Shown here one piece after another: positions 1 through 64,000 of a DNA stretch of 64,000 nt. This DNA comes from an uncultured bacterium. GTDB taxonomy: Bacteria > Actinomycetota > Geothermincolia > Geothermincolales > Geothermincolaceae. Under the pieces are notes generated by a model. That model did no database searches and was not told the origin of the DNA. It saw only the letters and a list, made by a program, of their open reading frames with translations. The stretch spans positions 207,491-271,490 of the forward strand of contig CAVXXD010000012.1 of assembly GCA_963765625.1 (NCBI GenBank), given 5' to 3'. How positions within the stretch are numbered: the first letter of the stretch is position 1; each line of letters starts with the position of its first letter. The position numbers were made by a program, and so were the translations under genes.

Positions 1-139
1 GATGCGAAGATCCCGCTTTGGTCAGCCATGCATATATTATACATGGTGTAAGATAACTATGGAGAACCTGTCCCCTGACATTGAAGGCGGTCTATCTCTC
101 CATTAACATTGGGGATAACGGATTATGGAGGAGGATCGA

Positions 140-3127
140 ATGATCTCAAAAGAATTCAAGAGGCTGACCCTTATGAGGCTGTCCCTGGCGGTGCTGTGCG
201 TGCTGGTTGCCGCCATCTTGACGGCGGCCTTCCTGCCGGTGACGGCGGGCGCGGAACGGCAGTCCCAGCCGGGGACAGCGGCGCCCAAGACGGCGGAGGA
301 GCACGGCATGGGCTGGAAGCGTACGCCCCCCGGCCAGTACGAGCAGTACGTGATCGACACCACCGACCGGCAGTTCAAGGCATCAGTGGACCTCTCCTCC
401 CAGATGCCCCCGGTGGGCGACCAGGACGGGCTGAGCTCCTGTGTAGCCTGGTCCACCGGTTATTACTACAAGAGCTGGCAGGAGAAGCAGGAGCACACCA
501 CCTGGGACCTCACCCAGGCCGAGTACCAGGCCAGCCCGGCCTTCGTCTACAACCTGGGCAACGGTGGAGATGACGAGGGTATGAACTTCGATGAGGCCTT
601 CGACGTTCTGCAGCGGAAGGGGTCGGTGGACATGGCGGAGTTCCCCTTCGTCGACGGCGACTACACCACCCAACCCACCGCCGCCCAGAAGCAGGCGGCC
701 CTGCCCTACCGTATCGCCGGCAACTGGTCCTACATCTTCTACCAGCCGGACTGGCCGCCCTACAACGACGGGCTGACCAACGACCTCGCGCCCCTCAAGG
801 CCCAGCTCGACTCGGGCGAGCCCTTCGTCATGGGGTTCGACGTCTATGGCGACTTTCCGGATTCCGGTCCGGGCTCTCCCGACGAGAATCCTTACTATGA
901 CTACGACGGCACCTCGGAAAGCACCGGCCTCCACGCCATGTGCGTGGTCGGCTACGACGACAACGCCAACCCCACGGGTGGTGACGACGACCACAAGGGC
1001 GGCTTCCTGGCCGTCAACTCCTGGGGGGCGGACTGGAACGGTGCCAGCGCCGGCTACGTATATTTCAGTTACGACTTCATGAAGCACTACGCCATGGAGG
1101 CCTGGCAGATGGACGACAGCACCACACCGGACACCCCCCATATCAACTCCATCACTCCCGACACCGGCGGCCCCGGCACCAGTGTCCGGATCGACGGCTA
1201 CAACTTCGGCACCGACCGCCGCGCCTCCAAGGTGACCATCAACGGCACCGAAGCCGTGGTCAATTCGTGGACCAACGCGCAGATCACCGTGACCGTGCCC
1301 GACCCCGTCATCAGCGGGCCGCTGGTCGTATATGACTGGGAAGGCAACGCTTCCAATTCCGCGGCCTTCCACGGCGCTCCCGTCCTTACCTCCCTCGACA
1401 AGAGCGAGGGTGTAACCGGCGAGACGGTGACCTTGACCGGCAGCCAGTTCGGCACTTCCCGGGGGACCTCCTATGTCTCCTTCGGCTCCGCCCGGGCCGA
1501 TACCTACACCCAGTGGACGGAGACCACCATAACCTGCGAGGTGCCACCCTCCGCCGGCGGCCTGGTCGATGTGGTCGTGACCACGGCGGGGGGGACCTCC
1601 GGGAGCCTGCCATTTTCGGTCGTTCCAACCCTGGACGCCCTGGGGCCGCCGGAAGGGGCGCCGGGCACCGAGGTGACCCTGTATGGCACGGGGTTTGGTA
1701 TCGAGCGTGGTTCTTCCACCGTGATGTTCGACGGGGTGCCGGCTACCGGCTACAACCTCTGGTCCGAGAACGAGATCAAGTGCCTGGCCCCCGAAACCGA
1801 CCCGGGGACAAGGGCGGTGAGCGTGCATACCACCGGCGGCGAATCCTCCGCCATACCTTTCCTCATGAGCCGGCCCGCCGTCATCTGGTACCTGGCGGAA
1901 GGCTCTACGGACGGCGGCATGGAGACCTGGGTGCTGGTACAGAACCCGCAGGGGGAAACGGTGACGGTGAGCCTCACCCTGATGACCGACACGGGTGAGC
2001 AGTCACCCGCGACCCTGCAGGACGTGGCCATCGCGGGCAATTCCCGCATGACCTTCAACCTCAACTCCTACGTCACCACCTTTAACGTCTCCACCCGGGT
2101 GGAAGCGAGCGACAACGTGGTCTGCGAGCGTGCCATGTACGGCAACAACCGCGCCTGGGCTCACGAGTCCGTCGGCGTTACCGCGACTTCTTCCACCTGG
2201 TTCCTGGCCGAGGGCTGCACGGACGGTGGCATGGAGACCTGGGTGCTGGTGCAGAACCCCAATGTCTTCGACGTCACCGTCACCCTGGAACTGCAGGACG
2301 TGGCCAGCGGGGGGGCGGTCATCGCCGACGTGCTCATCGCCGCAGGCTCCCGCCGCTCCTTCAACCTGGGTGATTCCCTCACCACCTATAGCGTTTCCAC
2401 CATGGTCGCCTCGCGGGGCGGCAACGTGGTCTGCGAGCGGGCCATGTACGGCAACGGCCGGGCCTGGGCCCACGATTCGGCCGGCGCCAGGACGGCCTCC
2501 GACACCTGGTACCTGGCCGAGGGTTGCACCGACGGCGGTTTCGAGACCTGGGTACTGGTGCAGAACCCGGGGACCGTACCGGTGGAAGTGGACCTGGAAC
2601 TCCAGACCGACCAGGGGAGCCAGACGCCGGCCGGCCTGCAGGGCGTGACCATCGCCCCGCGGACCCGGCAGTCCTTCAGCCTCGGGGACTACGTCACCAC
2701 CTACAACGTCTCCACGCGGGTCACCTCCACCGGGGGCGGGGTGGTCTGCGAGCGGGCCATGTACGGCAACGATCGCGCCTGGGCCCACGAGTCGGTGGGG
2801 GCATCCGCTCCCGCCTCGACCTGGCTGATGGCCGAAGGCTGCACGGCCGGCGGCATGGAGACCTGGGTCCTGGTGCAGAACCCCAACGCCGCGGAAGTCA
2901 CGGCTACCTTCACCCTGATGACCGACCAGGGCCCCGTTTATCCACCTGGCCTGACCGGGGTGACCATCGACGGAAACTCGCGCCGCTCTTTCAACCTGGG
3001 GTTCTACGCCGCGACCTACAACGTCAGCACCATGGTGGTCACCACCGGCGGCGACGTGGTCTGCGAGCGGGCCATGTACGGCAACAACCGCACCTGGGCC
3101 CACGACTCCGTGGGTTACGCCCCCTGA
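140..3127 (+). CDS. Secreted multidomain protein: signal peptide, papain-like (C1) cysteine peptidase domain, 4 IPT/TIG domains, then 4 tandem copies of an unnamed ~105-aa repeat
   Basis: ORF 125..3127 (1000 aa). RBS GGAGGAGG lies just before the ATG at 140. Hydrophobic N-terminus. Active-site-like Cys motif GLSSCVAWS and His motif HAMCVVGYDD...AVNSWG. IPT-like ITPDTGGPGT..IDGYNFG repeats. C-terminal repeats read YLAEG.TDGG.ETWVLVQNP...NSR.SFNL...YNVST...VVCERAMYGN.RAWAHDSVG. Confidence 0.8.
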   Translation: MISKEFKRLTLMRLSLAVLCVLVAAILTAAFLPVTAGAERQSQPGTAAPKTAEEHGMGWKRTPPGQYEQYVIDTTDRQFKASVDLSSQMPPVGDQDGLSSCVAWSTGYYYKSWQEKQEHTTWDLTQAEYQASPAFVYNLGNGGDDEGMNFDEAFDVLQRKGSVDMAEFPFVDGDYTTQPTAAQKQAALPYRIAGNWSYIFYQPDWPPYNDGLTNDLAPLKAQLDSGEPFVMGFDVYGDFPDSGPGSPDENPYYDYDGTSESTGLHAMCVVGYDDNANPTGGDDDHKGGFLAVNSWGADWNGASAGYVYFSYDFMKHYAMEAWQMDDSTTPDTPHINSITPDTGGPGTSVRIDGYNFGTDRRASKVTINGTEAVVNSWTNAQITVTVPDPVISGPLVVYDWEGNASNSAAFHGAPVLTSLDKSEGVTGETVTLTGSQFGTSRGTSYVSFGSARADTYTQWTETTITCEVPPSAGGLVDVVVTTAGGTSGSLPFSVVPTLDALGPPEGAPGTEVTLYGTGFGIERGSSTVMFDGVPATGYNLWSENEIKCLAPETDPGTRAVSVHTTGGESSAIPFLMSRPAVIWYLAEGSTDGGMETWVLVQNPQGETVTVSLTLMTDTGEQSPATLQDVAIAGNSRMTFNLNSYVTTFNVSTRVEASDNVVCERAMYGNNRAWAHESVGVTATSSTWFLAEGCTDGGMETWVLVQNPNVFDVTVTLELQDVASGGAVIADVLIAAGSRRSFNLGDSLTTYSVSTMVASRGGNVVCERAMYGNGRAWAHDSAGARTASDTWYLAEGCTDGGFETWVLVQNPGTVPVEVDLELQTDQGSQTPAGLQGVTIAPRTRQSFSLGDYVTTYNVSTRVTSTGGGVVCERAMYGNDRAWAHESVGASAPASTWLMAEGCTAGGMETWVLVQNPNAAEVTATFTLMTDQGPVYPPGLTGVTIDGNSRRSFNLGFYAATYNVSTMVVTTGGDVVCERAMYGNNRTWAHDSVGYAP

Positions 3128-3159
3128 ACTGAAATCGGGGTCAGACCCCGATTTCAGTT
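3127..3159. repeat. REP-like palindromic hairpin, core GGGGTCAGACCCC, between convergent genes; likely bidirectional terminator
   Basis: Perfect palindrome aactgaaatcggggtc-a-gaccccgatttcagtt starting at the stop codon of the upstream gene. Related copies at 7310..7408 and 14971..15011. Confidence 0.6.
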
Positions 3160-3164
3160 TGACG

Positions 3165-4730
3165 CTATCTGCCCAGCTTCAGCCGGGCCCCCACCAGCAG
3201 GGAGACGATGCGGCCGGAGATGATGGCCGAAGGCGCCCCTCCCGGGGTCATGGCCCAGTGCCCTACCTGGTAGAGGTTCTTCACCGGGGTGAGGAAACCG
3301 GTCATGGGCATGAAGTGACGGAAGAAGCCCTTGCGGGGATGGTAAGTCCATCCCACCGTGGTGCCCCCGGCGTTGAGGGTGTAGCGCTCGTGGGTGTAGG
3401 GGGTGGCGGTCAGCTTCACTTCGATGTGCTCGGCCAGGCCCGGGACGATCCGGCCGGCCCGCTCGATGAGCAGCTCCGCGCACTCTTCTTTCAGTTTCTC
3501 GTAGTCGGGCCCGGGCTTGCCGTCGACGACGCCCCAGGAGGCGGTATCCGGGTCGGCCATGGAGTGGATGACCATGGCGCTCTTGCCGGGAGGGGCCAGG
3601 GAGGGGTCGTGCAGGGAGGGCACGGATATCTCCATGAAGGAATAGCGGTACATCTCCGGCAGCTTCTCCCAGTCCCGGTCCTCCGGCTCCATCTCCGGAT
3701 AGACCAGCAGGTGATGACAGCCCATGGTTTCCAGCTCGTGCGGGGGTATGTCCAGGCCCAGGAAAACAGTAAAGGCCGACTCGGCCAGCTCGGCCGCCTC
3801 CAGGCGCTGGTGGAAACGCCCAGGCACGGCGGAAGGCGGCAGCATCTTGGCATAGGCGCGCCGGGCGTCCCCGCCGTTAATAACGAAGGGGGCGCGGAAA
3901 GAGCGTCCGTCGGACAGGCGCACACCACAGGCCTGCTTGCCTTCAAGCATGATCTCATCCACCAGGGCTTTGTACTCTATGCGGCCGCCCCGCTCTTCGA
4001 TAAAGGCCGCCAGGGTGTCGGGCATGGCCTGCACACCACCTTCGGAGTAGTAATAGTCGAGGAAGTAGCTGACGAAGGAGAGGCCGAAAGAGGCGGGGGT
4101 GCCGCGGTAGGAGACCATGCCCAGGATGCGCTTGAGCTCCGGTGAGGTCAGCCGGCTGTCGAAGTAATCTTCCATGGGGGTGTTGACGTACTTGAGGAAG
4201 CGGGGGAAGTACTTGAGCGACCGCCCTTGTCTGACCGCCCAGCCAGGGAAGCCCAACATCACTTTCCACATGGGCATGAGCATGGGGTTGGGCATGGTGC
4301 TGAAGCATTCCACGGCGCGGCTGAAGTCCACAGCGTCGCGGCTGATATCCGCCAGGGCTGCCGCGTCGGCCGGGAAGCGTTTGGCCAGCGCTTCGTAGAT
4401 AACGGCGATGTCGGGTATGCTGACCACCGGGGCCCGGAAGTCCCCCATGCACGCGCCGTAGCGGCTCTTGTGGAAATGGATCCGCTTGTCCAGGCCCAGC
4501 TGCCGGAACATGTTAAGCAGCATGCCAGCGTCCTCCGAGCCCTGGATGCCTCCGTCGAACACGTAGCCTTTGTGCTTGAAAGAAGTGAAGTAGCCGCCGG
4601 GCTGGTGGTGTTGCTCGAACATAAGCACTCTGACGCCCTGCTTTGCCAGGTAGGCCCCGGTCGCCAGGCCTCCCAGGCCGGCTCCGATGATAATGGCATC
4701 CGCGTCGCGGTCTCCCTTTATAGCGCCCAT
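3165..4730 (-). CDS. FAD/NAD(P)-binding oxidoreductase, phytoene-desaturase (CrtI-like) family
   Basis: ORF 3165..4970. Real start is probably the ATG at 4730 with RBS GGAGGAAATG; the longer N-terminal extension is a shadow of the MFS gene start. Rossmann motif IIGAGLGGLATGAYLAKQG. Confidence 0.7.
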   Translation of the reverse strand: MGAIKGDRDADAIIIGAGLGGLATGAYLAKQGVRVLMFEQHHQPGGYFTSFKHKGYVFDGGIQGSEDAGMLLNMFRQLGLDKRIHFHKSRYGACMGDFRAPVVSIPDIAVIYEALAKRFPADAAALADISRDAVDFSRAVECFSTMPNPMLMPMWKVMLGFPGWAVRQGRSLKYFPRFLKYVNTPMEDYFDSRLTSPELKRILGMVSYRGTPASFGLSFVSYFLDYYYSEGGVQAMPDTLAAFIEERGGRIEYKALVDEIMLEGKQACGVRLSDGRSFRAPFVINGGDARRAYAKMLPPSAVPGRFHQRLEAAELAESAFTVFLGLDIPPHELETMGCHHLLVYPEMEPEDRDWEKLPEMYRYSFMEISVPSLHDPSLAPPGKSAMVIHSMADPDTASWGVVDGKPGPDYEKLKEECAELLIERAGRIVPGLAEHIEVKLTATPYTHERYTLNAGGTTVGWTYHPRKGFFRHFMPMTGFLTPVKNLYQVGHWAMTPGGAPSAIISGRIVSLLVGARLKLGR

Positions 4731-4863
4731 TTCCTCCACGTCCTTTCGTTGTGGTAAGTAGAAATGACCAAACAGTAATAATATACTTTCTGATACTTCA
4801 CATGTAAAGACGGCCAGGCAGGATGTATAATTCTTAGCGATCCTAAGTAAGGGAGGGACGTTA

Positions 4864-6588
4864 ATGGAACAGGTTGAGCCGAAAGAGACACAAGAAAAGA
4901 TGAGCGCGCTGCGCAAGTGGGCCCCGTTATCCGTCCTGGCTCTCTCCCTGGCCATCATCCTCATCGACATGACCCTGCTGAACGTGTCTCTCTCCTACAT
5001 CATCCAGGACCTGGACACCACCATCCAGAAGATCCAGTGGGTGATCACCGCCTACTCCCTGACCATCGCCATGTTGATGATCACCGGCGGCCGGCTGGGG
5101 GACCTCTACGGCCGCAAGAAGATGTTCGTGCTGGGTGCCTTCATCTTCGCGGTAGGCTCCCTCATCTGTTCCTTCAGCCGGAACGTGCCCACCATGATCA
5201 TCGGGGAATCGATTATCGAGGGTATCGGCGCGGCCCTGATGATGCCGGCCACCATGTCCCTGCTGGTCTCCACCTACCGCGGACGCGACCGCGCCCTGGC
5301 CTTCGGTATCTGGGGCGGCGTAGCCGGGGCGTCCACCGCCATCGGCCCCCTGCTGGGCGGCTGGATCACTACGAACTACAGCTGGCGCTGGGCCTTCCGC
5401 ATCAACGTAGTCGTAGCGGCGGTGCTGATAGCCGGTTCTTTCATCATCAAGGAGTCGCGCGACCTGGAGGAAAAGCCGCAGCTGGACTGGCTGGGCGTCA
5501 TCTTATCCTCCGGCGGCATGTTCTTCCTGATCTGGGGGATCATCGAGTCCTCCACTTACGGCTGGGTCAAGGCCAACGAGCCCTTCACCCTGTTCGGCTG
5601 GACCTTCGGGACCGTTTCCATCTGCTTCTGCTCCATGGTCCTGGGCCTGGTGATTCTGGCGGGGTTCGTCCTGTGGGAACGCCGCAGGGAGAGGGGGTGC
5701 TGCACCCCGCTCGTCTCCATGAAGCTTTTCCGCAACAACCAGTTCGTCTCGGGCGCTTCCATAACCGGCATCGTAGCCATGGGCCAGGCCGGCCTGATCT
5801 TCTCGCTGCCCGTCTTCCTCCAGGCGGTGCGGGGATACGACGCCTTCCACACCGGGCTGGCGCTACTTCCCATGTCTATCGGGTCGCTGATAGCCGCCCC
5901 CGCCGCGGGGGTCTGGAGCAACCGCGTGGGCTCCAAGCTGCCGGTGCAGACCGGTCTGCTGGTAGGCCTGGCCGGGTTCGTCTTCCAGTTAGCGATATGG
6001 GACGTCAACTCCACCACGTCCAGCTTCATCCCCGGGCTTTTCATTCTGGGTGTGGGCATCGGGATGTTGATGGGGCAGATCAACAACCTCACCCTGTCGG
6101 CCGTTTCGGTGGAGCAGTCGGGAGAGGCCTCCGGCGTCAACAACACCTTCCGCCAGACGGGCATGACCCTGGGGACGGCCATCATCGGCACGTTGATCAT
6201 CGCCTCCATCTCTTCCGGCATGATCAGCGGGGTCCAGGAGAGCACGGTCATCCCCGAGCCGTTCAAGGCCAACGTGGAGGACGCGGTGCGCGAGCAGGTC
6301 TCCAACATCGAATTCGGGGGCGGCGCTGAACTCGACAGCAGCATCCCCACCCAGATCAAGGACGAGATCGTGAGCATCGGCCACCAGTCGATCACCGATG
6401 CCAACCGCATGGCCATCATCTTTGCCGCCTGCTTCTGGCTGCTGGCCTTCTTCCTGTCCTTCCTGCTGCCGTCGCGCCGCAAGCAGGTTGAGGTCCACGG
6501 CGAGAGCATCGCCGTCCATGGCCCTCCGGGCAGAAAGCTCGCCGAACCTACCCTGGAGCCGGTCCCGGTCCGGGGCGAACCCGACTGA
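4864..6588 (+). CDS. MFS transporter, DHA2 (EmrB/QacA-like, 14-TMS) family
   Basis: 574-aa ORF with multiple hydrophobic helices. N-terminal LSVLALSLAIILIDMTLLNVSL and GGRLGDLYGRKK motifs are typical of DHA2 drug exporters. Confidence 0.75.
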   Translation: MEQVEPKETQEKMSALRKWAPLSVLALSLAIILIDMTLLNVSLSYIIQDLDTTIQKIQWVITAYSLTIAMLMITGGRLGDLYGRKKMFVLGAFIFAVGSLICSFSRNVPTMIIGESIIEGIGAALMMPATMSLLVSTYRGRDRALAFGIWGGVAGASTAIGPLLGGWITTNYSWRWAFRINVVVAAVLIAGSFIIKESRDLEEKPQLDWLGVILSSGGMFFLIWGIIESSTYGWVKANEPFTLFGWTFGTVSICFCSMVLGLVILAGFVLWERRRERGCCTPLVSMKLFRNNQFVSGASITGIVAMGQAGLIFSLPVFLQAVRGYDAFHTGLALLPMSIGSLIAAPAAGVWSNRVGSKLPVQTGLLVGLAGFVFQLAIWDVNSTTSSFIPGLFILGVGIGMLMGQINNLTLSAVSVEQSGEASGVNNTFRQTGMTLGTAIIGTLIIASISSGMISGVQESTVIPEPFKANVEDAVREQVSNIEFGGGAELDSSIPTQIKDEIVSIGHQSITDANRMAIIFAACFWLLAFFLSFLLPSRRKQVEVHGESIAVHGPPGRKLAEPTLEPVPVRGEPD

Positions 6589-6612
6589 CGGGAGTCATAA
6601 AGCCTGACCCTA

Positions 6613-6927
6613 TCAGTCCAGGTCGAGGGCAAAACGGATCGCGCGGGAAACCGAGGCCATCTTCTCCGGCGAGAGAAAGGTCACTTTTTCCTCCAGGCAT
6701 GACCGGGGAATGGTGAGGATATCATCCAGGTTTACAACGCAACGCGCCGGCATGCCGTCCTCCAGGCCCAGGGGAACCTCCACCGGGATGTCCCTGATGG
6801 TCCGGGTGATCAACCCCACGGTGACGGATGTGCGTACGCGGTAAGCGGCATTTCGCGACAACAGCAGCACCGGCCTCCGGCCGGCCGGGGCCGGCAGGTC
6901 GGTCCACCAGACTTCCCCCCTCCGCAT
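6613..6927 (-). CDS. mazF: Type II toxin, MazF/PemK family mRNA interferase
   Basis: 104 aa. N-terminus RGEVWWTDL with PAGRRPVLLLSRN, characteristic of PemK/MazF. Start overlaps the upstream antitoxin gene. Confidence 0.75.
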   Translation of the reverse strand: MRRGEVWWTDLPAPAGRRPVLLLSRNAAYRVRTSVTVGLITRTIRDIPVEVPLGLEDGMPARCVVNLDDILTIPRSCLEEKVTFLSPEKMASVSRAIRFALDLD

Positions 6928-6928
6928 T

Positions 6929-7180
6929 TCACCACTTCTCCGAGGGAAGGACCTTCCCCGCCAACTTCATCTGGGCCGCCGCGGCTTCCGGCGCTTCGGG
7001 GCAGCGTTCGTAGCCGTTCTGATAAGCACGGTCGAGTTCCTCCTGCTCGGATCTCCTGAGGTACTCGCGGCATGACTCCCGGATCAGCTCGGCCCTTGCG
7101 ATACGCTTCTCCCCACACAACTTGTCCAGGTTCGCCAGGAGTTCCGGGTCCATGGGGACCTGAATGATCCTCTTGGCCAT
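6929..7180 (-). CDS. Type II antitoxin, ribbon-helix-helix (CopG/MazE-like)
   Basis: 83 aa, directly upstream of mazF with a 1-nt gap. RHH-like N-terminus MAKRIIQVPMDPELLANLDKL. AT-rich promoter region at 7196..7260. Confidence 0.65.
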   Translation of the reverse strand: MAKRIIQVPMDPELLANLDKLCGEKRIARAELIRESCREYLRRSEQEELDRAYQNGYERCPEAPEAAAAQMKLAGKVLPSEKW

Positions 7181-7309
7181 TTACCCTCCATTCCACATAA
7201 ACATATATAAAGCATTACACATAATATACCACAATATATAAATGAAAAAGAAATGAAAAAGAGGCCTGTTGCCGTATTCTTCAGGGGCGAACCCGGTTGA
7301 AGCCGCTGA

Positions 7310-7408
7310 GGAAATTTGGGGACAGACCCCTTCTTGAATTTCTCAGAAACTGAAAGTAAAAAGCAACATTCCGGAGAAATTCAAGAAGGGGTCTGACCCC
7401 AAATTTCC
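7310..7408. repeat. 35-bp inverted repeat pair of the GGGGTCAGACCCC palindromic element family, separated by 29 nt
   Basis: ggaaatttggggacagaccccttcttgaatttctc at 7310..7344 is the reverse complement, with 1 mismatch, of gagaaattcaagaaggggtctgaccccaaatttcc at 7374..7408. It ends 2 nt before the usp stop codon. Confidence 0.65.
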
Positions 7409-7410
7409 TG

Positions 7411-8254
7411 TCAGGTCCGTATCAGCAGGACCGGGGCTTCGGCCCGGGTCAGCACCCCGCGCACCGTCTCCGCCAGCTTGTCGTGGAGCAGGCCGCGCCA
7501 GGAGAGGGCGATGATGTCTTCGCTGTTCTCCATGGCGAAACGCAGGGTCACCGTGTCCGGCTTGCCCCGCCGGTGGAAGAGGCGGAGCTGGGCGTCGGGG
7601 TGGAGGTAGGTGTAGAAGCGGTAGAGAAACTCCTCGCTCCAGGCCGGCCAGTCGTACTGGGGATGGTCGAGGTAGCGTGGGCTGGTGAATGCCCCCGACT
7701 TCCATGGGCGGTTTCTTCTTGGCCACCGCGATGTGCAGGATGTCCAGGTCGATCTTCATGTCCTGGGCCAGGCTGAATACCTGCTTGATGACGCAGTCCG
7801 CCAGGGGGGAACCTTCCAGGGGGACCAGCATCCTGGTGGGGCGCCACTCCGGGCCCGGCACTTCGCGCATGGTGGCGCGGATGACCATCACCGGGAAGGT
7901 GGAGCGCTGGATGAGGCTCAAGGCCGTCTGGCCCGCCATGCGCTCGGGGTCGTTGGTCTGGCCCTGGCCGGACATGACGATCATCCATGCGCCGGCCGAA
8001 GTGGCCAGGTCGAGGATGGCCCCAGCCACCTCTCCCTTCACCTGGTGGAAGACGAAGTCTTCTTCCATGGGGGTTATCTGCAGGTAGCGTGCCAGCCGGT
8101 GTTCGGGCATGGGCTGGTCGGTGACGTGCACCACGTGGAGTACCCCTTCCAGGATGCGTGCAAGGGCCCGGGCCGGCCCGAAGGCGGCGGCCGAAGTGAC
8201 GGAACCGTCAAGTGGCAGAACGATAGCCGGACGCTGTCTGGCCTCCACGGTCAA
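7411..8254 (-). CDS. Universal stress protein with tandem Usp domains, interrupted by a 1-nt frameshift near 7700
   Basis: ORF 7343..8254 gives the first Usp domain and then turns to junk. The alternative frame gives SGAFTSPRYLDHPQYDW...LAETVRGVLTRAEAPVLLIRT, a typical Usp C-terminus, ending at stop 7411..7413. Confidence 0.65.
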
Positions 8255-11200
8255 TCGCCCTCTCCCTCAACGAAATCGCTCCATGCCTCGTCGGTCCAGG
8301 TGGAGACGTAATGCGTTCCCGTCCGAACCATTCGCGTGGGGCGTTCGAATATACCCACTTCCACCTCGAGGCCTTCGACTCCCGACACCGTGAGGGTCAT
8401 GCTCCGGTTGCGCTTGATGTCGAAGTCGAGCCAGACGCTACGCCAGGTCAGCGAGAACTCCAGCCTGCGCCAGCGGGCCGGCAGCTTCGGGCAGATGAAG
8501 AGCCCCGCTTCCCAGGCCCGTACCCCGGCGAAGCCCATTATCAGCAGCTGCCAGAGGCCGCCCAGGGCCGCGGCGTGGACCCCGCCCGCGGCGTTGCCCA
8601 TGTTGTCCACCAGGTCGATGGTGCCCGCCTTACGCAGGTACTGCAGGGCCTCCTTGGTCATGCCCAGCCGCGCCGACACCAGGCCGTAGATGGCGGGGGA
8701 GAGCGAGGAGCCGTGGGCGGTGCGGCGGTCGTAGTAAAGGTAGTTGGTCTCGATATCCTCCTGGGTGAAGAGGTCCTCCAGCAGGTAGAGCGCCATTACC
8801 ACATCGGCCTGTTTGACCAGCTGGGAGTTGGCGGTACGCTCCCGCCCCAGGATGGTGTCGAGGGCGGCGGTGCGCGGCTCGTAACGGCGGACGTCGATAT
8901 CTTCCAGCTGGAAGAAGCCGGCGAACTGCTCGAGCAGGCCGGCCTCCCCGTGCCCGTTGCCGTACATGCGGTCGGCCACGTCCGTCCATCCGTCCGCCTC
9001 GTCCGGTTTGAGACTCTATCTTCTGGATCAGTGCCGTGAGGTCCTCCGGGTGGCGTTCTTTCAAGAAGTCCATCGCCTTGACGGCGTGCCGCAGGTTGTA
9101 GACGGCCATCAGGTTGGTGTAAAGGTTGTCATTGACTTCCTCGTGATACTCGTCTGGCCCCTCGACGTTGAGAATGTGGAAGTGGCCGTCGTCGCCCTCC
9201 GTCACCCGGCTGGTCCAGAAGCGCGCCGTCTCCATGAGGATCTCGGCTCCCGCCCGCACCAGGAACTCCTCGTCCAGGGTGGCGTTCCAGTAGGTCCAGA
9301 CCCCGTAAGCCACGTCCGCGGTGATGTGCTGTTCCCGCGGGCCGGAGAGGATGGGGATGACCTCGCCGGTGGGGGAGAGGGCGGCCGGAGGGGTCATCTC
9401 CTCCCCGCCTCCCGTCGATTCCCAGGCGTACTGCGCCCCCTCGTAGCCGTTGCGGGCCGCGTTGGTCCGGGCGCCGTTCAGGGTGTGGTAACGGTACATG
9501 ATCATGGCGCGCGCCGTGGGGGGATGGGCGAAGATGAAGAAGGGGAGGATGAACATCTCCGAGTCCCAGAAGATGTGGCCCTTGTATATGGGGCCGGAAA
9601 GCGCGCGAGCCCCGATGGAGACGCGCTCGTTCTCGTCGTTGCCGGCACTGATGAGGTGATAGGCGGCGAAGTTGGCCCAGTGCTGGGCTTCGGGGTCGCC
9701 GGTGATGCGTACCGCCGCTGTCTTCCAGCGCTCCTCCCAGGCTGCCATGTGCTCTAAAAGAAGCTCCTCGAAATCTCTTCCCGCCAGTTTCCGGGTATGT
9801 GCCAGGGCGGCCTTCTCCGCCGACTCCACCCCGTCGTTGGAGGTGAAGATGGAGACCAGCTTCTCCAGCGTCACTTCCTGGGCGATCATGCCGACCCAGC
9901 GCCAGCGCTCCAGCACGGTCAACTCGTCCATGCGGTAGGAATGCTCCGGTTCCACGAACCCGTCGGCGATCCGGGAATGCTGGGCCACCGCCGCGTCGAT
10001 CAGGGTGAAGAGGGTCTGGGCACGGATCAGCACCCCACGCCCGTCCCGGCCATCCGGTTCGTCCGCGCCGGTGATCTTCTCCACGCCGTGCAGGGGCGGG
10101 GCCCCGCGCGGGTTGAGGCGCAGGCCGGTCTCCACCCGCAGTTCGCCGCGGTAGTTGCGGGGTATGACGGTGACCCGCAGGGCCAGGGCGTGGGGGTCGG
10201 CCAGGGAGGCGAAGTGGAGGTAGAGCACCCGGGTGACCCGGTCGGTGATGTCCTCGTAGGTCAGTTCACGGAAGAAGCAGCCCCTTGCGCATGTCCAGGA
10301 TGCGCCGGTGCTCCACGATGTTCTTGCGCTTCATCTGCATGCGCTCGTCGTCGACGAAGATGCGGGTGTAGAGCCAGTCGGGAAAGATGGGCAACTCGTC
10401 CGGCGCCCGTTGGCTGCGGCGGTCGAACACCCCGGCCACCAGGGTGGTGGGGCTGGAGGCTTCGTCCTGCTCGGCCAGGGAGCCGCGCGTGCCCAGGTAG
10501 CCGTTGCCCACGGTGAAGATGGACTCCACCTCTCGCTCGCGCACCGGGTTGAACCCTTCTTCCACGATGAGGAAGGTGGGGTCGTCGGTGGGGAGGAAGA
10601 GCTTGTGCAGGCGGGCCTGTTCTTTTACAATGCGAAGAAATTCAGCGGGGCCGCCCCCCAGGTGCTCGACTCCTTCGGGGACGCCGTTGGGCTCCTTGCC
10701 CACCGAGACGTATTCTATTCCTTCCACCCCGGGCACCACCATGCGGAAGTCGGAACCCTCGAAGCCGGCGATGGGGCCGAACTCGTCGCCCAGGACCAGG
10801 ATGTCGTGATAGGGGATGTTGCGCCGCTCGGCTATCTCTTTCAGTATCCAGCGGAGGGAGTCGGATTTGTCGGTCAGGCCTACCTCCACGTGCTTGACGT
10901 CGAGGTGATGCGGGGGTCGGCCAGCCCCATCTCCCGGGCGAAGCGCTCCGTGGCCTCGTAGGCCCCCTTGATGCCCGCCTTGTACCCTCCCTTGCGCAGG
11001 CGCTTCTCCGTCTCCCGCAGCAGCTTGTCGATCTGCGACTTGGGGGGGTCGGGCCACTCCGGGATGAGGTCTATCTTCCGCCGGTTGAGGCGGTTGTAGA
11101 CGATATCGATGGTGACGCCGGAAGCCCCTTCCACCTCGGCTTTGACCGCCTCGGCGGTGCGGTCCAGGGCCAGGTTCTCCTCGTCCGTGGACTCCCTCTG

Positions 11201-11476
11201 GTAGAGGAGGAAGAGCTCGGAGCGGGCGTCGAAGCCGAAGACCTCGGAACCGCGATTGGTGCAGATGTAGAGGTTGCGCTTGGCGGGGCCGGTCACGTGG
11301 CAGGAGAACTGGCGCTCGATGTTGGCGAAGTTGGTGCCGGTGACCACCACCACGTAGACGTCCAGCTCCAGCAGCTCCTGCAGGGCAGCCGCCACCGGCC
11401 GGGCGTCGACGGTACGGTCCCTGACCGCGGTGCCGTCCCAGTCGAAAACGATTATACGGAAAGCTTTGCTGCGCAT
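8251..11476 (-). CDS. Fused HAD-family phosphatase / glycoside hydrolase family 65 (OtsB1-like) protein, split by at least 3 frameshifts
   Basis: Four consecutive same-strand ORFs (10880..11476 HAD domain with DWDGT; 10266..11057 GH65 N-domain; 8630..10228 GH65 catalytic domain; 8251..8979 GH65 C-domain) form one architecture. Frame breaks are near 10900, 10245 and 8990. Confidence 0.65.
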
Positions 11477-11599
11477 ATCAACAGTATATCCCCTGACCCT
11501 TGTCGTTTAAACTAAGGAAAAATCGCGGACAGTCGAATCGGCGTCTGGCCTCGATCCGGCAGGTGGCCTCTTTTTCGAAAGGCGGCGTCTAAGAGAGCT

Positions 11600-12379
11600 A
11601 TGAGACATTTGAGAGGGGAACGAGTCCCTGACGGGGACGAAAAGGCCAAAGTGACCGTTGCCGTGATAGCCGCGGTTATAGTGGTGGCCGCGGCGCTTCT
11701 CGGCCCCCTCATCGCCGATGACCGGCTCTCCGTGAACTCGAAGTATCCTCTCCTCTCTCCCCTCCGGGGCATCGACGTCTCCGAGTATCAGAAGGAGATC
11801 GACTGGAACAAGGTGAGGAGGGCCGGTTACGGCTTCGCCATCATCAAGGCGACGGAAGGGCGGGACTACAAAGACCCCTTGTTTCGGGACAACTGGAAGA
11901 AGGCGGGCAAGGCGGGCCTCATGCGCGGCGCCTATCACTTCTTTCTCTTCTCGCGCACCGGGCTGGAACAGGCGGAGAACTTCATCGAGAGCGTCCCGGT
12001 GGAGGAAGGCATCCTGCCGCCGGTCATCGATGTGGAAATGGGCGGGAGCAACGGCGGCGATCCCGACGTCGAGGCGGTGCGGAACGAAATGACCGTCTTT
12101 ATGCAGGAACTGTTGAAGCGCTATGGACAGGTGCCCATCATCTACACCAATCAGTCCACCTATGACCGGCTGATATCCGGCTACTTCCCCGAATGCCCCA
12201 TCTGGATCGCCTCCCCCGAAAAAGCCCCATCCCTCTCCGACGGCCGCGCTTGGATGATCTGGCAGTACACCTTCACCGGCAGCGTCGACGGCATCTCCGG
12301 CAACGTGGATCTCAACGTCTACAATAACGGGGAGGCCGGGCTGGAGGCACTCATCCTCGCCGAGCAGGCGGCGCTCTGA
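11600..12379 (+). CDS. GH25 family lysozyme (muramidase) with N-terminal membrane anchor
   Basis: 259 aa. N-terminal TM helix, then GIDVSEYQKEIDWNKVRRAGYGFAIIKATEG...GAYHFF, the canonical GH25 signature. Confidence 0.75.
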   Translation: MRHLRGERVPDGDEKAKVTVAVIAAVIVVAAALLGPLIADDRLSVNSKYPLLSPLRGIDVSEYQKEIDWNKVRRAGYGFAIIKATEGRDYKDPLFRDNWKKAGKAGLMRGAYHFFLFSRTGLEQAENFIESVPVEEGILPPVIDVEMGGSNGGDPDVEAVRNEMTVFMQELLKRYGQVPIIYTNQSTYDRLISGYFPECPIWIASPEKAPSLSDGRAWMIWQYTFTGSVDGISGNVDLNVYNNGEAGLEALILAEQAAL

Positions 12380-12422
12380 CCCGATCAGGTAAAATCAGGG
12401 CAAAAAGAGGCGTGGCGGGAAG

Positions 12423-13169
12423 GTGAAAAAGAACAAGAAGGCGTGGGTCATCGCTGCCGTAGCCCTGTCGTTGTTGCTGGTGGCCGCGGCGGCGGTCACG
12501 GCCCTCCTGTATTACGAAGGCTACATCTGGTTCAACGAGCCCAGCCGGGAGGAGTACCCGGTGCGGGGCATCGACATCTCCGAGCACCAGGGGACCGTAG
12601 ACTGGGAGCCGGGTGCGTGCAGGCCGGGTATGACTTCGTCTTCATCAAGGCCACCGAGGGCCTGGACCACGTGGACAGCCGCTTTGCCGGGAACTGGGAA
12701 GCAAGCCGGGGCGGCAGGCATGACGCGCGGGGCCTACCACTTCTTCACCTTCCGCAGTCCCGGCCTGGAGCAGGCGCGCAACTTTATCGCCAACGTACCG
12801 GTGGAAGCGGGCTGCCTGCCCCCGGCGGTCGACATCGAGCTGGGCGGGAACAGTGTCGATGTGCCGGACCGCGAGTCCTTCCGGCGCGAGCTGGACGACT
12901 TCCTGGGTGAGGTCGAAGCCACCTATGGCCGCAAGCCCATCCTCTACGTCAACGACGAGTCCTACGAGCGCTTCATCATGGGCGCCTACGAGGAGTACCC
13001 CGTCTGGAACGCGGATGTGTTCTGGTCTCCCGGGCTGGCTGACAGCCGTTCCTGGCTCTTCTGGCAGTACAGCCCGCGCGGCCGCGTGGACGGCATCGAC
13101 GGCTACGTCGACCTCGACGTCTTCAACGGCACCCCCGAGGAGTTCACGGCCTTCGTCGCCGCGGAATGA
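12423..13169 (+). CDS. Second GH25 lysozyme paralog with N-terminal TM anchor, frameshifted near 12600-12720
   Basis: GTG start. RGIDISEHQGTVDWE is in one frame and VQAGYDFVFIKATEG in the other (ORF 12443..12910). The C-terminal half is GH25-like. Confidence 0.6.
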   Translation: MKKNKKAWVIAAVALSLLLVAAAAVTALLYYEGYIWFNEPSREEYPVRGIDISEHQGTVDWEPGACRPGMTSSSSRPPRAWTTWTAALPGTGKQAGAAGMTRGAYHFFTFRSPGLEQARNFIANVPVEAGCLPPAVDIELGGNSVDVPDRESFRRELDDFLGEVEATYGRKPILYVNDESYERFIMGAYEEYPVWNADVFWSPGLADSRSWLFWQYSPRGRVDGIDGYVDLDVFNGTPEEFTAFVAAE

Positions 13170-13270
13170 TCCCTGCCGGCGCGTCCTTCTGGCAAAGCCG
13201 GCCCGGCTGTGAAAGAATATTCTCATGGACCTTACTCGCCCGTCGGGGCAGCCGAGGAAAGGAGTGCGCC

Positions 13271-14969
13271 ATGATCCTCTTCAATCCCAAGGAGTCCGAC
13301 TGGAAGTTCCCCGACCCCGACGACAAGCGGCTGATACTCGACACCGTGGGCTTCTTCGAAAGAAAGGGCCGCGGCAACATCCTAAAGGATGACCACGAAC
13401 GCGTCTGGTACCGCGACTTCCTCGACTTCCAGCGCGCAGGCGGACCTCTTCTCGACCCTGCTCACCCCGGCCGGCTACGGCAGGCCCGACGCCCGCTGGG
13501 ACACTTACCGCAACTGCGCCGCCAACGAGGTCCTCTCCTTTTACGGCCTGTCCTACTGGTACACCTGGCAGGTCTCCATCCTGGGGCTCGGCCCCATCTG
13601 GATGGGGGAGAACGAGGAGGTGAAGAAGCGCACGGCCGAACTGCTGAAAGAAGGGGGCATCTTCGCCTTCGGGCTCTCCGAGAAGGAACACGGGGCCGAC
13701 CTCTATTCCACCGGGATGTCCCTGGCCCCGCAGGGGGAGGGCAGGTACCTGGCCAACGGCCGCAAGTACTACATCGGCAACGCCAACGAGGCGGCGCTGG
13801 TCTCCACCTTCGGCAAATTCACCGACTCCGGCGACTACGTCTTCTTCGCGGTGGGGGACCGCAACCCCAGGTTCGAGGTGGTCAAGAACGTGGTGGCCAC
13901 CCAGAACTTCGTGGCCGAGTACGCCCTCACCGACTACCCCATCACCGACGCCGAGATACTCAGCCGCGGCCGCGACGCCTGGGACTCCGCCTTGAACACC
14001 GTCAACGTGGGCAAGTTCAACCTGGGCTGGGCCTCCATCGGCATCTCCACCCACGCTTTCTACGAGGCCGTCGACCACGCCTCCAACCGGGTGCTCTACG
14101 GCAAGCACGTCACCGACTTCCCCCACGTGCGCCGGCTCTTCGTCGACGCCTTCACCCGCCTGGCGGCCATGCGCCTCTTCGCCCTGCGCGCCATCGACTA
14201 CATGCGCGCCGCCTCCCCCGAGGACCGTCGCTACCTCCTCTACAACCCCATGGTCAAGATGAAGGTCACCACCCAGGGCGAGGAAGTCATCAACCTGCTG
14301 TGGGACGTCATCGCCGCCAAGGGCTTCGAGAAGGACAACTACTTCGAGATGGCCGCCCGCGACATCCGGGCCCTGCCCAAGCTGGAGGGGACGGTCCACG
14401 TCAACATGGCCCTGATCATCAAGTTCATGCCCAACTTCTTCTTCAACCCGGGTGTTTTCCCGGCGGTGCCCAGGCGCGACGACGCCACCGACGACGCCTT
14501 CCTCTTCCGGCAGGGGCCCACCAAGGGGCTGGGCGGCATCCAGGCCCACGATTTCAACCTGGCCTACGACAGCGTGAACCTGCCCAACGTGAGCATCTTC
14601 CGCGAGCAGATCGAGGCCTTCAAGCAGATGCTGCTGACGGCCGGCCCCAGCGAGGGGCAGCAGAAGGACATCGACTTCCTGCTGACCCTGGGCGAGATCT
14701 TCACCCTGGTGGCTTACGGCCAGCTGATCATCGAGAACTGCGCCCTCTCAGGGATCGAGAATGCCCTCCTCGACCAGATCTTCGACTTCATGGTGCGCGA
14801 TTTCTCCTCCTTCGCCCTGCAGCTCTATTCGAAGACCAGCTCCACCCCGGAGCAGATGGACGCCTGCCTGAAGATGATCCGCAAGCCAGTGACTGACGAC
14901 GCCCGCTTCGAGCACATCTTCACCGACTACGTCCTCCCGCTGAAGGGCGCCTACAAGCAGAACGACTGA
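13271..14969 (+). CDS. Acyl-CoA dehydrogenase family protein (long form), frameshifted near 13440
   Basis: N-terminus MILFNPKESDWKFPDPDDKRL is in frame 2 and the body (ORF 13389..14969) in frame 3. The acyl-CoA dehydrogenase (ACAD)-like middle and C-terminal helical domains are intact. Confidence 0.65.
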
Positions 14970-14970
14970 A

Positions 14971-15011
14971 CAGAAAATCAAGATGGGGTCAGACCCCTTC
15001 TTGATTTTCTG
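14971..15011. repeat. REP-like palindromic hairpin with core GGGGTCAGACCCC, immediately after the stop codon of the upstream gene
   Basis: cagaaaatcaagatggggtc-a-gaccccttcttgattttctg, with 1 mismatch in the stem. The next gene starts 3 nt later. Confidence 0.6.
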
Positions 15012-15013
15012 GC

Positions 15014-15928
15014 ATGACGACCGAGTCAAGCAAAGGAGAGCAAGTGAGGGATTTCAAGGAAAAGACCGTCGTGGTCACCGGCGCGGCTTCCGGCATCGGG
15101 CGGGAGATCGCCCTGGCCTTCGCCCGCAGGGGCGCGCACCTGGCGGTGATCGACGTCGACGAGACGGGCCTGGCGCGGGTCCGGCAGGAACTGGAAGGAG
15201 AGGGCTGCCTGGTCTACTCCGAGGTGGTGGACGTTTCCCGGGCCGAAGAGATGGAGCACTTCCGCGACAACGTCTTCGACCGCTTCGGACGCTGCGACGT
15301 CCTGGTCAACAACGCCGGTATCGCCATCGGCGGGCCCATGGAGCACATCCCGCTCGAGGGTTGGCAGCGGATCGTCGGCATCAACCTCTGGGGGGTCATC
15401 CACGGCTGCCACTTCTTCTATCCCCGCATGATCGCGCAGGGAGGTGGGGGCAGCATCGTCAACATCGCCTCCTCCGCGGCCCTGGCGCCCGGGCCCCGCA
15501 CCTGGCCGCCTACGCCTGCACCAAGCACGGGGTGCTGGGCCTGTCGGAGACCATGCGCATCGAGGGTGCCCAACACGGCATCAACGTCTCCACCATCTGC
15601 CCGGGGATGGTCGACACCCCCATCTACGGCCGCATCGAGATGAACGTCGACGGCGGCAGGGTCACCGCGGAGGACATCACCACGATGATGCGGACGATCG
15701 TCAGAGAAATACGGCTGTCACCCGGAAAAGATCGCCCTGGCCGTGATCGACGCGGTGGAGCGCGACCGTGGCGTGGTCCCGGTGGGGCCGGGGGCCCGGC
15801 CGATGGACTACAGCCGCCGCCTCAGCCGGGAGTTCTACAACAGATCAGTCCGCGCCGTCACCCGGCTGGCCGACTGGGCCGCGAAGAGAAAGTCCCTGAA
15901 AGAAGAAGGAGGAACCGCGCGTGCATAA
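15014..15928 (+). CDS. SDR family short-chain dehydrogenase/reductase, interrupted by 2 frameshifts (~15490, ~15725)
   Basis: TGAASGIGREIA cofactor motif and NNAG motif. The catalytic region resumes in ORF 14983..15933 (AAYACTKHGVLGLSE) and the C-terminus in 15743..15928. Confidence 0.65.
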
Positions 15929-16491
15929 AGTGATACTGCTCTGCGCCAGCCCCCGCAAGAAGGGCAACACCGCGCAACTGCTCCAGGAGTGCGCGAAGGT
16001 CATCGAAGACGCCGGGGTGGAAACGGAGACCATCTCCCTGGCCGGCATGCAGGTACGCTCCTGCATCGCCTGTGGCAAGTGCGCGAAAGCTGGCCGCCTG
16101 CTCCCAGGACGACGGCCTCAACGACATCATCGACAAGGTGCGCGCAGCCCAGGGCTTCATCGTCGGCACCCCCGTCTACTTCGGCACGGCGCGCGGCGAC
16201 CTCATGAGTGCCCTGCAGCGCATGGGCATGGTCTCCAAGGCCTCCGACGGCTACCTCTCCCGCAAGGTGGGGGGCCCGGTGGCGGTAGCCCGGCGCGGCG
16301 GCCACACCGCCACCATCCAGGAGCTGCTGATGTTCTATCTCATCAACGACATGATCGTGGCCGGCTCCACCTACTGGAACATGGTCTTCGGCCGCCTGCC
16401 CGGCGAGGCCATGCAGGACGAGGAGGGCGTGGGCACGGTGCGCCGTTTCGCGGAGAACGTGGCCTGGCTGGTGAATAGGCTCAACGACTGA
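15921..16491 (+). CDS. NADPH-dependent FMN reductase / flavodoxin-like iron-sulfur flavoprotein, frameshift near 16090
   Basis: N-terminus KVILLCASPRKKGNTAQL with CIACGKC. Continues in ORF 16072..16491 (GTPVYFGTARGDLMSALQRM). Confidence 0.6.
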
Positions 16492-16504
16492 AAAGGAGGA
16501 AGGC

Positions 16505-16708
16505 ATGCCGACCATCTATCTCGACGGGCCGCCCGTCACCGACCTGGACCGCAAGCGCCAGGTAATCAGGGAAGTCACCGAGGTGGCGTCGCGTTACTAC
16601 CGGATACCGGAAGATGCCATGGTGGTGATCATCAAGGAGAACTTGCCGGAGAACGTGGGTTTGGGGGGCAACCTGCTGGCTGACCGCCAGAGGCCAGACA
16701 CCGCCTGA
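16505..16708 (+). CDS. 4-oxalocrotonate tautomerase family protein
   Basis: 67 aa beginning MPTIYLDGPP (catalytic Pro1), typical tautomerase size and pattern. Confidence 0.6.
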   Translation: MPTIYLDGPPVTDLDRKRQVIREVTEVASRYYRIPEDAMVVIIKENLPENVGLGGNLLADRQRPDTA

Positions 16709-16940
16709 CAGCGACGCATATAGTCGATGGTTTCCAGACAAGCCAGCTGGTAGAGACGCGGTAGCTTACGCCGCCGGCCGGGGGTGGCGTTTCATCCGGC
16801 CCCGACGTTCCCGGGCGCCCCAGGCGAGATAACTGTCAACCGTGCGGCTTCTTTCTTCCATGTAACTATTCTATGACATTCGTCTTACTGTTCTTTGACT
16901 TCGAACCACCCGGTGATATCCTGTTAAACAGAAAAACGCA

Positions 16941-16950
16941 GAAACGTTTC
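16941..16950. promoter_or_regulatory. Perfect 10-bp palindrome GAAACGTTTC upstream of the TetR gene; candidate autoregulatory operator
   Basis: Lies ~25 nt upstream of the TetR start codon, flanked by an extended imperfect symmetry aaacag...gaaacgtttc...gagttt. Confidence 0.4.
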
Positions 16951-16973
16951 AGAGTTTACCGGGAGGCGTGGAA

Positions 16974-17558
16974 ATGGCCGTGGACAAAGATTGTGGCCCC
17001 AGGGCTTCCATGATTCTTGACGAGGCGGAGAGAATATCCCTGAACCAGGGCTTCCGCCGCCTCAACATCGACGATCTGGCACGCACCCTGCGCATCAGCA
17101 AGAAGACCATCTACGACTTCTTCCCATCCAAAGAAGAACTCTTTTTCGCCGCGCTTAACCGGCGGGCCAGCCGCCTGGTCCAACAGTTGAAAGTGATCGT
17201 CGCTTCCCAGGACAGCTCCGGCGACAAACTCTACGCGGCGAGCCAACTGATAGCGCGGGACATCTCCGACCTGGACGTATCCCTCATGCGTGACCTGGAG
17301 GAACTCTTCCCCGACTTCTACATAGTCTCGCAGGAATATTTCCGCAAGCTCTCCCGCTACATCTCCGCCATCCTGGTGGAGGGAGCCCGCAAAGGGGAGT
17401 TCCGCGGCGATCTCAGCCCGGTGCTGGTGACCCGGCACTTCCAGAGCATCGGGGATTACGTAGGCGACCCGGAATTCCTGGAGCGCAATCACCTCAACAT
17501 GGAGAAGGTCTATAAGGGCAGCATGGACCTGCTGATGAACGGGATCCTCGAGCGATAG
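16974..17558 (+). CDS. TetR/AcrR family transcriptional regulator
   Basis: HTH LNQGFRRLNIDDLARTLRISKKTIYDFFPSKEELF. RBS GGGAGG lies 7 nt before the ATG at 16974. Confidence 0.8.
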   Translation: MAVDKDCGPRASMILDEAERISLNQGFRRLNIDDLARTLRISKKTIYDFFPSKEELFFAALNRRASRLVQQLKVIVASQDSSGDKLYAASQLIARDISDLDVSLMRDLEELFPDFYIVSQEYFRKLSRYISAILVEGARKGEFRGDLSPVLVTRHFQSIGDYVGDPEFLERNHLNMEKVYKGSMDLLMNGILER

Positions 17559-17624
17559 AGAGCATTATGCCGTATCGCTAAAGCCGGATACCCGAAAATC
17601 CGATAAAGCAACTCTAGAAAGAGC

Positions 17625-18505
17625 ATGTCTGGCTGGAGAAGGGGAGGTATGCCGGTGGGCGTTTTTTCCAGGAGCTGGCTGCTTCTAAAAGAGAGCTTGG
17701 CGGTGCTGAGGGACAACACCGGACTGGTCATGTTCCCCGATAGTGTCGGGGATATGCACCCTGATCGTGACGGCATCTTTTGCCGTTCCCGGCTTCCTGC
17801 TCTTCAACAACAGCGCCGATTCGGAATCGGTGAGCCCTCTCGTCTATGTCCTTCCTGTTCCTCTTTTACCTGGTCAACTACTTCGTGATCATCTTCTTCA
17901 ACGTCGGTCTGGTGTTCTGTGTGCGCAAGATCCTCTACGGCCAGCAGACCACCTTCAGCGAAGGGCTCAAGGAGGCCTGGAGCCGTTTCGGCCAGATCCT
18001 GGGCTGGGCGGCCATCTCCGCCACGGTGGGGATGGTCCTCCAATTTCTTCGCGAGAACGCCGGCCTGCCCGGCAAGATAGTAGCGGGGCTGATGGGGATG
18101 GCCTGGAACCTGCTGACCTTCTTCGTCATCCCGGTGCTGGTCTTCGAGGGAGTAGGCCCCATCGAGGCCATCAAACGCTCCGGCAGCATCTTCAAGCGCA
18201 CTTGGGGCGAGAGCGTCGTCGGCCAGTTCTCGGTGAGCGCCATTATCGGACTACTCTCCATCCTGGGCATCGTGCCCATCGTCCTGGCCGTCGTGACCGA
18301 GCAGGCCGCCCTGATCGTAGGCGCGGTGCTGCTGGCAGTCGTCTACTGGTTCATGCTGGGCATCATCGCGGCCAGCTTGAACGGCATCTACCGCACCGCC
18401 CTCTACGTCTACGCCAGCACTGGCCAGGTATCGCCCCTCTTCACTCACCAGGCCATCACCGCCGCCTTCCAGCCCCGGCAGAAGAAGGGCCTCTTCGGCA
18501 TGTAG
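17625..18505 (+). CDS. Polytopic membrane protein (GP-PDE-membrane-domain / DUF-type), apparently split by 2 frameshifts
   Basis: Three overlapping same-strand ORFs (17625.., 17743.., 17846..18505) each carry hydrophobic helices and read as one continuous membrane protein. Confidence 0.4.
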
Positions 18506-18511
18506 TACAAT

Positions 18512-18859
18512 ATGCCCATGGAAGAAAAAGAAAAGAAGCCAAACCCGCTGGCCGCCCAGGTGCTGGACGCAGCCGCGCTGGTCGACTACCAGGAAGGCGC
18601 GGTGGTCAGCCGGGAGATCGTGCGGGGCGAAAAGGGCACCGTCACCGTCTTCTCCTTCGACCAGGGCCAGGGGCTGAGCGAGCACACCGCCCCCTTCGAC
18701 GCCCTGGCCCACGTCATCGACGGCGAGGCCGAGATCCTCATCGAGGGGGAGCCTCACGAACTGGTCGCGGGAGAGATGATCATCATGCCCGCCGGCCGGC
18801 CCCACGCCCTCAACGCCCGCAAGCCCTTCAAGATGATCTTGACCATGATCCGGTCCTGA
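18512..18859 (+). CDS. Cupin domain protein
   Basis: 115 aa with a two-His/Glu cupin-like pattern, GEKGTVTVFSFDQGQGLSEHTAP...MIIMPAGRPHAL. Confidence 0.6.
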   Translation: MPMEEKEKKPNPLAAQVLDAAALVDYQEGAVVSREIVRGEKGTVTVFSFDQGQGLSEHTAPFDALAHVIDGEAEILIEGEPHELVAGEMIIMPAGRPHALNARKPFKMILTMIRS

Positions 18860-19079
18860 GGAGGCGCCCCGCTGACCCCTGCCCACCGAGTGGCGCTGAA
18901 CCCTCAATAATTGTTACATGCCGTAAAATACGCCGCTTAAGCCCGGTTCGCTACCGTTCGCCCCAAATACTCAAGAAAAGCAGCCTGAAAGCCGACTCTA
19001 TCAGCGGATATGGATAAGTAAGGGCAATACAAGTAGCAGGGTAGTGAAAGCTGTTCCATGGAGATCGGAGGGGGATAAG

Positions 19080-20015
19080 ATGGTACCGGCTGAAAGCCTC
19101 AGAAAGAAACAGTTGGGCATACTCTGGGAGATCACCATACTGTTGGTGGTGGTCTTTCTCGTCTACGGATTGCTGACCTACGCCGTTTTCACAGCCTCGG
19201 GGAACCGCCTCATAGACAAGAGCATCGAAAAGCTCAAGCAGACGGAGGCGGAGAACATCTCCTCCAGCTACACTTACGTTATGAACCTGCTCACCCCGAC
19301 CCTGGAAGCGAAAGCTATCGACAAGGACCCGCAGGAGATCATGGCGGCGGTGATGAGCAAGCAGACCTCCGACATCCAGACCAACATCAGCGGCGACCTG
19401 GCCACGATGGTGGACTCGGGCATGCTGGGCATGTCCAAAAACCTCTTCATTTTCGAGAAGTGGCCGGTCAGTGACGAACCCTTCGTCTTCGCCTCCAGCG
19501 ACCTGTCACTGGTCTCAGCCTGGGACGTACCCGGCTACCTCAGCCAGGCCATCGATGAAGGCATCTCCTACATCTGGATGGAGGACGGCATCCCCGAGTT
19601 GGGGCTGGAAGACGAACAACTCATCGTGGTCATCCGGAAGAACTTCGCCCAGTACAACCTGCTCACGGGCTTCGTGGGCATCAAGCCCATGCACGACAAC
19701 GTCGCTGCCATCGAGGATTTCTACCAGAGTGACAGGAGGAACACCAACCTCATAATGCTGACCATGGTCCTCGGCGGGATTCTTATCATCGCCCTGATCA
19801 CCTTCTTCATCCTCTCCTACCTCATCCGCACCCGTATCACCGAACCCATCCAGGAGCTCTCCAGCGCGGCCGAACAGGTGATGGAAGGAGACCTGGATAT
19901 CCATATTACCATCCGTTCGGGGGAGGAGTTCGAACAACTCAAACGGGCCTTCCAGTCCATGGTGGACGAGTGGGGCAGGCTGATGGCGCGTTCCATCGAG
20001 GGAGGGGAAAACTGA
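19080..20015 (+). CDS. Membrane protein with extracytoplasmic sensor-like domain and a C-terminal HAMP domain only (no output domain)
   Basis: RBS GGAGGGGG before the ATG at 19080. TM1, a ~200-aa periplasmic-like region, TM2, then a HAMP-like segment (TEPIQELSSAAEQVMEGDLDIHITIRSGEEFEQLKRAFQSM). Stops 30 aa later. Confidence 0.55.
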   Translation: MVPAESLRKKQLGILWEITILLVVVFLVYGLLTYAVFTASGNRLIDKSIEKLKQTEAENISSSYTYVMNLLTPTLEAKAIDKDPQEIMAAVMSKQTSDIQTNISGDLATMVDSGMLGMSKNLFIFEKWPVSDEPFVFASSDLSLVSAWDVPGYLSQAIDEGISYIWMEDGIPELGLEDEQLIVVIRKNFAQYNLLTGFVGIKPMHDNVAAIEDFYQSDRRNTNLIMLTMVLGGILIIALITFFILSYLIRTRITEPIQELSSAAEQVMEGDLDIHITIRSGEEFEQLKRAFQSMVDEWGRLMARSIEGGEN

Positions 20016-20046
20016 CTCCGGCCACTGTTGAAGCTGCGGCTACTAG

Positions 20047-20979
20047 TTATTCTTCGAACTGGAAGAGCGGCGTCGACATGTACCTCTCTCCCGTGTCGGG
20101 CAGTATCACTACGATGAGCTTGCCCGCGTTGTCCTGCCGTGACGCCACCTCCACCGCGGCGTGGGCGGCTGCCCCCGAGGAGACGCCGGCCAGGATGCCC
20201 TCTTCCCGGGCCAGACGGCGAGTCATGGCATAGGCATCCTCCGTAGACACCCTGATTATCTCGTCCATTACGCCGGTGTCGAGTATGGCAGGGACGAAGC
20301 CGGCCCCGATCCCCTGGATGCCGTGGGGCGAAGGGCTTCCGCCGGAAAGAACCGGCGACTCCGCCGGCTCCACCGCGACCACCTTGACCGAGGGTTTCTT
20401 CTCCTTCAGGGCATTGCCGGTGCCGGTGATGGTTCCCCCGGTTCCCACCCCGACCACCAGTACGTCCACCTTTCCGTCGGTGTCGTCCCAGATCTCCTCG
20501 GCCGTGGTCAGGCGGTGGGCCTCAGGATTGGCGGGGTTGTCGAACTGCATGGGGACGAAGTAGTCGCGGCTGGTCTCTTCCATCTCCCTCGCCCTGGCGA
20601 TGGCGCCGCGCATGCCGTCCGGCCCCGGGGTCAGCACCAGGGTGGCGCCCAGAACCTTGAGCAGGTTGCGCCGTTCCAGGCTCATGGTCTCGGGCATGGT
20701 CACCACCAGGCGGTAGCCCCGGGCGGCGCAGACCCAGGCCAGGGCGATGCCGGTGTTGCCGCTGGTCGGCTCGACGATGGTGGTGCGGCCTGGAGTGATG
20801 CGCCCATCCCGCTCGGCTGCGTCGATCATGCTCACTCCGATACGATCCTTCACCGAGCCGCAGGGGTTGAAGAACTCCAGCTTTGCCGCGACTTCGGCTT
20901 CAATTTTTCCGACAACCCGGTTGAGCCTGACCAGGGGAGTGTTCCCGGTCAGCTCGGTCATGTTCCCGGCTATCCTCAT
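20047..20979 (-). CDS. cysK: Cysteine synthase A (O-acetylserine sulfhydrylase)
   Basis: [14 protein letters not shown]...CGSVKDRIG (PLP lysine), GNTGIALA, a complete ~310-aa CysK-like sequence. Confidence 0.85.
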
Positions 20980-21145
20980 GAGCCATCCTCCTAAGTGTCC
21001 CTTACGGCCCCTCACGCATATCAAACATCGTAATCCATATCGGAATAGTAATAAATAGAGAAAAGTTTGAAACGGTCGGACTATTTGAGTAAAATGATGA
21101 AGATTTATAGCAACTGTCGATTCTCAAGGGAAGGAGAAATAGAAG

Positions 21146-22123
21146 ATGAAGCATCCGAAGGTCGTGCTGGTCTTGTTGCTGACCGTCCTCACCGTCCTGG
21201 CGCTGAACGCCGGCGGGTGCGATACCGGGGAGCCGCCGATCTATCGCAACACATCCAGTCCGATTTACGTTGGCTTGAACGACGAGTTCGTCATAGCCCT
21301 CGAGGCCAACCACACCACCGGTTACTCCTGGCAGCTGACCGAAGAGGTCGATGAGAACATCCTGTCGCTTGAAGGCGTCGAGTATGAGGCCGGCGATTCC
21401 GAGCTGGTCGGTGCGCCCGGCGAGGAGGAGTGGACTTTCAAGGCCGTGGGAGAAGGCCGGACCGAGTTGACGTTCAAGTATGTTCGCCCGTGGGAGACCG
21501 AAGAGGCCGAGGGCGAAGAGGCTGAGGCCGGCAGGCGCACATCCGGGACCGAGACCGTCACCGAGACTCATGCCACTACCACTGAGACCACTACCACTGA
21601 GACCACCACCACCGGGACCGAAGCCGCCACTGCTTCTGAAGAAGAGGCAGCAGCATCGGAAGAGACGATGACCTACACGATTGACGTAGGCCCCTCCGGG
21701 TCGGCCGCCGATAAGGCCACCGAATACAAGTACGAAGACGGCAAGATAATGGAAGACGAGAAGGAAGTCCCGGAAGCGGAGGTCGAGCTGGGTGCCCAGT
21801 TCGCCCTGGTCGTGCCGTCCAACCCCACCACCGGTTACGTGTGGCGCCTGGCCGAGCCCCTCGACGGGAGCCTGCTCATACTGGTGAGCATGGGGTCCGA
21901 GAAGCTCAAGGAGGAAGGCGAGAAAAAAGAGGGCGAGGAGGAAATGGTCGGCGTAGGTTACGACGAGATCTGGACCTTCCGCGCCATCGGCTCGCATGGG
22001 GACGAGGCCACCGAGACCGAGATCACCCTGGAGAAGGTACGGCCGTGGGAAGAGGATACCGCCCCCGTCGATTCGGTGACTCTGACTGTCAAGATAACCA
22101 AGCCCGAGGAGGAGAAGAAATAG
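21146..22123 (+). CDS. Lipoprotein with two tandem chagasin-family (MEROPS I42) cysteine-protease inhibitor domains separated by an acidic Thr/Glu linker
   Basis: Lipobox LNAGGC. Two copies of the chagasin L2 signature NPTTGYxW (ANHTTGYSWQL and SNPTTGYVWRL). Each is followed by the conserved W..KA.G and RPWE motifs. Confidence 0.75.
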   Translation: MKHPKVVLVLLLTVLTVLALNAGGCDTGEPPIYRNTSSPIYVGLNDEFVIALEANHTTGYSWQLTEEVDENILSLEGVEYEAGDSELVGAPGEEEWTFKAVGEGRTELTFKYVRPWETEEAEGEEAEAGRRTSGTETVTETHATTTETTTTETTTTGTEAATASEEEAAASEETMTYTIDVGPSGSAADKATEYKYEDGKIMEDEKEVPEAEVELGAQFALVVPSNPTTGYVWRLAEPLDGSLLILVSMGSEKLKEEGEKKEGEEEMVGVGYDEIWTFRAIGSHGDEATETEITLEKVRPWEEDTAPVDSVTLTVKITKPEEEKK

Positions 22124-22150
22124 CCCTTCACCCTGGTACTGACGTTAACG

Positions 22151-22177
22151 GGCCCCGCTGCGGCGGGGCCTTTCTTT
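22151..22177 (+). terminator. Rho-independent terminator
   Basis: GGCCCCGC-tgcg-GCGGGGCC followed by TTTCTTT. Confidence 0.6.
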
Positions 22178-22228
22178 ATAGTAGAATAGAATTGAAAAAA
22201 CAAGTTTGATCGGCTGAAGGAGGAGAGC

Positions 22229-23137
22229 ATGAGAGACCTCAAGTCCAGGACGTTGCTGGTCGTTTTCCTTGCCATGTTGCTGCTGGTGGCGCTGGTAGGA
22301 TTCGCGGGTTGCGGCAACAAGAGCACCGGTACCACCACCAGTGGGGAAGAGCAGGAGGAAGAAGAAGCGACCCCCGAAGACGTCGTGGTGAAGTTCTTCC
22401 GCGCCGTGGAGAAGCAGGACGCCAAGGCGCTGGCGGGGCTGTTCGACCCCGACTCCCTGGACGAGATAAAGGATGCCCTGGGCAGTGAATACAGGTCCCT
22501 GATCGGCGACTATTTTTTTGCGGACATGCCCGAGGACGTCAAGTTCAAGAGCCTCAAGTTCGACACCGACATTGAAGGCAAGGAAGCGGTGGTCGATCTC
22601 ATGAAGGGCAAGGTCGTCTACACCGACGAGTACGGGGACGAGGCCACCGAAGACCTCATGGATTCGGACGACCCGGTCACTTTCTACCTGGTCAAGGTAA
22701 AGGGCGAATGGTACATATCCATCGACACCTTCCCTGATCTGATCGCCGAATACGATATCCCCGACACCGCCCCCACCGACACCACCCCTGACCCCAACCC
22801 CAACCCCAACCCTGACCCTAACCCTCAGCCTACGGCGGAGTACGTAACCTGCCCGGATTGCGCCGGGTGGGGAGGCTGGGAAGTGGGCGCCGACACCACC
22901 TGCTACTACTGCAACGGCTCGGGTGTGCAGGACGTGCAGTACTATTGTGATGTCTGCGGCGGCAACGGTTACTACTACACCGAGAACGGGTCTTTCGAAT
23001 GCGAATACTGCGGCGGCACCGGCCTGATCTGGGACTGGGCCCCATGCGAATACTGCGGTGGTTCCGGCCTGGTCAGCGAGACCAGCTGGGCGGTCTGCGA
23101 GACCTGCGAAGGGACCGGCTGGATCCTGCAATACTGA
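22229..23137 (+). CDS. Lipoprotein: N-terminal NTF2-like/DUF4878-like domain, PNPNPDPNP linker, C-terminal DnaJ-type zinc-finger domain with six CxxCxGxG repeats
   Basis: Lipobox VGFAGCG. Six repeats: CPDCAGWG, CYYCNGSG, CDVCGGNG, CEYCGGTG, CEYCGGSG, CETCEGTG. Confidence 0.65.
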   Translation: MRDLKSRTLLVVFLAMLLLVALVGFAGCGNKSTGTTTSGEEQEEEEATPEDVVVKFFRAVEKQDAKALAGLFDPDSLDEIKDALGSEYRSLIGDYFFADMPEDVKFKSLKFDTDIEGKEAVVDLMKGKVVYTDEYGDEATEDLMDSDDPVTFYLVKVKGEWYISIDTFPDLIAEYDIPDTAPTDTTPDPNPNPNPDPNPQPTAEYVTCPDCAGWGGWEVGADTTCYYCNGSGVQDVQYYCDVCGGNGYYYTENGSFECEYCGGTGLIWDWAPCEYCGGSGLVSETSWAVCETCEGTGWILQY

Positions 23138-23314
23138 TGCCACAACCATTTCGCCGGAACGCGGCTCCGCTTGCTTGTTATCGCTGCTGCGTGGTGCTAC
23201 AACAAAGATAGGGCAATGAAACTTGGGATCAAGCGGCAGGACGTAGTATCTCGAAGTTCAACCCTCCTTGACCGGCCCTCTCTGCCGCTTATCCCGCCAC
23301 GGGAGGTGAAGGAC

Positions 23315-23758
23315 ATGCCGAGAGTGGACAGAGAGATCGAAATCGGAGCCCCGGTGGAAAGCGTCTTCGCGTTCATGTCTAACCCCATCAACATGCAGCT
23401 TTATCCAGGCATAATCATGGTACACGAGATGACCGGCGAAGGGCTGGGACGCCACTGGCGGGAGGTCTACAAACTGGATGGCGTGGACATGCCGGAGGAG
23501 TGCACGGTTATCGAGTACGACCCCTATCATCGGGAAGTGCTGGAGAATCGCGGCCCCATCGAGAGCACCTGGACAGAGGAGTTCGACCCCGAGGAGGCGG
23601 GTACCCACCTGCACTTCACTCTGGATTGGAAGATCCCCGATTTCCTCTCCGACGAGGAGGCTCTCTACAACCTGGACGACCTGACGCGCCACTCGGTGGA
23701 CGACTACCTGCACCACGTCAAGGACACCCTGGAAAGCATGATGTCTTTCCACGCCTGA
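23315..23758 (+). CDS. SRPBCC superfamily protein (polyketide cyclase/START-like)
   Basis: RBS GGGAGGTGA before the ATG at 23315. ~147 aa starting MPRVDREIEIGAPVESVFAFMSNP, typical SRPBCC. Confidence 0.6.
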   Translation: MPRVDREIEIGAPVESVFAFMSNPINMQLYPGIIMVHEMTGEGLGRHWREVYKLDGVDMPEECTVIEYDPYHREVLENRGPIESTWTEEFDPEEAGTHLHFTLDWKIPDFLSDEEALYNLDDLTRHSVDDYLHHVKDTLESMMSFHA

Positions 23759-23873
23759 GCAACCCAGCCGTGTCGGAAATCGCCTCGGAGAAAACACTTT
23801 CCTGAAACACGCGATATAATTAGCGGGTATCGTGTCTTGAAGTGTTATACGCATTTTCTTGGAAGGAGAGATC

Positions 23874-24686
23874 ATGGAAGACCTCAAGGGAAAACTGGTC
23901 CTGCTAACCGGGGCAGCCCGGGGCATGGGCAAGGTGCACGCCATGAACTTCGCGCGGGAAGGCTGCCGCGTGATAATCACCGACGTTGACTCCACTGAAC
24001 TGGAGAGGACGGCTGGCGAACTCGAGTCCAAGGGCTGCGAAGTTTTCCACTATCTCCTGGACGTCTCGAACCGCGAGGCCTGTTTCGAGCTGGCCGAAAA
24101 GGTGGAGTCGGAAGTCGGGCCTCTCGACATCCTGGTCAACAACGCCGGCATAGTCGAGAACTATGCCGTGCTGGAACTATCCGAAAGATCTCTCCGGCGC
24201 ATGATGGAGGTCAACTACTTCGGCCAGATCTGGATGATGCATGCCTTCGTGCCGCGCATGGTCAAGCGGGGCAGGGGACACGTGGTCAACGTCTGCTCGG
24301 TCGCCGGAAAAGTGGGCAACCCGCTCATGGGCGGCTACTGCGCCTCCAAGCACGCCGCTATCGCCATCACCGACACCATCCGCCAGGAAGTGCACGGTAC
24401 CGGGGTAAACTTCACCATCGTCAACCCGGCTTACGTCAAGACGGGGATGTTCGAAGGGGCCAAGCTCCCCTTCATCACCAGCTGGCTGACCTCCGAACAG
24501 GTGTCCGACGCCTTGATGCAGGGGCTGAAGAAGAACAAGGTTGAAGTGAACGTGCCGCTGGTGGCGGTCTGGGGAATGGGCTTCGCGCGCGGCCTGCACG
24601 CCGGGATCATCGACTTACTCTTCCGCCTCTTCAAGCAGGAGAAGTCCATGGCTGGCTGGAAGAAGGATGAAAGCCGCCCCTTCTGA
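23874..24686 (+). CDS. SDR family oxidoreductase
   Basis: TGAARGMGKVHA and NNAG motifs; catalytic YCASK. Confidence 0.8.
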   Translation: MEDLKGKLVLLTGAARGMGKVHAMNFAREGCRVIITDVDSTELERTAGELESKGCEVFHYLLDVSNREACFELAEKVESEVGPLDILVNNAGIVENYAVLELSERSLRRMMEVNYFGQIWMMHAFVPRMVKRGRGHVVNVCSVAGKVGNPLMGGYCASKHAAIAITDTIRQEVHGTGVNFTIVNPAYVKTGMFEGAKLPFITSWLTSEQVSDALMQGLKKNKVEVNVPLVAVWGMGFARGLHAGIIDLLFRLFKQEKSMAGWKKDESRPF

Positions 24687-24700
24687 GACCAGAGAGAAGA

Positions 24701-24732
24701 AGGCCCCGGGAGTCCGGGGCCTTCTTTGTTTT
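24701..24732 (+). terminator. Rho-independent terminator (bidirectional, between convergent genes)
   Basis: GGCCCCGG-gagt-CCGGGGCC followed by TTCTTTGTTTT. Confidence 0.7.
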
Positions 24733-24748
24733 CAGCGGTGCTTTCGCG

Positions 24749-27153
24749 TCAGGGCGTGAAGCCTATCGAGTCATGTGCCCAGGTGCGGGCGGTATCGTAC
24801 ATGGCCCGCTCGCAGATGACCCCTCCGCCGTTGGAGGTGACCATGGTGGAGACGTTGTAGTCGGTGACGTAGTCGTTGGCTTGAAGGTGACGCGGGAGTT
24901 GGCGGGGATGGAGACATTCTGCAAGTCAGTTGGGGTCTGGACCCCTGCCCCGGTCATCAGCGTAAGGTCCACGGTGACCGCCGCGGCGTTGGGGTTCTGT
25001 ACCAGCACCCAGGTCTCGAAGTCGCCGGCGGTCGCCCCCTCGGCCAGGTACCAGGCGTAGGCCATGCTGGTCGCCCCGATGGAGTCGTGAGCCCAGGTCC
25101 TGCCGTTGCCGTACACGGCCCGCTCGCAGATGACCGGCATGTTCGCCGTGACCATGGTGGAGACGTTGTAGTCGGTGACGGAGTCGTTGGCCTTGAACGT
25201 CTTCCTGGAATTGGCCGGGATGGACACATTCTGCGGCCCGGGCACGGCCCCCGCCCCGGTCATGAAGTCGACGTCGACGGTGACCGCCATGGCGTTGGGG
25301 TTCTGAACCAGTATGTAGGTCTCGAAGTCGCCCGCCGTAGCGCCCTCGGCCAGGTACCAGCCGTAGGCCGGGTCGGTCACCCCGATGGAGTCGTGGGCCC
25401 AGGTGCGGGCGGTGTCGTACATGGCCCGCTCGCAGATGACCGGCATATCCGCCGTGACCATGGTGGAGACGTTGTAGTCGGTGACGGAGTCGTTGGCCTT
25501 GAACGTCTTCCTGGAATTGGCCGGGATGGACACGTCCTGCGGCCCGGGCACGGCCCCCGCCCCGGTCATGAAGTCGACATCGACGGTGACCGCCGTGGCG
25601 TTGGGATTCTGCACCAGCACCCAGGTCTCGAAGTCGCCGGCGGTGGCCCCTTCGGCCAGGTACCAGGTATCGGCCGGGTCGGTCACCCCGATGGAGTCGT
25701 GGGCCCAGGTCCTGCCGTTGCCGTACATAGCCCGCTCGCAGATGACCCCTCCGCCGGTGGGGGTGACCATGGTGGAGACGTTGTAGTCGGTGACGTACTC
25801 GTTGGCCTTGAAGGTGACGCGCGAATTGGCGGGGATGGAAGCCCCCTGCGGTCCGGCCTTCAAGCCGGCCGAGGTCATGAAGTCGACGTCGACGGTGACC
25901 GCCGTGGCATTGGGGTTCTGCACCAGTATGTAGGTCTCGAAGTCGCCGGCGGTCGCACCCTCGGCCAGGTACCAGGTGGGGGCGACGTAAGTCCGCCACA
26001 CGCCGCAGCCCTCCACGGTGGTATCACTGTAGCCTGTGCCGGCCCAGAGATAGCCCTCAAAGACGGCCATGGAGTGGATGGCCAGGTTGTCGTCCAGGTC
26101 GCCGAAGCCGTTGACGTTTCGCTGGTCCCAGGCGGTGCCGCTCCACGACCACACCTCGCAGCCGGTGTCGTCGTCGCTGAGGCCGCAGTAGAGTTCTCCC
26201 CCGTAGATGAGCATATTGCGCACGGCGTCCGGGGGGTCAACCAAAGCCATCCAGGGCGGGGTGAGATCGGTCCAGGAGGTGCCGCCGTCATACTTATAGA
26301 TGGTGCCGCCGTTGCTTGAGTTTCCGATTCCCATGTAGAGTTCGTTATTGTAGACGGCCAGGCTGCGGGCGTCTTCGTTGTTCACGTTGCCGAGACCGGC
26401 GTCAGCCACCTTGGTCCAGTCAGTTGGGTCCGGGCCGTCATGACACCATACCTGGCAGCCGGTGTCACTGTTATAGACTCCCGCGTAGAGCTGGTCTTCA
26501 AAGACCACCATTGCCCGGACTCCCCAGTTATCGATGTCCCCGAACGCGTCGGTATTGGCTTGGGCCCAGTCGGTGCCGTCGTAAGCCCAGACCTCCGCCC
26601 CGGTGACGTCGTTGCCTGCCCCTACCCAGAGCAGGCCGTTGAAGTCGAGCATATACGCAGCCGTGTCGGTGTTGACGTCCCCGAAGCCGTCGGTGTTGGC
26701 CTGGGCCCAATCGGTGCCGTCGTAAGCCCAGACCTCCGCCCCTGTGATGGAATTCATCGTACTCACATAAAGCAGGCCCTTGTAAACGGCCATATGATAA
26801 GCGATGCGGTTGTTGACGTCCCCGAAACCGTCGTCATTGACCTGGACCCAGTCTGCCGGGTCCGGACCGTCGTACCGCCAGACCTGGCAGCCAAGGACAT
26901 TATTGAACGTCCCGGCGTAGAGCTTGCCGTTGTATCCGGCCATTGAGAAGGTGCTTCTGTTGTCGGTGGGGACCGTGATGCCGAAGCCCGGTTCGTTCAC
27001 TTCCTCCCAGGTCAACGGCGCCGCCAGCGCCGCGCCCGTCAGGACGAACGCCGGCAGCAGCAGCGCGGCTGTCAGCAACAGGGCCGCCGCGCCTTTCAAG
27101 AGTCTTTTCCCCATACCTCTCACTCCTTTCATGCTTGCTTTACCTGACGACAC
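24749..27153 (-). CDS. Secreted protein: signal peptide, ~8 beta-propeller-like ~46-aa repeats, then 4 copies of the ~105-aa repeat; frameshift in the last repeat (~24865)
   Basis: Propeller repeats read LY.G..N..TGAEVWAYDGTDWAQANTDGFGD.N. Four copies of the module WYLAEGATAGDFETWVLVQNPNA...ANSR.TFKAND.VTDYNVSTMV....VICERAMY...RTWAHDSIG. After a 1-nt correction at ttcaag|gccaac the last repeat completes to stop 24749..24751. Confidence 0.75.
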
Positions 27154-27314
27154 ATCCGAGGTTTTCCTCCCTAACGGGTTATTTATATCCAGATTGCTTT
27201 GTAAATATGCATCATCCCGCGCCTTCGACCCCGACTGCTGCTGTAACCTTTCGCAGTCCGGGTGTTACAATCAGTTGAAACCGGTTCGACTTTTTCGGCA
27301 AAGGCGGGGTTTAT

Positions 27315-28151
27315 ATGTGGTGGAGATACGTGATGATGAGGCCCATAATCGGGGTCATGGCCCGGGGCAAGAAGTACCGGCTGGAATATGACGGCGTGGA
27401 GAACGTGCCGCGTTCCGGCCCCCTCATCGTCGTCTCCAATCACCAGTTTTCCACCGACGTCCTCGCCGTCGGCTTGGCCTTGAGGCCGGCCCTTACCCAC
27501 AGCCACATGAGGCCCTGGGCCAAGCAGGCCATCGGTGAGGGGAAAGAGGGCCTGCTGGGCAAGTTCTTCTGGAACTTCTTCGGGGTGATACCGGTGGACC
27601 GGGAAGAGGGCAACGCCGAGGAAGTCATCCGCATGAGCCTGGAATGTCTTAAGAAGCGGGAGATCGTCCATGTCTTTCCCGAGGGCACGCGCAGCGGGAA
27701 GAAGGAGCTGGGGTGGTTCCGCTACGGGGTGGCCAACCTGGCCCGGACGGCGCCCGCCCCCATCCTGCCAGTGGGCGTGTACTTCCGGGACAAGGATGGC
27801 GGGGTGCAGGTAAGTGTCGGCAAGCCCTTCTTCATGCCGCCTCGCAAAGAGATGCTGGAGAAGCTGGATAAACTGGAGAGCAAGGCGGAGGAGACCATGG
27901 TCACCCAGATCGACGCCTTGCGCCAGTGGAGCGAGGGCATCAACCGGGACCGCAAGGGCATGCGCATGATCAGCCGCATCATCAAGGTCGTCGTCGATTT
28001 CATCGATCGCCAGGACGTTAACTTCGATCACTTCTGCCGCATGGCCGAAGCCGAGGACAACGAGTTCATCCGCGACCGGGTCTACGAGCTGCTGCCCTCC
28101 GACTGGGTCAAGATGGAGGCGCCTTCCAAGCTTTTACCGCCGCCGCGGTAA
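27315..28151 (+). CDS. plsC: 1-acyl-sn-glycerol-3-phosphate (lysophospholipid) acyltransferase
   Basis: NHQFSTD (HX4D-type) and FPEGTRS motifs. Confidence 0.75.
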   Translation: MWWRYVMMRPIIGVMARGKKYRLEYDGVENVPRSGPLIVVSNHQFSTDVLAVGLALRPALTHSHMRPWAKQAIGEGKEGLLGKFFWNFFGVIPVDREEGNAEEVIRMSLECLKKREIVHVFPEGTRSGKKELGWFRYGVANLARTAPAPILPVGVYFRDKDGGVQVSVGKPFFMPPRKEMLEKLDKLESKAEETMVTQIDALRQWSEGINRDRKGMRMISRIIKVVVDFIDRQDVNFDHFCRMAEAEDNEFIRDRVYELLPSDWVKMEAPSKLLPPPR

Positions 28152-28201
28152 TCGCCTTAGAGGATCGAGGGGCACGGGGGCACGAATAGGAGGTAACGTT
28201 T

Positions 28202-28987
28202 ATGCTGGCCGAGATGACCAACCAACAGTGGGCGCTGATAGGGATCGGCGGGGCGCTGTTCCTGTTCGGCATCATCGCCGTGATCATGGGCATGAAGGAC
28301 AGGGGCAAGCTGGCGCAGATGCGCGACACCAGCACGGTCAGCGTGGCCCAGCTGGCCGGCGCGCCGGCCGGGGCGCAGGTGGAACTGAAGGGCACGGCGG
28401 AAGCGATGGAGTCGCTGACTTCTCCCGCCACCAACACCCAGTGCCTCTACTACAAACACAAGGTGGAAGGCTTGAGGGAGAAGCAGAAGCGGGACGAGAA
28501 CGGCAACCTCCACACCGAAGAGAGCTGGGAGACGGTGGCGGAAGATGAACGCCACACCTCGTTCGTCCTCCGCGACTCCAGCGGCGGCGTGCGGGTAGAC
28601 CCGGACGGTGCGGAATTCATCTCCATCCCGAGCATGAACGACCAGGCCGGCGCTTATGGCTATTCGTTGCCGGAAGAGGGGCAGAGCGTCGCCGATACCG
28701 TGCTCGACATCCTCACTGACGATGACCGCTACAGCCATTTCACCAGGTACCGCACCTCGGAGTGGATAATCCCGGTGGGCCGGGAATGCTACGTCCTGGG
28801 CAGCGTGGCCGGGCAGGGAGACAACATCTCCATCGGCAAGGGCGACGGCAGATTCATGGTCAGCTGCAAGAGCGAGGAAGAGTTGCAGAAGAAATTCACC
28901 CGGCACTACGTCCTGTGGCTGGTCTTCGGAATCCTTACCCTGGTGGGCGGGGCGGGGCTCGCCATCTTCGGGGCGGTCAAGAAGTAA
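28202..28987 (+). CDS. Two-TM membrane protein with a central globular domain (GIDE-like family)
   Basis: An N-terminal and a C-terminal TM helix flank a ~200-aa soluble domain. The architecture matches bacterial GIDE-domain proteins; the family assignment is tentative. Confidence 0.4.
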   Translation: MLAEMTNQQWALIGIGGALFLFGIIAVIMGMKDRGKLAQMRDTSTVSVAQLAGAPAGAQVELKGTAEAMESLTSPATNTQCLYYKHKVEGLREKQKRDENGNLHTEESWETVAEDERHTSFVLRDSSGGVRVDPDGAEFISIPSMNDQAGAYGYSLPEEGQSVADTVLDILTDDDRYSHFTRYRTSEWIIPVGRECYVLGSVAGQGDNISIGKGDGRFMVSCKSEEELQKKFTRHYVLWLVFGILTLVGGAGLAIFGAVKK

Positions 28988-29003
28988 GTTTATTATGTAA
29001 AAA

Positions 29004-29036
29004 AGAAGAGGCGCGGAAAGCGCCTCTTCTTTTATT
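29004..29036. terminator. Bidirectional rho-independent terminator between convergent genes
   Basis: AGAAGAGGCGC-ggaaa-GCGCCTCTTCT followed by TTTATTT. Confidence 0.7.
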
Positions 29037-29049
29037 TCCCTCTTACGAT

Positions 29050-30969
29050 TCAAGCGAAGACCAGGACGGCGATCACGACCCAGAACGCTATCGCCAGGAT
29101 CAGCCCTGCTACCCCGAGCAGCATTGCCATGTAGACCATGGTCATTCCCTTGTCGCTTCCGGAGGAAGCTATATCCTTCATGGCTATCTTGCCTTCGATC
29201 AGGGCGGACAGGGGACCTATGAACAGTATGAGGGGCAGTACCATGACGAATGAGGCGATGGCTATCACCAGGGCGGTCAGAGCCGAGTTGTAAGCCTTCG
29301 ACGTCGAGACCTCCTCCTGGGACGGGAGTTCGAGCAGGGGTGCGACGACCTTCTGCTCAGCCGTTGCCTCCACGGGGGTCGGTGCCTCCTCGGTTGCCGG
29401 TACCGACATGGTTGCCGGGGCGATCTTCAGGGCCCGGTTCTTCTTCCGTGCTCGAGCCCTCTGCTCGGCCGGTGTCTCCTCCGGGGACGGGGCGGCAATC
29501 GGAGCAGGTGCCTCCTCCGGGGCCGGGGCTTTTACCACAGGCGGTGCTACCTCAACCGTGGGTGTCTTCTCCGCGGCCGGCAGCGCCGTTACTCCAGGCT
29601 TCAAGTCCTGGAAGAAATCCAGCTCATCTTCGACGTACGCAGCCCCGGAAGCAGCGGGTTTCTCTGCGTCGGGTGCCTTTGCCTCGGCCGGCCCGGCTGC
29701 CTGGGGCGCTACGAAAAGGCTCTGAGCACTTGATTCAGAGGCTTCGGCCGCCATGAGAAGATCAAACGAATCCGCTTCCTCCACTGCTGCCGCGGATGCT
29801 TCCACCCCGGCTGCTTCCTCGACGGCGGGCTCGGCCTCTACGGCGGGTGCCTCCGCGGCCTCTACCGCTTCGGGCGGCTCAACTTCCGCCTCCGGGGCTG
29901 GCGCTGCAGCCGCAGCCGGTTCCACAACTGCTTCCGCAACCGCGAGTTCCGCCGCCACAGCTTCCATCTCGGCTGCCGCGGATGCTTCCACCCTGGCTGC
30001 TTCCTCGACGGCAGGCTCAGCCTCTACGGCGGGTGCCTCGGCGATCTCAACCGGTTCGGGGGCTTCGGGCTCCAGGGTCGCCGCGGCCTCGGCCGGTTCC
30101 GGTGCGAAGAAGAAGTTCTCAACCTCCTCAACTGCGGGCACTTCTACCGACGCCGTGGGTTCCTTCTCAACCGCGGGCGCTCCTACCTCTACCGTAACCG
30201 CGGATTCCTCCATTGCCGCTTCCTCAACCGCGGGCTCGGCCTCTACGGCGGGAGCTTCGGCGATCTCAACCGGTTCGGGGGCTTCGGGCTCCAGGGTCGC
30301 CGCGGCCTCGGCCGGTTCCGGCATGGGCGAGGAGAAAACTCCTGGCATGAATATAGGCGCGGAGGGCAGGACGGTGTCGCGGACTGGCAGCGAGGAATGC
30401 TGCCTGGGCTCATCCTCATCTTTGAACGTGAGCGTGGGCGATGAAAAAGCCTCGGAAACATTGACGGGAGTAGCCGGCAGGACTGCGTCGCGGATTGGCA
30501 GCGAGGAATGCTGCCTGGGCTTCATGTCGTTTTCAGCTTCAGCACCCGTAACGGCCTGCTCTGCCTCTTCTTGTCCCACTGCCGCCTCTACGGTTTCTCC
30601 GGCTTCTAGAGTGGGGGTGGAGGATTCAGGCAAGGTCAGGGCTTCCAGCAATCCATCGCCCGGCAGGACTTCGGCCGGAAGCGCTTCCTCCTTGCCGACG
30701 GTCAGGAACTTCTCCAGCGCCCTGGCGATGGCTTCGTCTTCACTTATAAATGGGGCGAACGTCTCCAGCGATGACGTGTCCGGGAAATCAGGCGTCTCCG
30801 GCATCAGTGGCGGTTCCTCCGTGGTCACTTCCCGTACTGCTTCATCTTCCGGCGGCAGCGGGGCCGGCCCGCTCTCGTCCACATGTCTGCCGCAAAAGGA
30901 GCAGACGTCGTACCCCTGTTCCAGTTCCATGCCGCACCCTTGGCAGTTCATCTCCAATGCATCCTCCAA
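29050..30969 (-). CDS. Zinc-ribbon / long acidic Ala-Glu-Pro repeat region / C-terminal DUF4190-like two-TM domain protein
   Basis: N-terminal CQGCG...CSFCG zinc ribbon. ~450 aa of low-complexity (PEAxEAAEAPAVEAEPAVEEAA)n with exact internal nucleotide duplications. C-terminal paired TM helices, ALVIAIASFVMVLPLILFIGPLSALIEGKIAMKDIASSG, typical of DUF4190. Confidence 0.6.
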   Translation of the reverse strand: MEDALEMNCQGCGMELEQGYDVCSFCGRHVDESGPAPLPPEDEAVREVTTEEPPLMPETPDFPDTSSLETFAPFISEDEAIARALEKFLTVGKEEALPAEVLPGDGLLEALTLPESSTPTLEAGETVEAAVGQEEAEQAVTGAEAENDMKPRQHSSLPIRDAVLPATPVNVSEAFSSPTLTFKDEDEPRQHSSLPVRDTVLPSAPIFMPGVFSSPMPEPAEAAATLEPEAPEPVEIAEAPAVEAEPAVEEAAMEESAVTVEVGAPAVEKEPTASVEVPAVEEVENFFFAPEPAEAAATLEPEAPEPVEIAEAPAVEAEPAVEEAARVEASAAAEMEAVAAELAVAEAVVEPAAAAAPAPEAEVEPPEAVEAAEAPAVEAEPAVEEAAGVEASAAAVEEADSFDLLMAAEASESSAQSLFVAPQAAGPAEAKAPDAEKPAASGAAYVEDELDFFQDLKPGVTALPAAEKTPTVEVAPPVVKAPAPEEAPAPIAAPSPEETPAEQRARARKKNRALKIAPATMSVPATEEAPTPVEATAEQKVVAPLLELPSQEEVSTSKAYNSALTALVIAIASFVMVLPLILFIGPLSALIEGKIAMKDIASSGSDKGMTMVYMAMLLGVAGLILAIAFWVVIAVLVFA

Positions 30970-33053
30970 AACTCTACTATGCTGATCCTACTTTTCTGTT
31001 TCTTCGGGGGGCAGGGCCTCGTCTGGAGAAGGCGGCCGCATGCCGCCATCCATGTCCGGCCCGGGTTCGGGCGCCGTTTCGTCCCGCGGGGTGAGGGCGC
31101 CCTGCCCCCGGCCGCCGACGCTTCTTTTTCGGGAGCGCGCGCCTGGCTCATAACCTGCATCAACTGCGCCGCCAGGCCTTCGAGCACGCCACCCCCGCCG
31201 CCGGCCACCAGTATCTGAGGCACGAAGTTGGTGCCGCTGCGGGAGAGGGAGTCCACTGCATTGACCATCGCCGTGGGCATCGAGCCCAGTGCCTGTACCT
31301 GGGCCCAGTAGGCTTTGGCGCGGGCCATGCCCACCGCCTCCACCTCCGCCCCCTTGGCGGCGCCGGTCTCGCGGATGAAGGCGGCCTCGCCGTCCGCTTC
31401 CGCTTTGCGGGCGTCGGCGTTGTTGGTCTTGATGTCCACGCCCACCTTGGACTGCGCCAGGCTGGCCTGCATGTCCGCGGTGCCCTTGGCCTGTTCGGTG
31501 TCGATGCGCTGGGTCTGGGCGTCCTTCTGCCTCTTGAAGGTCTCGATCTCCTGGCGGGCGATCTCACGCTCGGTCAGCACGCGCACCAGGTCGGGCGGGA
31601 AGACGACGTCCTGGATGTACACACCCTTGGTCTCCACCTGGTATTCGTTCAGCTTCTCCTTGATGTGCTCGAAGGCCTGGATCTGCACTTCCTGGCGGGT
31701 CTCGATGAACTGCACCGCCTGCATGCTCTGGAGCTTGTCCCGGAAGTGGTTGCCTACCGCTGCCTGCAGCACCTCGTTGACCAGGTTCTGCATGGTGCCC
31801 ACCATGGAGATGACCTTGGGGGCGCGGGTGTCGGGCACGTGTATCTGTACCTGTAGATCAATGGAGAAGACGAAGCCCTCTCGCGACTTTGCTACGATCT
31901 GCTTGAGCTGGCGGTCCAGGCTGTGGGCCTCGGAGGAAGCCTCGGCCCAGTTGAGGGTGAGGATGGCGGTGGGGACGACCTCCGCCTGGTATATACGGGG
32001 ATTGAGGGGATACTTGCCGGTGCGCAGGGGCTCCTGCCAGATGCCGCGGTGGCCGGGACGGACCAGCGAGCCGAACTTGAACTCCGCGCCCGAAGTGTCC
32101 TCGGTGGAGAGGCCGACATAGGCCTTGATCACCGCCACCTCTCCCTGTTCCACCACCAGCATGGGCACCAGCTCCACTCCCACCAGGAAGGGGTTGAGGG
32201 CGTAAGCCCCGTAGAGCAGCGGGTCGTGCTGCAGGCCGATACGGCCGCCGTTGTCCAGAAAAGCCTGGTAGTCCTGGAAGTTGTTGTGCAGGTTGTTCTT
32301 GCTGCCCAGCAGGGCGTCGATGAGCTCCAGGTCTCCCGCGCCGTTGGCCTCCAACTGGAGCGCGTCGTTAAACTCTCCCAGCCGGTTGGCGATGGACCCC
32401 GCCTGCAGGGGATCGCCCTCGTAAGTGGTGACGATGCCCACCGTGTCGATTAGCTCTCCGGATTGTTCGCCGGGCTGGGGGGAGATGCGCACCAGGTCCA
32501 GCTGCCAGGGGGCCAGCCCGAATGACTGGGGAAACAGTTTGCCGTCCTTGTCCGCCAGCTTCTTTAAATCGGGGGAGACGGGCAGGCCGTAGACCTGGTT
32601 CTTGGTGATCACCATGAACGCTACCGGGTGGATGGGGGCCATGGTCCCCGGGGGGAGCACCGGGCGCTGCACGCCCTTCTGGCCCTGGTTGTTCATGAAG
32701 GTCTCCAGGCTCGAGAAGTTGGCATGTTCCTTTTTATAGACGGCCGACTTGGCTCCGATGGGGAGGGGGTGGCCGACCTGGGCGATGACTACGCCGATCT
32801 GACCCGCGGGCACCTGTACCCAGGGATATTTTTCCACTTTGAATACCAGCCAGAACTTGAAGCGCAAGCCCGGCATGAGCAGTACTGCCTGATAACCCGC
32901 CTCTTTGTTGAAGGCGACGGGATCATCCTCGGTGAGCTTTCTAAATGAGAAGCGCTTCATAACCAGGCCCACCTGGGTCGGCCCGATTTTGTGGATCGAA
33001 GGCAGGATTACGAGAATGAGCAGAACCAGGATACCCAATAGCGACCATAACAT
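30948..33053 (-). CDS. SPFH/band-7 (flotillin-like) family protein
   Basis: N-terminal TM, SPFH domain, then a long coiled-coil rich in EA repeats (flotillin/YqiK-like). The last ~50 residues of the ORF look like frame junk. An alternative frame ends at 30988 with an acidic Pro-rich tail, so a terminal frameshift near a G5 run (~31100) is possible. Confidence 0.7.
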   Translation of the reverse strand: MLWSLLGILVLLILVILPSIHKIGPTQVGLVMKRFSFRKLTEDDPVAFNKEAGYQAVLLMPGLRFKFWLVFKVEKYPWVQVPAGQIGVVIAQVGHPLPIGAKSAVYKKEHANFSSLETFMNNQGQKGVQRPVLPPGTMAPIHPVAFMVITKNQVYGLPVSPDLKKLADKDGKLFPQSFGLAPWQLDLVRISPQPGEQSGELIDTVGIVTTYEGDPLQAGSIANRLGEFNDALQLEANGAGDLELIDALLGSKNNLHNNFQDYQAFLDNGGRIGLQHDPLLYGAYALNPFLVGVELVPMLVVEQGEVAVIKAYVGLSTEDTSGAEFKFGSLVRPGHRGIWQEPLRTGKYPLNPRIYQAEVVPTAILTLNWAEASSEAHSLDRQLKQIVAKSREGFVFSIDLQVQIHVPDTRAPKVISMVGTMQNLVNEVLQAAVGNHFRDKLQSMQAVQFIETRQEVQIQAFEHIKEKLNEYQVETKGVYIQDVVFPPDLVRVLTEREIARQEIETFKRQKDAQTQRIDTEQAKGTADMQASLAQSKVGVDIKTNNADARKAEADGEAAFIRETGAAKGAEVEAVGMARAKAYWAQVQALGSMPTAMVNAVDSLSRSGTNFVPQILVAGGGGGVLEGLAAQLMQVMSQARAPEKEASAAGGRAPSPRGTKRRPNPGRTWMAACGRLLQTRPCPPKKQKSRISIVEFWRMHWR

Positions 33054-33195
33054 ACCGGTCCACCTCCCTGTTTCCGGTGCCTGAATGCCTGTTGGTTCGC
33101 TAATTTTATCATACCAGCTCGCGGACGCCTTAACGGAAAATTAACACCAGCCTCCTTGGGGGATAACATCTTCCTGCCATGATGGTTCTCAGGAG

Positions 33196-33786
33196 GTGGA
33201 TGAGATGAAAAAGAAATTCGAGGCGAAGAAGAAGATCGGCACGGCCCTATTGGTGCTGACGATGATGGTTGCCGGCCTGGGCGCGCTCGCTCCCGCCGCC
33301 CTGGCGCAGAGTGAAGGTGCCGGAAAAGAGGGTGGTCTCCCACCTGAGCTCCAGGAATACGAGGGCAGGATACATGAAGCCCTTGCCCTCTTGAAGGAGC
33401 CGTTGGAGCGGGTGCGTGCCCTGGCGGGGGATCTGAAGGACAGCAAGGGAGTCGTGCGAGACGCCCTGAGCGAGAAGGGCGAAGGCGCGGTGGAGGCTTT
33501 TGCCGGGGAGCTGCGCACCTACGCGCGGGACGCGCGAGACGTATCACGTCATCTCGGGAGGGCCCGCTCCGGGGCGAGCGGCTTCCGCGGGCTACGCAGG
33601 CGGGTGACCCGGGCGGTGCGTGACGGTGACACCGAGAAGGCTATCGAGATGATCGAGGATGCCCTGTCCAGGGTGGACGAAGCCAAGGCCGGCCTGGAGC
33701 ATCTGGCATCCGACATTGAAGCTCTCCTCGCGGAGCAGGCCGGGCTGGTCGACGCCATCAACGCCTGGTCCGAGCAGGTTAGATGA
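33196..33786 (+). CDS. Secreted alpha-helical protein of unknown function
   Basis: Signal peptide with AAL-AQS cleavage-like site, then charged helical segments. No recognizable motif. Confidence 0.35.
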   Translation: MDEMKKKFEAKKKIGTALLVLTMMVAGLGALAPAALAQSEGAGKEGGLPPELQEYEGRIHEALALLKEPLERVRALAGDLKDSKGVVRDALSEKGEGAVEAFAGELRTYARDARDVSRHLGRARSGASGFRGLRRRVTRAVRDGDTEKAIEMIEDALSRVDEAKAGLEHLASDIEALLAEQAGLVDAINAWSEQVR

Positions 33787-33792
33787 ACGGTG

Positions 33793-35515
33793 TCATTGGT
33801 CGCGGGCGATGCAGCGCCTGACCTCCGCAAGGGAAGTGGCGCCCGCGATCACCTTGGCCACCGCGTTGTGCCAGAGGGTGTTCATGCCCAGCTGCACCGC
33901 CGTCTTCTTGATCTCACGGATGGGCACCTGCGTGGTCATCATCTCCTGGAGTTCGGCAGTCATCGGCATGACCTCGTAGATACCGGTGCGGTCGAAGTAA
34001 CCGCTACCTTCGCAGCCCTCACATCCCCGCGGCCTGTAGAAAGTGACCCCGGCATCCTCGACACCGGTTTCCTCGAGCTCCCGAGCGTCCGGGGTGTAGG
34101 CTTCCTTGCAGGCGGGGCAGAGCCGGCGCACCAGCCGCTGGGCGATGGCCAGCTTGACCACTTCCCGGACGTAGAAAGGCTCGATGCCGATCTCAACCAG
34201 GCGGAGAAGCGTCTCGGGAGCGTTGTTGGTGTGCAGGGTGGAGAGGAGGAGGTGGCCGGTGAGGGCTGCCTGTACCGCGGTGTGGGCGGTCTCGAGGTCG
34301 CGTATCTCCCCGACCAGGATGATGTCGGGGTCCTGCCTGAGCACCGAACGGAGCACGCGGTCGAACCCCAGGCCGATCTCGTGGTTGACCTGGATCTGGT
34401 TGACCAGTTCCAGCCGGTATTCCACCGGGTCCTCGATGGTGACGATCTTTTTCGACATGTTGGAGACGAGGTTGAGCATGGCGTACATGCTGGTGGTCTT
34501 ACCCGAACCGGTGGGACCAGTGCTCAGGATAAAACCATAAGGTTCAGCTAAAGCTTTATATATCTTTTCGAGATCACCAGGCTCGTAGCCCAATTCTACC
34601 AGTTGAACTGCGGCTTTTCCCTGGTCGAGGAGGCGAATGCTCACCGATTCCCCGTAGATGGTAGGGGAGGTGGACACGCGGAAATCGACGTCCCTGGCGC
34701 CCTGTTCGGCAAAGAAAGGACCCGTCCTGAGGCACCCGCTTCTCGGCGATGTCCAGGTTGGAAAGGACCTTGATGCGGGAGACGATGGCTGCGTGCAGTT
34801 CGGGGGTGAAGCGGTTCTCTTCCCGCAGTACCCCGTCCACCCTGAAACGCACCAGGGTATCCGCCTCTCCAGGTTCGATGTGAATATCGGACGCGCGGTC
34901 CTTGATCGCCTTAACCAGCAGGAGGTTTACCAGCTTGACGATGTTGGCTTCGTTGATATCCTCGATGTCTACTTTAACTTCACTTTTAGCGTCGATGAAC
35001 CTCAGGGACTCGTCATCCCACTCGCCTATCTTCTGTTCCAGGGTGTCGCCGCGCGAGAACCTCTCGATGACCTCGATGATGTCTTCCTCGTCCGCCAGCA
35101 CCTGTTCCAGGTCCATCCCCGACGAAAAAGAAAGCTCGTCGATGGCCACAAGCCCCAGGGGAAAGGCGGCGGCAACGGTCAGGCGTTCGCCGTCTTTCAT
35201 TACCGGGACGGCAAGGTGTTTCCTGCAGAGCGCCGTAGGGATGATAGTGGCGGTTTCGGAATCGATGGCTTCGGGGTTGAGGCGCACGTAGGGCAAGCCG
35301 CTGAAGTTGCTGGCCGCCTGGGTCACGACCGTCCTGTCCATCAGCCGCATGTCCATGAGGGCGCGGCCCAGGCCGGCGTCTCCATCCGGAGAAGTGCCCA
35401 TGGCCTCATCCAGGCGGGCCTGTTCCAGATAGCCGTGTTCCACCAGCCAGGCACCGAACACGTTCGCGTCTCCTTCCGGCATGCGCATCGCCTCCTCGGG
35501 CAAGAATCGAAACAT
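33793..35515 (-). CDS. GspE/PilB-family secretion/type IV pilus assembly ATPase, frameshift near 34620
   Basis: ORF 34574..35515 gives the N-terminal T2SSE_N-like domain. ORF 33793..34677 gives the ATPase core with Walker A GPTGSGKTT, Asp/His boxes and a tetracysteine CPAC...CEGCEG. Confidence 0.7.
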
Positions 35516-35607
35516 CCCCCTGAAATCTTAACATCTCGTGCCCGCTTTGTGCCCGCCACGCACATGCCGGGGTGGCGTGGGTTGATTTCAACCTGTAAAA
35601 TTTAAGC

Positions 35608-36429
35608 ATGAGCGGAATGGCTGTCATAGAGATCCAGGGACCTGGTCAAGGTCTACCCCGAGCCGGCGCGTCTCTCCGGTTTTAAAAGCCCCAAACGGCG
35701 AGGCGGCGGGACGAGGGCGCTTGACGGCGTAAGCCTCGACCTGGCGCGGGGAGAGGCCCTGGGGCTGGTGGGCACCAACGGAGCCGGAAAGACCACTCTT
35801 CTTAAAGTGATCTGCAACCTGCTCCTGCCGGACGGCGGGAGGGTGCTGGTCGACGGACTGGATGTGGTGAAAGAAGGGCGCGAGGCGCGCCGCCGGCTGG
35901 GGCTGGTGGTTTCGGACGAGCGCAGCTTCTACTGGAGGCTGACTGTCAGGCGCAACCTCGAATTCTTCGCGTCCCTGCACGACATGTCCGCCGCCACGGC
36001 GGAAGCTCGGCTGACGGAACTGGCTTCCTGGCTGGGCATGGAGGATTTTATGGACCGGCCTTTCTCCGATCTCTCCAGCGGCATGCGCCAGAGGGTCTCG
36101 CTGGCCCGCGGCCTGCTTCACGACCCGGACATCCTCCTGCTCGACGAACCCATCCATTCCCTGAGCCCCGACGCGGCGCTGGAGGTCGACCACATACTTT
36201 ACCGGACAACTGCGGAGAGAGAGAGGCAAGACGCTGCTGCTAGCCACCCAGTCCATGAGCGAGGTGGAGAGGGTCTGCGGCGCCATGTGCCTGCTCCATC
36301 GCGGCCGGTTACTTTTTCATGGCACGCGTGGACGGTTTTCGCCAGGAAGCCCTCAGCCGGGGCGGCCGGCCGGACATGGACCCCGACGAACTCTTCTCCG
36401 CTTACATGGGGGCCGAGTCCGATGCGTAA
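35608..36429 (+). CDS. ABC transporter ATP-binding protein, interrupted by ~3 frameshifts
   Basis: Walker A GTNGAGKTT, signature LSSGMRQRVSLAR, Walker B ILLLDEP. Start MSGMAVIEIQG at 35608. Frame switches near 35640, 36200 and 36330. The stop overlaps the permease start (ATGCGTAA). Confidence 0.65.
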
Positions 36430-37216
36430 GGCCTGGGCTTTCCTCAAGCGGGACTTCCGCATAGAGTTCAGCTACCGGCTCAACTTCCTGCTCTCGCTGG
36501 CGAGCATCTTCCTGGCTACCGCGGTCTTCTATTTCCTGGGCAAGATCGTCGACCCCTCGGTGGTGGAAGAACAGGGCACCGATTATTTCTCCTTCGTCAT
36601 CATCGGCATCGCCTTCTCTTCTTACCTGCGCACCGGGCTTTCCGCTTTTTCCGAGACCCTGAGGGAGGAGCAGATGATGGGGACCCTGGAAGCCATGCTC
36701 TCCACTCCAACGGGATATACCGCCGTGATAATGTACAGCTCGATCTGGCGCTTCCTCTTCACTTCGGTGAGCGCCCTGGTCTACCTGTTGATGGGGGCCC
36801 TCTTCTTCGGCCTCTCGCTGGGACAGGCCAACCTGCCCCCGGCCCTGGTGCTGCTGGTCCTGACCATCATCTCCTATTCCTCCCTGGGGATACTAGCCGC
36901 CTGCTTCATCATGGTCTTCAAGCGGGGCGATCCCATCAACTGGCTGGTAGGCAACCTCTCCACGCTCCTGGCGGGTGTGTATTATCCCCTGACGGTGATG
37001 CCCGGGTGGATGCAGGGCCTGGCCAAACTTCTCCCCTTGACCTGGTCGCTCCAGGGGCTGCGGCTGGCTCTGCTCAAGGGTTACGGCTTCGGGCAGTTGA
37101 AGACGGAGATCCTGGCCCTGCTGGCACTCAGCGCGGTTCTCCTGCCGGCCAGCCTCCTGCTCTTCCGGCTGGCCGTCGAACACACCAAGAGGGTCGGCAG
37201 CCTGATTAAGTACTGA
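36422..37216 (+). CDS. ABC-2 family transporter permease
   Basis: 264 aa with 6 predicted TM helices, translationally coupled to the upstream ATPase. Confidence 0.7.
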   Translation: MRKAWAFLKRDFRIEFSYRLNFLLSLASIFLATAVFYFLGKIVDPSVVEEQGTDYFSFVIIGIAFSSYLRTGLSAFSETLREEQMMGTLEAMLSTPTGYTAVIMYSSIWRFLFTSVSALVYLLMGALFFGLSLGQANLPPALVLLVLTIISYSSLGILAACFIMVFKRGDPINWLVGNLSTLLAGVYYPLTVMPGWMQGLAKLLPLTWSLQGLRLALLKGYGFGQLKTEILALLALSAVLLPASLLLFRLAVEHTKRVGSLIKY

Positions 37217-37232
37217 CGGGGCCAGGAGCCGC

Positions 37233-38132
37233 TTACTCGGCAGCCAGGGTGTCCACTTCGACCAGAGCCCAGCCGCAGTGCTCCGTCTTCTGGTAGCGGA
37301 AACCCAGGGTGTCTTCCGGGTACTGCAGGTAGACGTAAGCCGACCCCATGCCGGCGTCGAATTGAAAGCGCCCGACGGCATAGTCCTCATCCGGCCGGGT
37401 GGCTTTGGCGTAGCTCTCGGTCTGAGTGACGACCCAGGCGTCATCGGACAGCCAGGTGTAGGCGTCCAGATCGCCGACCAGGTCGTCGGGCAGTCCGGGT
37501 ATAGCGGCGATGTCGTGGCCGGCGTACTTGATAAGCCAGTCCTTCCCGGAACCGTGCACGGCCACCACCGGACCGTCTATCACGAAGTCCCCGGTCTCCC
37601 CGTCAAACCAGGCCAGGGCCCAGGTCGGGTCACTGCGGCTCACTGCCATGGCATAGATATATTGTTCCTCGGAGAGGCTTGACTCCAGCAGCGGCCGGAT
37701 CTGGGCGAAGATCTTTTCCTGCTCCGCCAGCGGTAGGAGGGCCTGCCCGGAAGCGTCGGCGGCCAGCTTGCCGTCCATCTGTTTCTGGATCTCGGCCGTG
37801 AGCCAGGCGATGACTGCTTCTATGTCGGCGTTGCGGTTGTCGCCGGTCTCGAGGTAATACTGCTTGAGGTCCTCCTCTTCCGACGTCAGGTCCAGTCGGA
37901 CCTTTTCAAGAAAGGTGTCGTCGACTCCCGCCTCCCTGGCTTCGGAGTACTTACTCCAGGCAGCGTCCAGTACGGGATTGTCGATATCGACCTTGGAGTA
38001 ATCCGGCTGGCCGCAGCCAGCCCCGGCTGCCGCGAGCAGGACTACCAGCGCTGCCATCAACACCTGCGGGAATATCCGCCGCAACGACCAACTCCTCTCA
38101 CTCGACTCAGCTTTCAACCCGGCCACACCCAT
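37233..38132 (-). CDS. Lipoprotein of unknown function with Tat-like signal (SLRRIF) and lipobox AGAGC
   Basis: The ORF extends to 38171. RBS-like GGGGAAGGGA precedes the ATG at 38132, and a terminator for fadB overlaps the longer extension. Confidence 0.45.
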   Translation of the reverse strand: MGVAGLKAESSERSWSLRRIFPQVLMAALVVLLAAAGAGCGQPDYSKVDIDNPVLDAAWSKYSEAREAGVDDTFLEKVRLDLTSEEEDLKQYYLETGDNRNADIEAVIAWLTAEIQKQMDGKLAADASGQALLPLAEQEKIFAQIRPLLESSLSEEQYIYAMAVSRSDPTWALAWFDGETGDFVIDGPVVAVHGSGKDWLIKYAGHDIAAIPGLPDDLVGDLDAYTWLSDDAWVVTQTESYAKATRPDEDYAVGRFQFDAGMGSAYVYLQYPEDTLGFRYQKTEHCGWALVEVDTLAAE

Positions 38133-38177
38133 TCCCTTCCCCGCCCCGGAACCTTTACGGCAGCGGGGCATTCTTTG

Positions 38178-38222
38178 CTCATTCTTTACTAAAAGAAAGG
38201 AGGGGCTCCGGAGAGCCCCTCC
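38178..38222 (-). terminator. Rho-independent terminator downstream of fadB
   Basis: GGAGGGGCTC-cgga-GAGCCCCTCC followed on the minus strand by a T-rich tract. Confidence 0.55.
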
Positions 38223-38237
38223 CCGCGAACTCTATGC

Positions 38238-40271
38238 TCAGTGGAATTTCTTCCCCAGCACCTTCTCGGAGTATCCGGCGTAATCGAGGAACTGAGTGAC
38301 GCCGCCGTTCCAGAAGGGGTAGCCGGCGCCGAAGATCATGCACAGGTCGATGTCCTCCGGGCCGGCCACCACGCCCTCGTCCAGCATGATACCGATCTCC
38401 TCGGTCATCGCCTCGCAGGCGCGGTCGACCATCTCCTGAGGCGTGGCCTTCTTCGGCGGGTCGGCCACCACCATGGCCGCGCCGTACTCGGGGTCGACGT
38501 TGCCGTCCGGCCCGTAGACGCTGCCCTTCTTCATCTCCACCAGTTTGCGCAGGTTCTCGCTGATGTGGTAGCGGTCGGGGAAGGCGGCGGCCAGGGTCTC
38601 CTGGGCGTGCATGCCCACCGCCGGGCCCACCATGGCCAGCAGGAAGAAGGGCGGCATGGGCGCGCCCAGGGCCACCAGGGCGGAGTCGATCTCGGAGAAG
38701 GTGTTGCCCTCATCCACCAGGTCCCAGGTGACCACGTTGGTCCGGATGAGCAGGCGGTTGACCACGAAGGCCGGGCGGTCCTTGCAGAGCACCGCCTTCT
38801 TGCCCAGCTGCTTGGCGATGTTGACGGCGGTGATCAGGGTCTGGTCGTTGGTCTTGTCGCCACGGATTATCTCCAGCAGGGGCATGGCCGCCACCGGGTT
38901 GAAGAAGTGGAAGCCCACCACCCGCTCGGGATTTTTCATGTCCGAGCTCATGTCGGTGATGGGGAGCGAGGAAGTGTTGGTGGCCAGGATGCAGGTTTCG
39001 CTGATGGCCTCCTCGAGTTCGGCGAAGACCTTCTTTTTGATGGGCATCTCCTCCAGCACCGCTTCGATGATGAAGTCGCAATCGGCCATGTCGGCGTAGT
39101 CGAGGGTCCCCGAGATCAGGGTCTTGAACCAGGGAAGCTGATTCTCGTTGATCCTGCCCTTCGAAGCCAGCTTCTCGAGTTCCCCGTTGATGTAGGCCAG
39201 GCCCTTGTCGACGAACTCCTGCTTGATGTCCTTGATGACCACCGGCACCTTGAGCCGGCGCATGAAGAGCACGGCCAGCTGGCTGCCCATCAGGCCGGCC
39301 CCCAGCACCCCGACCTTGGTGACGGGAGAGGGCCAGCCCTCCGGCACCCCCACCGGCTTCTTGGCGCGCCGCTGTACCAGGTCGAAGGCGTAGATGGAGG
39401 CGCGGCACTGGTCGGTGGCGCCCAGTTCGGCCAGGGCGTCATCTTCCAGGGCGAAGCCCTCGTCCACCGAGACGCTGCCGGCCTGGCGGATGATCTCGAT
39501 GGCCTTGTAGGGGGCGGGCGCCTTGCCGTGGGTCTTGCCGTCGGCCAGGGCCTTGGCGGCGTCGCAGAGCGCGTCGACGCTGGAGAAGTCGGGGGCGGGG
39601 CGCTCCACCTTCTCCGTGCCCTCAATGAGGCCGATGGTGAACTCGACGCTCTTGTCCAGGAAATCCACCGGCTCGAAGATGCGGTCGGCGATACCCAGTT
39701 CGAAGGCCTTCTTGCCGTTGATCATCTTGTTGTTGTTGAGGGCATTGTTGATGATTACCTGCAGCGCCTTCTCCGGCCCGACCAGCTTGGGCAGCAGGGT
39801 GGTGCCGCCCCACCCCGGCAGCAGGCCGATAAAGCACTCCGGGAAGGCCAGGGCGCCCACCCCGGTGGAAACGGTGCGGTAGGCACAGGCCAGGGCGATC
39901 TCCAGCCCGCCCCCCATTACCGCGCCGTTGATGGCGGCCACGGTGGGGTAGGGCAGGTCCATGATGCGCTTGAAGGCGGCATGCCCGGTCACTGAGATGT
40001 TCTTGGCCTCATCGTAGGTCTTGATGGTTTCCATCTGGGTGATGTCGGCCCCCACCGCGAAAATGAACACCTTGCCGGTCAGTATGAGCGCTTTGACGTC
40101 GGGCACCGCGGAGATGCGGTCCAGGCATTCGTTAAGGCTGGCCAGGCTGCCCAGCCAGAACGCGTTGGGCTTGGTGTAGTCGAAGCCGTTGTCCATGGTC
40201 ACCAGGGCTATTTTGCCGGCCCGGGTATCGGCGTAGGTCTCCTTGAACTGGGTGATCACTTCGTCCGCCAT
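38238..40271 (-). CDS. fadB: Fatty-acid oxidation complex alpha subunit (enoyl-CoA hydratase / 3-hydroxyacyl-CoA dehydrogenase)
   Basis: 677 aa. N-terminal crotonase fold, NAD-binding VGVLGAGLMGSQLA, C-terminal 3-hydroxyacyl-CoA dehydrogenase (3HCDH) domains. Confidence 0.85.
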   Translation of the reverse strand: MADEVITQFKETYADTRAGKIALVTMDNGFDYTKPNAFWLGSLASLNECLDRISAVPDVKALILTGKVFIFAVGADITQMETIKTYDEAKNISVTGHAAFKRIMDLPYPTVAAINGAVMGGGLEIALACAYRTVSTGVGALAFPECFIGLLPGWGGTTLLPKLVGPEKALQVIINNALNNNKMINGKKAFELGIADRIFEPVDFLDKSVEFTIGLIEGTEKVERPAPDFSSVDALCDAAKALADGKTHGKAPAPYKAIEIIRQAGSVSVDEGFALEDDALAELGATDQCRASIYAFDLVQRRAKKPVGVPEGWPSPVTKVGVLGAGLMGSQLAVLFMRRLKVPVVIKDIKQEFVDKGLAYINGELEKLASKGRINENQLPWFKTLISGTLDYADMADCDFIIEAVLEEMPIKKKVFAELEEAISETCILATNTSSLPITDMSSDMKNPERVVGFHFFNPVAAMPLLEIIRGDKTNDQTLITAVNIAKQLGKKAVLCKDRPAFVVNRLLIRTNVVTWDLVDEGNTFSEIDSALVALGAPMPPFFLLAMVGPAVGMHAQETLAAAFPDRYHISENLRKLVEMKKGSVYGPDGNVDPEYGAAMVVADPPKKATPQEMVDRACEAMTEEIGIMLDEGVVAGPEDIDLCMIFGAGYPFWNGGVTQFLDYAGYSEKVLGKKFH

Positions 40272-40295
40272 AGCTTCCTCCTTTCCTCCGCTCCG

Positions 40296-41486
40296 CTATC
40301 CCTGCACGTTTTCCCAGATGACCGAGCCGCCCTGGCCCAGGCCTACGCACATGGTGCAGAGGCCGTACCTGGCGCTCTTGTCTTCATCGAAGAGCTGGGC
40401 CAGGTGGGCCATCAGGCGCGGGCCGGAAGAGGCCAGCGGGTGGCCGAAGGCGATGGCCCCGCCGTAGCGGTTGAGACGCGGGTCGTCGTAGAGCTTCATC
40501 CCGAACTCCTTCATAAAGGCCACTACCTGGACGGCGAAGGCCTCGTTGGACTCGACGATGTCGAGGTCGTCGAACTTGAGCCCGGCGTTTTTCAAAGCCT
40601 TGTGGGTGGCGGGGATGGGGCCGTAACCCATGATCTCCGGCTTGACCCCGACGAAGGCGTAGTTGACCAGGCGCATCTTGGGCTTGAGGCCAAACTCCTC
40701 GCAGGCCTTACCCGAAGCCAGCAGCACCCCGCAGGCGCCGTCGTTGAGGCCGGAGGCGTTGCCGGCGGTGATTCTGCCCTTGACCCGGAAGGGGGTCTTG
40801 AGGTCCCTGATCCCTTCCAGGGTGGTCTGCGGGCGTGGCTGCTCGTCCATGTCCGCCACCTTCCAGCCGTTCTCGGTCCAGACAGTCATGGGCACGATCA
40901 TCTTCTGGATCTTGCCTTCCTTGTAGGCCTTGTCGGCTTTCTGCTGACAGAGCACGGCGTACTCGTCGCACATCTCCTTGGTGATGTCCGGGAACTCGTC
41001 GTGCAGGTTCTCCGCCGTGGTGCCCATGTTCAGGGCGCTGGGGTCCACCAGCTTCTCGGCCAGGATGCGCGGGTTGGGCATGGCCCCCTCGGCCATGGGG
41101 TGATGCCCCATGTGCTCGCACCCGCCGGCGATGATCAGGTCCGCGTTCCCCATGGCTATCTCGCCCGCGCCCAGGCAGACGGAAGTCATGCCCCCGGCGC
41201 ACATGCGGTCGATGGTAGTGCCGGGAACGGTGTAGGGCAGCCGGGAGAGTATCACGGTGGTGCGTCCCATGGTCAGCCCCTGGTCTCCCCACTGTGTAGT
41301 GGCTCCCCAGACGTTGTCGTCGATACGCTCCGGCGGCATCTCCGGGTTGCGCTCCAGCAGTGTGTTGATGACCTTGATCAACAGGTCATCCGCCCGGGTC
41401 AGCCAGAACATCCCCTTTGGGCCGGCCTTTCCGTAGGCGGTCCGCACCGCGTCCACCAGGTAGACTTCGTTCAATTCCCTGGCCAT
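40296..41486 (-). CDS. fadA: Acetyl-CoA C-acyltransferase (3-ketoacyl-CoA thiolase)
   Basis: 396 aa. Thiolase catalytic Cys motif DRMCAGGMTSV and C-terminal CVGLGQG. Confidence 0.85.
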   Translation of the reverse strand: MARELNEVYLVDAVRTAYGKAGPKGMFWLTRADDLLIKVINTLLERNPEMPPERIDDNVWGATTQWGDQGLTMGRTTVILSRLPYTVPGTTIDRMCAGGMTSVCLGAGEIAMGNADLIIAGGCEHMGHHPMAEGAMPNPRILAEKLVDPSALNMGTTAENLHDEFPDITKEMCDEYAVLCQQKADKAYKEGKIQKMIVPMTVWTENGWKVADMDEQPRPQTTLEGIRDLKTPFRVKGRITAGNASGLNDGACGVLLASGKACEEFGLKPKMRLVNYAFVGVKPEIMGYGPIPATHKALKNAGLKFDDLDIVESNEAFAVQVVAFMKEFGMKLYDDPRLNRYGGAIAFGHPLASSGPRLMAHLAQLFDEDKSARYGLCTMCVGLGQGGSVIWENVQG

Positions 41487-42003
41487 TGCTTCCCCTCCTT
41501 CTCTATAACTCGACGCTGCAATATCTTTTCGCCAACGCGCGAACTGACATCCAGGGTGAATCGCAGGGTTTAGAGACCTTTTTTTGCCGGCTCAGGTTGC
41601 AATTCCGGTACATCCTTTCGTCCGGACACAAGTGCTGAACAGCCATTGAACAATTAATATTCTATCATGCCCGGACACTGCGATAAAGAAACCTACCGGC
41701 GGGTAAGCGGCTTTCCGGCCGGAAGACGATTGCCTGTTCTATTCTTCCCTACACATGGTAAAATAAACATAGGAATGCGACGGGATTGCGATTTGAGAAA
41801 GCCTTGATAAGAGGATATCGGCGGGTTCGGCTTCCCCATTTTTCCTCGGAAAAAGAAGGGTTAGAGGCCCGGGTCGTGGAAATTTATTAAGGCTCTTAGA
41901 ACATTCTCATGTGCTGTTCGATCGCGAGGAGGTGGTGGCGTGTCGTTTGTAAACCTTTCCAGCTCTATTCGAGCGTACCCAGATCTACTTAGGAGGTGAG
42001 TGT

Positions 42004-42552
42004 ATGAAGAGAAACCTGATTTTAGCCGGTGTCACCGTCGTAGTCGCCTTTCTGTGGATCTGGCTCTTTAGTTACATCGGCGCGAAAGGCTTCTGGGTCG
42101 CCCTGATTGGTTTCGGGATCTACCTGGCGGCGGACGCGCAGCCGAAGAAGCTTCCCTGGATGACCCTGGGCGGCGTGCTCGGCGTCATCGGCGGCTTGGC
42201 GACCTACATCCTGGCCATGATGGTGCTGCCCATGAACGCCTCTGTTTCCATCACCATCGCCGGGACCATTTTCATCCTGTTCGGCGCGGCCGTCAGCCTG
42301 CCGAAGTTCACCGAGATCTTCCCCTTCTACCTCCTGGGCTGGGGCGGTTTCCTCGGGGTCATCTACCGCTACGACTTCCTCTTCCCGGAGAAAGCGACCG
42401 AGGCGATGCCGCGGGTCATGTCGACCTTTTTCGGCGTGCTGCTCTCGGTCCTCATCGGGCTGCTGCTGGGGGCCCTTATCGGCACCCCCATATTAAAGAT
42501 GGGCAAGAAGGAAGAAAGCGTCGGCGAAGTGGCCGCGGCGGAAATGGAATAG
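42004..42552 (+). CDS. Small polytopic membrane protein (DUF1097-like)
   Basis: 182 aa with ~5 hydrophobic helices. RBS AGGAGGTGAG. Confidence 0.4.
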   Translation: MKRNLILAGVTVVVAFLWIWLFSYIGAKGFWVALIGFGIYLAADAQPKKLPWMTLGGVLGVIGGLATYILAMMVLPMNASVSITIAGTIFILFGAAVSLPKFTEIFPFYLLGWGGFLGVIYRYDFLFPEKATEAMPRVMSTFFGVLLSVLIGLLLGALIGTPILKMGKKEESVGEVAAAEME

Positions 42553-42565
42553 GGGGTGAGTCGGG

Positions 42566-45384
42566 ATGCGTAAAACGAAGAAGAAAATCATAGTACCGGC
42601 GCTCGGGCTCGCTCTGTTGATCGTCGCGTCCGTCTTCCTGCCTGCCGGGGCAGCCACCACCTCGGTACCGGAAGGGGACGCCATGTCGCAGGAGTTCGTC
42701 CTGTGCGAGACCGACGCCTCCGGCGTGATCGAGAAGGTAAGGGTATTCAACATACTGAGCGTCGCCGAACAGGCGGGTGCCGGTAACTTCGACTTTAAAA
42801 TGACCAACGAGTTCGCCGGGGAGGATGCCAGCGTCTACGGTACCAGCAGCTTCAAGAAGCCCGAGCTGGACGGCGACTACATCATCTGGAGGGACGTCAG
42901 CGCCGAGGAGAACGCCAACTTAGTCTCGGACACCAGGTTCAGCAAGTCTATGGTGGAGGAGGCTAAAACCCGCATACCCCTCGACGTCGAGTACAAGTAT
43001 TACCTGGACGACAAGCTGGTCAGCGGACCCAAGGACATCGAGGGCAAAAACGGCCACTTCCGCCTCGAGTGCACCATGAAGAACACCAGCAAGGAGAAGA
43101 CGCCGGTCAAGTACAAGGACCCCGAAACCGGCGAGACGGTCGTGGTCAACACCGACGTCTATCTGCCCCTGGTGATCTCACCGTACATGTGGCAATGGGA
43201 CAACCAGCACTTCTTCAACATGGAGACCGACCAGTACTGCCTCAACATCTACAAGCCGGACTGTTACCAGACCGGCTGGACCATCCCGCTCTTCCCGCCG
43301 GCGACGGACGAGAAGCTCACCATCTGGGTGGAGGCGGACGTCAAGGACTTCCGCATGCCGGCCCTGACGCTGGTCTGCGCCTTCGTCTTCCCGGAGACCA
43401 ACCAGAACGACGCGCTGGAGCAGCTGGGGCCGGGTATCGCCCAGCTCTACGACGGGGTCAAGCAGCTCGACGGCGGCCTGAACGAAGCAGTGGCCGGCCT
43501 GGGCAGCGCCACCACCCCGGACACCCTCATCTACGGCATCAGCCAGATCTACGACGGCCTGCTCACCCTCTCCAGCAACGAAGGCCTGGCCAAAGCCAAG
43601 TCGGCCATAGATGATGTGATGATCCCGGGCGTCGAAGAGGCGGCTGCCGGCATTGACAACAAGATGATCCCGGGCGTCGACCAGGCGGTCGCGGGCATCG
43701 GCAGCGCCACCACCCCGGACACCCTGCTCTATGCGGCCAGCGCGACCCAGATCGGCTTGGAGCAGATGTCGGCCGGCATCGGAACCACCACCACCGACGG
43801 CACCCTGCTCTACGGGGTCGACGCGGTGTCCGGAGGCCTCAACCAGGCCGTGGCCGGCATCGGCAACCCCACCACCGGCGGCACCCTGCGCTACGGTGTC
43901 GACCAGGTGTTCGCGGGCTGAGTGATGCCGTGGCCGGCATCGGCAGCGCTTCCACACCGGGTACCCTGCTCTACGCCGTGAACGCGGTGCAGGGTGGGTT
44001 GAATGGCCTCTATGGAGGGCTGGGCCAGGTGATGCTGGGCCTGTCCAATGCCTCGCCCACGGGAGGTATCCTGGAAGGGTTGACCGCCATGAAGGCTGCT
44101 CTCGACGCGCCTTACCCCAACGGAGTCGTCGCCGGCCTGCAGGCCATGGCAGCAGGCTTAGGCCCTGCGTCCACGGCGGGCACGCTGCTCAACCAGGTCA
44201 ACCAGCTGATCGCCATGTTCTCCGCCGACAACTTCGCCGCTACGTCGCCCCCTGATCCTACGGGAGCCACCATGTACGCCTACGTCAACCACAACGCGGC
44301 TTACGGCGGGGCCATGAACCCGCAGGACATCGCCGTACTGAACGGCATGATGTCGGGAATCGCGGGCCAGTTGAACGCTGCGCTGCCCAACCTAAACCTG
44401 ATGTACAACAGCCTGGTCGCCCCTTATCCCAACGGGATTATCGCCGGCCTGCAGGCCATGTCCACAGGCATGGGGCAGATGATCACGGGCATCGGCAGCG
44501 CCTCTACGCCGGGCACCCTGCTCGGCGGGCTGGCCGCCATGCAGGCGGGCATCGGCAGCGCCTCTACGCCCAACAGCCTGCTCTATGCCATGGCCCAGAT
44601 GCAGTTCGGTCTGACAGCGATGCAGGCCGGCTTCGGCAGCGCTTCCACTCCCGACACTGCCCTCTACGGGCTGGACCAGGTCGAGGGCGGGCTGGCGCAG
44701 ATGCAGGCCGGCTTCGGCAGCGCCTCCACCCCGGACACTGCCCTCTACGGCCTGGCCCAGATCCAGTTCGGCCTGGCCCAGATGCAGGGCGGCATAGGCA
44801 GCACGACGGCCCAGGACACCCTGCTCTACGCCATCGCCGCCATGAGCGGGGGCATGACCCAGATCAGGTATGGACTTTCCTCCGGGTCGGCCGCCGAGCC
44901 GGGCCTCAAAGAAGGCCTGGTCCAGCTATCCGGAGGCATGTACGAGCTATCCGGAGGCCTGGACCAACTTTCCGGCGGGCTGGATGAAGCCATCACCGGG
45001 CTGGGCAGCTCTTCCACCCCGGACACCGCGCTCTACGGCGTCAACCTGGTCAAGGAGGGCATGGTCACCCTGCAGGAGGGCCTGACCCAGGCCACCGCTG
45101 AGGGCACCCAGGTGATGCTCACCGGCCTGGACGGCAGCCTTACCACCATCAACCTGACCCAGGGTGAGCTGGAAGCCATCGAGGAGCGTGCCGCCGAGTT
45201 CAGCTCCTTCCTGGGCGCGCCGGTGAGCGGCGAGAGCGAAGTGCGCTTTGTCATGCAGACCCCGCCCACCTACGGCTACTCTGACAACAGCGGCACCAGC
45301 GGTCTCGTCGCATTGATACTATCCTTAGTGATCGCCATCGCGCTGGTACTGCTGGGCATCTTCGCCTTCCGCAAACTGGCTTGA
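42566..45384 (+). CDS. Large double-anchored surface protein with ~30 degenerate ~25-aa Gly/Ala repeats; frameshift near 43920
   Basis: N-terminal TM/signal and a ~280-aa globular domain. Repeats (A.AGIGSASTPDTLLYG.......GL.Q) span two consecutive ORFs, 42566..43921 and 43930..45384. C-terminal TM LVALILSLVIAIALVLLGIFAF. Confidence 0.6.
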
Positions 45385-45454
45385 AGCGAACGTTAGACTG
45401 GAGCGGGGGCCTCGGCCCCCGCTCTTTTTATTTCCCATCGACTATGATGAAGGT

Positions 45455-46534
45455 ATGGAAGAGAAAGAGTTCACCGGAGTGCCGCGGATGTCGCCCACCC
45501 TGCACGACTTCCCCTACGACCACCCCCGGCGCAAGTGTTACCACAAATGGATCATCAACGTCGCCCCGCCCGGTCGGGAGCACTGCATCCACCAGTGCCT
45601 CTACTGCTACGCGCGCGACGCCGTCTACTCCCGCAACCGCGAGAGCGGGCCGCTCTACTACACCGGCCTGGCCGAAAGGGTGGAGAAGGAACTCGGCAGC
45701 CTGCGGCTCTGTCCGCCCGTCTCCCTCTCTAACGCCACTGACCCTTGCCAGGACGTCCCGCCTCTCCGGGCCGAAGTGAGGCGCCTTACGGGCATGCTCC
45801 TGGGACGGGGCGTGTCCCTGAGCATCATCACTAAAGGAGACCCTTCTTTCCTGCTGGACCTGCCCGGTTTCACCGCCAACCCGCGCGTCTTCGTGGCGGT
45901 GAGCGTAGAGGGCCCCGGCGAGGTCCTGGAGATCCTATCGCCCCAGGCCCCTTCTTTTAAAAGAAGGATCGAAGCGGTAAGCGCCGTTTCCGCGGCTGGC
46001 GTGTCCACCGTAGCCAGGATAGACCCGGTGTTGCCCCACCTCTACCGGGCCGTCTACGGCGGGGGATGGATGGGGGAGCTGGAAGGGCTGGTGAGCGAGC
46101 TGGCCGGCGCCGGGGCGAAGCACGTGGTGGCCTCCACCGGCACCCTCAATGCCGCCGCGCGCCTGAGGGTGCACCGGGTCATCGAGGCTCGCTCGCCTGC
46201 CGCCGCCGGGGACTTCCTGCACGACTACCGCTACGACCGAGAATACTCCGGCCGGGGGTACCGTTGGGTCAGGGACGCGCGGCTCGAGTTCCACCGGATG
46301 CTGCGCGCGGCCTGCGCGGAACGGGGGATGACCTACGCGGCCTGCATCGAGCTGGACTCAGGCGAAGCCGACACACCCGGCCTGGACCACTGCGAGGCCT
46401 TTCCCGCCCCCTTCTGCCGCCGGGACGAAGACGGGATCTTTCACCCCGTGGAGGGTTGTACGGCCAATTGCCGGGTCGGATGTGCGCGAGAACCCCGCCC
46501 CGCCCTGCGGCGTCACCCTCGCTGGCCGGTCTGA
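45455..46534 (+). CDS. Radical SAM protein (SplB / DNA-photolyase-like subfamily)
   Basis: CIHQCLYC = Cx3Cx2C radical-SAM cluster motif within a ~350-aa protein. Confidence 0.55.
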   Translation: MEEKEFTGVPRMSPTLHDFPYDHPRRKCYHKWIINVAPPGREHCIHQCLYCYARDAVYSRNRESGPLYYTGLAERVEKELGSLRLCPPVSLSNATDPCQDVPPLRAEVRRLTGMLLGRGVSLSIITKGDPSFLLDLPGFTANPRVFVAVSVEGPGEVLEILSPQAPSFKRRIEAVSAVSAAGVSTVARIDPVLPHLYRAVYGGGWMGELEGLVSELAGAGAKHVVASTGTLNAAARLRVHRVIEARSPAAAGDFLHDYRYDREYSGRGYRWVRDARLEFHRMLRAACAERGMTYAACIELDSGEADTPGLDHCEAFPAPFCRRDEDGIFHPVEGCTANCRVGCAREPRPALRRHPRWPV

Positions 46535-46958
46535 GCGCCCCGTTTCGCCCCTCCCAGTTCCGATAACGTCGCTGACATGATGGTGCAAGATGACACAAAG
46601 ATAAAGTATAGATAAGTAAAAAAGACGCCCTGGCAGGCGCCTTTTTTATTAGGTGCTATTAGCCACCGACATATAGGGCTATTTCAGGGGGTGGAATGTG
46701 CTGATTCCATCTCATGCTATAGGGCATATGGGGTTGGCCGGCAGCTAATAGCGTTGGGCCGTATTAAATTTCAAGGTACATAGCTATAAAAGCTAGATAC
46801 ACAAGCTTAATGAGAGAAACTCAAACATTCTTCTGAACGAGATCTGCTGGCTTTCGGTCCCACCCGTTAAGCTCGATATAAAAGTAGCATGTGGCGCTGG
46901 TTGGTGTCAAGGCGCTGGTACCCTGAAAAGATGATACATATCAACCCTCGGATTTGTT

Positions 46959-48108
46959 TCAGGGGCGGCCGTTGCGCCTCTCTTCCAGGTGCTCCTTTAT
47001 GAGCAGGCTCCGCCCCCAGATGGTGGAGCGGAGGAAGTGCTCGACGTGGGCTTTAGCCCGCCCCGACAGGTCCTTCAACTCCTCGGAGACGTCGTCGCGC
47101 GGCGGCAGCAGCTCCAGTTGCTCCTGCTCCGGCGGTTCCCCACCCGGCGCGAAGGGGAGTTTCCGGTTGGTCAGTGACTCTTCCGGCACCAGCACCCGCA
47201 GGGCGTGCGGCACCACGCTGACGTCGATCACCCTGCCGGCCTCCAGCCGGTAGGCCTCGCCGTCGATCTGGACGAAGGTGTCGGTCTTGCACTCGATGCG
47301 CATGTTCCTCGCCTGGTGGAAGGAGATCTTGCGGGAGAAGCCGTGCCGGCCTCCCATTATCGCCAACATCACCAGAACGAAGCCGTAGAGGTTAGGAACT
47401 TCTCCCGCGATGGTCAGGCCCAGGACGCCGTCGTTCATCACGGCTCCCGGGTGGACTCTGACGTAGCGCCCGTAGAGGGGGGCGTTGCAGAGGACGGCCA
47501 GGATGGACCAGCCGTCGAACACCTGCCCGTCGTATTCGAAGTGCAGGTGGTACTTCTTCCTTTCTTCGAAAGAAGACCATCTTCAGTCCGCTGTAGAAAT
47601 ACGCCGGTACGCGGAAGCGCTTGTGCTTGAAGGTGGCGTCGGCGATCTCGGAGTCCACCCCCAGCCCGAAGGTGACCGCGGCGTAACGGTTGTCGTAGCG
47701 GATGAGGTCGATGGTGCGGTAGCTGTCGCCCAGGATGGCCCGCAGCGAGGATTCGCGGTCGGTGCGGCTGTAGCCGACGTTGCAGGCGAAGTCGTCGGCG
47801 GTGCCGGCCGGGAACATGGCCAGCTTGATCCGGGCATTGGGCACCTTCATGATGCCGTTGATGATCTCGTTGGCGGTGCCGTCACCGGAGACGGCCACCA
47901 CCACGTCGAAGTCCTGTGACCACTCGGTGACCATCTCCTCGGCATGGCCGGTCCGCTCGGTGAAGAGGGCCTCGTAATCGACGCCCAGCTTCTTCATGCG
48001 GTTGAGCAACCAGATGCCTTCTTTCTGGGCCTTGCCGCCCCGGGAAACCGGGTTGACGATCACCAGGTATCGTTTTTCCTTGAAAGTCTTGAGCACGATT
48101 TCCCGCAC
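46959..48108 (-). CDS. Diacylglycerol/lipid kinase catalytic-domain family (YegS/BmrU-like), frameshift near 47560
   Basis: N-terminal part (ORF 47392..48108) has VIVNPVSRGGKAQ and AVSGDGTANE motifs. The C-terminal beta-domain is in ORF 46959..47522. Confidence 0.65.
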
Positions 48109-48209
48109 CTCTTCCCTGGACCTCTCTGCCGACGGATTGAAAAAATCTTACCACAAATCGCTTGCTATAATAAGAAAAGTCCGGCAGCGCTTACGGGGAA
48201 GGCAGGTCC

Positions 48210-49160
48210 ATGGTAGAAGAGCTGTTCGAGAGGCTTCTGGGCGGCGACCGCAGGGCCGCTGCGCGCATCATCTCGCTGATCGAGAACGATGAAGCCGGCG
48301 CGGGCGAGATGGCCCGGCTGCTCCACCGCCACACCGGCCGGGCCCACATCGCCGGTATCACCGGCCCGCCCGGTGCCGGCAAGAGCACCCTGCTGGCCGC
48401 GGCGGCGCGGGAACTGCGCGGGCGGGAGAAGACGGTGGGCATCGTAGCCGTCGACCCCACCAGCCCCTTCAGCGGCGGAGCCCTGCTCGGCGACCGGGTG
48501 CGCATGCAGGACCTGGCCACCGACGACGGGGTGTTCATCCGTTCCATGGGCTCGCGCGGCTCCCTGGGCGGCGTGGCCCGGGCCACCATCGACGCCGTCA
48601 ACGTGCTGGACGCCTTCGGCAAGGACGTCATCCTGGTGGAGACGGTGGGGGCCGGGCAGGCGGAGGTGGACATCGTCCGCTTCGCCCACACCTCGGTGGT
48701 GGTGGCCATGCCGGGGGCGGGGGACGAGATACAGGCCCTCAAGGCGGGCATCCTGGAGATAGGGGATGTCTTCGTGGTCAACAAGGCCGACCGGCCGGAG
48801 TCGGCCCGCACCGCCCTGGAGCTATCCATGATGCTGGAGCTGTCCGAACGCACGCCGGGCGCCTGGGTCCCGCCCATCCTTTCGACGGTGGCCACCACCG
48901 GCGAAGGGGTGAAGCCGCTGGTGGACGCCCTGCTCTCGCATTACGATTACCTGCGGGAGCACGGACTGCTGGAGGCCAAGCAGAGGGAGCGGCTGGTGGC
49001 GGAGATGCTGGATATCGTCGGCCGGAAGGTGGGGGAAGAGGCGCGAGGCCTCATCCGTGAGGGCGGCCCCATGGACGATCTCATGCGGCGGCTGCTCGAT
49101 ACGCGCGAACTGGACCCTCACGCCGCCGCCGGTCTGATCATCCAACACCTGCTGAAATAG
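48210..49160 (+). CDS. meaB: Methylmalonyl-CoA mutase-associated GTPase MeaB/ArgK
   Basis: P-loop GPPGAGKSTL, then VETVGAGQ and NKAD motifs. Confidence 0.8.
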   Translation: MVEELFERLLGGDRRAAARIISLIENDEAGAGEMARLLHRHTGRAHIAGITGPPGAGKSTLLAAAARELRGREKTVGIVAVDPTSPFSGGALLGDRVRMQDLATDDGVFIRSMGSRGSLGGVARATIDAVNVLDAFGKDVILVETVGAGQAEVDIVRFAHTSVVVAMPGAGDEIQALKAGILEIGDVFVVNKADRPESARTALELSMMLELSERTPGAWVPPILSTVATTGEGVKPLVDALLSHYDYLREHGLLEAKQRERLVAEMLDIVGRKVGEEARGLIREGGPMDDLMRRLLDTRELDPHAAAGLIIQHLLK

Positions 49161-49262
49161 GGTCAGGTCTATCGTTTATTATTTTCATCCATAATTTACC
49201 AATACCCTGAAATCGGGGATTACCAATAACTGGGAGAAAATAATAAACGATAGACCTGACCC
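49160..49262. repeat. Perfect 27-bp inverted repeat with a 49-nt loop, exactly filling the gap between the meaB and ychF stop codons
   Basis: Left arm gggtcaggtctatcgtttattattttc at 49160..49186, right arm its exact reverse complement at 49236..49262. The loop contains ctgaaatcgggg, half of the 3127..3159 palindrome. Confidence 0.7.
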
Positions 49263-50353
49263 TAAGAGAAGCGGAAGCGGATGACGTCGCCGTCCTTTAC
49301 CTCGTAGTCGCGGCCTTCGGCGCGCAGGTGGCCGGCTTCGCGTGCCGCCGTGAACGAGCCATACTGCATGAACTCCCCGTAGGTCAGCACCTCGGCCTTG
49401 ATGAAGCCGTGTTCCATGTCGGTGTGGATGTTTCCGGCGGCCGGGGCGGCATGGGTGCCGCGAGTCACCGGCCAGGCCCGGCATTCCTTTGATTCGGTGG
49501 TGAAGAAGGTTATCAGGTCGAGCAGGCGGAAAGAGGCCGTAACCAGCAGGCGCAGGCCCAGTTCCTCGATGCCGTAGTCGGCCAGGAAGTCGGCCATCTC
49601 ATCCGGCTCCAGCTCCTCCAGCTCCGCCTCCAGCTTGGCGCAGAAGGCCACCACTTCCGCCCCCTCGGCGATGGCGCGTTCCCGCACCGCGGAAAGGAGA
49701 GGGCCTCCGCCGGGCAGGGAATCCTCCCCCAGGTTGGCCACGTAGATCACCGGCTTCATGGTCAACAGGAAGATGTCGGCCAGGCAGCTCTTCTCTTTCT
49801 CTTTCAAAGGTACGCCGCGGGCCGGGCGCCCCTGGTCCAGGGCTTCGCGGACCTGCTCCAGCACGGCCAGGTCCGCCTGCTTCTCCTTGTCCCCGGTACG
49901 GACCGCGCGCGACACCTTGTCCAGCCGCTTCTCCAGGGTCTCCATATCGGCCAGGACCAGTTCGGTGTTGACGATGTCGATGTCCCGGGCCGGGTCGAGG
50001 GTGGCGGCGATGTGGGCCACGTCAGGGTCCTCGAAGCAGCGCACGGTGTGGGCGATGGCGTCCACTTCCCGGATGTGGGCCAGGAAGCGGTTGCCCAGGC
50101 CTTCCCCGTGGTGGGCCCCGGCCACCAGGCCGGCGATGTCGACGAAACGGACCGTGGCCGATACGGTCTTAGCACAGCCGGCCCTGGCGGATACCTCTTC
50201 GAGGCGGGGGTCGGGGAGGTGGACGACGCCGGTGTTGGGCTCCACGGTTGAGAAGGGATAGCTCGCCACCGTGGCATGGGTGGCGGCCAGGGCGTTGAAC
50301 AGCGTTGATTTACCGGAATTGGGAAGCCCTACGATGCCGATCTCCAGACCCAT
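49262..50353 (-). CDS. ychF: Ribosome-binding ATPase YchF (Obg-like)
   Basis: Start MGLEIGIVGLPNSGKSTLFNAL. 363 aa with C-terminal TGS domain. The longer ORF (to 51328) is a shadow of the kinase gene. Confidence 0.85.
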   Translation of the reverse strand: MGLEIGIVGLPNSGKSTLFNALAATHATVASYPFSTVEPNTGVVHLPDPRLEEVSARAGCAKTVSATVRFVDIAGLVAGAHHGEGLGNRFLAHIREVDAIAHTVRCFEDPDVAHIAATLDPARDIDIVNTELVLADMETLEKRLDKVSRAVRTGDKEKQADLAVLEQVREALDQGRPARGVPLKEKEKSCLADIFLLTMKPVIYVANLGEDSLPGGGPLLSAVRERAIAEGAEVVAFCAKLEAELEELEPDEMADFLADYGIEELGLRLLVTASFRLLDLITFFTTESKECRAWPVTRGTHAAPAAGNIHTDMEHGFIKAEVLTYGEFMQYGSFTAAREAGHLRAEGRDYEVKDGDVIRFRFS

Positions 50354-50404
50354 CCTCAACACCTCCGATACCACTATATCACCATGTAAAGCTATAATAA
50401 CCAC

Positions 50405-53400
50405 ATGGACGTCTTCAAACACCCGGCCCGGCTGCTGGAAGCGGTCCACTGGTCCAGTGTGGGGGTGATCGCTTTTCTTCCCCTGTACCAGGGGGCGGAC
50501 ATCTCCATCCTGCTCTGGGCGATCATCATGGCATCCCTGGTACTCGTCGGGGCCGCGCTCTTCTTCTATCTCAAGAAGAAAAAGAAGCTCCCCCAGCTCG
50601 GTTACCCGGTCCTGCTCATCCTGGACTCGGCCCTGGTTTCGCTGCTCATCTACAACAGCGGCGGGCTGTCCAGCCCCCTCTACCCCATGCTGATCTTCTT
50701 CGTCATGCTCAACTCGCTGGCGCGGCGCTGGAACCTGGCCCTCGTCGGGACGTTCACCATCGCCTCCTTCTACCTGGCCGCGTGCCTGCTGGAGAACTCG
50801 AGTTCTCTGGGTTACGTCCTGATCGTGAGGGTGGGGGTGATGGTCGTTTCCGCCCTGGTGCTGACCTGGATGATGATCCTGGACACCGAGGCGCACGGGC
50901 GCGGCGCCCGCATGCAGACCCTCTACGAGATCAGCACCTCGCTCTCCCGCTCCCTCGACCTCGAGCTTACCCTGGCCAACATCCTGGAGTCCACGGATCG
51001 GGTGTTCAAGACGGACATCAGCTCCATCCGCCTGATGAACCTCAATGCCAACACCCTGGTGGTCAAGGTCTCCGGCGACCCCGAACACGACCCGGAGGAG
51101 GCGGTGGAGATCGAGCTGGGCGAGGGTTTCATCGGGTGGGTGGCCAAGGAGGGCCGGCCCATCATCGTCAACGACGTCCCCCACGACCCCATGTTCGCCA
51201 TCTTCCCCAAGGCCAAAAAAAAGGTAGCCTCGGTACTGGCCGCCCCCATCTACCTGGGCGACACCGTGGTGGGCGTGCTTTCCTGCGCCAGCTCCAAGCC
51301 GGTCGAGTTCACCGATGACGACCTGCAACTCCTGGTTACCATCTCCAACCTGGCCGCCACGGCCATCGAGCGGGCCGAGTTGTTCGAACGCATCAGTACC
51401 CGCGGCGAGGTCATCGTGGAGAATATCAACTCCAGCATCATCGTCACCGATCCCGAAGGGGGCATCTCCCTCATCAACCAGGCGGCCCTGGACCTGCTGG
51501 ACCTGGAGGAGGACGTCAGGGGCGCCAATGTCCTGGGTCTGCTCGAAGGGAGGATCCGCAATTTCGATATCTTCTGGAAACGGATCGAGGAGGAGTTCGC
51601 GGTCCTGGAAAAAGAAGAGGGCGCCCCGGAAGAAGGCATGAGGGCCGGCCTCTCTCAGGAACTCCGCACCATCGGGCCCAACGAGAGATACCTGCTGGTC
51701 AAGTCCTCGCCCATCCGCGCCAGTTACGACGCCCTTTCCGGCTTCGTCTTCATCCTGGACGACATCACCGAACGGGTCAAGGTGGACGAGATCCGCAACG
51801 AGCTGATGCTGATGATCGCCCGGCGCGTCGAGGAGTTCAGCGCCCTCTACGAGATGGGTTACTCACTGGCCGGCATGAGCGACACCCAGTACATGCTGGA
51901 CCTGCTCATCCGGCGGGCCGTGGAATTGCTGGACGCAAGCTCCGGCGCCCTGGCCCTCTACGACCAGGACCAGGACGTCTTCGTCTACAAGGCGGCGGCG
52001 GGGATGAGGGACGAACTTCCAGGCATCACTTTCAAGGCGGGGGAAGGGCCCTCCGGCGAGGTGGTGGAGCGCCGGGAGTCGCTCCTCCTGGAGAGGTCGG
52101 TGCCGGAAGGGTCGGCCCTGCTGGCCGAGGAGGTCCCCAACGAGATCACCGCGCTGCTGAGCCCCATCGTCTGGAGGGACCGCTCTACCGGCATCTTCGA
52201 GATATACCGGGACGCCGAAGAGCGCCCCTTTTCCGGGGACGACCTCTCGCTGCTGGCCCTCTTCACCAGCCAGACGGCTATCGCTCTCGAAAACGTCAAC
52301 CTCTACCAGATCATGTCGGAGGACAAGACCAGGATGGAGTCCATCCTCCTGTCGGTGGCCGACGGCGTGGTGGCCCTGAACAACGACGCCCAGGTGATCC
52401 TGGTCAACTCGGAGGCGGAAAAGATCCTCAACCTTCCACCCTTCCAGGATATACAGGGGAGCCACGTCAAGGAGGTCATCCGCAACCCGGACATCGCCAA
52501 CCTTCTTTTAAAGAGCCTCTACACCCAGGACGAGCTGGCCCTGGAGATAACCCAGAGCATTCCCCGCAAGCTGATCATGGAGGTGCAGACCTCGGTCATC
52601 GACGACGAGAAAAAGGAGCGGCGGGGCGTGGTGGCGGTGCTGCGGGACATCACCCGCATGCGCGAGCTGGAGCAGGCCAAGTCGGACTTCGTCTCCACCG
52701 TCTCCCACGAGCTGCGCACTCCCCTCACCTCCATTAAAGCCTACACCGCCACCCTGCTGCGGGAGGACGTGACCTTCGACACCTCCACCCAGAGGGAATT
52801 TCTCAGTATTATTGAGGAGGAAGCCGACCGCCTGACCCGCCTCATCGCCGACTTGCTGGACGTGTCCCGCATCGAATCCGGCAAGTTCGAGCTGAAGACG
52901 CGGGAGTTCGACTTCATCAAGCTGATCAACATAGTCCTGGACAAGTTGATGTCGCAGACGGACATCCACGAGGTGGACGTGATCACTCCTGGCAGCCTGA
53001 CCCCGCTGATGGCGGACCCCGACAAGATCGAGCAGGTGCTTATGAATCTGCTCGGCAACGCCGTGAAGTACTCGCCGCGTGGCGGCCGCATCGAGGTGGA
53101 GGTCAAGGAGTATTCCAACAAGATCGAATGTTCCGTCAAGGATTCGGGGGTGGGCATCCCCAAGGAATACCTGGTAAGGGTGTTCGAGAAGTTCAGCCGG
53201 GTGGACAACCGCGCCACCCGGGGCATCGGCGGTACCGGACTGGGGCTCTACATCACCAGGAGTATCGTAGAGGCGCACGGCGGGACCATCTGGGTGGAGA
53301 GCAGCCCCTCCAAAGGGAGCAAGTTCCATTTCACCCTGCCCCTGGACTCCACCTTGAAGAAGAGCCTGCCCAACCCGGACGGTACTTCGCGTGGTCAAAA

Positions 53401-53419
53401 TCGGGACAAGGGCATATAA
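50405..53419 (+). CDS. Multi-sensor histidine kinase: N-terminal polytopic membrane domain, GAF/PAS sensor domains, HisKA and HATPase_c
   Basis: 1004 aa. ~6 TM helices, then three GAF/PAS-like segments, H-box VSHELRTPLTSI, and N/G boxes in the C-terminus. Confidence 0.8.
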   Translation: MDVFKHPARLLEAVHWSSVGVIAFLPLYQGADISILLWAIIMASLVLVGAALFFYLKKKKKLPQLGYPVLLILDSALVSLLIYNSGGLSSPLYPMLIFFVMLNSLARRWNLALVGTFTIASFYLAACLLENSSSLGYVLIVRVGVMVVSALVLTWMMILDTEAHGRGARMQTLYEISTSLSRSLDLELTLANILESTDRVFKTDISSIRLMNLNANTLVVKVSGDPEHDPEEAVEIELGEGFIGWVAKEGRPIIVNDVPHDPMFAIFPKAKKKVASVLAAPIYLGDTVVGVLSCASSKPVEFTDDDLQLLVTISNLAATAIERAELFERISTRGEVIVENINSSIIVTDPEGGISLINQAALDLLDLEEDVRGANVLGLLEGRIRNFDIFWKRIEEEFAVLEKEEGAPEEGMRAGLSQELRTIGPNERYLLVKSSPIRASYDALSGFVFILDDITERVKVDEIRNELMLMIARRVEEFSALYEMGYSLAGMSDTQYMLDLLIRRAVELLDASSGALALYDQDQDVFVYKAAAGMRDELPGITFKAGEGPSGEVVERRESLLLERSVPEGSALLAEEVPNEITALLSPIVWRDRSTGIFEIYRDAEERPFSGDDLSLLALFTSQTAIALENVNLYQIMSEDKTRMESILLSVADGVVALNNDAQVILVNSEAEKILNLPPFQDIQGSHVKEVIRNPDIANLLLKSLYTQDELALEITQSIPRKLIMEVQTSVIDDEKKERRGVVAVLRDITRMRELEQAKSDFVSTVSHELRTPLTSIKAYTATLLREDVTFDTSTQREFLSIIEEEADRLTRLIADLLDVSRIESGKFELKTREFDFIKLINIVLDKLMSQTDIHEVDVITPGSLTPLMADPDKIEQVLMNLLGNAVKYSPRGGRIEVEVKEYSNKIECSVKDSGVGIPKEYLVRVFEKFSRVDNRATRGIGGTGLGLYITRSIVEAHGGTIWVESSPSKGSKFHFTLPLDSTLKKSLPNPDGTSRGQNRDKGI

Positions 53420-53458
53420 TTATTTTGACATCCCATAAATATTCAGGGAGGGCAAGGC

Positions 53459-54403
53459 TTGGAGGTTAGCGAGAGGGCCATCAAGATTCTTCTGGTCGAC
53501 GACGAGCGCAACATCCTGGACATCGTCCAGTTCAACCTGGAGGTTGAAGGCTTCGAGGTGACGACCGCGTCCGACGGCATGGAAGCCCTGCGCGTGGTGC
53601 ACGACGCCGCCCCCGACCTCATCCTCTGCGACATCATGATGCCGGAGGTGGACGGTCTCGAGGTCTGCCGCCGCCTCAAGGCGGACAGCCGCACCAACCA
53701 GATTCCCATCGTCATGCTCTCGGCCAAAGCGCAGTCCCAGGACAAGCTGGATTCCATCGCGGCGGGGGCGGACGACTTCGTCACCAAGCCCTTCGACTTC
53801 AACGATCTGGTGGCGCGGATCAAGGTCAACCTCATCCGGGCCAAGCAGAAGAAGGACGTCAGCCCGCTCACCGGTTTCCCCGGCTCCATCTCCATCGAGG
53901 CGGAGATCAAAACTCGCGTCAAGCGTGCCGAGGCCTTCGCCACTCTCTACGTGGACATGGACAACTTCAAGCCCTTTAACGAGGTCTACGGCTTCCCCCA
54001 GGGGGACAAGGCCATCAAGATGCTGGCCGACATCATCGACGACGCCGTGCGCAAGGCGGGGAACATGGAGGACTTCGTGGGCCACGGCGGCGGGGACGAT
54101 TTCATGATCATCTCCACCCCGGACCGGGCCAAGGCCATCGCCATCTTTCTCATCGAGAACTTCGACCGTCGGGTGACCGCCCTCTACCGCGAGGAGGACC
54201 TCCAGCGGGGCTACTTCATCCGCGTCGACCGGGCGGCCAAGGAGAGCTACATTCCCATCACCACCATCAGCATCGGCATAGCCAGCAACGAGCACCGGAG
54301 GATCACCACCCATTGGGAAGTGGGCGAGATCGCCAAGGAAACGTTGAACTACGCCAAATCCATACCGGGAAGCACTTTCTTTATGGACAGGAGGGTCAAG
54401 TAA
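53459..54403 (+). CDS. Response regulator receiver fused to a GGDEF-type domain with degenerate GGDDF motif
   Basis: TTG start after RBS GGGAGGG. REC domain (LLVDDE...DLILCDIMMP...D, K). GGDEF fold with LTGFPG, DMDNFKPFNE and GHGGGDDF. Confidence 0.7.
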   Translation: MEVSERAIKILLVDDERNILDIVQFNLEVEGFEVTTASDGMEALRVVHDAAPDLILCDIMMPEVDGLEVCRRLKADSRTNQIPIVMLSAKAQSQDKLDSIAAGADDFVTKPFDFNDLVARIKVNLIRAKQKKDVSPLTGFPGSISIEAEIKTRVKRAEAFATLYVDMDNFKPFNEVYGFPQGDKAIKMLADIIDDAVRKAGNMEDFVGHGGGDDFMIISTPDRAKAIAIFLIENFDRRVTALYREEDLQRGYFIRVDRAAKESYIPITTISIGIASNEHRRITTHWEVGEIAKETLNYAKSIPGSTFFMDRRVK

Positions 54404-54445
54404 CCGGGGAGATGGAAGGGTTTGCAGGAGGACCAAAGGGGAGAT

Positions 54446-55219
54446 ATGGAAGAGAAATATAAAGTGCTGGTGGTTGAGGACGACGAATCCATCTCCAACG
54501 TGGTGGAGTTGAACCTGCGCCTGGACGGCTACGAAGTGTTCCTGGCCGCCGACGGGGAGGAGGGGCTGGCCAGGGTGGAGGAAGTCGAGCCCGACCTGGT
54601 CATCCTGGACGTGATGATGCCCAAGGTGGATGGCTGGGAGGTGCTCATGCGCCTGCGCCAGCAGCCGGAGACCAAGGATATCCCGGTGATCATGCTCACT
54701 GCCATCGGCGACGAGCAGTCCAAGGTGATGGGCCTGCGGGGCGGCGCCGACGACTACGTTGCCAAGCCCTTCAGCCCACTGGAGCTGACCGCCCGGGTCA
54801 AGGTCATCCTGGACCGCGTGGGCAAGGCCCAGCGGATGGCGGAGCGCGTGGCGGAGCAGGGGGAGGCCGGCGAAGCCCCCATCAAGCTGGAGCAGATCCC
54901 CGTGCAGAAGGGCGACACCATCATCCTCGTCCCCAAGGAAGACATCTACTTCATCGACACCAAGTACGAGTACGCCAACATCCATACTTACTCCGATTCC
55001 TACCTCACCACCTACAGCCTGACCGAACTGGAGAAGTCACTCGACCGCAACATGTTCTTCCGGACCCACCGCAGCTTCATCGTCAACTTGCGCAAGGTCA
55101 AGGAGATCATCAAGATATCCCGCAACAGCCTCATCGTGGCCCTGACCGACGAAAAGGCCAGCCGGGTGCCGGTCAGCCGGCGGCAGGCCACCCTCTTAAA
55201 GGACGCCCTGGGCATCTAG
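54446..55219 (+). CDS. LytR/AlgR-family response regulator (REC + LytTR DNA-binding domain)
   Basis: REC domain, then the LytTR signature ...FFRTHRSFIVNL..V. Confidence 0.75.
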   Translation: MEEKYKVLVVEDDESISNVVELNLRLDGYEVFLAADGEEGLARVEEVEPDLVILDVMMPKVDGWEVLMRLRQQPETKDIPVIMLTAIGDEQSKVMGLRGGADDYVAKPFSPLELTARVKVILDRVGKAQRMAERVAEQGEAGEAPIKLEQIPVQKGDTIILVPKEDIYFIDTKYEYANIHTYSDSYLTTYSLTELEKSLDRNMFFRTHRSFIVNLRKVKEIIKISRNSLIVALTDEKASRVPVSRRQATLLKDALGI

Positions 55220-55303
55220 GCGAACGGCTTCCACCCCGTTTATATGCACCCATCATCGGGCATAATATATCTGGTAATATTCCTTTGAGATGGAGGTGGT
55301 TTC

Positions 55304-55513
55304 ATGCAACTCAGCGCGAGGAACGTCCTGAAGGGCAAGGTCAAGAGCATCGAGCATGGCGCGGTCAACTCCGAGGTCGTGGTGGAGCTTCCGGGTGGGG
55401 CGGAAGTGGTCTCGATAATCACCAAGACATCAGCCGAGGGACTGAAGCTGAAAAAGGGCAAGAAGGTCTACGCCGTGATCAAAGCCTCCAACGTCATGAT
55501 CGGTGTGGACTGA
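55304..55513 (+). CDS. Mop / TOBE-domain molybdate(tungstate)-binding protein
   Basis: 69 aa, MQLSARNVLKGKV..I......V.V..GG...V..IT..S...L.L..G..V...IKAS.V, a classic single TOBE domain. Confidence 0.7.
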   Translation: MQLSARNVLKGKVKSIEHGAVNSEVVVELPGGAEVVSIITKTSAEGLKLKKGKKVYAVIKASNVMIGVD

Positions 55514-55534
55514 GCGCCACCGGGCGAACTTTGC

Positions 55535-55563
55535 TTGACAAGCAATTGACCGCGTGCTAACTT
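55535..55563 (+). promoter_or_regulatory. Sigma70-like promoter (TTGACA, 17-nt spacer, TAACTT) driving the riboswitch-like leader
   Basis: Consensus -35 hexamer and a 4/6 -10 hexamer immediately 3' of the Mop stop codon. Confidence 0.45.
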
Positions 55564-55571
55564 AACTTCGC

Positions 55572-55672
55572 ATTGTAGGTTTTCCGAGCAGACCGGCCTA
55601 AAGCGTAAGCCAGGGCTGCCTGCCGATAGGGTACAACGGGAAACGGTTGTGCCTCCCGCATTTGGAAAGGGA
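55572..55672 (+). promoter_or_regulatory. Candidate molybdenum/tungsten-cofactor (Moco/Wco) riboswitch aptamer, copy 1
   Basis: Leader shares blocks with the 63347..63447 copy: AGGUUUUCCGAGCAG, CCUAA, GCCGAUAGGGUA, GGAAACGG, UGCCUCCCG, UUUGGAAAGG. The CCGAG, GCCUCC and GGAAAGG blocks match my recollection of the Moco-motif consensus. Downstream genes are Mo/W-related. Confidence 0.55.
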
Positions 55673-55695
55673 AACCGGGCCGGCGGACTTTACGT

Positions 55696-55730
55696 GGGCA
55701 TCCTTTCCAGGAGGGATGCCCTCTTGTTTT
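55696..55730 (+). terminator. Intrinsic terminator forming the expression platform of the leader
   Basis: GGGCATCC-tttccaggag-GGATGCCC followed by TCTTGTTTT. The 5' arm CCTTTCCA is complementary to the aptamer 3' end UGGAAAGG, an anti-terminator/terminator switch. Confidence 0.55.
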
Positions 55731-55827
55731 AACGCCGCGTGCCGTCCTTTCCTATGCGGGTAGGGCGGTATTTTTGTTGGGAGAGCCGGCAAGCAAGGCG
55801 GTAAAGAGGATTCTTGAGGAGGAGAAG

Positions 55828-58331
55828 ATGCGAAAGTTCCTAGTGTTAATGACAGTGGCGGCGTTATGTGCCGCACCGGGATTGGGCCTCTTCGGCGCCG
55901 CGGCTTCCCCCCGGCTAGCGCCGGATTCCAGGCGGACGCCCTGTCCGCGGCATCACCGAACTACCGGGTCTTCAGTGAGACCGACCTGAAGTCCATCAAG
56001 AAGATAACCCACAATCTCGATGCCAGCATCACCGAAGGACTGGCGGGCGGTCATTACACCTGTCAGAAGAATTCCGACCCCTTCACCTATTTCGAGCAGG
56101 ACTGGAAGGGAGTAGACCTCTCCTACCTGCTGAACCAGGAAGTGGGCATCAAAACAGGCACCACCGGTATCAAGATCATTGCCGCCGACGGATACGCGGT
56201 GACCCTGACCCTTGCGGACATCGAGGGTTACAATGGGCTGCCGGCCCTGCTCGGCTACCTGCGCGGTGACTCCAGTGACAACAATCCTCCCAACGAAGAA
56301 GGAACCATGGATGGAACCGGGACCTTCCCCTCCGTGGACCCGGTTGATACGAACGTCGAGATCGACGCGGAAGAAGGCCCCTTCCGGCTGGTCCTTCCCC
56401 AGAGCACCATCGGCCCGGATCCCCGCGACGTCGCCTACAGTCCGGTGGGAAGTGGTACCGCCAACTGGAACAAGGCGGTCATGCAGGTGCGCGCCGTCGA
56501 GGTACAGCCGGTATCCCCGGGCATCCCGGCCATCGATTACGAGGCCATTCCCAGCAACCAGGTTGTCGTTTACGGCAACATCGAGAACCGCCATACCTTC
56601 ACCGTCGACCAGCTCAAATCGATCAACCCCGTCAGTGGCACGTATACCTTCAGGAAGTCCTTCGGTGACCCGCCCGAATACAGCGAGGAGAATCACGAAT
56701 GTGCAGGGGTCACTCTGTCCTACCTGCTGGACGATGTCCTCGGGCTGCAGGACGCGGCTGAAAACGTAACGACCATATGCTCGGACGGCTATGGTGTCGG
56801 AAAGGTCATCTCCCTGGAAGACATGAGGCAGGTCGGCTTGAACGGCATGCAGTTCATGCTCTGCCTGAACCTGGACGGGGCGGACCTGGGTCCCGAGCCT
56901 GATGACAAAGGCCCAGTTTACCTGGTCAAGCCGCTGATGACCGATGACCCCCTCGAGACCAACAGTAGCAAATGGATGAAGAACATCAGGTCGATCGTGG
57001 TGAACACCTCATCCGACCCGGGGCCCGATTGGGCCAGGATCCCAACTGACCGCGTCATCGTCAGCGGCCTCTCCAACGCGGGCAACATCCCCAACGAGTG
57101 GTTCCTGCCCGAGGGGTGCACCGGCTTCGGCTTCGAGGAATGGATCCTCATCGAGAACCCCAACCCCTGGCCCACCGACGTCATCGTCGATTACATGATC
57201 GAGGGTGAGGCCATGCAGACCAGGACTTACGACGACGTTGCGGCCGAATCGCGCTTCTCCATCAATGTGGCAGCCGAGATTGGCACGGACAAGAACGTCA
57301 GCGCCAGGGTGGAAGGTTACCACGGCGACTCCATCGTCGTGGAGCGCGCCATGTACTGGGGCGACCGCGACGGCGGTCATTGCTCCGGCGGCATCCAGCG
57401 GGCTCTCAACACCTGGTACTTGGCCGAGGGGTGCACAGCCGATATCTTCGAGACCTGGGTGCTGGTTCAGAACCCGGGCGACACCGACGTCATCGTGGAC
57501 TTCACTCTTATGACTGAAGCCGGTGAGCAGAATCCTGAGGGCCTGCAGGACCAGACCATAGCCGCTAATTCTCGCCGCACCTTCAACCTGGGAGACTTCG
57601 TCCAGTCATATGACGTCTCCACCAGGGTTGTCGCCTCCGGTGACGTCATCGTGGAACGTGCCGTTTACTGGAACGACCGCGACGGCGGCCACTGCGCCGG
57701 CGGCGTTGCCGGCCCCGGTAACGAATGGTATCTGGCCGAGGGGTGTACTAATTCTCCCTTTGAGACCTGGGTGCTGGTGCAGAACCCGACCGCGGCTGCC
57801 GTCAACATCGACATGGACCTGATCACCGACACCGGCGTGGTGCAGGGCCCGCAGGAAGCTATCGCCCCCAACTCGCGCAAGTCCTATAACCTGGTCGACT
57901 ACACCGCGAGTTATGACGTGTCGACAAGGGTCACGGCGGACGGTAGCGGGATCATCGCCGAGCGCGCCGTCTATTGGAACGACCGCGACGGCGGCTCCTG
58001 CGAGAGCGCCAGCGACCACGGCAAATTCAAGGCCTACCTGGCCGAGGGCGCCACGGCCGGCGGCTTCGAGACCTGGGTGCTCTTCCAGAACCCCGGGGCC
58101 GTCGATGCCACCATCAATGTGACCTATCTCACCGATTCCGGCGTGGTCGTCAAGGAACCCTTCGTAGTGGCCGCCGGGACGCGTAAATCAGTCAACGTCA
58201 TCGAAGACGTCGGAGAAAAATACGATGTCTCCACCGTCGTCACGGCCAGCGCGCCGGTGGTGGTGGAGCGTGCCGTCTACTGGGCCGAGCGCATCGAGGG
58301 AAGCTGCGCCAAGGGGCTTTCCGCCTGGTAG
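55828..58331 (+). CDS. Secreted protein with two sulfite-oxidase-fold (molybdopterin-oxidoreductase-like) domains followed by 5 copies of the ~105-aa repeat; frameshift in the signal-peptide region (~55905, C5 run)
   Basis: Signal peptide MRKFLVLMTVAALCAAPGLGLFGAAAS is in ORF 55774.. and the body in ORF 55866..58331. SUOX-like blocks GGHYTCQKNSDPFTYFEQDWKGVDLSYLL ... DGY.V.L.L and FRLVLPQ. Repeats carry WYLAEGCT..FETWVLVQNP ... VVERAVYWNDRDGG. Confidence 0.65.
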
Positions 58332-58478
58332 CGCTGGAAATGACCGCCTGACAAGTGGATTTTCCTCCCACTTGTTCGAAGGGGGCTCTTCGGGGTCCCC
58401 TTCACCTATTTTTATAACTCCCGCGTGTTGGGATAATAAGATAGATAAATAGCAAGCATCGGATAAGAGGAGGCAGGC

Positions 58479-59984
58479 TTGACGGCGAAATCCCGCATAT
58501 TGTTGGTCGTATCCATTATCCTCCTGCTGGGAGCGGCCTTCGCCCTGGTCTTCCGCTATGTCGAAGTGGAGCACAACAGGGTGCTTTCATACGACGACGT
58601 CACCGGGATGCCGGCGGTAAGCGCGAGCTACCACAGCATCAACAACTGGGCCACGGTGGAGGACACCGATTTCACCGGCGTGCCCCTTTACCAGGTCCTC
58701 GAGAAGGTCGGCGTAACCGATGGGGTGGTTCAGATACAGGTGATCGCGCCCGACGGTTATTTCTGGCCGGCCGTGGACGATACCCTGACTCTGGACGAGT
58801 TGCGCACCCCCAACCAGCAAGGGCTCTATGCCCTGCTGGCATGGGAGATGAACGGAGAGACGCTTCAGCCGGAACCGGACGGCTCCGGGCCCCTGCGGCT
58901 GGTCTTGCCCCAGTATGGCGAGGAGGAAGTCAACAAGCCCTCCTGGGTGTCCAACGTCCGCCTGCTCCTGGTCGGGCCACTCGAAGAGGGTTACCAGGCG
59001 CCCGATGCAGGGGAGGTGCCGGTAGAGGAGGTCCGGATAGGAGGGAATGTCCCGCCCGGGTACCCATACCCGCTCTGGCCGGTGGTCCTGATGGGGATCA
59101 TCGGCCTATTGCTGCTGGGGGAAGTCGCGGCAGACAAGCTCAGAATCCGTCAGATGGGGCCCCAGAAGGTGGCTGTTCTGATCCTTGTGGCCACCGTCTT
59201 TTCCGTATCGTTGGCGATGATGGAGGCGGATCGGGCTGTCGCGGAGAGTCCGCAGGCGGTCTTTTCTCTGGAAGAACTGCGGTCCATGCCCGCCTCCGGC
59301 GGACATTACACCTTCCTGAAATCACAGGAGCCCTTCACCTATTACGAAGAGGATTACGAAGGGGTCTCACTCTCTTACCTGCTCCAGGGAGCCACGCAGC
59401 TGGAGCCCGGCGCCGACGGGGTGGTAGTGAGGTGCACGGACGGCTACAAGGTCAGCCTGAGCCTCTCCCAGGCCGTGCAGGTCTACCCCGGAGGCCTCCA
59501 GGCTATAATCGCTTATTCCAAAAGGGGAGAGTCTTTCAAAGGGGATGAAGGGCCACTCCGCCTCATCGTGCCCCAGGCCAGCCCCGGCGACAAGGCCGGC
59601 GGTGGCGACGCCAACACCCCTTACTGCGCCCGCATGGTCTATGCGGTGGAGGTAACGCCGCTGCCGGCCGGCCTGACACCGCCTTCCGCGGCCAGTGTGC
59701 CGGCAGGGTCACTGGCCGTGTACGGGGCGGTCACCGTGCCGGCGGCACCTGAACAGCCGGCGGTCACACCACCGCTGGAACCGGTAGAGGAAACCACGAC
59801 GCAAGCGAATGTGGAGACCCCCGCCAATAACATCGCCGTGACCCCGGCAGCGACGGAGTTTACCCTCAACGGACTGCCCCCAAGCCTCTCGCGCCTGGTG
59901 CTTGGCGTGACCCTGGCGGGAGGGCCCTACCCGCTTACCATGCAGCTCTGGATAGCCTCCGAAAGTGAACGTGGTCCCTCATGA
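58479..59984 (+). CDS. Membrane-anchored protein with two sulfite-oxidase-fold domains separated by two TM helices
   Basis: Domain 1 has GVPLYQVLE ... LAWEMNGETL ... GPLRLVLPQ ... KPSWVSNVRLL, close to the SUOX/YedY core motif LAYEMNGEPL..GFPLRLVVPG. Domain 2 has GGHYTFLKSQEPFTYYEEDYEGVSLSYLL ... GPLRLIVPQ. The putative Mo-ligand Cys is absent from domain 2. Confidence 0.6.
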   Translation: MTAKSRILLVVSIILLLGAAFALVFRYVEVEHNRVLSYDDVTGMPAVSASYHSINNWATVEDTDFTGVPLYQVLEKVGVTDGVVQIQVIAPDGYFWPAVDDTLTLDELRTPNQQGLYALLAWEMNGETLQPEPDGSGPLRLVLPQYGEEEVNKPSWVSNVRLLLVGPLEEGYQAPDAGEVPVEEVRIGGNVPPGYPYPLWPVVLMGIIGLLLLGEVAADKLRIRQMGPQKVAVLILVATVFSVSLAMMEADRAVAESPQAVFSLEELRSMPASGGHYTFLKSQEPFTYYEEDYEGVSLSYLLQGATQLEPGADGVVVRCTDGYKVSLSLSQAVQVYPGGLQAIIAYSKRGESFKGDEGPLRLIVPQASPGDKAGGGDANTPYCARMVYAVEVTPLPAGLTPPSAASVPAGSLAVYGAVTVPAAPEQPAVTPPLEPVEETTTQANVETPANNIAVTPAATEFTLNGLPPSLSRLVLGVTLAGGPYPLTMQLWIASESERGPS

Positions 59985-60515
59985 GCCTGCGCGGGTGGCT
60001 TACGGCCACGGCCCTGGTCTGCCTTATCGCCGGTTGTGCCTTCGCCGGGGCCGGCTGCGGGGATGAGCAGCAGCCGTCACGCTTCTTGAAGAGCGAGGAA
60101 CGCCTGGAAGGGATGTACGAAGCCTGCAAGACTATCGCCATCAGCGACCCGGCGGGAGAGCGCCCTCCCATCCTCGCGGACGAGCTGGCGGGGTATCCCC
60201 GCGTCGATGTGACCACGGAACTGGTGCGGTCCAACGGCATGCGCCTGCCGGGCACCTGGAGCGGCGCGTCGATCTCGGAGGTCCTGGCGAAGCACGGTGT
60301 GGAAGGACCCTTCACCGAGCTGCGCATCGTTGCCTGGGACGAATACGTGGCCAAGGTACCCTTACGACATCGCCATGCGCCCCGACACCATTCTCGCCTA
60401 CGAGCAGGAAGGAGAACCCCTCCCGCGGGAGGACGGCCCGGTGCGGCTGGTGGTGGGGAGCGAGGACGGCTTCTTCTGGATCCGCATGATCGTCCGGCTG
60501 GAAGTGGTGCGTTGA
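59981..60515 (+). CDS. Lipoprotein with a single sulfite-oxidase-fold domain, frameshift near 60360
   Basis: Lipobox LIAGCAF. RLPGTWSGASISEVLAKHGV is in ORF 59981.., then ILAYEQEGEPLPREDGPVRLVVGSEDGFFWIRMIVRLEV in ORF 60297..60515. Confidence 0.55.
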
Positions 60516-60526
60516 AGCGCCTGTCC

Positions 60527-61363
60527 ATGCGCGCCGCCCTGATCTTCGTCCTGTCGGCCTGCCTGACCCTCGCCGTCCTGTCATCGGGGTGCGGAGGTGG
60601 CATCCCCGAGTCGGAGCGGAGCGAACTGATCCTGGCCACTACCACCAGCATGCTCGACTCCGGTCTGCTCGAGGAGTTGGTCGTCCGCTTCGAAGAAGAG
60701 TATCCCTACCGCGTGAAGGCCATCGCCGTGGGGAGCGGCGCGGCGCTGCTGATGGCCAGGCAGGGTGAAGCGGACGTGACCGTCACTCATGAGCCCAATG
60801 CGGAGAAGGAACTGATGGAAGCAGGGTTCGGGGAGAGCTGGCAGGAAGTGATGTACAACGACTTCATCATCGTCGGGCCCCCGGAAGACCCTGCCGGGAT
60901 CGCGGGCATGACCGAGGCCGCGGAGGCCTTCCGGCGGATCGCTGAAAGTGAAAGCTCCTTCTTTTCCCGCGGTGACGCTTCCGGGACCAACGCCATGGAA
61001 CTGGCCACCTGGAGCCGGGCGGGGATAAACCCGGATGGTGACTGGTATCACGAGAGCGGCCAGGGCATGGGGTACAGCCTCCGGATGGCGGATGACGGGG
61101 GAGCCTACACCCTCTCGGACCGGGCCACCTTCATAGTGCTGGAAAAAGCCCTGCGCATGGAAGTTATGGTGGAAGGCGACCCCGACCTCATCAACCATTA
61201 TTCGGCTATAGTGGTGAACCCCGAGAAGTTCTCCGGGCTGAACCACCAGGGGGCCGTGGACTTCGCCAATTTTCTTTTAGGGGACGAGACCCAGGAGTTC
61301 ATTGCCGGATTCGGCTGGGACCGCTATCACCAGCACCTCTTTTACCCCGTCAGCCCGGAATAA
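60527..61363 (+). CDS. tupA: Tungstate ABC-transporter substrate-binding lipoprotein
   Basis: Lipobox LSSGCGG. The TupA anion-binding signature ATTTSMLDSGL is present, with the remainder PBP-type-2-like. No tupB/tupC is adjacent. Confidence 0.7.
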   Translation: MRAALIFVLSACLTLAVLSSGCGGGIPESERSELILATTTSMLDSGLLEELVVRFEEEYPYRVKAIAVGSGAALLMARQGEADVTVTHEPNAEKELMEAGFGESWQEVMYNDFIIVGPPEDPAGIAGMTEAAEAFRRIAESESSFFSRGDASGTNAMELATWSRAGINPDGDWYHESGQGMGYSLRMADDGGAYTLSDRATFIVLEKALRMEVMVEGDPDLINHYSAIVVNPEKFSGLNHQGAVDFANFLLGDETQEFIAGFGWDRYHQHLFYPVSPE

Positions 61364-61388
61364 TCACGGGAACAACCATTAACGGGCC

Positions 61389-61736
61389 TTACTCGATGAG
61401 CAGCAGGTCTCCCGGCTCCGTCGAGGTCTCGCTCAGCCTGCCGGCTGGTAGCTCCAGGGCCTTCCGGCCCTTCAGGCAAACAGGGCTGATCCGCCCCGGG
61501 CGGAGAGACGGCGCCGTCTTGAGCACTCTTCCCTCACGATCCAGGAAGGCCACGTCGATGGTGTAGCGCATGCCGAAGGTGTGGACGTTGCGGCAGGGTA
61601 CCAGGAGCATGCCGTCGCGTCCCTGCCAGCCTTCGCTTGAGAGCAGGCCGCGCGATCTTGCGCGGGCGGTGTCCGCCACTTCAACGACCTCGCCCAGCAG
61701 GGTATTCTTGCTCCGGTTGCTTATTCTTACGAACAT
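61389..61736 (-). CDS. DUF192 (COG1430) family protein
   Basis: C-terminal 115 aa of ORF 61389..62102 from MFVRISNRS. GMLLVPC..VHTFGMRY.IDVAFLD is the DUF192 core. The upstream extension is a shadow of fdhD. Confidence 0.55.
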   Translation of the reverse strand: MFVRISNRSKNTLLGEVVEVADTARARSRGLLSSEGWQGRDGMLLVPCRNVHTFGMRYTIDVAFLDREGRVLKTAPSLRPGRISPVCLKGRKALELPAGRLSETSTEPGDLLLIE

Positions 61737-61793
61737 GTTGAAAGAATAGACCGGCGCCAGGGGGCGCGCAAGCGTTATGCTATTCTTTATGAA

Positions 61794-62660
61794 GTGCAAG
61801 GGAACGGGACATTGTCGGAGGTGGGCATGTCTACGGTGGATTGGGAGATAAGCAGGATTTACGCGGACGGCGGGCGCGAGACGCTGCTCGACCGGGTGGT
61901 TGTGGAGCAACCCCTGGAGATCAGCGTCAACGGCATGCCCGTGGTGGCCCTGATGCGCCTGCCCGGCAACGACAAGGAACTGGCGGTGGGCTTCTGCATC
62001 ACCGAGAAGATCATCGTCTCCGCCGCCGACATCAAGCTGCTCAGGCACTGCGGTGAACTGGAGAAGAAGGTTGCCGCAGGCGAAAGTGGGGAAGAGGCGC
62101 AATCTCCCTACGACCGGTCCAACCTGGTCGAGCTGGAGGTGGAGAGGGCCTGCGACACCGGCCGGTTCGCCTCCACTTACGTGGTCCGCACCGGCTGTGG
62201 TGGCGCCGACCTCTCAGCCATGCTGGAGGATTATGCCGGCGTCGTCACCTCGGACCTGCGGCTCAAAGGCGAGGCTGTACACGGCCTGGGGGGCAAGCTC
62301 ACCGCTTGCCAGGAGGTCTTCCGGGGAACGGGCGGGACACACGGGGCGGCCGTCTTCACGGCCGCGGGGGAACTGGTCGTGGCCCGGGAAGACGTCGGCC
62401 GCCACAACGCCCTGGACAAGGTGGTGGGGCACTGCGCCATGGCCGGCATCCCCCTCGAGGACAAGGTCCTCTTCATCTCCGGGCGCATCAGTTACGAGAT
62501 GGCCTTGAAAGCCATCCGCTCCGGTTCCCCGGTCCTGGCCTCACTGGCCGCCCCCACCAGCCTGGGGCTGCGTATCGCCGAGGAGGCCGGGCTCACGGTC
62601 ATCGGCTTCTCGGACGGCCGCCGTTTCAATGTCTACACCCATCCCGGCAGGGTGGAGTAA
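61794..62660 (+). CDS. fdhD: Formate dehydrogenase accessory sulfurtransferase FdhD
   Basis: 288 aa. TGCGGADL catalytic-Cys loop and C-terminal GRHNALDKVVGHCAMAGIPLEDKVLFISGRISYEM. Confidence 0.75.
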   Translation: MQGNGTLSEVGMSTVDWEISRIYADGGRETLLDRVVVEQPLEISVNGMPVVALMRLPGNDKELAVGFCITEKIIVSAADIKLLRHCGELEKKVAAGESGEEAQSPYDRSNLVELEVERACDTGRFASTYVVRTGCGGADLSAMLEDYAGVVTSDLRLKGEAVHGLGGKLTACQEVFRGTGGTHGAAVFTAAGELVVAREDVGRHNALDKVVGHCAMAGIPLEDKVLFISGRISYEMALKAIRSGSPVLASLAAPTSLGLRIAEEAGLTVIGFSDGRRFNVYTHPGRVE

Positions 62661-63288
62661 CAGGCATGAAAGACAGGCCGGCCGGAGTTTCCTGCGCCAT
62701 CCTGGCGGGAGGAGAGGGCAGCCGCCTGCGGGCCGAGAAGGCCCTGCTGACCATCGGCGACCAGTTTCTGGCGGAGACCCTCATCGCCAACCTGCGCCCC
62801 CTCTTCGACGACATCATGCTGGTGGCCAGGAGTGAGCATTCCCCCTTGAGGGCCTTGAGCGGCCCCGGGGTGCGGCTGGTGACGGACATAATGTACCGCA
62901 AGGGTCCCCTGGGGGGCATCCACAGCGCCCTTCACTACTCCGAGAAGCCCGTTCTGCTTCGTCATCGCCTGCGACATGCCCTTTCCCGCCCTCACTCTGG
63001 TTGAGCGGATGGTGCAGCTGGCCGAAGGGCATGAGGCCGTGGTGCCCCGCCGCGGTGAATATATCGAGCCGCTCTTCGCCGTCTATGCGCGGAGCCTGGA
63101 GGAGCGGGCCCGGGTTTTCCTGGAGGAGGGGAAGAAGAAGATCCACGACTTCCTGGACGAGGTGGACGTCCTCTACCTGGAATGAGACGGAGATCGAACT
63201 GCTTGACCCGCAAGGCTTCTCCTTCTTCAACATCAACACCCCCGAGGACCTGGCCAGGGCCAGGGAGATATACCTGAACAAGGAATAA
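62657..63288 (+). CDS. mobA: Molybdenum cofactor guanylyltransferase MobA, interrupted by 2 frameshifts (~62960, ~63185)
   Basis: SCAILAGGEGSRL..EKALL N-terminal motif in ORF 62657... Continues in ORF 62976..63185 (VVPRRGEYIEPLFAVY) and ORF 63001..63288. Confidence 0.6.
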
Positions 63289-63304
63289 CCGCCACGTCCT
63301 CAGC

Positions 63305-63333
63305 TTGACACGCTTCTTGTCCGTCATGATAAT
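63305..63333 (+). promoter_or_regulatory. Sigma70-like promoter (TTGACA, 17-nt spacer, GATAAT) driving the second riboswitch-like leader
   Basis: Same -35 hexamer and spacing as the promoter at 55535..55563. Confidence 0.45.
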
Positions 63334-63346
63334 TTTCCTCATGTAT

Positions 63347-63447
63347 TGCAGGTTTTCCGAGCAGCCCCACCTAAGGCCGCGAGGCTAGGGAGAGGTTGCC
63401 GATAGGGTAAGGTTGGAAACGGCCCTGCCTCCCGTGTTTGGAAAGGA
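63347..63447 (+). promoter_or_regulatory. Candidate Moco/Wco riboswitch aptamer, copy 2
   Basis: Same conserved blocks as copy 1, with different intervening sequence. Downstream CUGCUCGG at 63565..63572 can pair with the aptamer 5' block CCGAGCAG. The start codon of a SUOX-domain gene follows at 63617. Confidence 0.5.
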
Positions 63448-63616
63448 AGACCTAAAGCGCTCGCCGGTGAAGGGTATCTCCTCCCTGGAGAAACCTCGAT
63501 CTGCAGGGCTTGGTTTTCTTGCAGACATGCGGCGGCCCCCTTTTCCAACTTCCGAATAACGGCTCTGCTCGGAGCGGATTTCGTCTACTGATGGAAAGCG
63601 AGGAGGTAAGGGGTAT

Positions 63617-64000
63617 GAGAAAGGCACTGACGTTCCTGCTGCTGCTGGTACTGTGCCTGGGCACCATGGTCACCATGGCGGTGACGCCGGTCTCGGGGCC
63701 CGGCGCGGCCGTGGCGGCCACCGGCGAGTCACAGCCGCACTTTTTCCTATAACTACTTGAAGTCGCTACCCGAGACCCACGGGCACTACGGCTTGCAGAA
63801 CAGCGGCACCACCTACTACGAGCAGGACTGGTTGGGAGTCGACCTGCAGTACCTCCTGGATACGGAGGTTGGCCTCGCCGCGGGCACGACCGGCGTCAAG
63901 GTGCAGGCCTACGATTTCGCGAACGGTACGAGCATGACCCTGGACCAGTGCAACGGCAACAGCAGCGACAAGGGCCTGAAGACCCTTCTTGCTTACAAGA
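63617..64000 (+). CDS. Secreted sulfite-oxidase-fold domain protein, 5' part (runs off the window); frameshift near 63750
   Basis: Signal peptide MRKALTFLLLLVLCLGTMV, then in the next frame HGHYGLQNSGTTYYEQDWLGVDLQYLLDTEVGLAAGTTGVKVQAYD, homologous to the domains in 55828..61363. Confidence 0.55.

Follow-up and report, generated by a model that had tools for sequence, protein, structure and literature searches.

Within the window, the whole 64-kb (64,000 nucleotides) stretch of DNA that was analysed, three loci encode secreted proteins that each carry four tandem repeats of approximately 103 amino acids at the C-terminal end (hereafter the tetrad). The first protein consists of a signal or anchor sequence, a papain-like C1 peptidase, three IPT/TIG domains, and the tetrad. 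In the second, a signal peptide is followed by a propeller-like head of 6–7 blades and the tetrad, and the third comprises a signal peptide starting at 55828, two SUOX/Oxidored_molyb-like domains, and the tetrad. N-terminal hydrophobic signal sequences are present on all three proteins. Neighbouring genes in the window encode an FAD oxidoreductase, an MFS transporter, an SDR, an acyltransferase, an Oxidored_molyb-like protein, and a PBP-like protein. The features of the three loci are as follows (the assignment of the repeats to the ASRAH superfamily is explained below; E-values refer to the repeat HMM unless stated otherwise).

125..3127, + strand: first protein, ORF of 1000 aa (Pfam TIG 128 bits, Peptidase_C1 24.4 bits, DUF5719 67.7 bits)
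398..1087, + strand: Peptidase_C1 domain of the first protein (aa 92–321), with catalytic Cys, His, and Asn motifs in the translation
1127..1885, + strand: three IPT/TIG domains of the first protein (approximately aa 335–587; three stretches, Pfam E 1e-37; 128 bits)
1886..2197, + strand: ASRAH repeat 1 of the first protein (E 5.6e-51)
2198..2506, + strand: ASRAH repeat 2 of the first protein (E 5.3e-47)
2507..2821, + strand: ASRAH repeat 3 of the first protein, the repeat modelled singly
2822..3124, + strand: ASRAH repeat 4 of the first protein (E 3.8e-50), the last element of the protein
24749..27153, − strand: second protein, approximately 801 aa after repair (DUF5719 61.1 bits)
25666..25974, − strand: ASRAH repeat 1 of the second protein (E 1.2e-51)
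25360..25665, − strand: ASRAH repeat 2 of the second protein (E 9.8e-52)
25054..25359, − strand: ASRAH repeat 3 of the second protein (E 8.8e-51)
24752..25053, − strand: ASRAH repeat 4 of the second protein, split across two frames because one G is lacking near 24880 (from a comparison with repeat 3 at the DNA level)
55828..58331, + strand: third protein, approximately 834 aa after repair (DUF5719 49.4 bits, Oxidored_molyb 26.5 bits)
57099..57413, + strand: ASRAH repeat 1 of the third protein (E 1.4e-42)
57414..57725, + strand: ASRAH repeat 2 of the third protein (E 8.9e-51)
57726..58031, + strand: ASRAH repeat 3 of the third protein (E 6.3e-47)
58032..58328, + strand: ASRAH repeat 4 of the third protein (E 2.2e-40)

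The C1 peptidase domain of the first protein scores above the Pfam cut-off (24.4 versus 20.7 bits), and the Cys, His, and Asn motifs read SSCVAWS, GLHAMCVVGY, and NSWG in the translation. The ATG at position 140, chosen as start codon in the original prediction, is an alternative start of this gene. The head of the second protein contains six or seven W-x-YDG-type blades, and no Pfam family exceeds its cut-off there. For the third protein, the Oxidored_molyb-like domain reaches 26.5 bits (cut-off 24). The unrelated heads of the original prediction (a C1 protease with IPT domains, propeller-like blades, and SUOX-like domains) were thus recovered, as was the common C-terminal module beneath them in all three proteins, which had been called giant and are 800–1000 aa long. 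The proposed coordinates 24749 and 55828 hold, provided that a single-base homopolymer frameshift is repaired in each of these two genes. In the second gene, a single G is lost from a homopolymer at approximately 24880 (AAGGCC to AAGCC) within repeat 4; past this site the repeat resumes in another frame, and the stop codon ends at 24749. The six-frame scan detected this repeat as HMM positions 1–59 in one frame and 57–100 in another. In the third gene, the ORF of the signal peptide (start at 55828, MRKFLVLMTVAALCAAPG...) and the main ORF (55866..58331) are in different reading frames, and the C6 run at 55907–55912 is the likely site of the frameshift.

The C-terminal arrays display the invariant blocks WYLAEG.T..FETWVLVQNP ... 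NSR ... VST.V ... ERA.Y described before, and each copy matches the HMM built from the copies themselves with E-values of 1e-40 to 1e-53. The number of copies is 12 (4 + 4 + 4) instead of the 13 claimed, and a six-frame HMM scan of the whole window yielded no further ones. The difference lies in the third protein, to which five copies had been attributed; the fifth was rejected, as the HMM gives four even with filters off. The most divergent copy is repeat 1 of this protein, which shares 36% identity with repeat 3 of the first protein, used as the reference, and its repeat 4 starts with AYLAEG, not WYLAEG.

The repeat had been considered unplaceable in any named family. It corresponds to Pfam DUF5719 (PF18986), and NCBI labels relatives as "DUF5719 family protein." The whole proteins score 67.7, 61.1, and 49.4 bits against a gathering cut-off of 26.2 bits, single repeats are borderline (30.8, 21.9, and 23.2 bits), and all 55 representative homologues exceed the cut-off. 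Only positions ~42–239 of the 319 model positions are matched by the window proteins. A match to a well-characterized family with a defined function, which would have refuted the original prediction, was not obtained, DUF5719 being a domain of unknown function. NCBIfam holds no model for the repeat; its matches are confined to the TIG region and the heads.

Two residues mark the ASRAH superfamily: a conserved Trp that follows a polar residue where strand 1 begins, and an almost invariant Asn that closes strand 2 (De Souza, Iyer & Aravind, 2009, Biol Direct 4:25; PMC2739507). Of 716 repeats, 92% have this Trp and 99% have this Asn. In the repeat studied here, W1 is preceded in the linker by T, S, E, K, G, or A, and the Asn is N20 of VQNP; 11 of the 12 window copies have both, the exception being repeat 4 of the third protein with A for W. 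The repeat also has the fold of the superfamily, an eight-stranded beta-sandwich with TM1070/ASRT topology. At the sequence level, the profile of the repeat did not retrieve 1nc7 or 2ii7 from the PDB; the matches obtained (an MS2 coat construct, E 0.11; an F420 reductase, E 1.7) were at chance level and were discarded, so that the link to TM1070/ASRT needed structure comparison and bridging through Pfam. The window proteins gave no match to Pfam ASRT (PF07100) at E ≤ 1, which places them below its cut-off. Three homologues, 36%–43% identical to the window tetrad, pass it (P0089, P0101, and P0103 with 34.5, 30.9, and 26.7 bits; cut-off 25). ASRT is also the top, albeit weak, match of P0089 in the PDB sequence search; phmmer of P0103 against the PDB gave no match. 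Pfam matches of the repeats to RbmA-like_FnIII, Agarase_CBM, and DUF7356 were weak, partial, and overlapping and were treated as beta-sandwich noise. The assignment of the repeat as an ASRT-like ASRAH beta-sandwich domain (Pfam DUF5719) is solid.

The four-repeat block models as a single rigid body. The AlphaFold2 model of the first tetrad (1886–3124) has a pLDDT of 96.6 and a pTM of 0.93, the latter indicating a confident inter-domain geometry rather than beads on a string. Repeats within a protein share 57% identity versus 44% between proteins, and the within-protein value is the higher one in 96% of proteins; the repeats inside one protein evolve in concert. Anciently distinct positions, with each repeat orthologous to its counterpart at the same position in other proteins, were rejected, as the best cross-protein match is spread almost equally over the four positions, and no position-specific residues were found among the four repeats. 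Interchangeable positions together with the higher identity within proteins are as expected of equivalent subunits in a symmetric ring. TM1070 is a tetramer whose dimer interface contributes part of the cleft walls, and extracellular ASRAH domains occur as dyads or tetrads (PMC2739507). The tetrad is plausibly a single-chain counterpart of the TM1070/ASRT homotetramer (1NC7, 2II7), a proposal in which the ring geometry is derived from the pTM, the copy number, and the analogy. Each repeat has about twelve near-invariant residues, charged ones included; the charged residues E5, R54, E82, and R83 could form interface salt bridges rather than ligand contacts. The conserved Glu13 (83% of repeats) and Leu17 (89%) of FETWVLVQN coincide with the ligand-contacting residues His25 and Cys29 of TM1070 when the register is set to the conserved Asn.

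The two repeat subtypes noticed earlier (YGN.R.WAHDS and YWNDRDGGHC) are real. They differ by a Trp that moves between two positions of the tail hairpin: columns 87/92 are G/W in 270 repeats and W/non-W in approximately 250, and W/W never occurs. In most proteins, all four repeats are of the same subtype. The sub-functionalization suggested for the subtypes was not borne out; from the column pattern, the Trp swap looks like a compensated structural alternative with no demonstrated functional difference.

Homologues of the tetrad form a family of approximately 7,000 clusters at 50% identity. Of the 133 best cluster representatives, 116 have four copies and five have eight. True three-copy arrays exist in a few cases (P0162, P0185, and P0226), so the number four is not absolute. 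The block is located at the extreme C-terminus in 111 of the 133 and is internal or N-terminal in 17. The heads vary widely. S8 and C39-like proteases, 5'-nucleotidases/metallophosphoesterases, propellers, and TIG domains are typical of surface exoenzymes, and M23 peptidases and amidases also occur. Peptidoglycan hydrolases make up a small minority (M23 in P0021 and P0078, Amidase_3 in P0116), and in the M23 and amidase fusions the tetrad is N-terminal. In 31 homologues of the sample, the tetrad is the only domain, and 25 of them have a Sec signal peptide; such proteins are sometimes encoded in tandem arrays of 5–6 paralogues on one contig. That many homologues consist of a signal peptide and a tetrad alone indicates a function of the block beyond the tethering of cargo. 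The family has expanded strongly in genomes of Geothermincolia-type Actinomycetota, three of these MAGs accounting for at least 13, 10, and 8 loci among the 77 best. Phage proteins were searched because endolysins with a tetrad as wall-binding domain would have favoured wall binding; the scan of viral contigs revealed no relative of the tetrad, and a Foldseek search against BFVD gave only meaningless matches (TM ≤ 0.27).

Three groups of known ASRAH proteins invite comparison. Family 2 comprises secreted tetrads fused to an N-acetylmuramoyl-L-alanine amidase in Chloroflexi (Roseiflexus, Chloroflexus, and Herpetosiphon), for which sugar or peptidoglycan binding was predicted and whose repeats were thought to form a hetero-tetrameric body (PMC2739507). 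The window proteins share with it the extracellular location, the four tandem ASRAH domains, and the Trp/Asn signature, and a close homologue, P0116, has the Amidase_3 fusion. However, none of the three window proteins contains an amidase domain. Going by the published description, family 2 is always amidase-fused and occurs mainly in photosynthetic Chloroflexi, whereas window-type tetrads stand C-terminal to dozens of unrelated heads or alone and, unlike family 2, have multiplied to numerous paralogues in each genome of the Geothermincolia-type Actinomycetota.

We equate PF18986 with ASRAH family 3, whose members are lipoproteins on the actinobacterial cell surface that contain two ASRAH domains (a dyad). 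Family 3 proteins possess a lipobox Cys, and their genes lie in a conserved context together with those for WhiB, a glycosyltransferase, and an inactive zincin (PMC2739507). Like these classical DUF5719 members, the window proteins are secreted and stem from the phylum Actinomycetota. In contrast, they have four domains instead of two (DUF5719 model positions ~47–239 correspond to two repeats), the classical N- and C-terminal extensions (positions 1–46 and 240–319) are unmatched, the signal peptides are without a canonical lipobox, and WhiB, glycosyltransferase, and inactive zincin were not seen in the window. ASRT and TM1070 have the same conserved Trp and Asn, and both solved proteins are homotetramers, but they are single-domain, cytoplasmic proteins that have no signal peptide. 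Strand 2 reads SHEshChhN in ASRT/TM1070, with ligand-contacting His and Cys, versus FETWVLVQN with Glu and Leu in the window proteins.

SLH, LysM, and other Gram-positive wall-binding repeats are situated at one end of many unrelated secreted enzymes. Such modules occur in small, fixed copy numbers, for example, three SLH motifs forming one pseudo-trimeric body, and are also fused to peptidoglycan hydrolases. SLH/LysM modules and the ASRAH tetrad are functional analogues only, with unrelated folds and sequences.

We consider it probable, though well short of certain, that the ASRAH tetrad binds an envelope glycan and thereby holds exoproteins at the cell surface. Each repeat is an eight-stranded beta-sandwich of the ASRT/TM1070 (ASRAH) superfamily, whose extracellular branch is covered in Pfam by DUF5719, and the four tandem copies would pack into a rigid body that offers four equivalent clefts where the domains meet. 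Once exported by Sec, the tetrad would bind a carbohydrate polymer in the envelope of the producing cell, either peptidoglycan or a glycan associated with the wall, and would keep the fused cargo, that is, the papain-like protease, the propeller, and the pair of SUOX-like domains, at the surface. The SLH/LysM-like envelope binding of the original prediction is the best-supported reading; it agrees with the prediction made for amidase-fused tetrads (PMC2739507), and M23 and Amidase_3 fusions occur among the homologues. For the intracellular relative ASRT, only rhodopsin binding and DNA looping were reported, which is a point against sugar binding (PMC2739507; PMC8660804). Hydrolase heads are scarce and the charged residues may belong to the interface, both of which count against a glycan anchor.

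Alternatively, the tetrad might be a self-assembling module of a surface lattice or scaffold, an S-layer-like or sheath tiling in which the enzymes co-assemble by protein–protein contacts and not via sugar. The common secreted tetrad-only proteins (31 in the sample, 25 with a Sec signal), their tandem arrays of 5–6 paralogues on one contig, and the rigid modelled body of four equivalent units would suit such a tiling. The uniform subtype within a tetrad fits a constraint on interface compatibility, but concerted evolution explains it equally well. We regard the lattice as unlikely, since there is no sign of higher-order assembly, the solved relatives are closed tetramers, and M23 and Amidase_3 fusions suit wall targeting better. 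It is also improbable, to a similar extent, that the tetrad is a carbohydrate-binding module or lectin which directs the enzyme heads to an environmental or foreign-cell glycan as their substrate. The superfamily is predicted to bind sugars, but the heads are proteases, nucleotidases, and propellers, and neither a glycoside hydrolase nor a polysaccharide lyase is among the 25 commonest head families (55 representatives). The sequence of the module is also near-uniform among hundreds of paralogues whose heads are unrelated, which suits a single shared ligand better than a range of substrates.

Tandem beta-sandwich domains in secreted proteins may also be an inert spacer or stalk devoid of binding function, as in Ig-like, FN3, or TIG arrays, and IPT/TIG spacers adjoin the repeats in the first protein. 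This explanation is already disfavoured and very unlikely, as the copy number is fixed at 4 or 8 rather than freely variable, the position is terminal and not inter-domain, about twelve residues per repeat are near-invariant (some of them charged), tetrad-only proteins are known, and the modelled body is compact and rigid. Least probable of all is a C-terminal sorting or secretion signal (an analogue of the T9SS C-terminal domain or of PEP-CTERM/PGF-CTERM) that a machinery for export or attachment would recognize and might remove. In its favour, the block occupies the extreme C-terminus of 111 of the 133 representatives, with the protein ending a few residues past repeat 4. Against it, no known sorting tag comes near the ~410 aa of the block, neither a terminal transmembrane helix nor a sortase-type motif is present, the block is N-terminal in the M23/amidase fusions and internal or N-terminal in 17 of 133, and the proteins already have Sec signal peptides.

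The tetrad might also serve as a general surface-display system of an uncultured actinobacterial class (Geothermincolia and relatives), in which a single-chain, pseudo-four-fold ring docks on a lineage-specific wall glycan or forms a surface lattice by tiling with the secreted tetrad-only proteins, and so fills the place that SLH, LysM, or sortase anchoring has in other lineages; the two Trp-swap subtypes (G..W and W..G) would then represent two non-mixing classes of assembly or ligand. We consider this doubtful and put it forward tentatively.

The tetrad proteins are a new architectural variant of a known, uncharacterized domain, whose fold and family were known and whose function had been predicted before. 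Our literature search retrieved no experiment on any extracellular ASRAH/DUF5719 protein and no paper for "DUF5719," and for "ASRAH" nothing beyond De Souza, Iyer & Aravind, 2009 (PMC2739507); judged by title and abstract, none of the publications mentioning "Geothermincolia" deals with surface proteins. The practical value is modest at present, the fold and the family being known and the function a prediction. Added here are the family size, the fixed four-copy C-terminal block, the diversity of heads, the expansion in Geothermincolia, the rigid model, and the concerted evolution. The tetrad offers a compact, rigid module of ~45 kDa for studying the type of glycan recognition predicted in 2009. 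If it is a common envelope-binding block, it would provide a sequence handle with which to list all surface proteins of an uncultured class of Actinomycetota. If true, envelope binding would also assign a biochemical role to DUF5719, a large Pfam family whose classical members belong to a conserved cell-wall locus with WhiB and a glycosyltransferase in actinomycetes, pathogens included.

Three genes of the window encode proteins with an N-terminal hydrophobic signal sequence and a C-terminal array of four tandem units of 100-105 aa, as detected by HMM and regular expression. Their open reading frames (ORFs), given without frameshift repair, are:

125..3127, + strand: first protein, ORF of 1000 aa
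27153..24763, − strand: second protein, unrepaired ORF of 796 aa
55866..58331, + strand: third protein, unrepaired ORF of 821 aa

The bounds of the repeats were set by a regular-expression scan and an HMM made from the window copies, which matched the individual copies with E-values of 1e-40 to 1e-53. Because scanning the full 64 kb in six frames revealed no extra copies beyond the three proteins, the repeats total 12 and not 13 as in the original prediction, which had counted five copies in the third protein, where the HMM shows four. The alignment of the 11 intact window copies displayed 16 invariant columns (E5, G6, T8, E13, L17, N20, P21, R54, V68, S69, V72, E82, R83, A84, Y86, and R90).

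Two of the three tetrad genes (a tetrad being a block of four repeats) are interrupted by single-base homopolymer length changes. In the second gene, AAGGCC is changed to AAGCC (GG to G) at ~24880 within repeat 4, which resumes intact in another frame (…ANDYVTDYNVSTMVTSNGGGVICERAMYDTARTWAHDSIGFTP) up to the stop codon that ends at 24749. In the third gene (+ strand), the signal-peptide ORF starts at 55828 (MRKFLVLMTVAALCAAPGLGLFGAAA) and is probably connected with the main frame through a C6 run (55907-55912) just past the signal peptide. The end coordinates proposed originally already presupposed both repairs. The changes could reflect the error pattern of long reads or assembly, or recent pseudogenisation; similar homopolymer errors may affect other genes of the window.

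The head of the first protein is a papain-like C1 peptidase (24.4 bits, Pfam cut-off 20.7) in which the Cys, His, and Asn motifs can be recognised; three IPT/TIG domains (128 bits in Pfam) come after it. The second protein carries a propeller-like array of 6-7 blades, for which no Pfam family scored above its cut-off, and the third an Oxidored_molyb-like domain (26.5 bits, Pfam cut-off 24). The Pfam matches and the blades agree with the earlier description of the heads as a C1 protease with IPT domains, a beta-propeller, and SUOX-fold domains.

A lipoprotein-like product of the window (21146..22123, +; signal peptide ending in NAGGC) contains two chagasin-family I42 inhibitor domains (PF09394, 138.5 bits) with an acidic, Thr-rich linker between them. 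I42 proteins are inhibitors of papain-like C1 peptidases, and since the C1 peptidase-tetrad protein (125..3127) is encoded in the same window, the two products may constitute a surface protease and inhibitor pair. In another lipoprotein-like product (22229..23137, +), the N-terminal region is acidic, and a linker rich in Pro, Asn, and Asp leads to a zinc-finger region of the DnaJ type (CXXCXGXG; 34.5 bits) at the C-terminus, a motif whose extracytoplasmic context is unusual. Two adjacent ORFs at 42566..45384 (+; 451 and 484 aa, the first with a signal peptide) had no Pfam match at E ≤ 0.01. Directly 3' of the third gene, 58479..59984 (+) encodes a membrane protein of 501 aa that contains two Oxidored_molyb-like domains (73.6 bits) and no tetrad, followed by a PBP_like_2 solute-binding lipoprotein (59981..61363, +; 118.5 bits); genes for a GAF/PAS histidine kinase and for two response regulators lie upstream (50405..55219). 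The third protein may be one member of a small cluster of SUOX-like proteins located outside the cytoplasm.

The repeat had been regarded as an unnamed module. However, all three proteins exceed the cut-off of Pfam PF18986 (DUF5719; 26.2 bits) with 67.7, 61.1, and 49.4 bits, and the ASRAH superfamily was defined from ASRT and TM1070 in 2009 (De Souza, Iyer and Aravind, Biol Direct 2009; PMC2739507). A lone repeat is borderline (21.9-30.8 bits, positions ~56-143 of the 319 of the model); a pair of consecutive repeats spans ~47-239, which indicates that the PF18986 model comprises two such units plus extensions. Nearly all of 522 homologues from a word-indexed search carry a precomputed PF18986 match, and several, which derive from MAGs of Candidatus Geothermincolia, Anoxymicrobiaceae or Actinomycetota, are labelled "DUF5719 family protein" by NCBI. 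Three close homologues of the window tetrads (P0089, P0101, P0103) lie above the cut-offs of both Pfam ASRT (PF07100) and DUF5719. Compared with PDB sequences, P0089 had ASRT as its top match, which was weak, the alignment being in register on the conserved Asn. On this basis the window repeats belong to the ASRAH fold superfamily, whose extracellular branch is represented in Pfam by DUF5719.

Three ASRAH families have been distinguished: cytoplasmic stand-alone, tetramer-forming proteins (family 1); secreted proteins of Chloroflexi with four tandem domains fused to an N-acetylmuramoyl-L-alanine amidase (family 2); and two-domain actinobacterial lipoproteins with unique extensions, whose gene neighbours encode WhiB, a glycosyltransferase, and an inactive zincin (family 3; PMC2739507). 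Family 3 is taken to be the later Pfam DUF5719. Two residues are hallmarks of the superfamily, a Trp that opens strand 1 and is preceded by a polar residue, and a nearly invariant Asn with which strand 2 ends (PMC2739507); in the window repeats they correspond to W1 and N20. TM1070 and ASRT are both tetrameric, and in TM1070 the dimer interface contributes to the walls of a cleft, where His25 and Cys29 contact a bound diol (PMC2739507). Extracellular ASRAH domains occur as dyads or tetrads, for which tetramer-like bodies were considered possible, and the predicted function is sugar binding, or peptidoglycan binding in the amidase fusions (PMC2739507). A literature search for ASRAH or DUF5719 retrieved no user of either term after the 2009 paper.

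In a profile search without filters against 1.84 billion cluster representatives, 7,040 proteins of the repeat family scored E ≤ 1e-3, of which 2,722 reached E ≤ 1e-30. Among the 133 best representatives, 116 contain four copies, five contain eight, two contain seven, one contains six, and nine contain three, some of the three-copy proteins being truncations or frameshifts and a few genuine; the repeat block forms the extreme C-terminus in 111 of the 133. In a set of 55 representatives, all of which passed DUF5719, 56 Pfam families were matched in total. The heads included subtilases, C39-like peptidases, IPT/TIG domains, RCC1 and other propellers, metallophosphoesterase/5'-nucleotidase, BNR, FG-GAP, beta-helix, and Vgb-lyase-like domains, and no glycoside hydrolase was among the 25 commonest Pfam families of this set. 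Fusions to an M23 peptidase (homologues P0021 and P0078) and to Amidase_3 (P0116) were confirmed, in which the enzyme is C-terminal and the repeats are N-terminal.

Proteins composed of only a signal peptide and a tetrad were common (31 in the sample, 25 of them with a clear Sec signal), and such stand-alone tetrads can form tandem paralogue series on a single contig. An 11,008-bp contig of JGI sample 3300075153 harbors 5-6 of them (~457-471 aa) in tandem on one strand, the array being interrupted midway by a gene for a B12-binding radical SAM protein. In the lineage scan, for which each species was represented by one genome, 514 stretches were confirmed. Nearly all of the 77 best loci belong to Geothermincolia-type MAGs (Ca. 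Solincola, Ca. Geothermincola, Anoxymicrobiaceae), and three of these MAGs supply at least 13, 10, and 8 tetrad loci. Viral relatives of the tetrad were detected neither in a viral contig scan nor with Foldseek against BFVD.

The best cross-protein match of a repeat was spread about evenly over all four positions, so that there is no positional orthology, and no column showed a position-specific difference except for the truncated tail of repeat 4. Mean repeat identity was 57% within a protein versus 44% between proteins, a pattern true of 96% of the proteins. Given this likeness and the missing positional orthology, the four units evolve in concert and occupy equivalent environments. The two tail variants noticed in the original prediction were recovered family-wide at columns 87/92 (e.g., window 2765-2782, within the third repeat of the first protein): G/W is found in 270 repeats, W combined with G/A/E/D in about 250, and W/W never. 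Most proteins keep to one state throughout, 60 being all-G and 46 all-W, and G and W are mixed in only 13 of 179. The two subtypes are a compensated swap of one Trp inside the tail hairpin. Since Cys is present at column 7 in only 42% and at column 81 in only 34% of the repeats, conserved disulfides are unlikely.

The copies come as four or multiples thereof, their positions are equivalent, a 413-residue array was modelled with a pTM of 0.93, and the C-terminal tail of each repeat, disordered in the single-repeat model (pLDDT below 50), forms a confident strand in the tetrad model, in which a deeper alignment may also play a part. The most economical reading of copy number, equivalent positions, and modelled tetrad is therefore that the four repeats would form one rigid body, a single-chain imitation of the TM1070/ASRT homotetramer. 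The ASRT tetramer reportedly has a planar C4 geometry, as described by Vogeley et al. in 2007. With the register set on the invariant Asn, Glu13 and Leu17 of FETWVLVQN lie at the positions of TM1070 His25 and Cys29. Judged from the alignment, E13, L17, E5, R54, E82, R83, and Y86 are candidates for a conserved ligand site or for interface salt bridges.

The best-supported function is that the exported tetrad would bind a polymer of the cell's own envelope and thereby retain the fused exoproteins. It is favored by the Sec export, the peptidoglycan-hydrolase fusions, the absence of polysaccharide-degrading heads among the commonest families, and the joining of a near-uniform module to many unrelated heads within the same genome. 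The initial suggestion of an envelope-anchoring module agrees with the published prediction and with this contextual evidence. A lattice or scaffold, in which tetrad-only proteins would tile and enzymes co-assemble with them, is a less likely reading, kept alive by the abundance of stand-alone tetrads, their tandem arrays, and the subtype homogeneity within proteins. The composition of the heads is unfavorable to a substrate-targeting carbohydrate-binding module. An inert spacer is disfavored by the fixed copy number, the terminal location of the block, and its conserved charged residues, and a sorting signal by the large size of the block and by the occurrence of arrays on the N-terminal side.

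The window proteins are not classical DUF5719 lipoproteins, because they possess four domains instead of two, leave the model extensions unmatched, and lack both a lipobox and the WhiB/glycosyltransferase/zincin neighborhood. With the amidase-linked ASRAH family 2, compared by its description, they have the tetrad architecture in common, but they lack the amidase. They thus represent a new architectural variant of a known domain that has been described computationally and is experimentally uncharacterised. The variant is a promiscuous, mostly C-terminal tetrad with a massive expansion in one actinobacterial class.

Follow-up and report, generated by a model that had tools for sequence, protein, structure and literature searches.

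The Moco RNAs described by Regulski et al. in 2008 precede cofactor-using enzymes (PMC2408646), and the type example of their Rfam family, RF01055, is the leader of E. coli moaA. RNAs lacking helix P3 made up 58 of the 176 Moco RNAs in that study, and tungsten genes were present in 17 of the 19 organisms having them (PMC2408646); the assignment of P3-less RNAs to a tungsten cofactor (Tuco) is a genomic correlation (PMC2408646) joined by indirect in vivo data (PMC11725836). Two P3-less RNAs found before putative sulfite oxidase genes of S. wolfei were an unexplained exception (PMC2408646). Five P3-less RNAs are described from Eubacterium limosum, in which the genes under terminator-type P3-less riboswitches go up under W limitation (PMC11725836). 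On the protein side, the closest described relatives are the SUOX enzymes (SorA, 2BLF; chicken sulfite oxidase, 1SOX; YedY/MsrP, 1XDQ) and PruR (PDB 7KOM, 7KP2, 7KOS/7KOU and 7RKB; PMC11194511), which is a small, secreted, minimal SUOX-fold protein without the Mo-ligand Cys. No description of a Moco-riboswitch/sulfite-oxidase regulon was found in a literature search, and a 2026 review of pterin signalling makes no mention of a riboswitch, Actinobacteria or a tungsten link. The RegPrecise database lists an uptake arm for the B12, thiamin, riboflavin, queuosine and folate riboswitches, and not for MOCO.

The window (the whole 64,000-nucleotide stretch of DNA that was analysed, from an uncultured member of the Geothermincolaceae) was searched with cmsearch, and RF01055 (Moco/Tuco riboswitch) was found to match it twice, with scores of 67.9 bits (E 3e-14) for copy 1 and 78.3 bits (E 3e-17) for copy 2, about twice the gathering score of 36 bits. 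The elements are as follows.

55570–55688, + strand: copy 1 aptamer, RF01055, P3-less, subtype A (covariance models, covariation)
55578–55585 paired with 55669–55676, + strand: P1 helix of copy 1
55664–55670, + strand: invariant GGAAAGG of copy 1
63343–63464, + strand: copy 2 aptamer, RF01055, P3-less, subtype A (covariance models)

Both matches are full length (model positions 1–135). A lineage-specific covariance model (R1), run with the filters off, gave 107.8 bits for copy 1 and 98.7 bits for copy 2, and it detected no third aptamer in the window, the next best score being 9.8 bits. The sequence-only reading had proposed a likeness to the molybdenum-cofactor riboswitch from four conserved blocks of copy 1, all of which do repeat 7773 nt downstream in copy 2; the two elements do belong to the Moco/Tuco riboswitch family, and are a new occurrence of a known class. 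Its suggestion of a P3-less variant was also borne out: the P3 hairpin positions of the RF01055 model are deleted in both copies, where GAU alone lies between the 3′ strand of P2 and AGGG. The genes for FdhD and MobA stand between the two copies.

Related loci of uncultured Actinomycetota MAGs (20 of 20) contained 38 further P3-less aptamers, so that P3 is absent from all 40 aptamers of the lineage, including the two in the window. RNAalifold, applied to an independent MAFFT alignment of the 38 aptamers, recovered P1, P2, P4 and P5 with compensatory changes in 18 of 32 pairs. Paired cells amounted to 93.8%, compared with 80.3% in shuffled alignments, and on each of five measures the real alignment exceeded all 500 shuffles. 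The alternative that the copies are an unstructured, duplicated promoter or leader fragment with similarity in primary sequence only would explain the long identical blocks common to both, but the covariance-model E-values (1e-14 to 1e-17), the number of cells with double-sided compensatory change (186, versus 69 in shuffles) and the drop to at most 55% paired cells when the pairing partners were slid all argue against it. The covariation across the 38 aptamers refutes this alternative, to which we give virtually no credence.

A GAAA tetraloop caps P4 in 38 of 38 aptamers, and its receptor in P2 (CCUAAR...YANGG) is present, with a receptor pair that covaries between A.C (24 aptamers) and G.U (13). 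Alignment columns 68–72 read CGAYA in 32 of the 38. The lineage therefore shares with the E. coli moaA leader (PMC2408646) the P1/P2/P4/P5 architecture, the junction blocks, the P4 tetraloop, the P2 receptor and, as argued below, probably the OFF logic. In a sister subtype, B, the SD sequence GGAGG is located inside the 3′ strand of P1, 5–8 nt 5′ of the start codon, which is the same OFF design as that of moaA, with its ribosome-binding site in this strand (PMC2408646). In contrast to moaA, the lineage aptamers lack P3, copy 1 is predicted to terminate transcription through two successive hairpins instead of occluding a ribosome-binding site, and the genes 3′ of the aptamers are not moa or mod. 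They are nevertheless Mo/W-related (TupA-like, Mop and tupABC-like operons). The P3-less RNAs described earlier, among them those of S. wolfei and of E. limosum (PMC11725836), are similar in that they too lack P3, are associated with tungstate-type transporters and combine terminator-type and RBS-type platforms within one organism. Here, however, tandem putative terminators, each having an antiterminator box of its own, follow a single aptamer, and association with a SUOX-fold gene is the rule in Actinomycetota (37 of the 40 aptamers in 20 loci) and not the exception. It had been remarked that the genes downstream would be an unusual regulon for this class; they are indeed other than moa and mod, although S. 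wolfei, with two P3-less RNAs ahead of genes for putative sulfite oxidases, offers a precedent (PMC2408646), a likeness by description of the genes.

The leader of copy 1 contains the following elements.

55535–55563, + strand: copy 1 putative sigma-70-type promoter (sequence)
55535–55540, + strand: −35 element TTGACA, followed by a 17-nt spacer
55555–55563, + strand: extended −10 element TGcTAACTT, made up of TG (55555–55556) and TAACTT (55558–55563)
55696–55731, + strand: hairpin T1 and its tail (terminator scan, folding)
55739–55778, + strand: hairpin T2 and its tail (folding, conservation)

The TTGACA-N17-TAACTT promoter noticed earlier is thus present, its −35 element and the TGnTAnnTT pattern are kept in the orthologous leaders L001 and L002, and transcription is predicted to start at about position 55570. 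The proposal of one terminator switch stood in part. Hairpin T1 (55696–55721, −17.5 kcal/mol) is real, and so is the mutual exclusivity of GGAAAGG and CCUUUCC, since the CCTTTCC in the 5′ arm of T1 (box 1, 55702–55708) complements the aptamer GGAAAGG. There are two hairpins, however, of which T2 is the balanced one. T2 (55742–55768 plus UAUUUUUGUU) lies beyond the end of the feature as first delimited. It has a core at 55742–55768, an extended stem at 55739–55771 (−18.4 kcal/mol) and the tail TATTTTTGTT at 55769–55778, and it contains its own CCTTTCC (box 2, 55746–55752), complementary to the invariant GGAAAGG. The GC-rich hairpin followed by a U-tract that marks a predicted intrinsic terminator is found in T2, whereas T1 has a weak U-tail, TCTTGTTTTA, which degenerates in L002 and in the third leader, L003. 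Both hairpins are kept in relatives with compensatory changes, including an A-U to G-C change in T1 of L003, and tandem hairpins occur in most type-A leaders. A platform of one aptamer and two terminators would be a compact design for sharper switching.

When whole leaders were folded to minimum energy without constraints, the aptamer structure was not recovered in the window, and therefore constrained and truncated folds were used. It was found that enforcing P1 led to the formation of T1 and T2 in 15 of 15 leaders, with the free and bound states 0–6.2 kcal/mol apart. In the window, an alternative (antiterminator) helix, in which 55655–55685 pairs with 55733–55760, was favoured by 13.3 kcal/mol when the transcript ended at 55760 and by 5.3 kcal/mol when it ended at 55770. 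At full length, this anti-T2 helix was the minimum-energy fold in 5 of the 15 leaders and was not seen in the other 10. T1, once transcribed, was present in every thermodynamic state. This folding indicates a ligand-OFF switch in which T2 is the terminator energetically balanced against the aptamer. In the proposed mechanism, P1 and P5 of the cofactor-bound RNA would keep GGAAAGGGAAACC within the aptamer, T1 and T2 would both form, and transcription would halt ahead of the operon. When the ligand is absent, the 3′ half of the aptamer and the linker (55655–55685) would join the loop of T2 and its 5′ arm (55733–55760) in a long helix that would enclose T1 and prevent T2 formation, so that the polymerase would read through. 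A kinetic antiterminator against T1, formed by UUUGGAAAGG with CCUUUCCAGG, would also be possible.

In the model that we prefer, T2 is probably the main regulated terminator, and T1 may be a weak terminator, a nucleating hairpin or a kinetically regulated terminator. It is possible, although we think it rather doubtful, that T1 is instead the single regulated terminator, antiterminated by the pairing of GGAAAGG with box 1, and that T2 is a constitutive back-up or an unrelated hairpin. T1 is conserved, box 1 is located in its 5′ arm, pairing between box 1 and the 3′ end of the aptamer has a calculated energy of −20.5 kcal/mol, and when the transcript stops at 55711 the fold of lowest energy contains the antiterminator UUUGGAAAGG:CCUUUCCAGG (−54.8 kcal/mol, versus −53.0 kcal/mol with P1 on). 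However, T1 forms in all states after its 3′ arm has emerged, its U-tail is poor and degenerating, and T2, which has a good U-tract, would shut expression altogether if it were constitutive; T2 also has its own conserved CCUUUCC, and folding strongly favours the anti-T2 helix in the unliganded state. Activation of cofactor-dependent enzymes by the bound cofactor, that is, an ON switch, would make biological sense if the downstream proteins used the cofactor as enzymes, and WOR1 activity in E. limosum does require W (PMC11725836). We consider it very improbable, in view of the formation of both terminators in all 15 leaders when P1 is enforced, the position of the subtype B SD within P1 and the nature of the regulon proteins, which lack the Mo-ligand Cys and are unlikely to be enzymes. 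The presence of tupABC-like uptake genes under the same aptamer class, as found 5′ of these operons in the close relatives that carry L001 and L002, calls for feedback repression and so also speaks against an ON switch.

The second copy has a different leader.

63305–63333, + strand: copy 2 promoter, TTGACA, 17-nt spacer and GATAAT (11 of 12 consensus positions)
63536–63617, + strand: copy 2 expression platform, putatively translational (sequence complementarity)
63615–64000, + strand: beginning of the gene for another secreted paralog, which shares the domain type and has a Sec signal peptide

No terminator comparable to those of copy 1 was seen in copy 2, and its platform looks translational. 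A C/U box, CCCCCTTTTCCAACTTCC (63536–63553), has two possible pairing partners, the SD region (GAGGAGG, 63600–63606, plus a downstream GGGG, with the ATG at 63615) and the GGAAAGG of the aptamer, and CTGCTCGGA (63565–63573) is the reverse complement of UCCGAGCAG in the copy 2 aptamer. The fold of this leader was no better than that of shuffles (z = −1.2, not significant). Copy 2 would thus control the further paralog, probably through SD sequestration.

The regulon conserved among the relatives comprises genes for a surface protein of about 800 aa, a membrane protein of 500 aa with two domains, a lipoprotein of 173 aa, a TupA-like protein and Mop. In the window, these genes and the adjoining RNA element are placed as follows.

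55304–55513, + strand: Mop/TOBE molbindin gene, 69 aa, directly 5′ of the copy 1 promoter
55816–58331, + strand: gene for a surface protein of about 821 aa, including its SD
58351–58413, + strand: intercistronic hairpins between the 821-aa and 501-aa genes (58351–58375, and 58378–58403 plus ACCTATTTTT)
58479–59984, + strand: gene for a 501-aa membrane protein (PF00174, E 1.8e-20)
59981–60515, + strand: gene for a lipoprotein with one SUOX/PruR-fold domain and the lipobox LIAGC, homolog of the 173-aa family
60539–61363, + strand: gene for a TupA-like substrate-binding lipoprotein, 274 aa (Pfam PBP_like_2, E 6e-34)

The 821-aa gene has an SD, GAGGAGGAG (55816–55824), an ATG at 55828 and a Sec-type signal peptide, and its product consists of two Cys-less SUOX/PruR-fold domains and DUF5719 surface repeats. 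The 501-aa protein is ordered as a TM segment, domain 1, two TM helices, domain 2 and a Pro-rich tail, with each of the two PF00174-type domains predicted to face outside. Mop matches NCBIfam TIGR00638 with 89.4 bits (cutoff 55), and in other loci the Mop/TOBE gene is the last gene of the riboswitch-controlled operons. The five genes are probably co-transcribed, and the strong hairpin at 58378–58403 between the first and second genes means that control of the four downstream genes needs read-through. The intercistronic hairpins are conserved, with compensatory changes in the L003 locus and a hairpin about 25 nt from the next start codon in L001, and they may be a partial terminator or an RNA-stability element. 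A promoter of its own for the 501-aa gene (TGgGATAAT, 58429–58437) is possible in the window, but there is no room for one in L001, and read-through is therefore the simpler model.

The downstream genes had been taken to encode secreted sulfite-oxidase-fold proteins. The fold was confirmed, but the domains are minimal ones of the PruR kind, which lack the Mo-ligand Cys. An AF2 model of the domain (pLDDT 87.9) had 42 significant PDB matches, all of them SUOX or PruR. The best profile match of the domain family was PruR 7KOM (E 5e-13), and the model spans the whole of PruR with a TM of 0.72. Foldseek matched the SUOX enzymes with E 6e-9 and TMq 0.64; the domain, of about 140 aa, covers their core only (TMt 0.24–0.43). 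It shares with them the fold and the W-x-G-V-x-L and P-L-R-L-V-V-P motifs, and unlike them it has no dimerisation domain and no heme domain. No Cys is invariant among the five types of domain, the alignment of the family profile with SorA begins 18 residues past Cys104 with no Cys in the family consensus upstream, and the conserved Cys are limited to the lipobox Cys, C46 and C383. A redox role, raised by a partial NCBIfam match to a "GEGP motif-containing diheme protein", was rejected, the heme motif CxxCH being absent from every regulon protein. A twin-arginine signal is not conserved across orthologs, in which the N termini, judged by eye, are Sec-type, lipobox or TM anchors. Because they lack the Mo-ligand Cys, heme and a conserved twin-arginine signal, the SUOX-fold proteins of the regulon are probably binding or acquisition proteins rather than enzymes.

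At the pterin contacts of PruR, the stacking Tyr is invariant in the regulon family, the Asn position is an invariant Asp, so that the D-G-Y of the regulon aligns to the pterin-contacting N-x-Y of PruR, and the equivalent of the Trp is unmapped. The regulon proteins differ from PruR in that their domains occur, in a monoderm, within multi-domain proteins of the surface and membrane, retain in G-P-x-R-L the Arg of SUOX enzymes where Vibrio PruRs have Trp, and are under a Moco/Tuco riboswitch with linked TupA-like and Mop genes. No gene for a DcpA-type partner is present, the neighbours being paralogs, the TupA-like protein and Mop. Taken together, we think it likely that two P3-less RF01055 elements, copy 1 a ligand-OFF transcriptional switch and copy 2 probably acting by SD sequestration, govern a Cys-less SUOX/PruR-type regulon.

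The TupA-like protein had been called a tungstate-binding TupA. TupA (NF041772) is indeed its nearest family, matched over nearly the full length (E 9e-53), and a lipoprotein is as expected for a monoderm, but the scores of 179.4 bits in the window and 181.3 bits in the relative L021 are far below the equivalog cutoff of 400. Moreover, the operon has no permease or ATPase gene, and relatives have a separate tupABC-like operon. The nearest families of the transporter parts are TupA, TupB and WtpC, ahead of ModB/ModC. No gene for a W-enzyme was found within the window. The closeness of the transporter parts to tungstate families, although below the equivalog cutoffs, and the absence of P3 would point to Tuco rather than Moco as the ligand. 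That the riboswitch senses the Mo cofactor, or does not discriminate, and that the regulon serves molybdenum homeostasis, is a reading that we judge unlikely, if still a serious one. Mop binds both molybdate and tungstate, RF01055 is a single family for both ligands, and the binding protein, permease and ATPase all score under the NCBI equivalog cutoffs of their tungstate families. In addition, the specificity of P3-less RNAs rests on non-biochemical grounds, and deletion of P3 from the E. coli RNA killed regulation (PMC2408646). Against molybdenum sensing are the lack of P3 in all 40 aptamers of the lineage, the closeness of all three transporter parts to tungstate families, the tungsten genes of the 17 of 19 organisms in the 2008 survey (PMC2408646) and the response of the E. 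limosum P3-less riboswitches to W limitation (PMC11725836).

The riboswitch itself adds nothing new to its class, and would be annotated by any scan with Rfam. An OFF switch that senses a cofactor is, however, a reliable marker of genes that make, import or spare the cofactor, and in 20 of 20 loci it marks a conserved secreted set of Cys-less SUOX/PruR-fold proteins linked to tungstate-type binding and storage proteins, which suggests that extracellular pterin-pocket domains act in tungsten or pterin-cofactor acquisition. The anomaly of 2008 thereby becomes a defined and testable protein family. We tentatively propose, as one possibility that may well prove incorrect, that the regulon is an extracytoplasmic capture-and-relay system for tungstate or for a cofactor of the pterin type or a precursor of one (MPT, cPMP or Tuco), turned off when intracellular Tuco is sufficient. 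The relay would run from the S-layer-like surface protein to the two-domain membrane protein, the lipoprotein and the TupA-like protein, the first three carrying PruR-like, Cys-less pterin-pocket domains. If true, this would give the Moco/Tuco riboswitch regulon the uptake arm that it has so far lacked, and would explain the "sulfite oxidase" exception of 2008.

A profile search of protein databases gave matches almost all from Actinomycetota MAGs and did not reach Syntrophomonas, and no contig on record was found to encode the window's own 501-aa protein. Several reading frames in the window are interrupted: that of the 821-aa protein is broken close to a C6 run (about 55906), for which reason the long ORF is listed from 55866; the lipoprotein gene has one frame change at about 60354–60361; further suspected indels are at about 62950 and about 63180; and the paralog at 63615, which the end of the window truncates, is broken at a T5 run (about 63741). 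Decay of the regulon, as might be read from frameshifts in five genes, was rejected as the main reading because two of the breaks are in homopolymer runs (C6 and T5) and the genes are intact in short-read MAGs. The closest relative, on an assembly with "contig_"-style names, is fragmented in other genes.

The whole window contains exactly two above-threshold Rfam matches, both to RF01055 ("Molybdenum/Tungsten riboswitch aptamer"), with scores well over the gathering score of 36. The sequence-only reading had described a TTGACA-N17-TAACTT promoter followed by a Moco/Wco-riboswitch-like element with a second copy, and all of these were found where it placed them, with a TG before the -10 element of copy 1 that makes it an extended -10.

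Features of the two riboswitch units and their genes (window positions)
55535-55563: copy 1 promoter, -35 TTGACA (55535-55540) and -10 TAACTT (55558-55563) with a 17-nt spacer, from the sequence
55570-55688: copy 1 aptamer, RF01055, 67.9 bits, E 3e-14
55696-55721: hairpin T1, -17.5 kcal/mol, tail TCTTGTTTTA, from the terminator scan
55742-55768 (core; extended stem 55739-55771): hairpin T2, -18.4 kcal/mol, tail TATTTTTGTT, conserved in the alignment with the closest related loci L001-L003
63305-63333: copy 2 promoter, 11 of 12 consensus positions
63343-63464: copy 2 aptamer, RF01055, 78.3 bits, E 3e-17
63536-63553: copy 2 C/U box, which in the predicted fold sequesters the Shine-Dalgarno GAGGAGG (63600-63606) and the G-run before ATG 63615
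55900-55912, ~60354-60361, ~62940-62960, ~63170-63190 and 63739-63746: frame-break sites

Both copies cover model positions 1-135 with the P3 hairpin deleted, and the suggestion that they are the P3-less variant was therefore correct. A lineage-specific covariance model, run with filters off, returned the same two aptamers (107.8 bits for copy 1 and 98.7 for copy 2) and no third or degenerate copy in the window (next best 9.8 bits).

A search for homologs of the 501-aa protein encoded behind copy 1 gave 20 genomic loci, all in MAGs of uncultured Actinomycetota (Ca. Solincola, Geothermincolia and related). It was found that every one of these loci has RF01055 aptamers (by Rfam, or by the lineage model for locus L016), 38 besides the two in the window, and that P3 is missing from all of them. 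The 38 aptamers were aligned with MAFFT independently of the Rfam model, and RNAalifold recovered P1, P2, P4 and P5, with compensatory double changes at 18 of 32 pairs. On this structure 93.8% of the cells were paired, compared to 80.3% in shuffles; sliding the partner columns by 1-3 left at most 55% paired, and none of 500 shuffles equalled the real alignment by any of five measures. The null hypothesis of the sequence-only reading, that the two copies are a duplicated promoter fragment, is refuted by this covariation and by the shuffle and slide controls. The P4 GAAA tetraloop is invariant in the alignment, and its receptor position (alignment columns 34/54; window 55602 and 55612) covaries between A.C in 24 aptamers and G.U in 13, which are isosteric wobble pairs. 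Judged by sequence and structure, the window RNAs have the defining features of RF01055 and, in lacking P3, that of its P3-less subclass.

The 40 aptamers comprise 20 of subtype A (GGUUUUCCGAGCAG ... GGAAAGGRARACC), to which both window copies belong, and 20 of subtype B (GCUCUCCGAGCC ... GGAAAGGAGGG-N5-8-AUG); the G.U receptor is nearly restricted to subtype A. Downstream genes were counted by tblastn. A gene for an ~800-aa protein lies 3′ of 20/20 subtype-A aptamers, with a TOBE gene next in five loci. Seventeen of the 20 subtype-B aptamers adjoin the start codon of the gene for a 500-aa protein, and genes for a 173-aa protein and a TupA-like binding protein come next, with TOBE added in five; two precede a 253-aa protein and then a tupABC-like operon, and one has such an operon directly downstream. 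The subtypes are divergent neighbours in most loci; in the window and in L001-L003, its three nearest relatives, one subtype-A aptamer stands in front of a collinear set of genes. The Shine-Dalgarno sequence GGAGG of subtype B is the 3′ strand of P1, the same design as in E. coli moaA (PMC2408646), so that by analogy ligand binding must repress translation of these genes.

The terminator switch proposed for copy 1 is supported in part. T1 is present and carries CCUUUCC (55702-55708), complementary to the invariant aptamer segment GGAAAGG (55664-55670), but it is not the single hairpin that had been described: T2 lies beyond the end of the element as then drawn, with a better U-tract and its own CCUUUCC (55746-55752). 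Compensatory substitutions relative to L001-L003 occur in both stems, and tandem hairpins recur in most subtype-A leaders of the lineage. With P1 imposed to imitate ligand binding, T1 and T2 both formed in 15/15 leaders. In the unconstrained window RNA, 55655-55685 (CCCGCAU, GGAAAGGG and linker) pairs with 55733-55760 (linker, UCCUUUCC and AUGCGGG) in a helix that encloses intact T1 and abolishes T2. This anti-T2 fold was favoured by 13.3 kcal/mol for a transcript ending at 55760. At 55770 its advantage was 5.3 kcal/mol, which ligand binding could plausibly offset. In the leaders compared, the two states were 0-6.2 kcal/mol apart, with the anti-T2 fold the minimum in 5/15. T1 was present in every folded state after full transcription; in a transcript to 55711, before its 3′ arm emerges, the antiterminator UUUGGAAAGG:CCUUUCCAGG was the minimum by 1.8 kcal/mol. 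The element belongs to a known riboswitch class and has tandem terminators as its platform, and copy 1 would switch transcription off when ligand binds, by way of two hairpins in succession, T2 serving as the thermodynamically balanced terminator and T1 as a weak or kinetically controlled one. In E. limosum, genes with terminator-type P3-less riboswitches rise under tungsten limitation (PMC11725836), which gives in vivo support to the OFF logic of such members.

The terminator scan and leader comparison revealed no hairpin-plus-U-tract comparable to T1 or T2 3′ of copy 2. The C/U box of copy 2 could alternatively pair with the aptamer GGAAAGG, and 63565-63573 is a 9-nt perfect complement of the aptamer segment UCCGAGCAG, an arrangement resembling the sequestor/anti-sequestor designs of E. 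limosum (PMC11725836). Because the modelled leader fold was no better than shuffles and an orthologous leader was not found, a translational OFF mechanism for copy 2 is only a reasonable guess.

The proteins behind copy 1 had been read as secreted sulfite-oxidase (SUOX)-fold proteins. The 501-aa protein matches PF00174 (Oxidored_molyb) with two domains (E 1.8e-20), the frameshifted lipoprotein gene also matches it, and the 821-aa protein, which has DUF5719 repeats, does so weakly (23 bits, just below threshold). A profile of all five domain types searched against the PDB had the pterin-binding protein PruR as its best match (7KOM, E 5e-13; 7KP2, 7KOS, 7RKB), ahead of the sulfite dehydrogenase SorA (5e-8). 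For the 173-aa lipoprotein family (53 sequences), an AlphaFold model with pLDDT 87.9 gave 42 significant PDB matches, all SUOX Moco domains or PruR; it spans the whole of PruR (TM 0.72 normalised to 7KOM), but of the enzymes it matches no more than the core (TM 0.24-0.43). Across domain types the only invariant columns are G, D, Y (a D-G-Y motif) and G, and the Mo-ligand position has no conserved cysteine; in the profile alignment SorA is matched from 18 residues past Cys104 onward, and the family consensus upstream of there has no Cys. The D-G-Y aligns with N-x-Y in PruR, where the Asn and Tyr are pterin contacts (PMC11194511). CxxCH motifs are absent from all regulon proteins here, and their N termini are Sec-type signals, lipoboxes or TM anchors, with twin-arginine not conserved. 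Moco insertion takes place in the cytoplasm, and molybdoenzymes that work outside it are exported by Tat; these N termini therefore argue against conventional cofactor-loaded enzymes. The SUOX-fold label holds, but the regulon proteins are PruR-like rather than ordinary SUOX enzymes. In the 501-aa model both domains lie between TM helices and, from this topology, would face outside.

A near-invariant free Cys occurs at residue 46 of the 173-aa alignment (GMYEAC; window ~60110-60130), in an N-terminal extension before the core and away from the canonical Mo-ligand position, and another in domain 2 of the 500-aa family (NTPxCARM); either may be a non-canonical metal ligand. Partial similarity to NCBIfam NF041762, "GEGP motif-containing diheme protein" (76, 43 and 47 bits; cutoff 300), was seen in the proteins at 58479-59984 and 55866-58331 and at 7185-9590 of the related locus L021, over the segment with the (D/E)-E/G-G-P-L-R-L motif. 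By this similarity, diheme cytochromes elsewhere seem to carry the same domain as a fusion. In L021, the ortholog of the 821-aa protein has a weak S-layer (Slr4) match. DUF5719 repeats, with TIG and FnIII-like domains, occur in two more large surface-type proteins without a riboswitch (125-3127, plus strand; 24763-27153, minus strand), and the repeat thus looks like a cell-surface module in general use in the lineage.

The last gene of the copy 1 set (PBP_like_2) had been called TupA. TupA is its nearest family (E 9e-53), although its 179 bits fall short of the cutoff of 400. In the closest relative of the window, a tupABC-like operon preceded by this aptamer class also has TupA/TupB/WtpC as its nearest families, again below cutoffs. 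The 69-aa gene directly upstream of the copy 1 promoter encodes a true Mop molbindin.

Moco RNAs precede cofactor-using enzymes, 58 of 176 lack P3 and track tungsten metabolism, and two P3-less RNAs of S. wolfei stand before putative sulfite oxidase genes, an "exception" unexplained by the authors (Regulski et al. 2008; PMC2408646). The regulon had been considered unusual for the class, and the S. wolfei genes are a precedent; in contrast to that exception, the SUOX-fold association is the rule in this lineage (37/40 aptamers). What is new is this lineage-wide rule and that the proteins are Cys-less PruR-like domains. Within the part of the literature covered, we found no paper linking PruR-like proteins to Moco/Tuco riboswitches, tungsten or Gram-positives, and a RegPrecise survey gives coenzyme-uptake systems for other cofactor riboswitches and none for MOCO. 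The interest lies in a conserved regulon, as yet unexplained, behind the riboswitch; that it is an extracytoplasmic capture or relay system for tungstate or for a pterin cofactor or precursor is a tentative and rather doubtful proposal.

Two conserved intercistronic hairpins (58351-58413) separate the 821-aa and 501-aa genes, and TGgGATAAT (58429-58437) comes after them in the window. The second (58378-58403), GAAGGGGGCTCT TCGG GGTCCCCTTC, forms a strong stem like that of a terminator; the quality of its U-tail varies, and it has compensatory changes in L003. Riboswitch control of the last four genes therefore assumes read-through, and the hairpins may set the ratio of surface protein to downstream genes or stabilise the upstream mRNA. 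At least four genes between 55.8 and 64 kb have frame breaks: the 821-aa gene, the lipoprotein gene, mobA (twice) and the copy 2 gene, and in the 821-aa and copy 2 genes the signal peptide is in a different frame from the body. Two of the breaks are at homopolymer runs (C6, T5), the orthologs are intact in short-read MAGs, and in the closest relative (contig_18610) it is other genes that are fragmented; the breaks are probably long-read indel errors, with pseudogenisation less likely.

Between the riboswitch units (61389-63288) are a DUF192 gene (minus strand), fdhD (61794-62660, passing the NCBIfam FdhD cutoffs) and a mobA-like gene (~62665-63288), which as bis-MGD formate dehydrogenase maturation genes are consistent with a Mo/W-cofactor island. 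A syntenic signalling cluster (50405-55219; also 3271-6773 of L023, the same locus as L001) lies directly upstream of Mop and the riboswitch and encodes a 1004-aa GAF/PAS histidine kinase, a GGDEF response regulator (53459-54403) and a LytTR response regulator (54422-55219). In Proteobacteria a GGDEF-EAL enzyme is under the control of PruR, and the nearness of PruR-like domains to a GGDEF regulator here could be meaningful or accidental. Just past the equivalent of the window end, the closest relatives, L023 (14875-19792) and L002 (14807 onward), have two more P3-less aptamers, one before a 253-aa Cys-rich protein (no Pfam or NCBIfam match), TupA-like, permease and ATPase-TOBE genes, and the other directly before a tupABC-like operon and then moeA; the window therefore probably ends inside a larger tungsten island.

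Follow-up and report, generated by a model that had tools for sequence, protein, structure and literature searches.

Exported SUOX-fold domains encoded with a TupA-type lipoprotein and Moco/Tuco riboswitches in an actinomycetotal locus

Between 55.3 and 64.0 kb, the window (the whole 64-kb stretch of DNA that was analysed) carries a Mop/TOBE gene, a riboswitch, the genes of three exported SUOX-fold proteins (G1 to G3) and of a TupA (G4), fdhD, mobA, a second riboswitch and G5, the gene of a further SUOX-fold protein (Table 1). The four same-strand genes for exported proteins and the fifth that begins further downstream are present as described in the initial annotation, and the fdhD and mobA genes that it placed in the neighbourhood are both there, the latter on a corrected frame. 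Its count of seven or more SUOX-fold copies comes down to six that are visible in the window, two each in G1 and G2, one in G3 and at least one in the truncated G5. G1, G3 and G5 each contain one 1-nt frameshift, located at a short run of one base, and these breaks are assembly errors, not biology. The repaired G3 is 100% identical to a protein of an independent Logan-assembled contig (P0121), further frameshifts occur in the MobA gene and a diacylglycerol kinase gene, and the GH65 and SDR genes match truncated profiles only. An RR-GGDEF gene at 53429-54403 encodes a cytoplasmic product and is absent from two of the related loci, L001 and L002.

Table 1. Coordinates of the features of the locus in the window.
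Feature	Position	Strand	Remarks
Mop/molbindin	55304..55513	+	69 aa; single TOBE domain, PF03459 E=1.9e-20
Moco/Tuco riboswitch aptamer 1	55570..55688	+	RF01055, 67.9 bits; P3 stem missing
Terminator-like hairpin and U-tract	55696..55731	+	directly after aptamer 1; 11-bp stem, TCTTGTTTT tail
G1, secreted surface protein	55828..58331	+	834 aa after correction of a 1-nt indel in the C6 run near 55905
Terminator-like hairpin	58378..58403	+	between G1 and G2; 11-bp stem, then ACCTATTTTT
G2, membrane-anchored protein	58479..59984	+	501 aa
G3, lipoprotein with one SUOX-like domain	59981..60516	+	177 aa after removal of one extra T near 60360
G4, TupA-type tungstate-binding lipoprotein	60527..61363	+	starts 10 nt past the end of G3
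FdhD	61794..62660	+	PF02634 E=1.2e-68; sulfur transfer to the formate dehydrogenase cofactor
MobA-like nucleotidyltransferase	62666..63288	+	two assembly frameshifts; PF12804 E=1.1e-32 once frame-corrected
Moco/Tuco riboswitch aptamer 2	63343..63464	+	RF01055, 78.3 bits; P3-less
G5, second secreted G1-like protein	63615..64000	+	signal peptide and start of a SUOX-like domain; cut by the window end; 1-nt indel at the T5 run near 63740

The locus was compared with 22 related loci, all from Actinomycetota MAGs, of which the named ones belong to Ca. Geothermincolia. G2, G3 and TupA are contiguous in every one of these loci whose contig reaches far enough, and G1 adjoins them in 19 of the 22. The three genes are translationally coupled, the start of G3 overlapping the stop of G2 by 4 nt and the TupA gene following G3 after a 10-nt gap. 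A Mop copy with 64-91% identity adjoins the cluster in most related loci. FdhD is syntenic in the closest relatives only (L003 and L004), and an intact MobA-like homologue occurs in L004 (14158-14799); both genes are neighbours of the cluster, not core parts of it.

Both of the leaders that had been called riboswitch-like are RF01055 Moco riboswitches, with scores above the 36-bit gathering score of the covariance model. The P3 positions of the model are deleted in both window alignments, which makes these aptamers candidates, by sequence, for the tungsten-cofactor type. Aptamers without P3 are associated with tungsten use and regulate tupABC and tungsten enzymes (PMC2408646; PMC11725836), and the class has been proposed to sense the tungsten cofactor, a ligand specificity never shown directly (PMC2408646). 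Tuco riboswitches can also control genes that are not specific to tungsten, such as iron transporters in E. limosum (PMC11725836). The 3′ strand of aptamer 1, GGAAAGG, has an alternative pairing with a downstream CCUUUCC, and the hairpin that follows the aptamer is presumed to be the expression platform of an OFF switch, a logic that we infer. Aptamer 2 is preceded by a promoter-like site (63305-63333; TTGACA-17-GATAAT, 11 of 12 consensus matches), and pattern matching finds only a weak terminator candidate after it. The second hairpin of the locus may serve as an attenuator or mark an internal boundary of the operon; since it separates G1 from G2 in this window, riboswitch control of G2 through TupA needs read-through. 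Across the related loci there are 43 RF01055 matches of 60-81 bits, with another of 72 bits in L027, and nearly all of these copies are about 118-125 nt long, one being 129 nt. A riboswitch lies upstream of G2 or of a G1-G2 unit in 21 of the 22 loci, and additional riboswitch-led G1 paralogues are found in four (L015, L016, L018 and L021).

This arrangement bears on the possibility that the locus encodes co-regulated envelope proteins whose business lies outside Mo/W chemistry, for example in adhesion, wall remodelling or non-Moco extracellular redox reactions. Related Cys-less domains do form part of giant surface proteins with SLH, beta-propeller, CARDB and TIG modules, and more distant ones adjoin RnfG-like FMN-binding and NapH-like redox proteins at sites lacking a Moco riboswitch. 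However, TupA keeps its place in every locus that is long enough, in translationally coupled genes and across genomes that are only 44-70% identical, and riboswitches precede both G1 and G2 even where the two genes run divergently. We therefore give this explanation little weight. The earlier proposal of a dedicated extracytoplasmic system linked to Mo or W and controlled by riboswitches is supported, and, as that proposal had it, no description of this SUOX-fold/TupA system was found in the searchable literature.

The exported proteins combine one type of domain with different anchors. G1 begins with a signal peptide followed by two SUOX-like domains (55953-56522 and 56547-57014) and ends in four beta-sandwich repeats of ~105 aa (57099-58328); its full-length orthologues are 45-57% identical and its AF2 model has a pLDDT of 86.8. 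The repeats resemble TM1070 and the Anabaena sensory rhodopsin transducer fold (TMt 0.7-0.8) and correspond to Pfam DUF5719. Because the same module forms the C-terminus of at least two unrelated secreted proteins of the window, the fusion of SUOX-fold heads to it is less unusual than it had been taken to be, and the module is most likely a generic surface anchor of the lineage. In G2 a first transmembrane helix (58494-58562) leads into SUOX-like domain 1 (58575-58994), the site of the previously reported LAWEMNGETL, GPLRLVLPQ and KPSWVSN motifs, and a TM2-TM3 hairpin (59061-59237) leads into domain 2 (59250-59666) and a Pro-rich tail. Topology prediction places both domains outside, and the transmembrane helices hold no invariant residues among orthologues. 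Of 38 G3 orthologues, 37 have a lipobox. Matches to PF00174 reach 73.6 bits for G2, in two stretches, and 53.8 bits for G3, and 22-23 bits for G1 domain 2, below the cut-off of 24. G1 domain 1 and G5 are without a Pfam match and are homologous by BLASTP (G1 domain 1 to G2 domain 2, E=5e-22; G5 to G1 domain 1, E=8e-17 at 47% identity).

The SUOX Moco-domain fold and sequence homology to the family are thus present, and the homology to SorA, SoxC and sulfite oxidase is significant. Databases label these proteins 'molybdopterin-dependent oxidoreductase' or YedY catalytic subunit. Such homology, the PF00174 matches and the adjoining fdhD and mobA would be expected of genuine extracytoplasmic Mo- or W-pterin oxidoreductases related to YedY/MsrP or the sulfite dehydrogenases, and Moco riboswitches sometimes precede enzymes that use the cofactor (PMC2408646; PMC11725836). 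The domains themselves argue otherwise. They are cores of ~140 residues, about 120-135 of which align with SUOX enzymes, and the aligned part of SorA starts at residue 122, past the Cys-bearing hairpin, and runs to 223. SUOX enzymes have an invariant Mo-ligating Cys, C185 in chicken sulfite oxidase and C102 in YedY. Cys is absent from the YRSINNW segment of G2 domain 1, the HYTFLK segment of G2 domain 2 and the LKRSNGM segment of G3 in 28 and 38 orthologues of the two proteins. Arg/His or hydrophobic residues stand at the position instead, with R/H52 of G2 domain 1 aligning with the invariant R83 of G3, in a register that comes from alignment and is good to about one residue. G1 domain 1 is the only domain type with a Cys close to the ligand site, seen in 25 of its 31 orthologues, which speaks in favour of an enzyme. 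The initial annotation was right that the Cys had been lost but confined the loss to some copies; it is conserved in no domain type.

Other hallmarks point the same way. The dimerisation domain of SUOX enzymes supplies further active-site residues (R138, H140, Y322 and R450 in chicken numbering), and a complete Moco domain with a dimerisation domain was not found in these proteins. Folded Moco proteins need Tat export, the Sec or lipoprotein route being incompatible with cofactor insertion in the cytoplasm. By a regular-expression check an RR-x-hydrophobic motif occurs in only 6 of 31, 6 of 28 and 8 of 38 orthologues, and the window proteins begin MRKF..., MTAKSR..., MSLRGW... (with a lipobox) and MRKAL...; since RR is not conserved, export would follow the Sec or lipoprotein route. 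No haem, cytochrome, Fe-S, flavin or MsrQ-like partner was found by Pfam in the conserved cluster of the window, L001 or L002, and no redox partner shows up in the cluster of any related locus. On the lack of a conserved Cys, a dimerisation domain, a conserved Tat signal and a redox partner we reject a SUOX-family Mo/W enzyme identity, leaving it only a very slim chance, and with it the Mo/W-cofactor-dependent enzymatic system that had first been suggested.

The closest characterised analogue, missed in the initial annotation, is PruR, a periplasmic protein with a degenerate SUOX fold in which a pterin is sandwiched by Tyr and Trp and hydrogen bonded by Asn (PMC11194511). It is the only solved relative of the same size and is covered almost end to end in the profile match (the G3 profile against the PDB gives 1.7e-4 for PruR and 1.6e-12 for SorA). 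Like PruR, the present domains are secreted minimal SUOX folds that lack the Mo-ligating Cys, with signal peptides, a lipobox or a TM anchor. A pterin ligand is consequently a serious rival, according to which the vestigial Moco cleft would capture, scavenge or sense an extracellular pterin, be it molybdopterin, a breakdown product of Moco/Tuco or a secreted W/Mo-chelating pterin, and TupA would deal with the metal. In addition to PruR, which among secreted minimal SUOX folds without the Cys is the only one characterised (PMC11194511), this reading can draw on the controlling riboswitch, which senses a pterin cofactor (PMC2408646), and on the D-G-Y and C-terminal Trp that are invariant in G2 domain 1 and G3 and nearly so in G1 domain 1; G1 domain 2 keeps the Asp and Trp. 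Yet the Trp is replaced by Cys in G2 domain 2, these residues are conserved throughout the SUOX fold and may be structural, and equivalence to the PruR contacts (N102 and Y104 of Asn-x-Tyr, the C-terminal W160, the PW motif) is a match of motif position only. The locus also lacks a pterin transporter, and no DcpA-type GGDEF/EAL or TorS/BaeS-type partner occurs in the conserved cluster, where the partners are TupA and Mop and the tungstate site of the co-transcribed binding protein is complete. We judge pterin binding to be unlikely on balance.

G4 matches the solved TupA structures 3LR1 (Geobacter, E=3.2e-54) and 5MY5 (1.5e-49), and its fold is that of PF12849 (PBP_like_2, E=6e-34). TTTS and R-G-D-x-S-G-T are the anion-binding motifs of TupA. 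The ATTTS reported earlier is confirmed at 60635, and the window protein also has SRGDASGTN. Among the 19 listed copies of the group TTTS is kept (STTS in two), as are SR[GA]DASGT (RAD in three) and VGSGAAL (LGSGAAL in one), and GQGMG is found in 16. Judged by these motifs, G4 is a canonical TupA with a complete tungstate site. It had been called an orphan, and indeed no tupB occurs in the 64-kb window; however, the two closest relatives carry tupABC at a distance of 4-6 kb downstream of TupA, past the point at which this window ends, so that orphan status cannot be assigned. A full tupABC adjoins the cluster in L002, L003 and L004, the contig of L005 has the same downstream genes as L002 but begins after the tupABC position, and none is found within 10 kb in the remaining related loci. 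G4 is ~48% identical to the TupA of the tupABC operon in Ca. Solincola (L002), and is a dedicated paralogue encoded without its own permease and ATPase. Mop/TOBE proteins are usual companions of Mo/W transport loci, and the Mop annotated beside the cluster, confirmed by PF03459, is of the cytoplasmic molybdate/tungstate-binding type and is encoded upstream of the riboswitch.

The reading that we tentatively favour, at somewhat less than an even chance, is a lineage-specific accessory module for acquiring tungsten (or molybdenum), with expression shut down by the finished cofactor. At low levels of the W/Mo-pterin cofactor, the P3-less riboswitch would permit transcription into G1-G2-G3-tupA and, separately, into G5. 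The products would leave the cell unfolded by the Sec or lipoprotein pathway and occupy three depths, with G1 and G5 on the cell surface through their four beta-sandwich repeats, G2 in the membrane, and G3 and TupA as lipoproteins. The ~140-residue heads would be degenerate, non-catalytic SUOX-fold domains of the PruR kind whose vestigial cleft binds a scarce W/Mo species, preferably a tetrahedral oxyanion held by invariant Arg, Lys and Asn residues including the Arg/His near the former Mo-ligand site. They would concentrate this species or pass it inward to the dedicated TupA, which would dock on a TupBC permease encoded elsewhere, and Mop would buffer the anion in the cytoplasm. The aptamers, the fold and homology of the domains, their loss of enzyme hallmarks, the anchoring signals, the TupA motifs and the strict synteny are seen in the sequences, and we infer the ligand as well as the hand-over to TupA and its direction. 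Several considerations count against acquisition. PruR, the sole characterised protein with this type of domain, binds pterins and not oxyanions (PMC11194511), and residues of the pterin-stacking type (D-G-Y and the Trp near the C-terminus) are invariant in most domain types; the Gram-positive wall lets small anions diffuse freely, so that the need for a relay is not obvious; and the FMN-binding and NapH-like neighbours of distant Cys-less relatives hint at a redox ligand carried by the fold. The read-through that G2 to TupA would need, and the Tuco riboswitches on genes not specific to tungsten, weigh on the same side.

Capture or storage of an oxyanion, an option already raised in the initial annotation, is plausible from the sequence. 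In another reading the surface domains would act as a buffer or shield that sequesters excess or wrong oxyanions, for instance through Mo/W discrimination or binding of thiometallates, and would not feed uptake. The many domain copies displayed outside the cell, the Mop storage protein and the several degenerate TupA paralogues of relatives are compatible with such a role, but a riboswitch turned OFF by the finished cofactor fits acquisition in shortage better than protection under excess, and we consider the shield improbable. A further reading, which we regard as possible but doubtful, is an Isd-like tungsten relay in Ca. Geothermincolia, in which G1/G5, G2 and G3 would capture W/Mo species and pass them to TupA. 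What is relayed would be the oxyanion itself or a form bound to a pterin, such as molybdopterin or Tuco that other cells have released.

W and Mo are trace nutrients for anaerobic carbon metabolism, in formate dehydrogenase and aldehyde oxidoreductases. To our knowledge, how cells acquire them at picomolar to nanomolar concentrations, above all in sulfidic sediments, is understood only down to the ABC transporter. Conserved, cofactor-repressed extracytoplasmic binding proteins encoded with TupA would, if the acquisition model is correct, represent an unrecognised first step; an Isd-like relay, if real, would provide the first example of a Mo/W nutrient being captured at the cell surface, and its pterin version the first bacterial salvage route for a pterin cofactor. 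The recently defined degenerate SUOX fold of the PruR type, a signalling module in Proteobacteria, would then also serve nutrient handling in Gram-positive bacteria, the P3-less riboswitch class would gain a new, testable regulon member, and a systematic annotation error that inflates molybdoenzyme counts in metagenomes would be corrected.

In contrast to the SUOX enzymes (sulfite oxidase, SorA, SoxC, YedY/MsrP and assimilatory nitrate reductase), the proteins of this locus retain no more than the core of the Moco domain and lack a conserved Cys, a dimerisation domain, an electron-transfer partner and a conserved Tat signal. PruR (PDB 7kou, 7kom, 7kp2, 7rkb) is a periplasmic pterin-binding protein of Agrobacterium, Vibrio and Klebsiella, a single soluble domain of Proteobacteria that signals from an operon with the c-di-GMP enzyme DcpA; its sequence similarity to these domains is marginal (E 1e-4 to 1), and in the Actinomycetota the domains occur in several copies, are anchored at three depths, and are co-transcribed with TupA under a Moco/Tuco riboswitch. 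The Isd/NEAT haem relay is a functional analogy only. There, as here, a small domain is repeated in wall-distal and membrane-proximal proteins beside a lipoprotein substrate-binding protein, and expression is co-regulated by nutrient supply; the fold is unrelated, however, a sortase signal is absent here, and transfer between the present domains is purely hypothetical. Another close system is the TupABC tungstate importer, of which G4 represents the canonical TupA and whose genes are under P3-less RF01055 control in Eubacterium limosum and in L002-L004. None of the described Tup systems is known to include additional extracytoplasmic SUOX-fold proteins.

Homology searches confirm that the exported proteins G1, G2, G3 and G5 carry heads of the sulfite oxidase (SUOX) fold, as the initial annotation proposed, although the copies visible in the window number six rather than seven or more. 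PF00174 scores G2 at 73.6 bits and G3 at 53.8 bits, and domain 2 of G1 at 22-23 bits, below the cut-off of 24. Domain 1 of G1 (G1-D1) is linked to the SUOX-like set by BLASTP (E=5e-22), as is G5 (E=8e-17), and profile comparison joins the first domain of G2 (G2-D1) to G3 with 97.6% probability. The corrected G1 (834 aa) consists of a signal peptide, two domains of ~150-190 aa and four ~105-aa repeats. In G2 an N-terminal transmembrane helix is followed by domain 1, a transmembrane hairpin, domain 2 and a Pro-rich tail. G3, a lipoprotein, has a single domain, and the N-terminal part of G5, which the window end truncates, resembles G1. The G1 repeats match the beta-sandwich of TM1070 and the Anabaena sensory rhodopsin transducer (ASRT), and Pfam DUF5719. 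Since two further secreted proteins of the window terminate in this module, the G1 repeat looks like a generic surface anchor, apparently a lineage-wide one, and its fusion to a SUOX head is less unusual than first supposed. One of these two, the papain-like surface protein, shares the window with a protein carrying two chagasin-family (I42) cysteine-protease inhibitor domains (21143-22123, +); an adjacent pair of GH25 lysozyme-like genes lies at 11516-13169 (+).

Features of the locus and of proteins sharing the G1 repeat module (window coordinates)
Feature	Position	Strand	Score
Secreted protein, papain-like and TIG domains, DUF5719/ASRT-like ~105-aa repeats at end	119-3127	+	
Large secreted protein, FnIII/CBM-like parts, same terminal repeats	24763-27264	-	
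Large GAF/PAS-type histidine kinase, GGDEF and LytTR response regulators, directly upstream of Mop	50390-55219		
Mop, 69-aa TOBE protein	55304-55513	+	PF03459 E=1.9e-20
Moco riboswitch aptamer 1 (RF01055)	55570-55688	+	67.9 bits
Terminator-like hairpin 3' of aptamer 1	55696-55721 plus U tail	+	
G1	55828-58331	+	
Strong terminator-like hairpin plus AT-rich stretch, between G1 and G2	58378-58403		
G2	58479-59984	+	
G3	59981-60516	+	
G4 (TupA-type lipoprotein)	60527-61363	+	
DUF192 gene, convergent	between G4 and fdhD	-	
fdhD	61794-62660	+	
mobA	62666-63288	+	
Promoter-like site	5' of aptamer 2	+	
Aptamer 2 (RF01055)	63343-63464	+	78.3 bits
G5	63615 to window end	+	

The reading frames of G1, G3 and G5 are each interrupted once, at a C6 run near 55905, by an extra T near 60360 and at a T5 run near 63740, respectively. 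After correction, G3 matches P0121, a protein from an independent Logan-assembled contig, at 100% identity along its entire length, and the full extent of corrected G1 can be aligned with 30 orthologues. Two further single-base shifts fall in MobA and one in a diacylglycerol kinase gene (~47500, - strand), and G1 is split into six pieces in L003, the closest related MAG. Together these observations indicate that the breaks are assembly errors. Programmed shifts, phase variation or pseudogenes were considered and rejected, because the corrected G3 equals the protein of an independent assembly and other genes are hit too. For a GH65 gene (8251-10330, - strand) and an SDR gene (15005-15928), Pfam matches are confined to truncated profiles, and both genes are probably broken as well. 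Single-base indels at short base runs are typical of a long-read assembly that has not been polished, so frames must be corrected before ORFs of this window are interpreted.

The module is narrowly distributed and conserved in its arrangement. A HMMER search run exhaustively against 1.84 billion representatives returned just 121 proteins at E<=1e-3, and homologues of G1 and G2 were found only in Actinomycetota MAGs, whose lower-rank names, where given, are Ca. Solincola, Ca. Anoxymicrobiaceae or Ca. Geothermincolia except at L010 and two Acidimicrobiales-labelled loci. Across the 22 loci compared, G2, G3 and TupA lie side by side wherever the contig extends far enough; G1 adjoins them, upstream or divergently, in 19, with Mop nearby in most. 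A roughly 119-nt RF01055 aptamer lies 5' of G2 or of a co-directional G1-G2 unit in 21 of the 22, a divergent G1 usually has its own, and extra G1 paralogues are riboswitch-led too. In most relatives G2 has its own riboswitch, whereas in the window it is preceded by the G1-G2 hairpin, and expression of G2, G3 and tupA may here be attenuated or separately promoted. Alignment to RF01055 shows that both window aptamers lack the P3 stem, a variant put forward as the tungsten-cofactor (Tuco) class by Regulski et al. (PMC2408646), which in Eubacterium limosum regulates tupABC as well as a tungsten aldehyde oxidoreductase (PMC11725836). The aptamers would presumably act as OFF switches. Pfam scans of 30 other window ORFs found no Moco biosynthesis families.

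G4 is a canonical TupA (3LR1, E=3e-54), and among 19 listed copies of its group TTTS and SRGDASGT are kept with occasional single substitutions and GQGMG in 16. The initial annotation described it as an orphan. Within the 64-kb window this stands, as tblastn finds no match to tupB and its sole match to tupC is a generic ABC ATPase at 35.7 kb; for the genome as a whole TupA cannot be called an orphan, since a complete tupABC adjoins the cluster in the related locus L002 and lies 4-6 kb further downstream in L003 and L004, at the position where the window carries G5 and then ends. In L004 (14807-15742), the closest intact relative, the counterpart of aptamer 2 precedes a P-loop (possibly MobB-like) ORF, followed by a TupA-like gene and tupABC where the window has the G1-like G5. 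A TupA-like lipoprotein of L004 (15733-16632) and one in L002 (15417-16247; the same gene as L005 6257-7042) are extra copies with degenerate anion-binding motifs: ATAPYPYETGL or AATSDLENSGI replaces ATTTS, and SCGDGSDLN or FRSDGSGTS replaces SRGDASGT. Judging by these motifs, their ligand has possibly changed.

Module proteins are annotated in databases as oxidoreductases, and the initial annotation envisaged either an extracytoplasmic Mo/W-cofactor-dependent system or one for oxyanion capture or storage. The alignments displayed by profile searches with the domains are those to SorA, SoxC and a Thermus sulfite dehydrogenase. These cover the core of the Moco domain alone, spanning SorA residues 122 to 223 and starting past the Cys-bearing hairpin. 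The Mo-ligand Cys, reported earlier as lacking from some copies, is by motif comparison conserved in no domain type: the segment reads Y-[R/H]-S-I-N-N-W in G2-D1, H-Y-T-F-L-K in G2-D2 and L-[K/V]-R-S-N-G-M in G3, and G1-D1 has a Cys neighbouring the position in 25 of 31 orthologues. A twin-arginine pair occurs in a minority of orthologues, which argues for export via Sec or the lipoprotein route, neither of which can carry a cofactor-loaded protein. The conserved cluster contains no haem, Fe-S or flavin partner, and the membrane part of G2 was rejected as an MsrQ-like haem partner because it has only three transmembrane helices and no invariant residues. With the core truncated and a conserved Cys, a conserved Tat signal and a redox partner all missing, a true Moco enzyme is rejected.

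Loss of all enzyme hallmarks leaves the domains as putative binders, and riboswitch regulation together with Mop and an invariable, translationally coupled TupA ties the module to tungsten or molybdenum supply. The placement of the domains at three depths suggests that ligand would be captured and then handed inward to TupA. As ligand we favor an oxyanion, because the partner TupA is an intact tungstate-binding protein, because a basic position (R/H52 in G2-D1, R83 in G3) is conserved and would, as judged from motifs, lie about at the former Mo centre, and because the ancestral pocket served to accommodate a tetrahedral oxyanion. Pterin is a strong rival, being the sole ligand with biochemistry shown for this domain type: PruR, a periplasmic protein, sandwiches its pterin ligands between Tyr and Trp residues (PMC11194511). 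In most domain copies the D-G-Y and Trp positions are invariant; their correspondence to residues of PruR and sulfite oxidase is judged by motif.

The favored oxyanion need not apply wherever the fold occurs. One distant locus, L027, shares the Mo/W context (TOBE, riboswitch and a G1-like gene), L023 and L026 have no Moco riboswitch and instead carry FMN_bind, NapH-like and ECF transporter genes, and some of the more distant Cys-less relatives are surface giants with SLH, propeller and CARDB parts. Such varied contexts mark the fold as a broader extracellular module whose ligand may differ between places. L023 (1419-8291) and L026 (8-10614) encode Cys-less SUOX-like lipoproteins with a common NKPxWV motif. 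Their clusters hold an RnfG-like FMN-binding and SUOX-like fusion, a NapH/NosR-like Fe-S membrane protein and an ECF-type transporter, which suggests the same fold in an extracytoplasmic redox or cofactor-handling context in other, low-GC-looking organisms.

The searchable literature yielded no prior description of the module, in agreement with the initial annotation. Its parts are of known kinds, and the conserved combination of riboswitch, TupA, Mop and PruR-like domains is, as far as we could find, undescribed. The histidine kinase and response regulators upstream of Mop were rejected as a PruR-DcpA-like partner, since they were not found in the related loci L001 and L002, and the GGDEF protein lacks a periplasmic domain. 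What the G1-G3 domains have in common with PruR is a degenerate SUOX fold without the Cys, a truncated cleft, secretion and the lack of catalysis.
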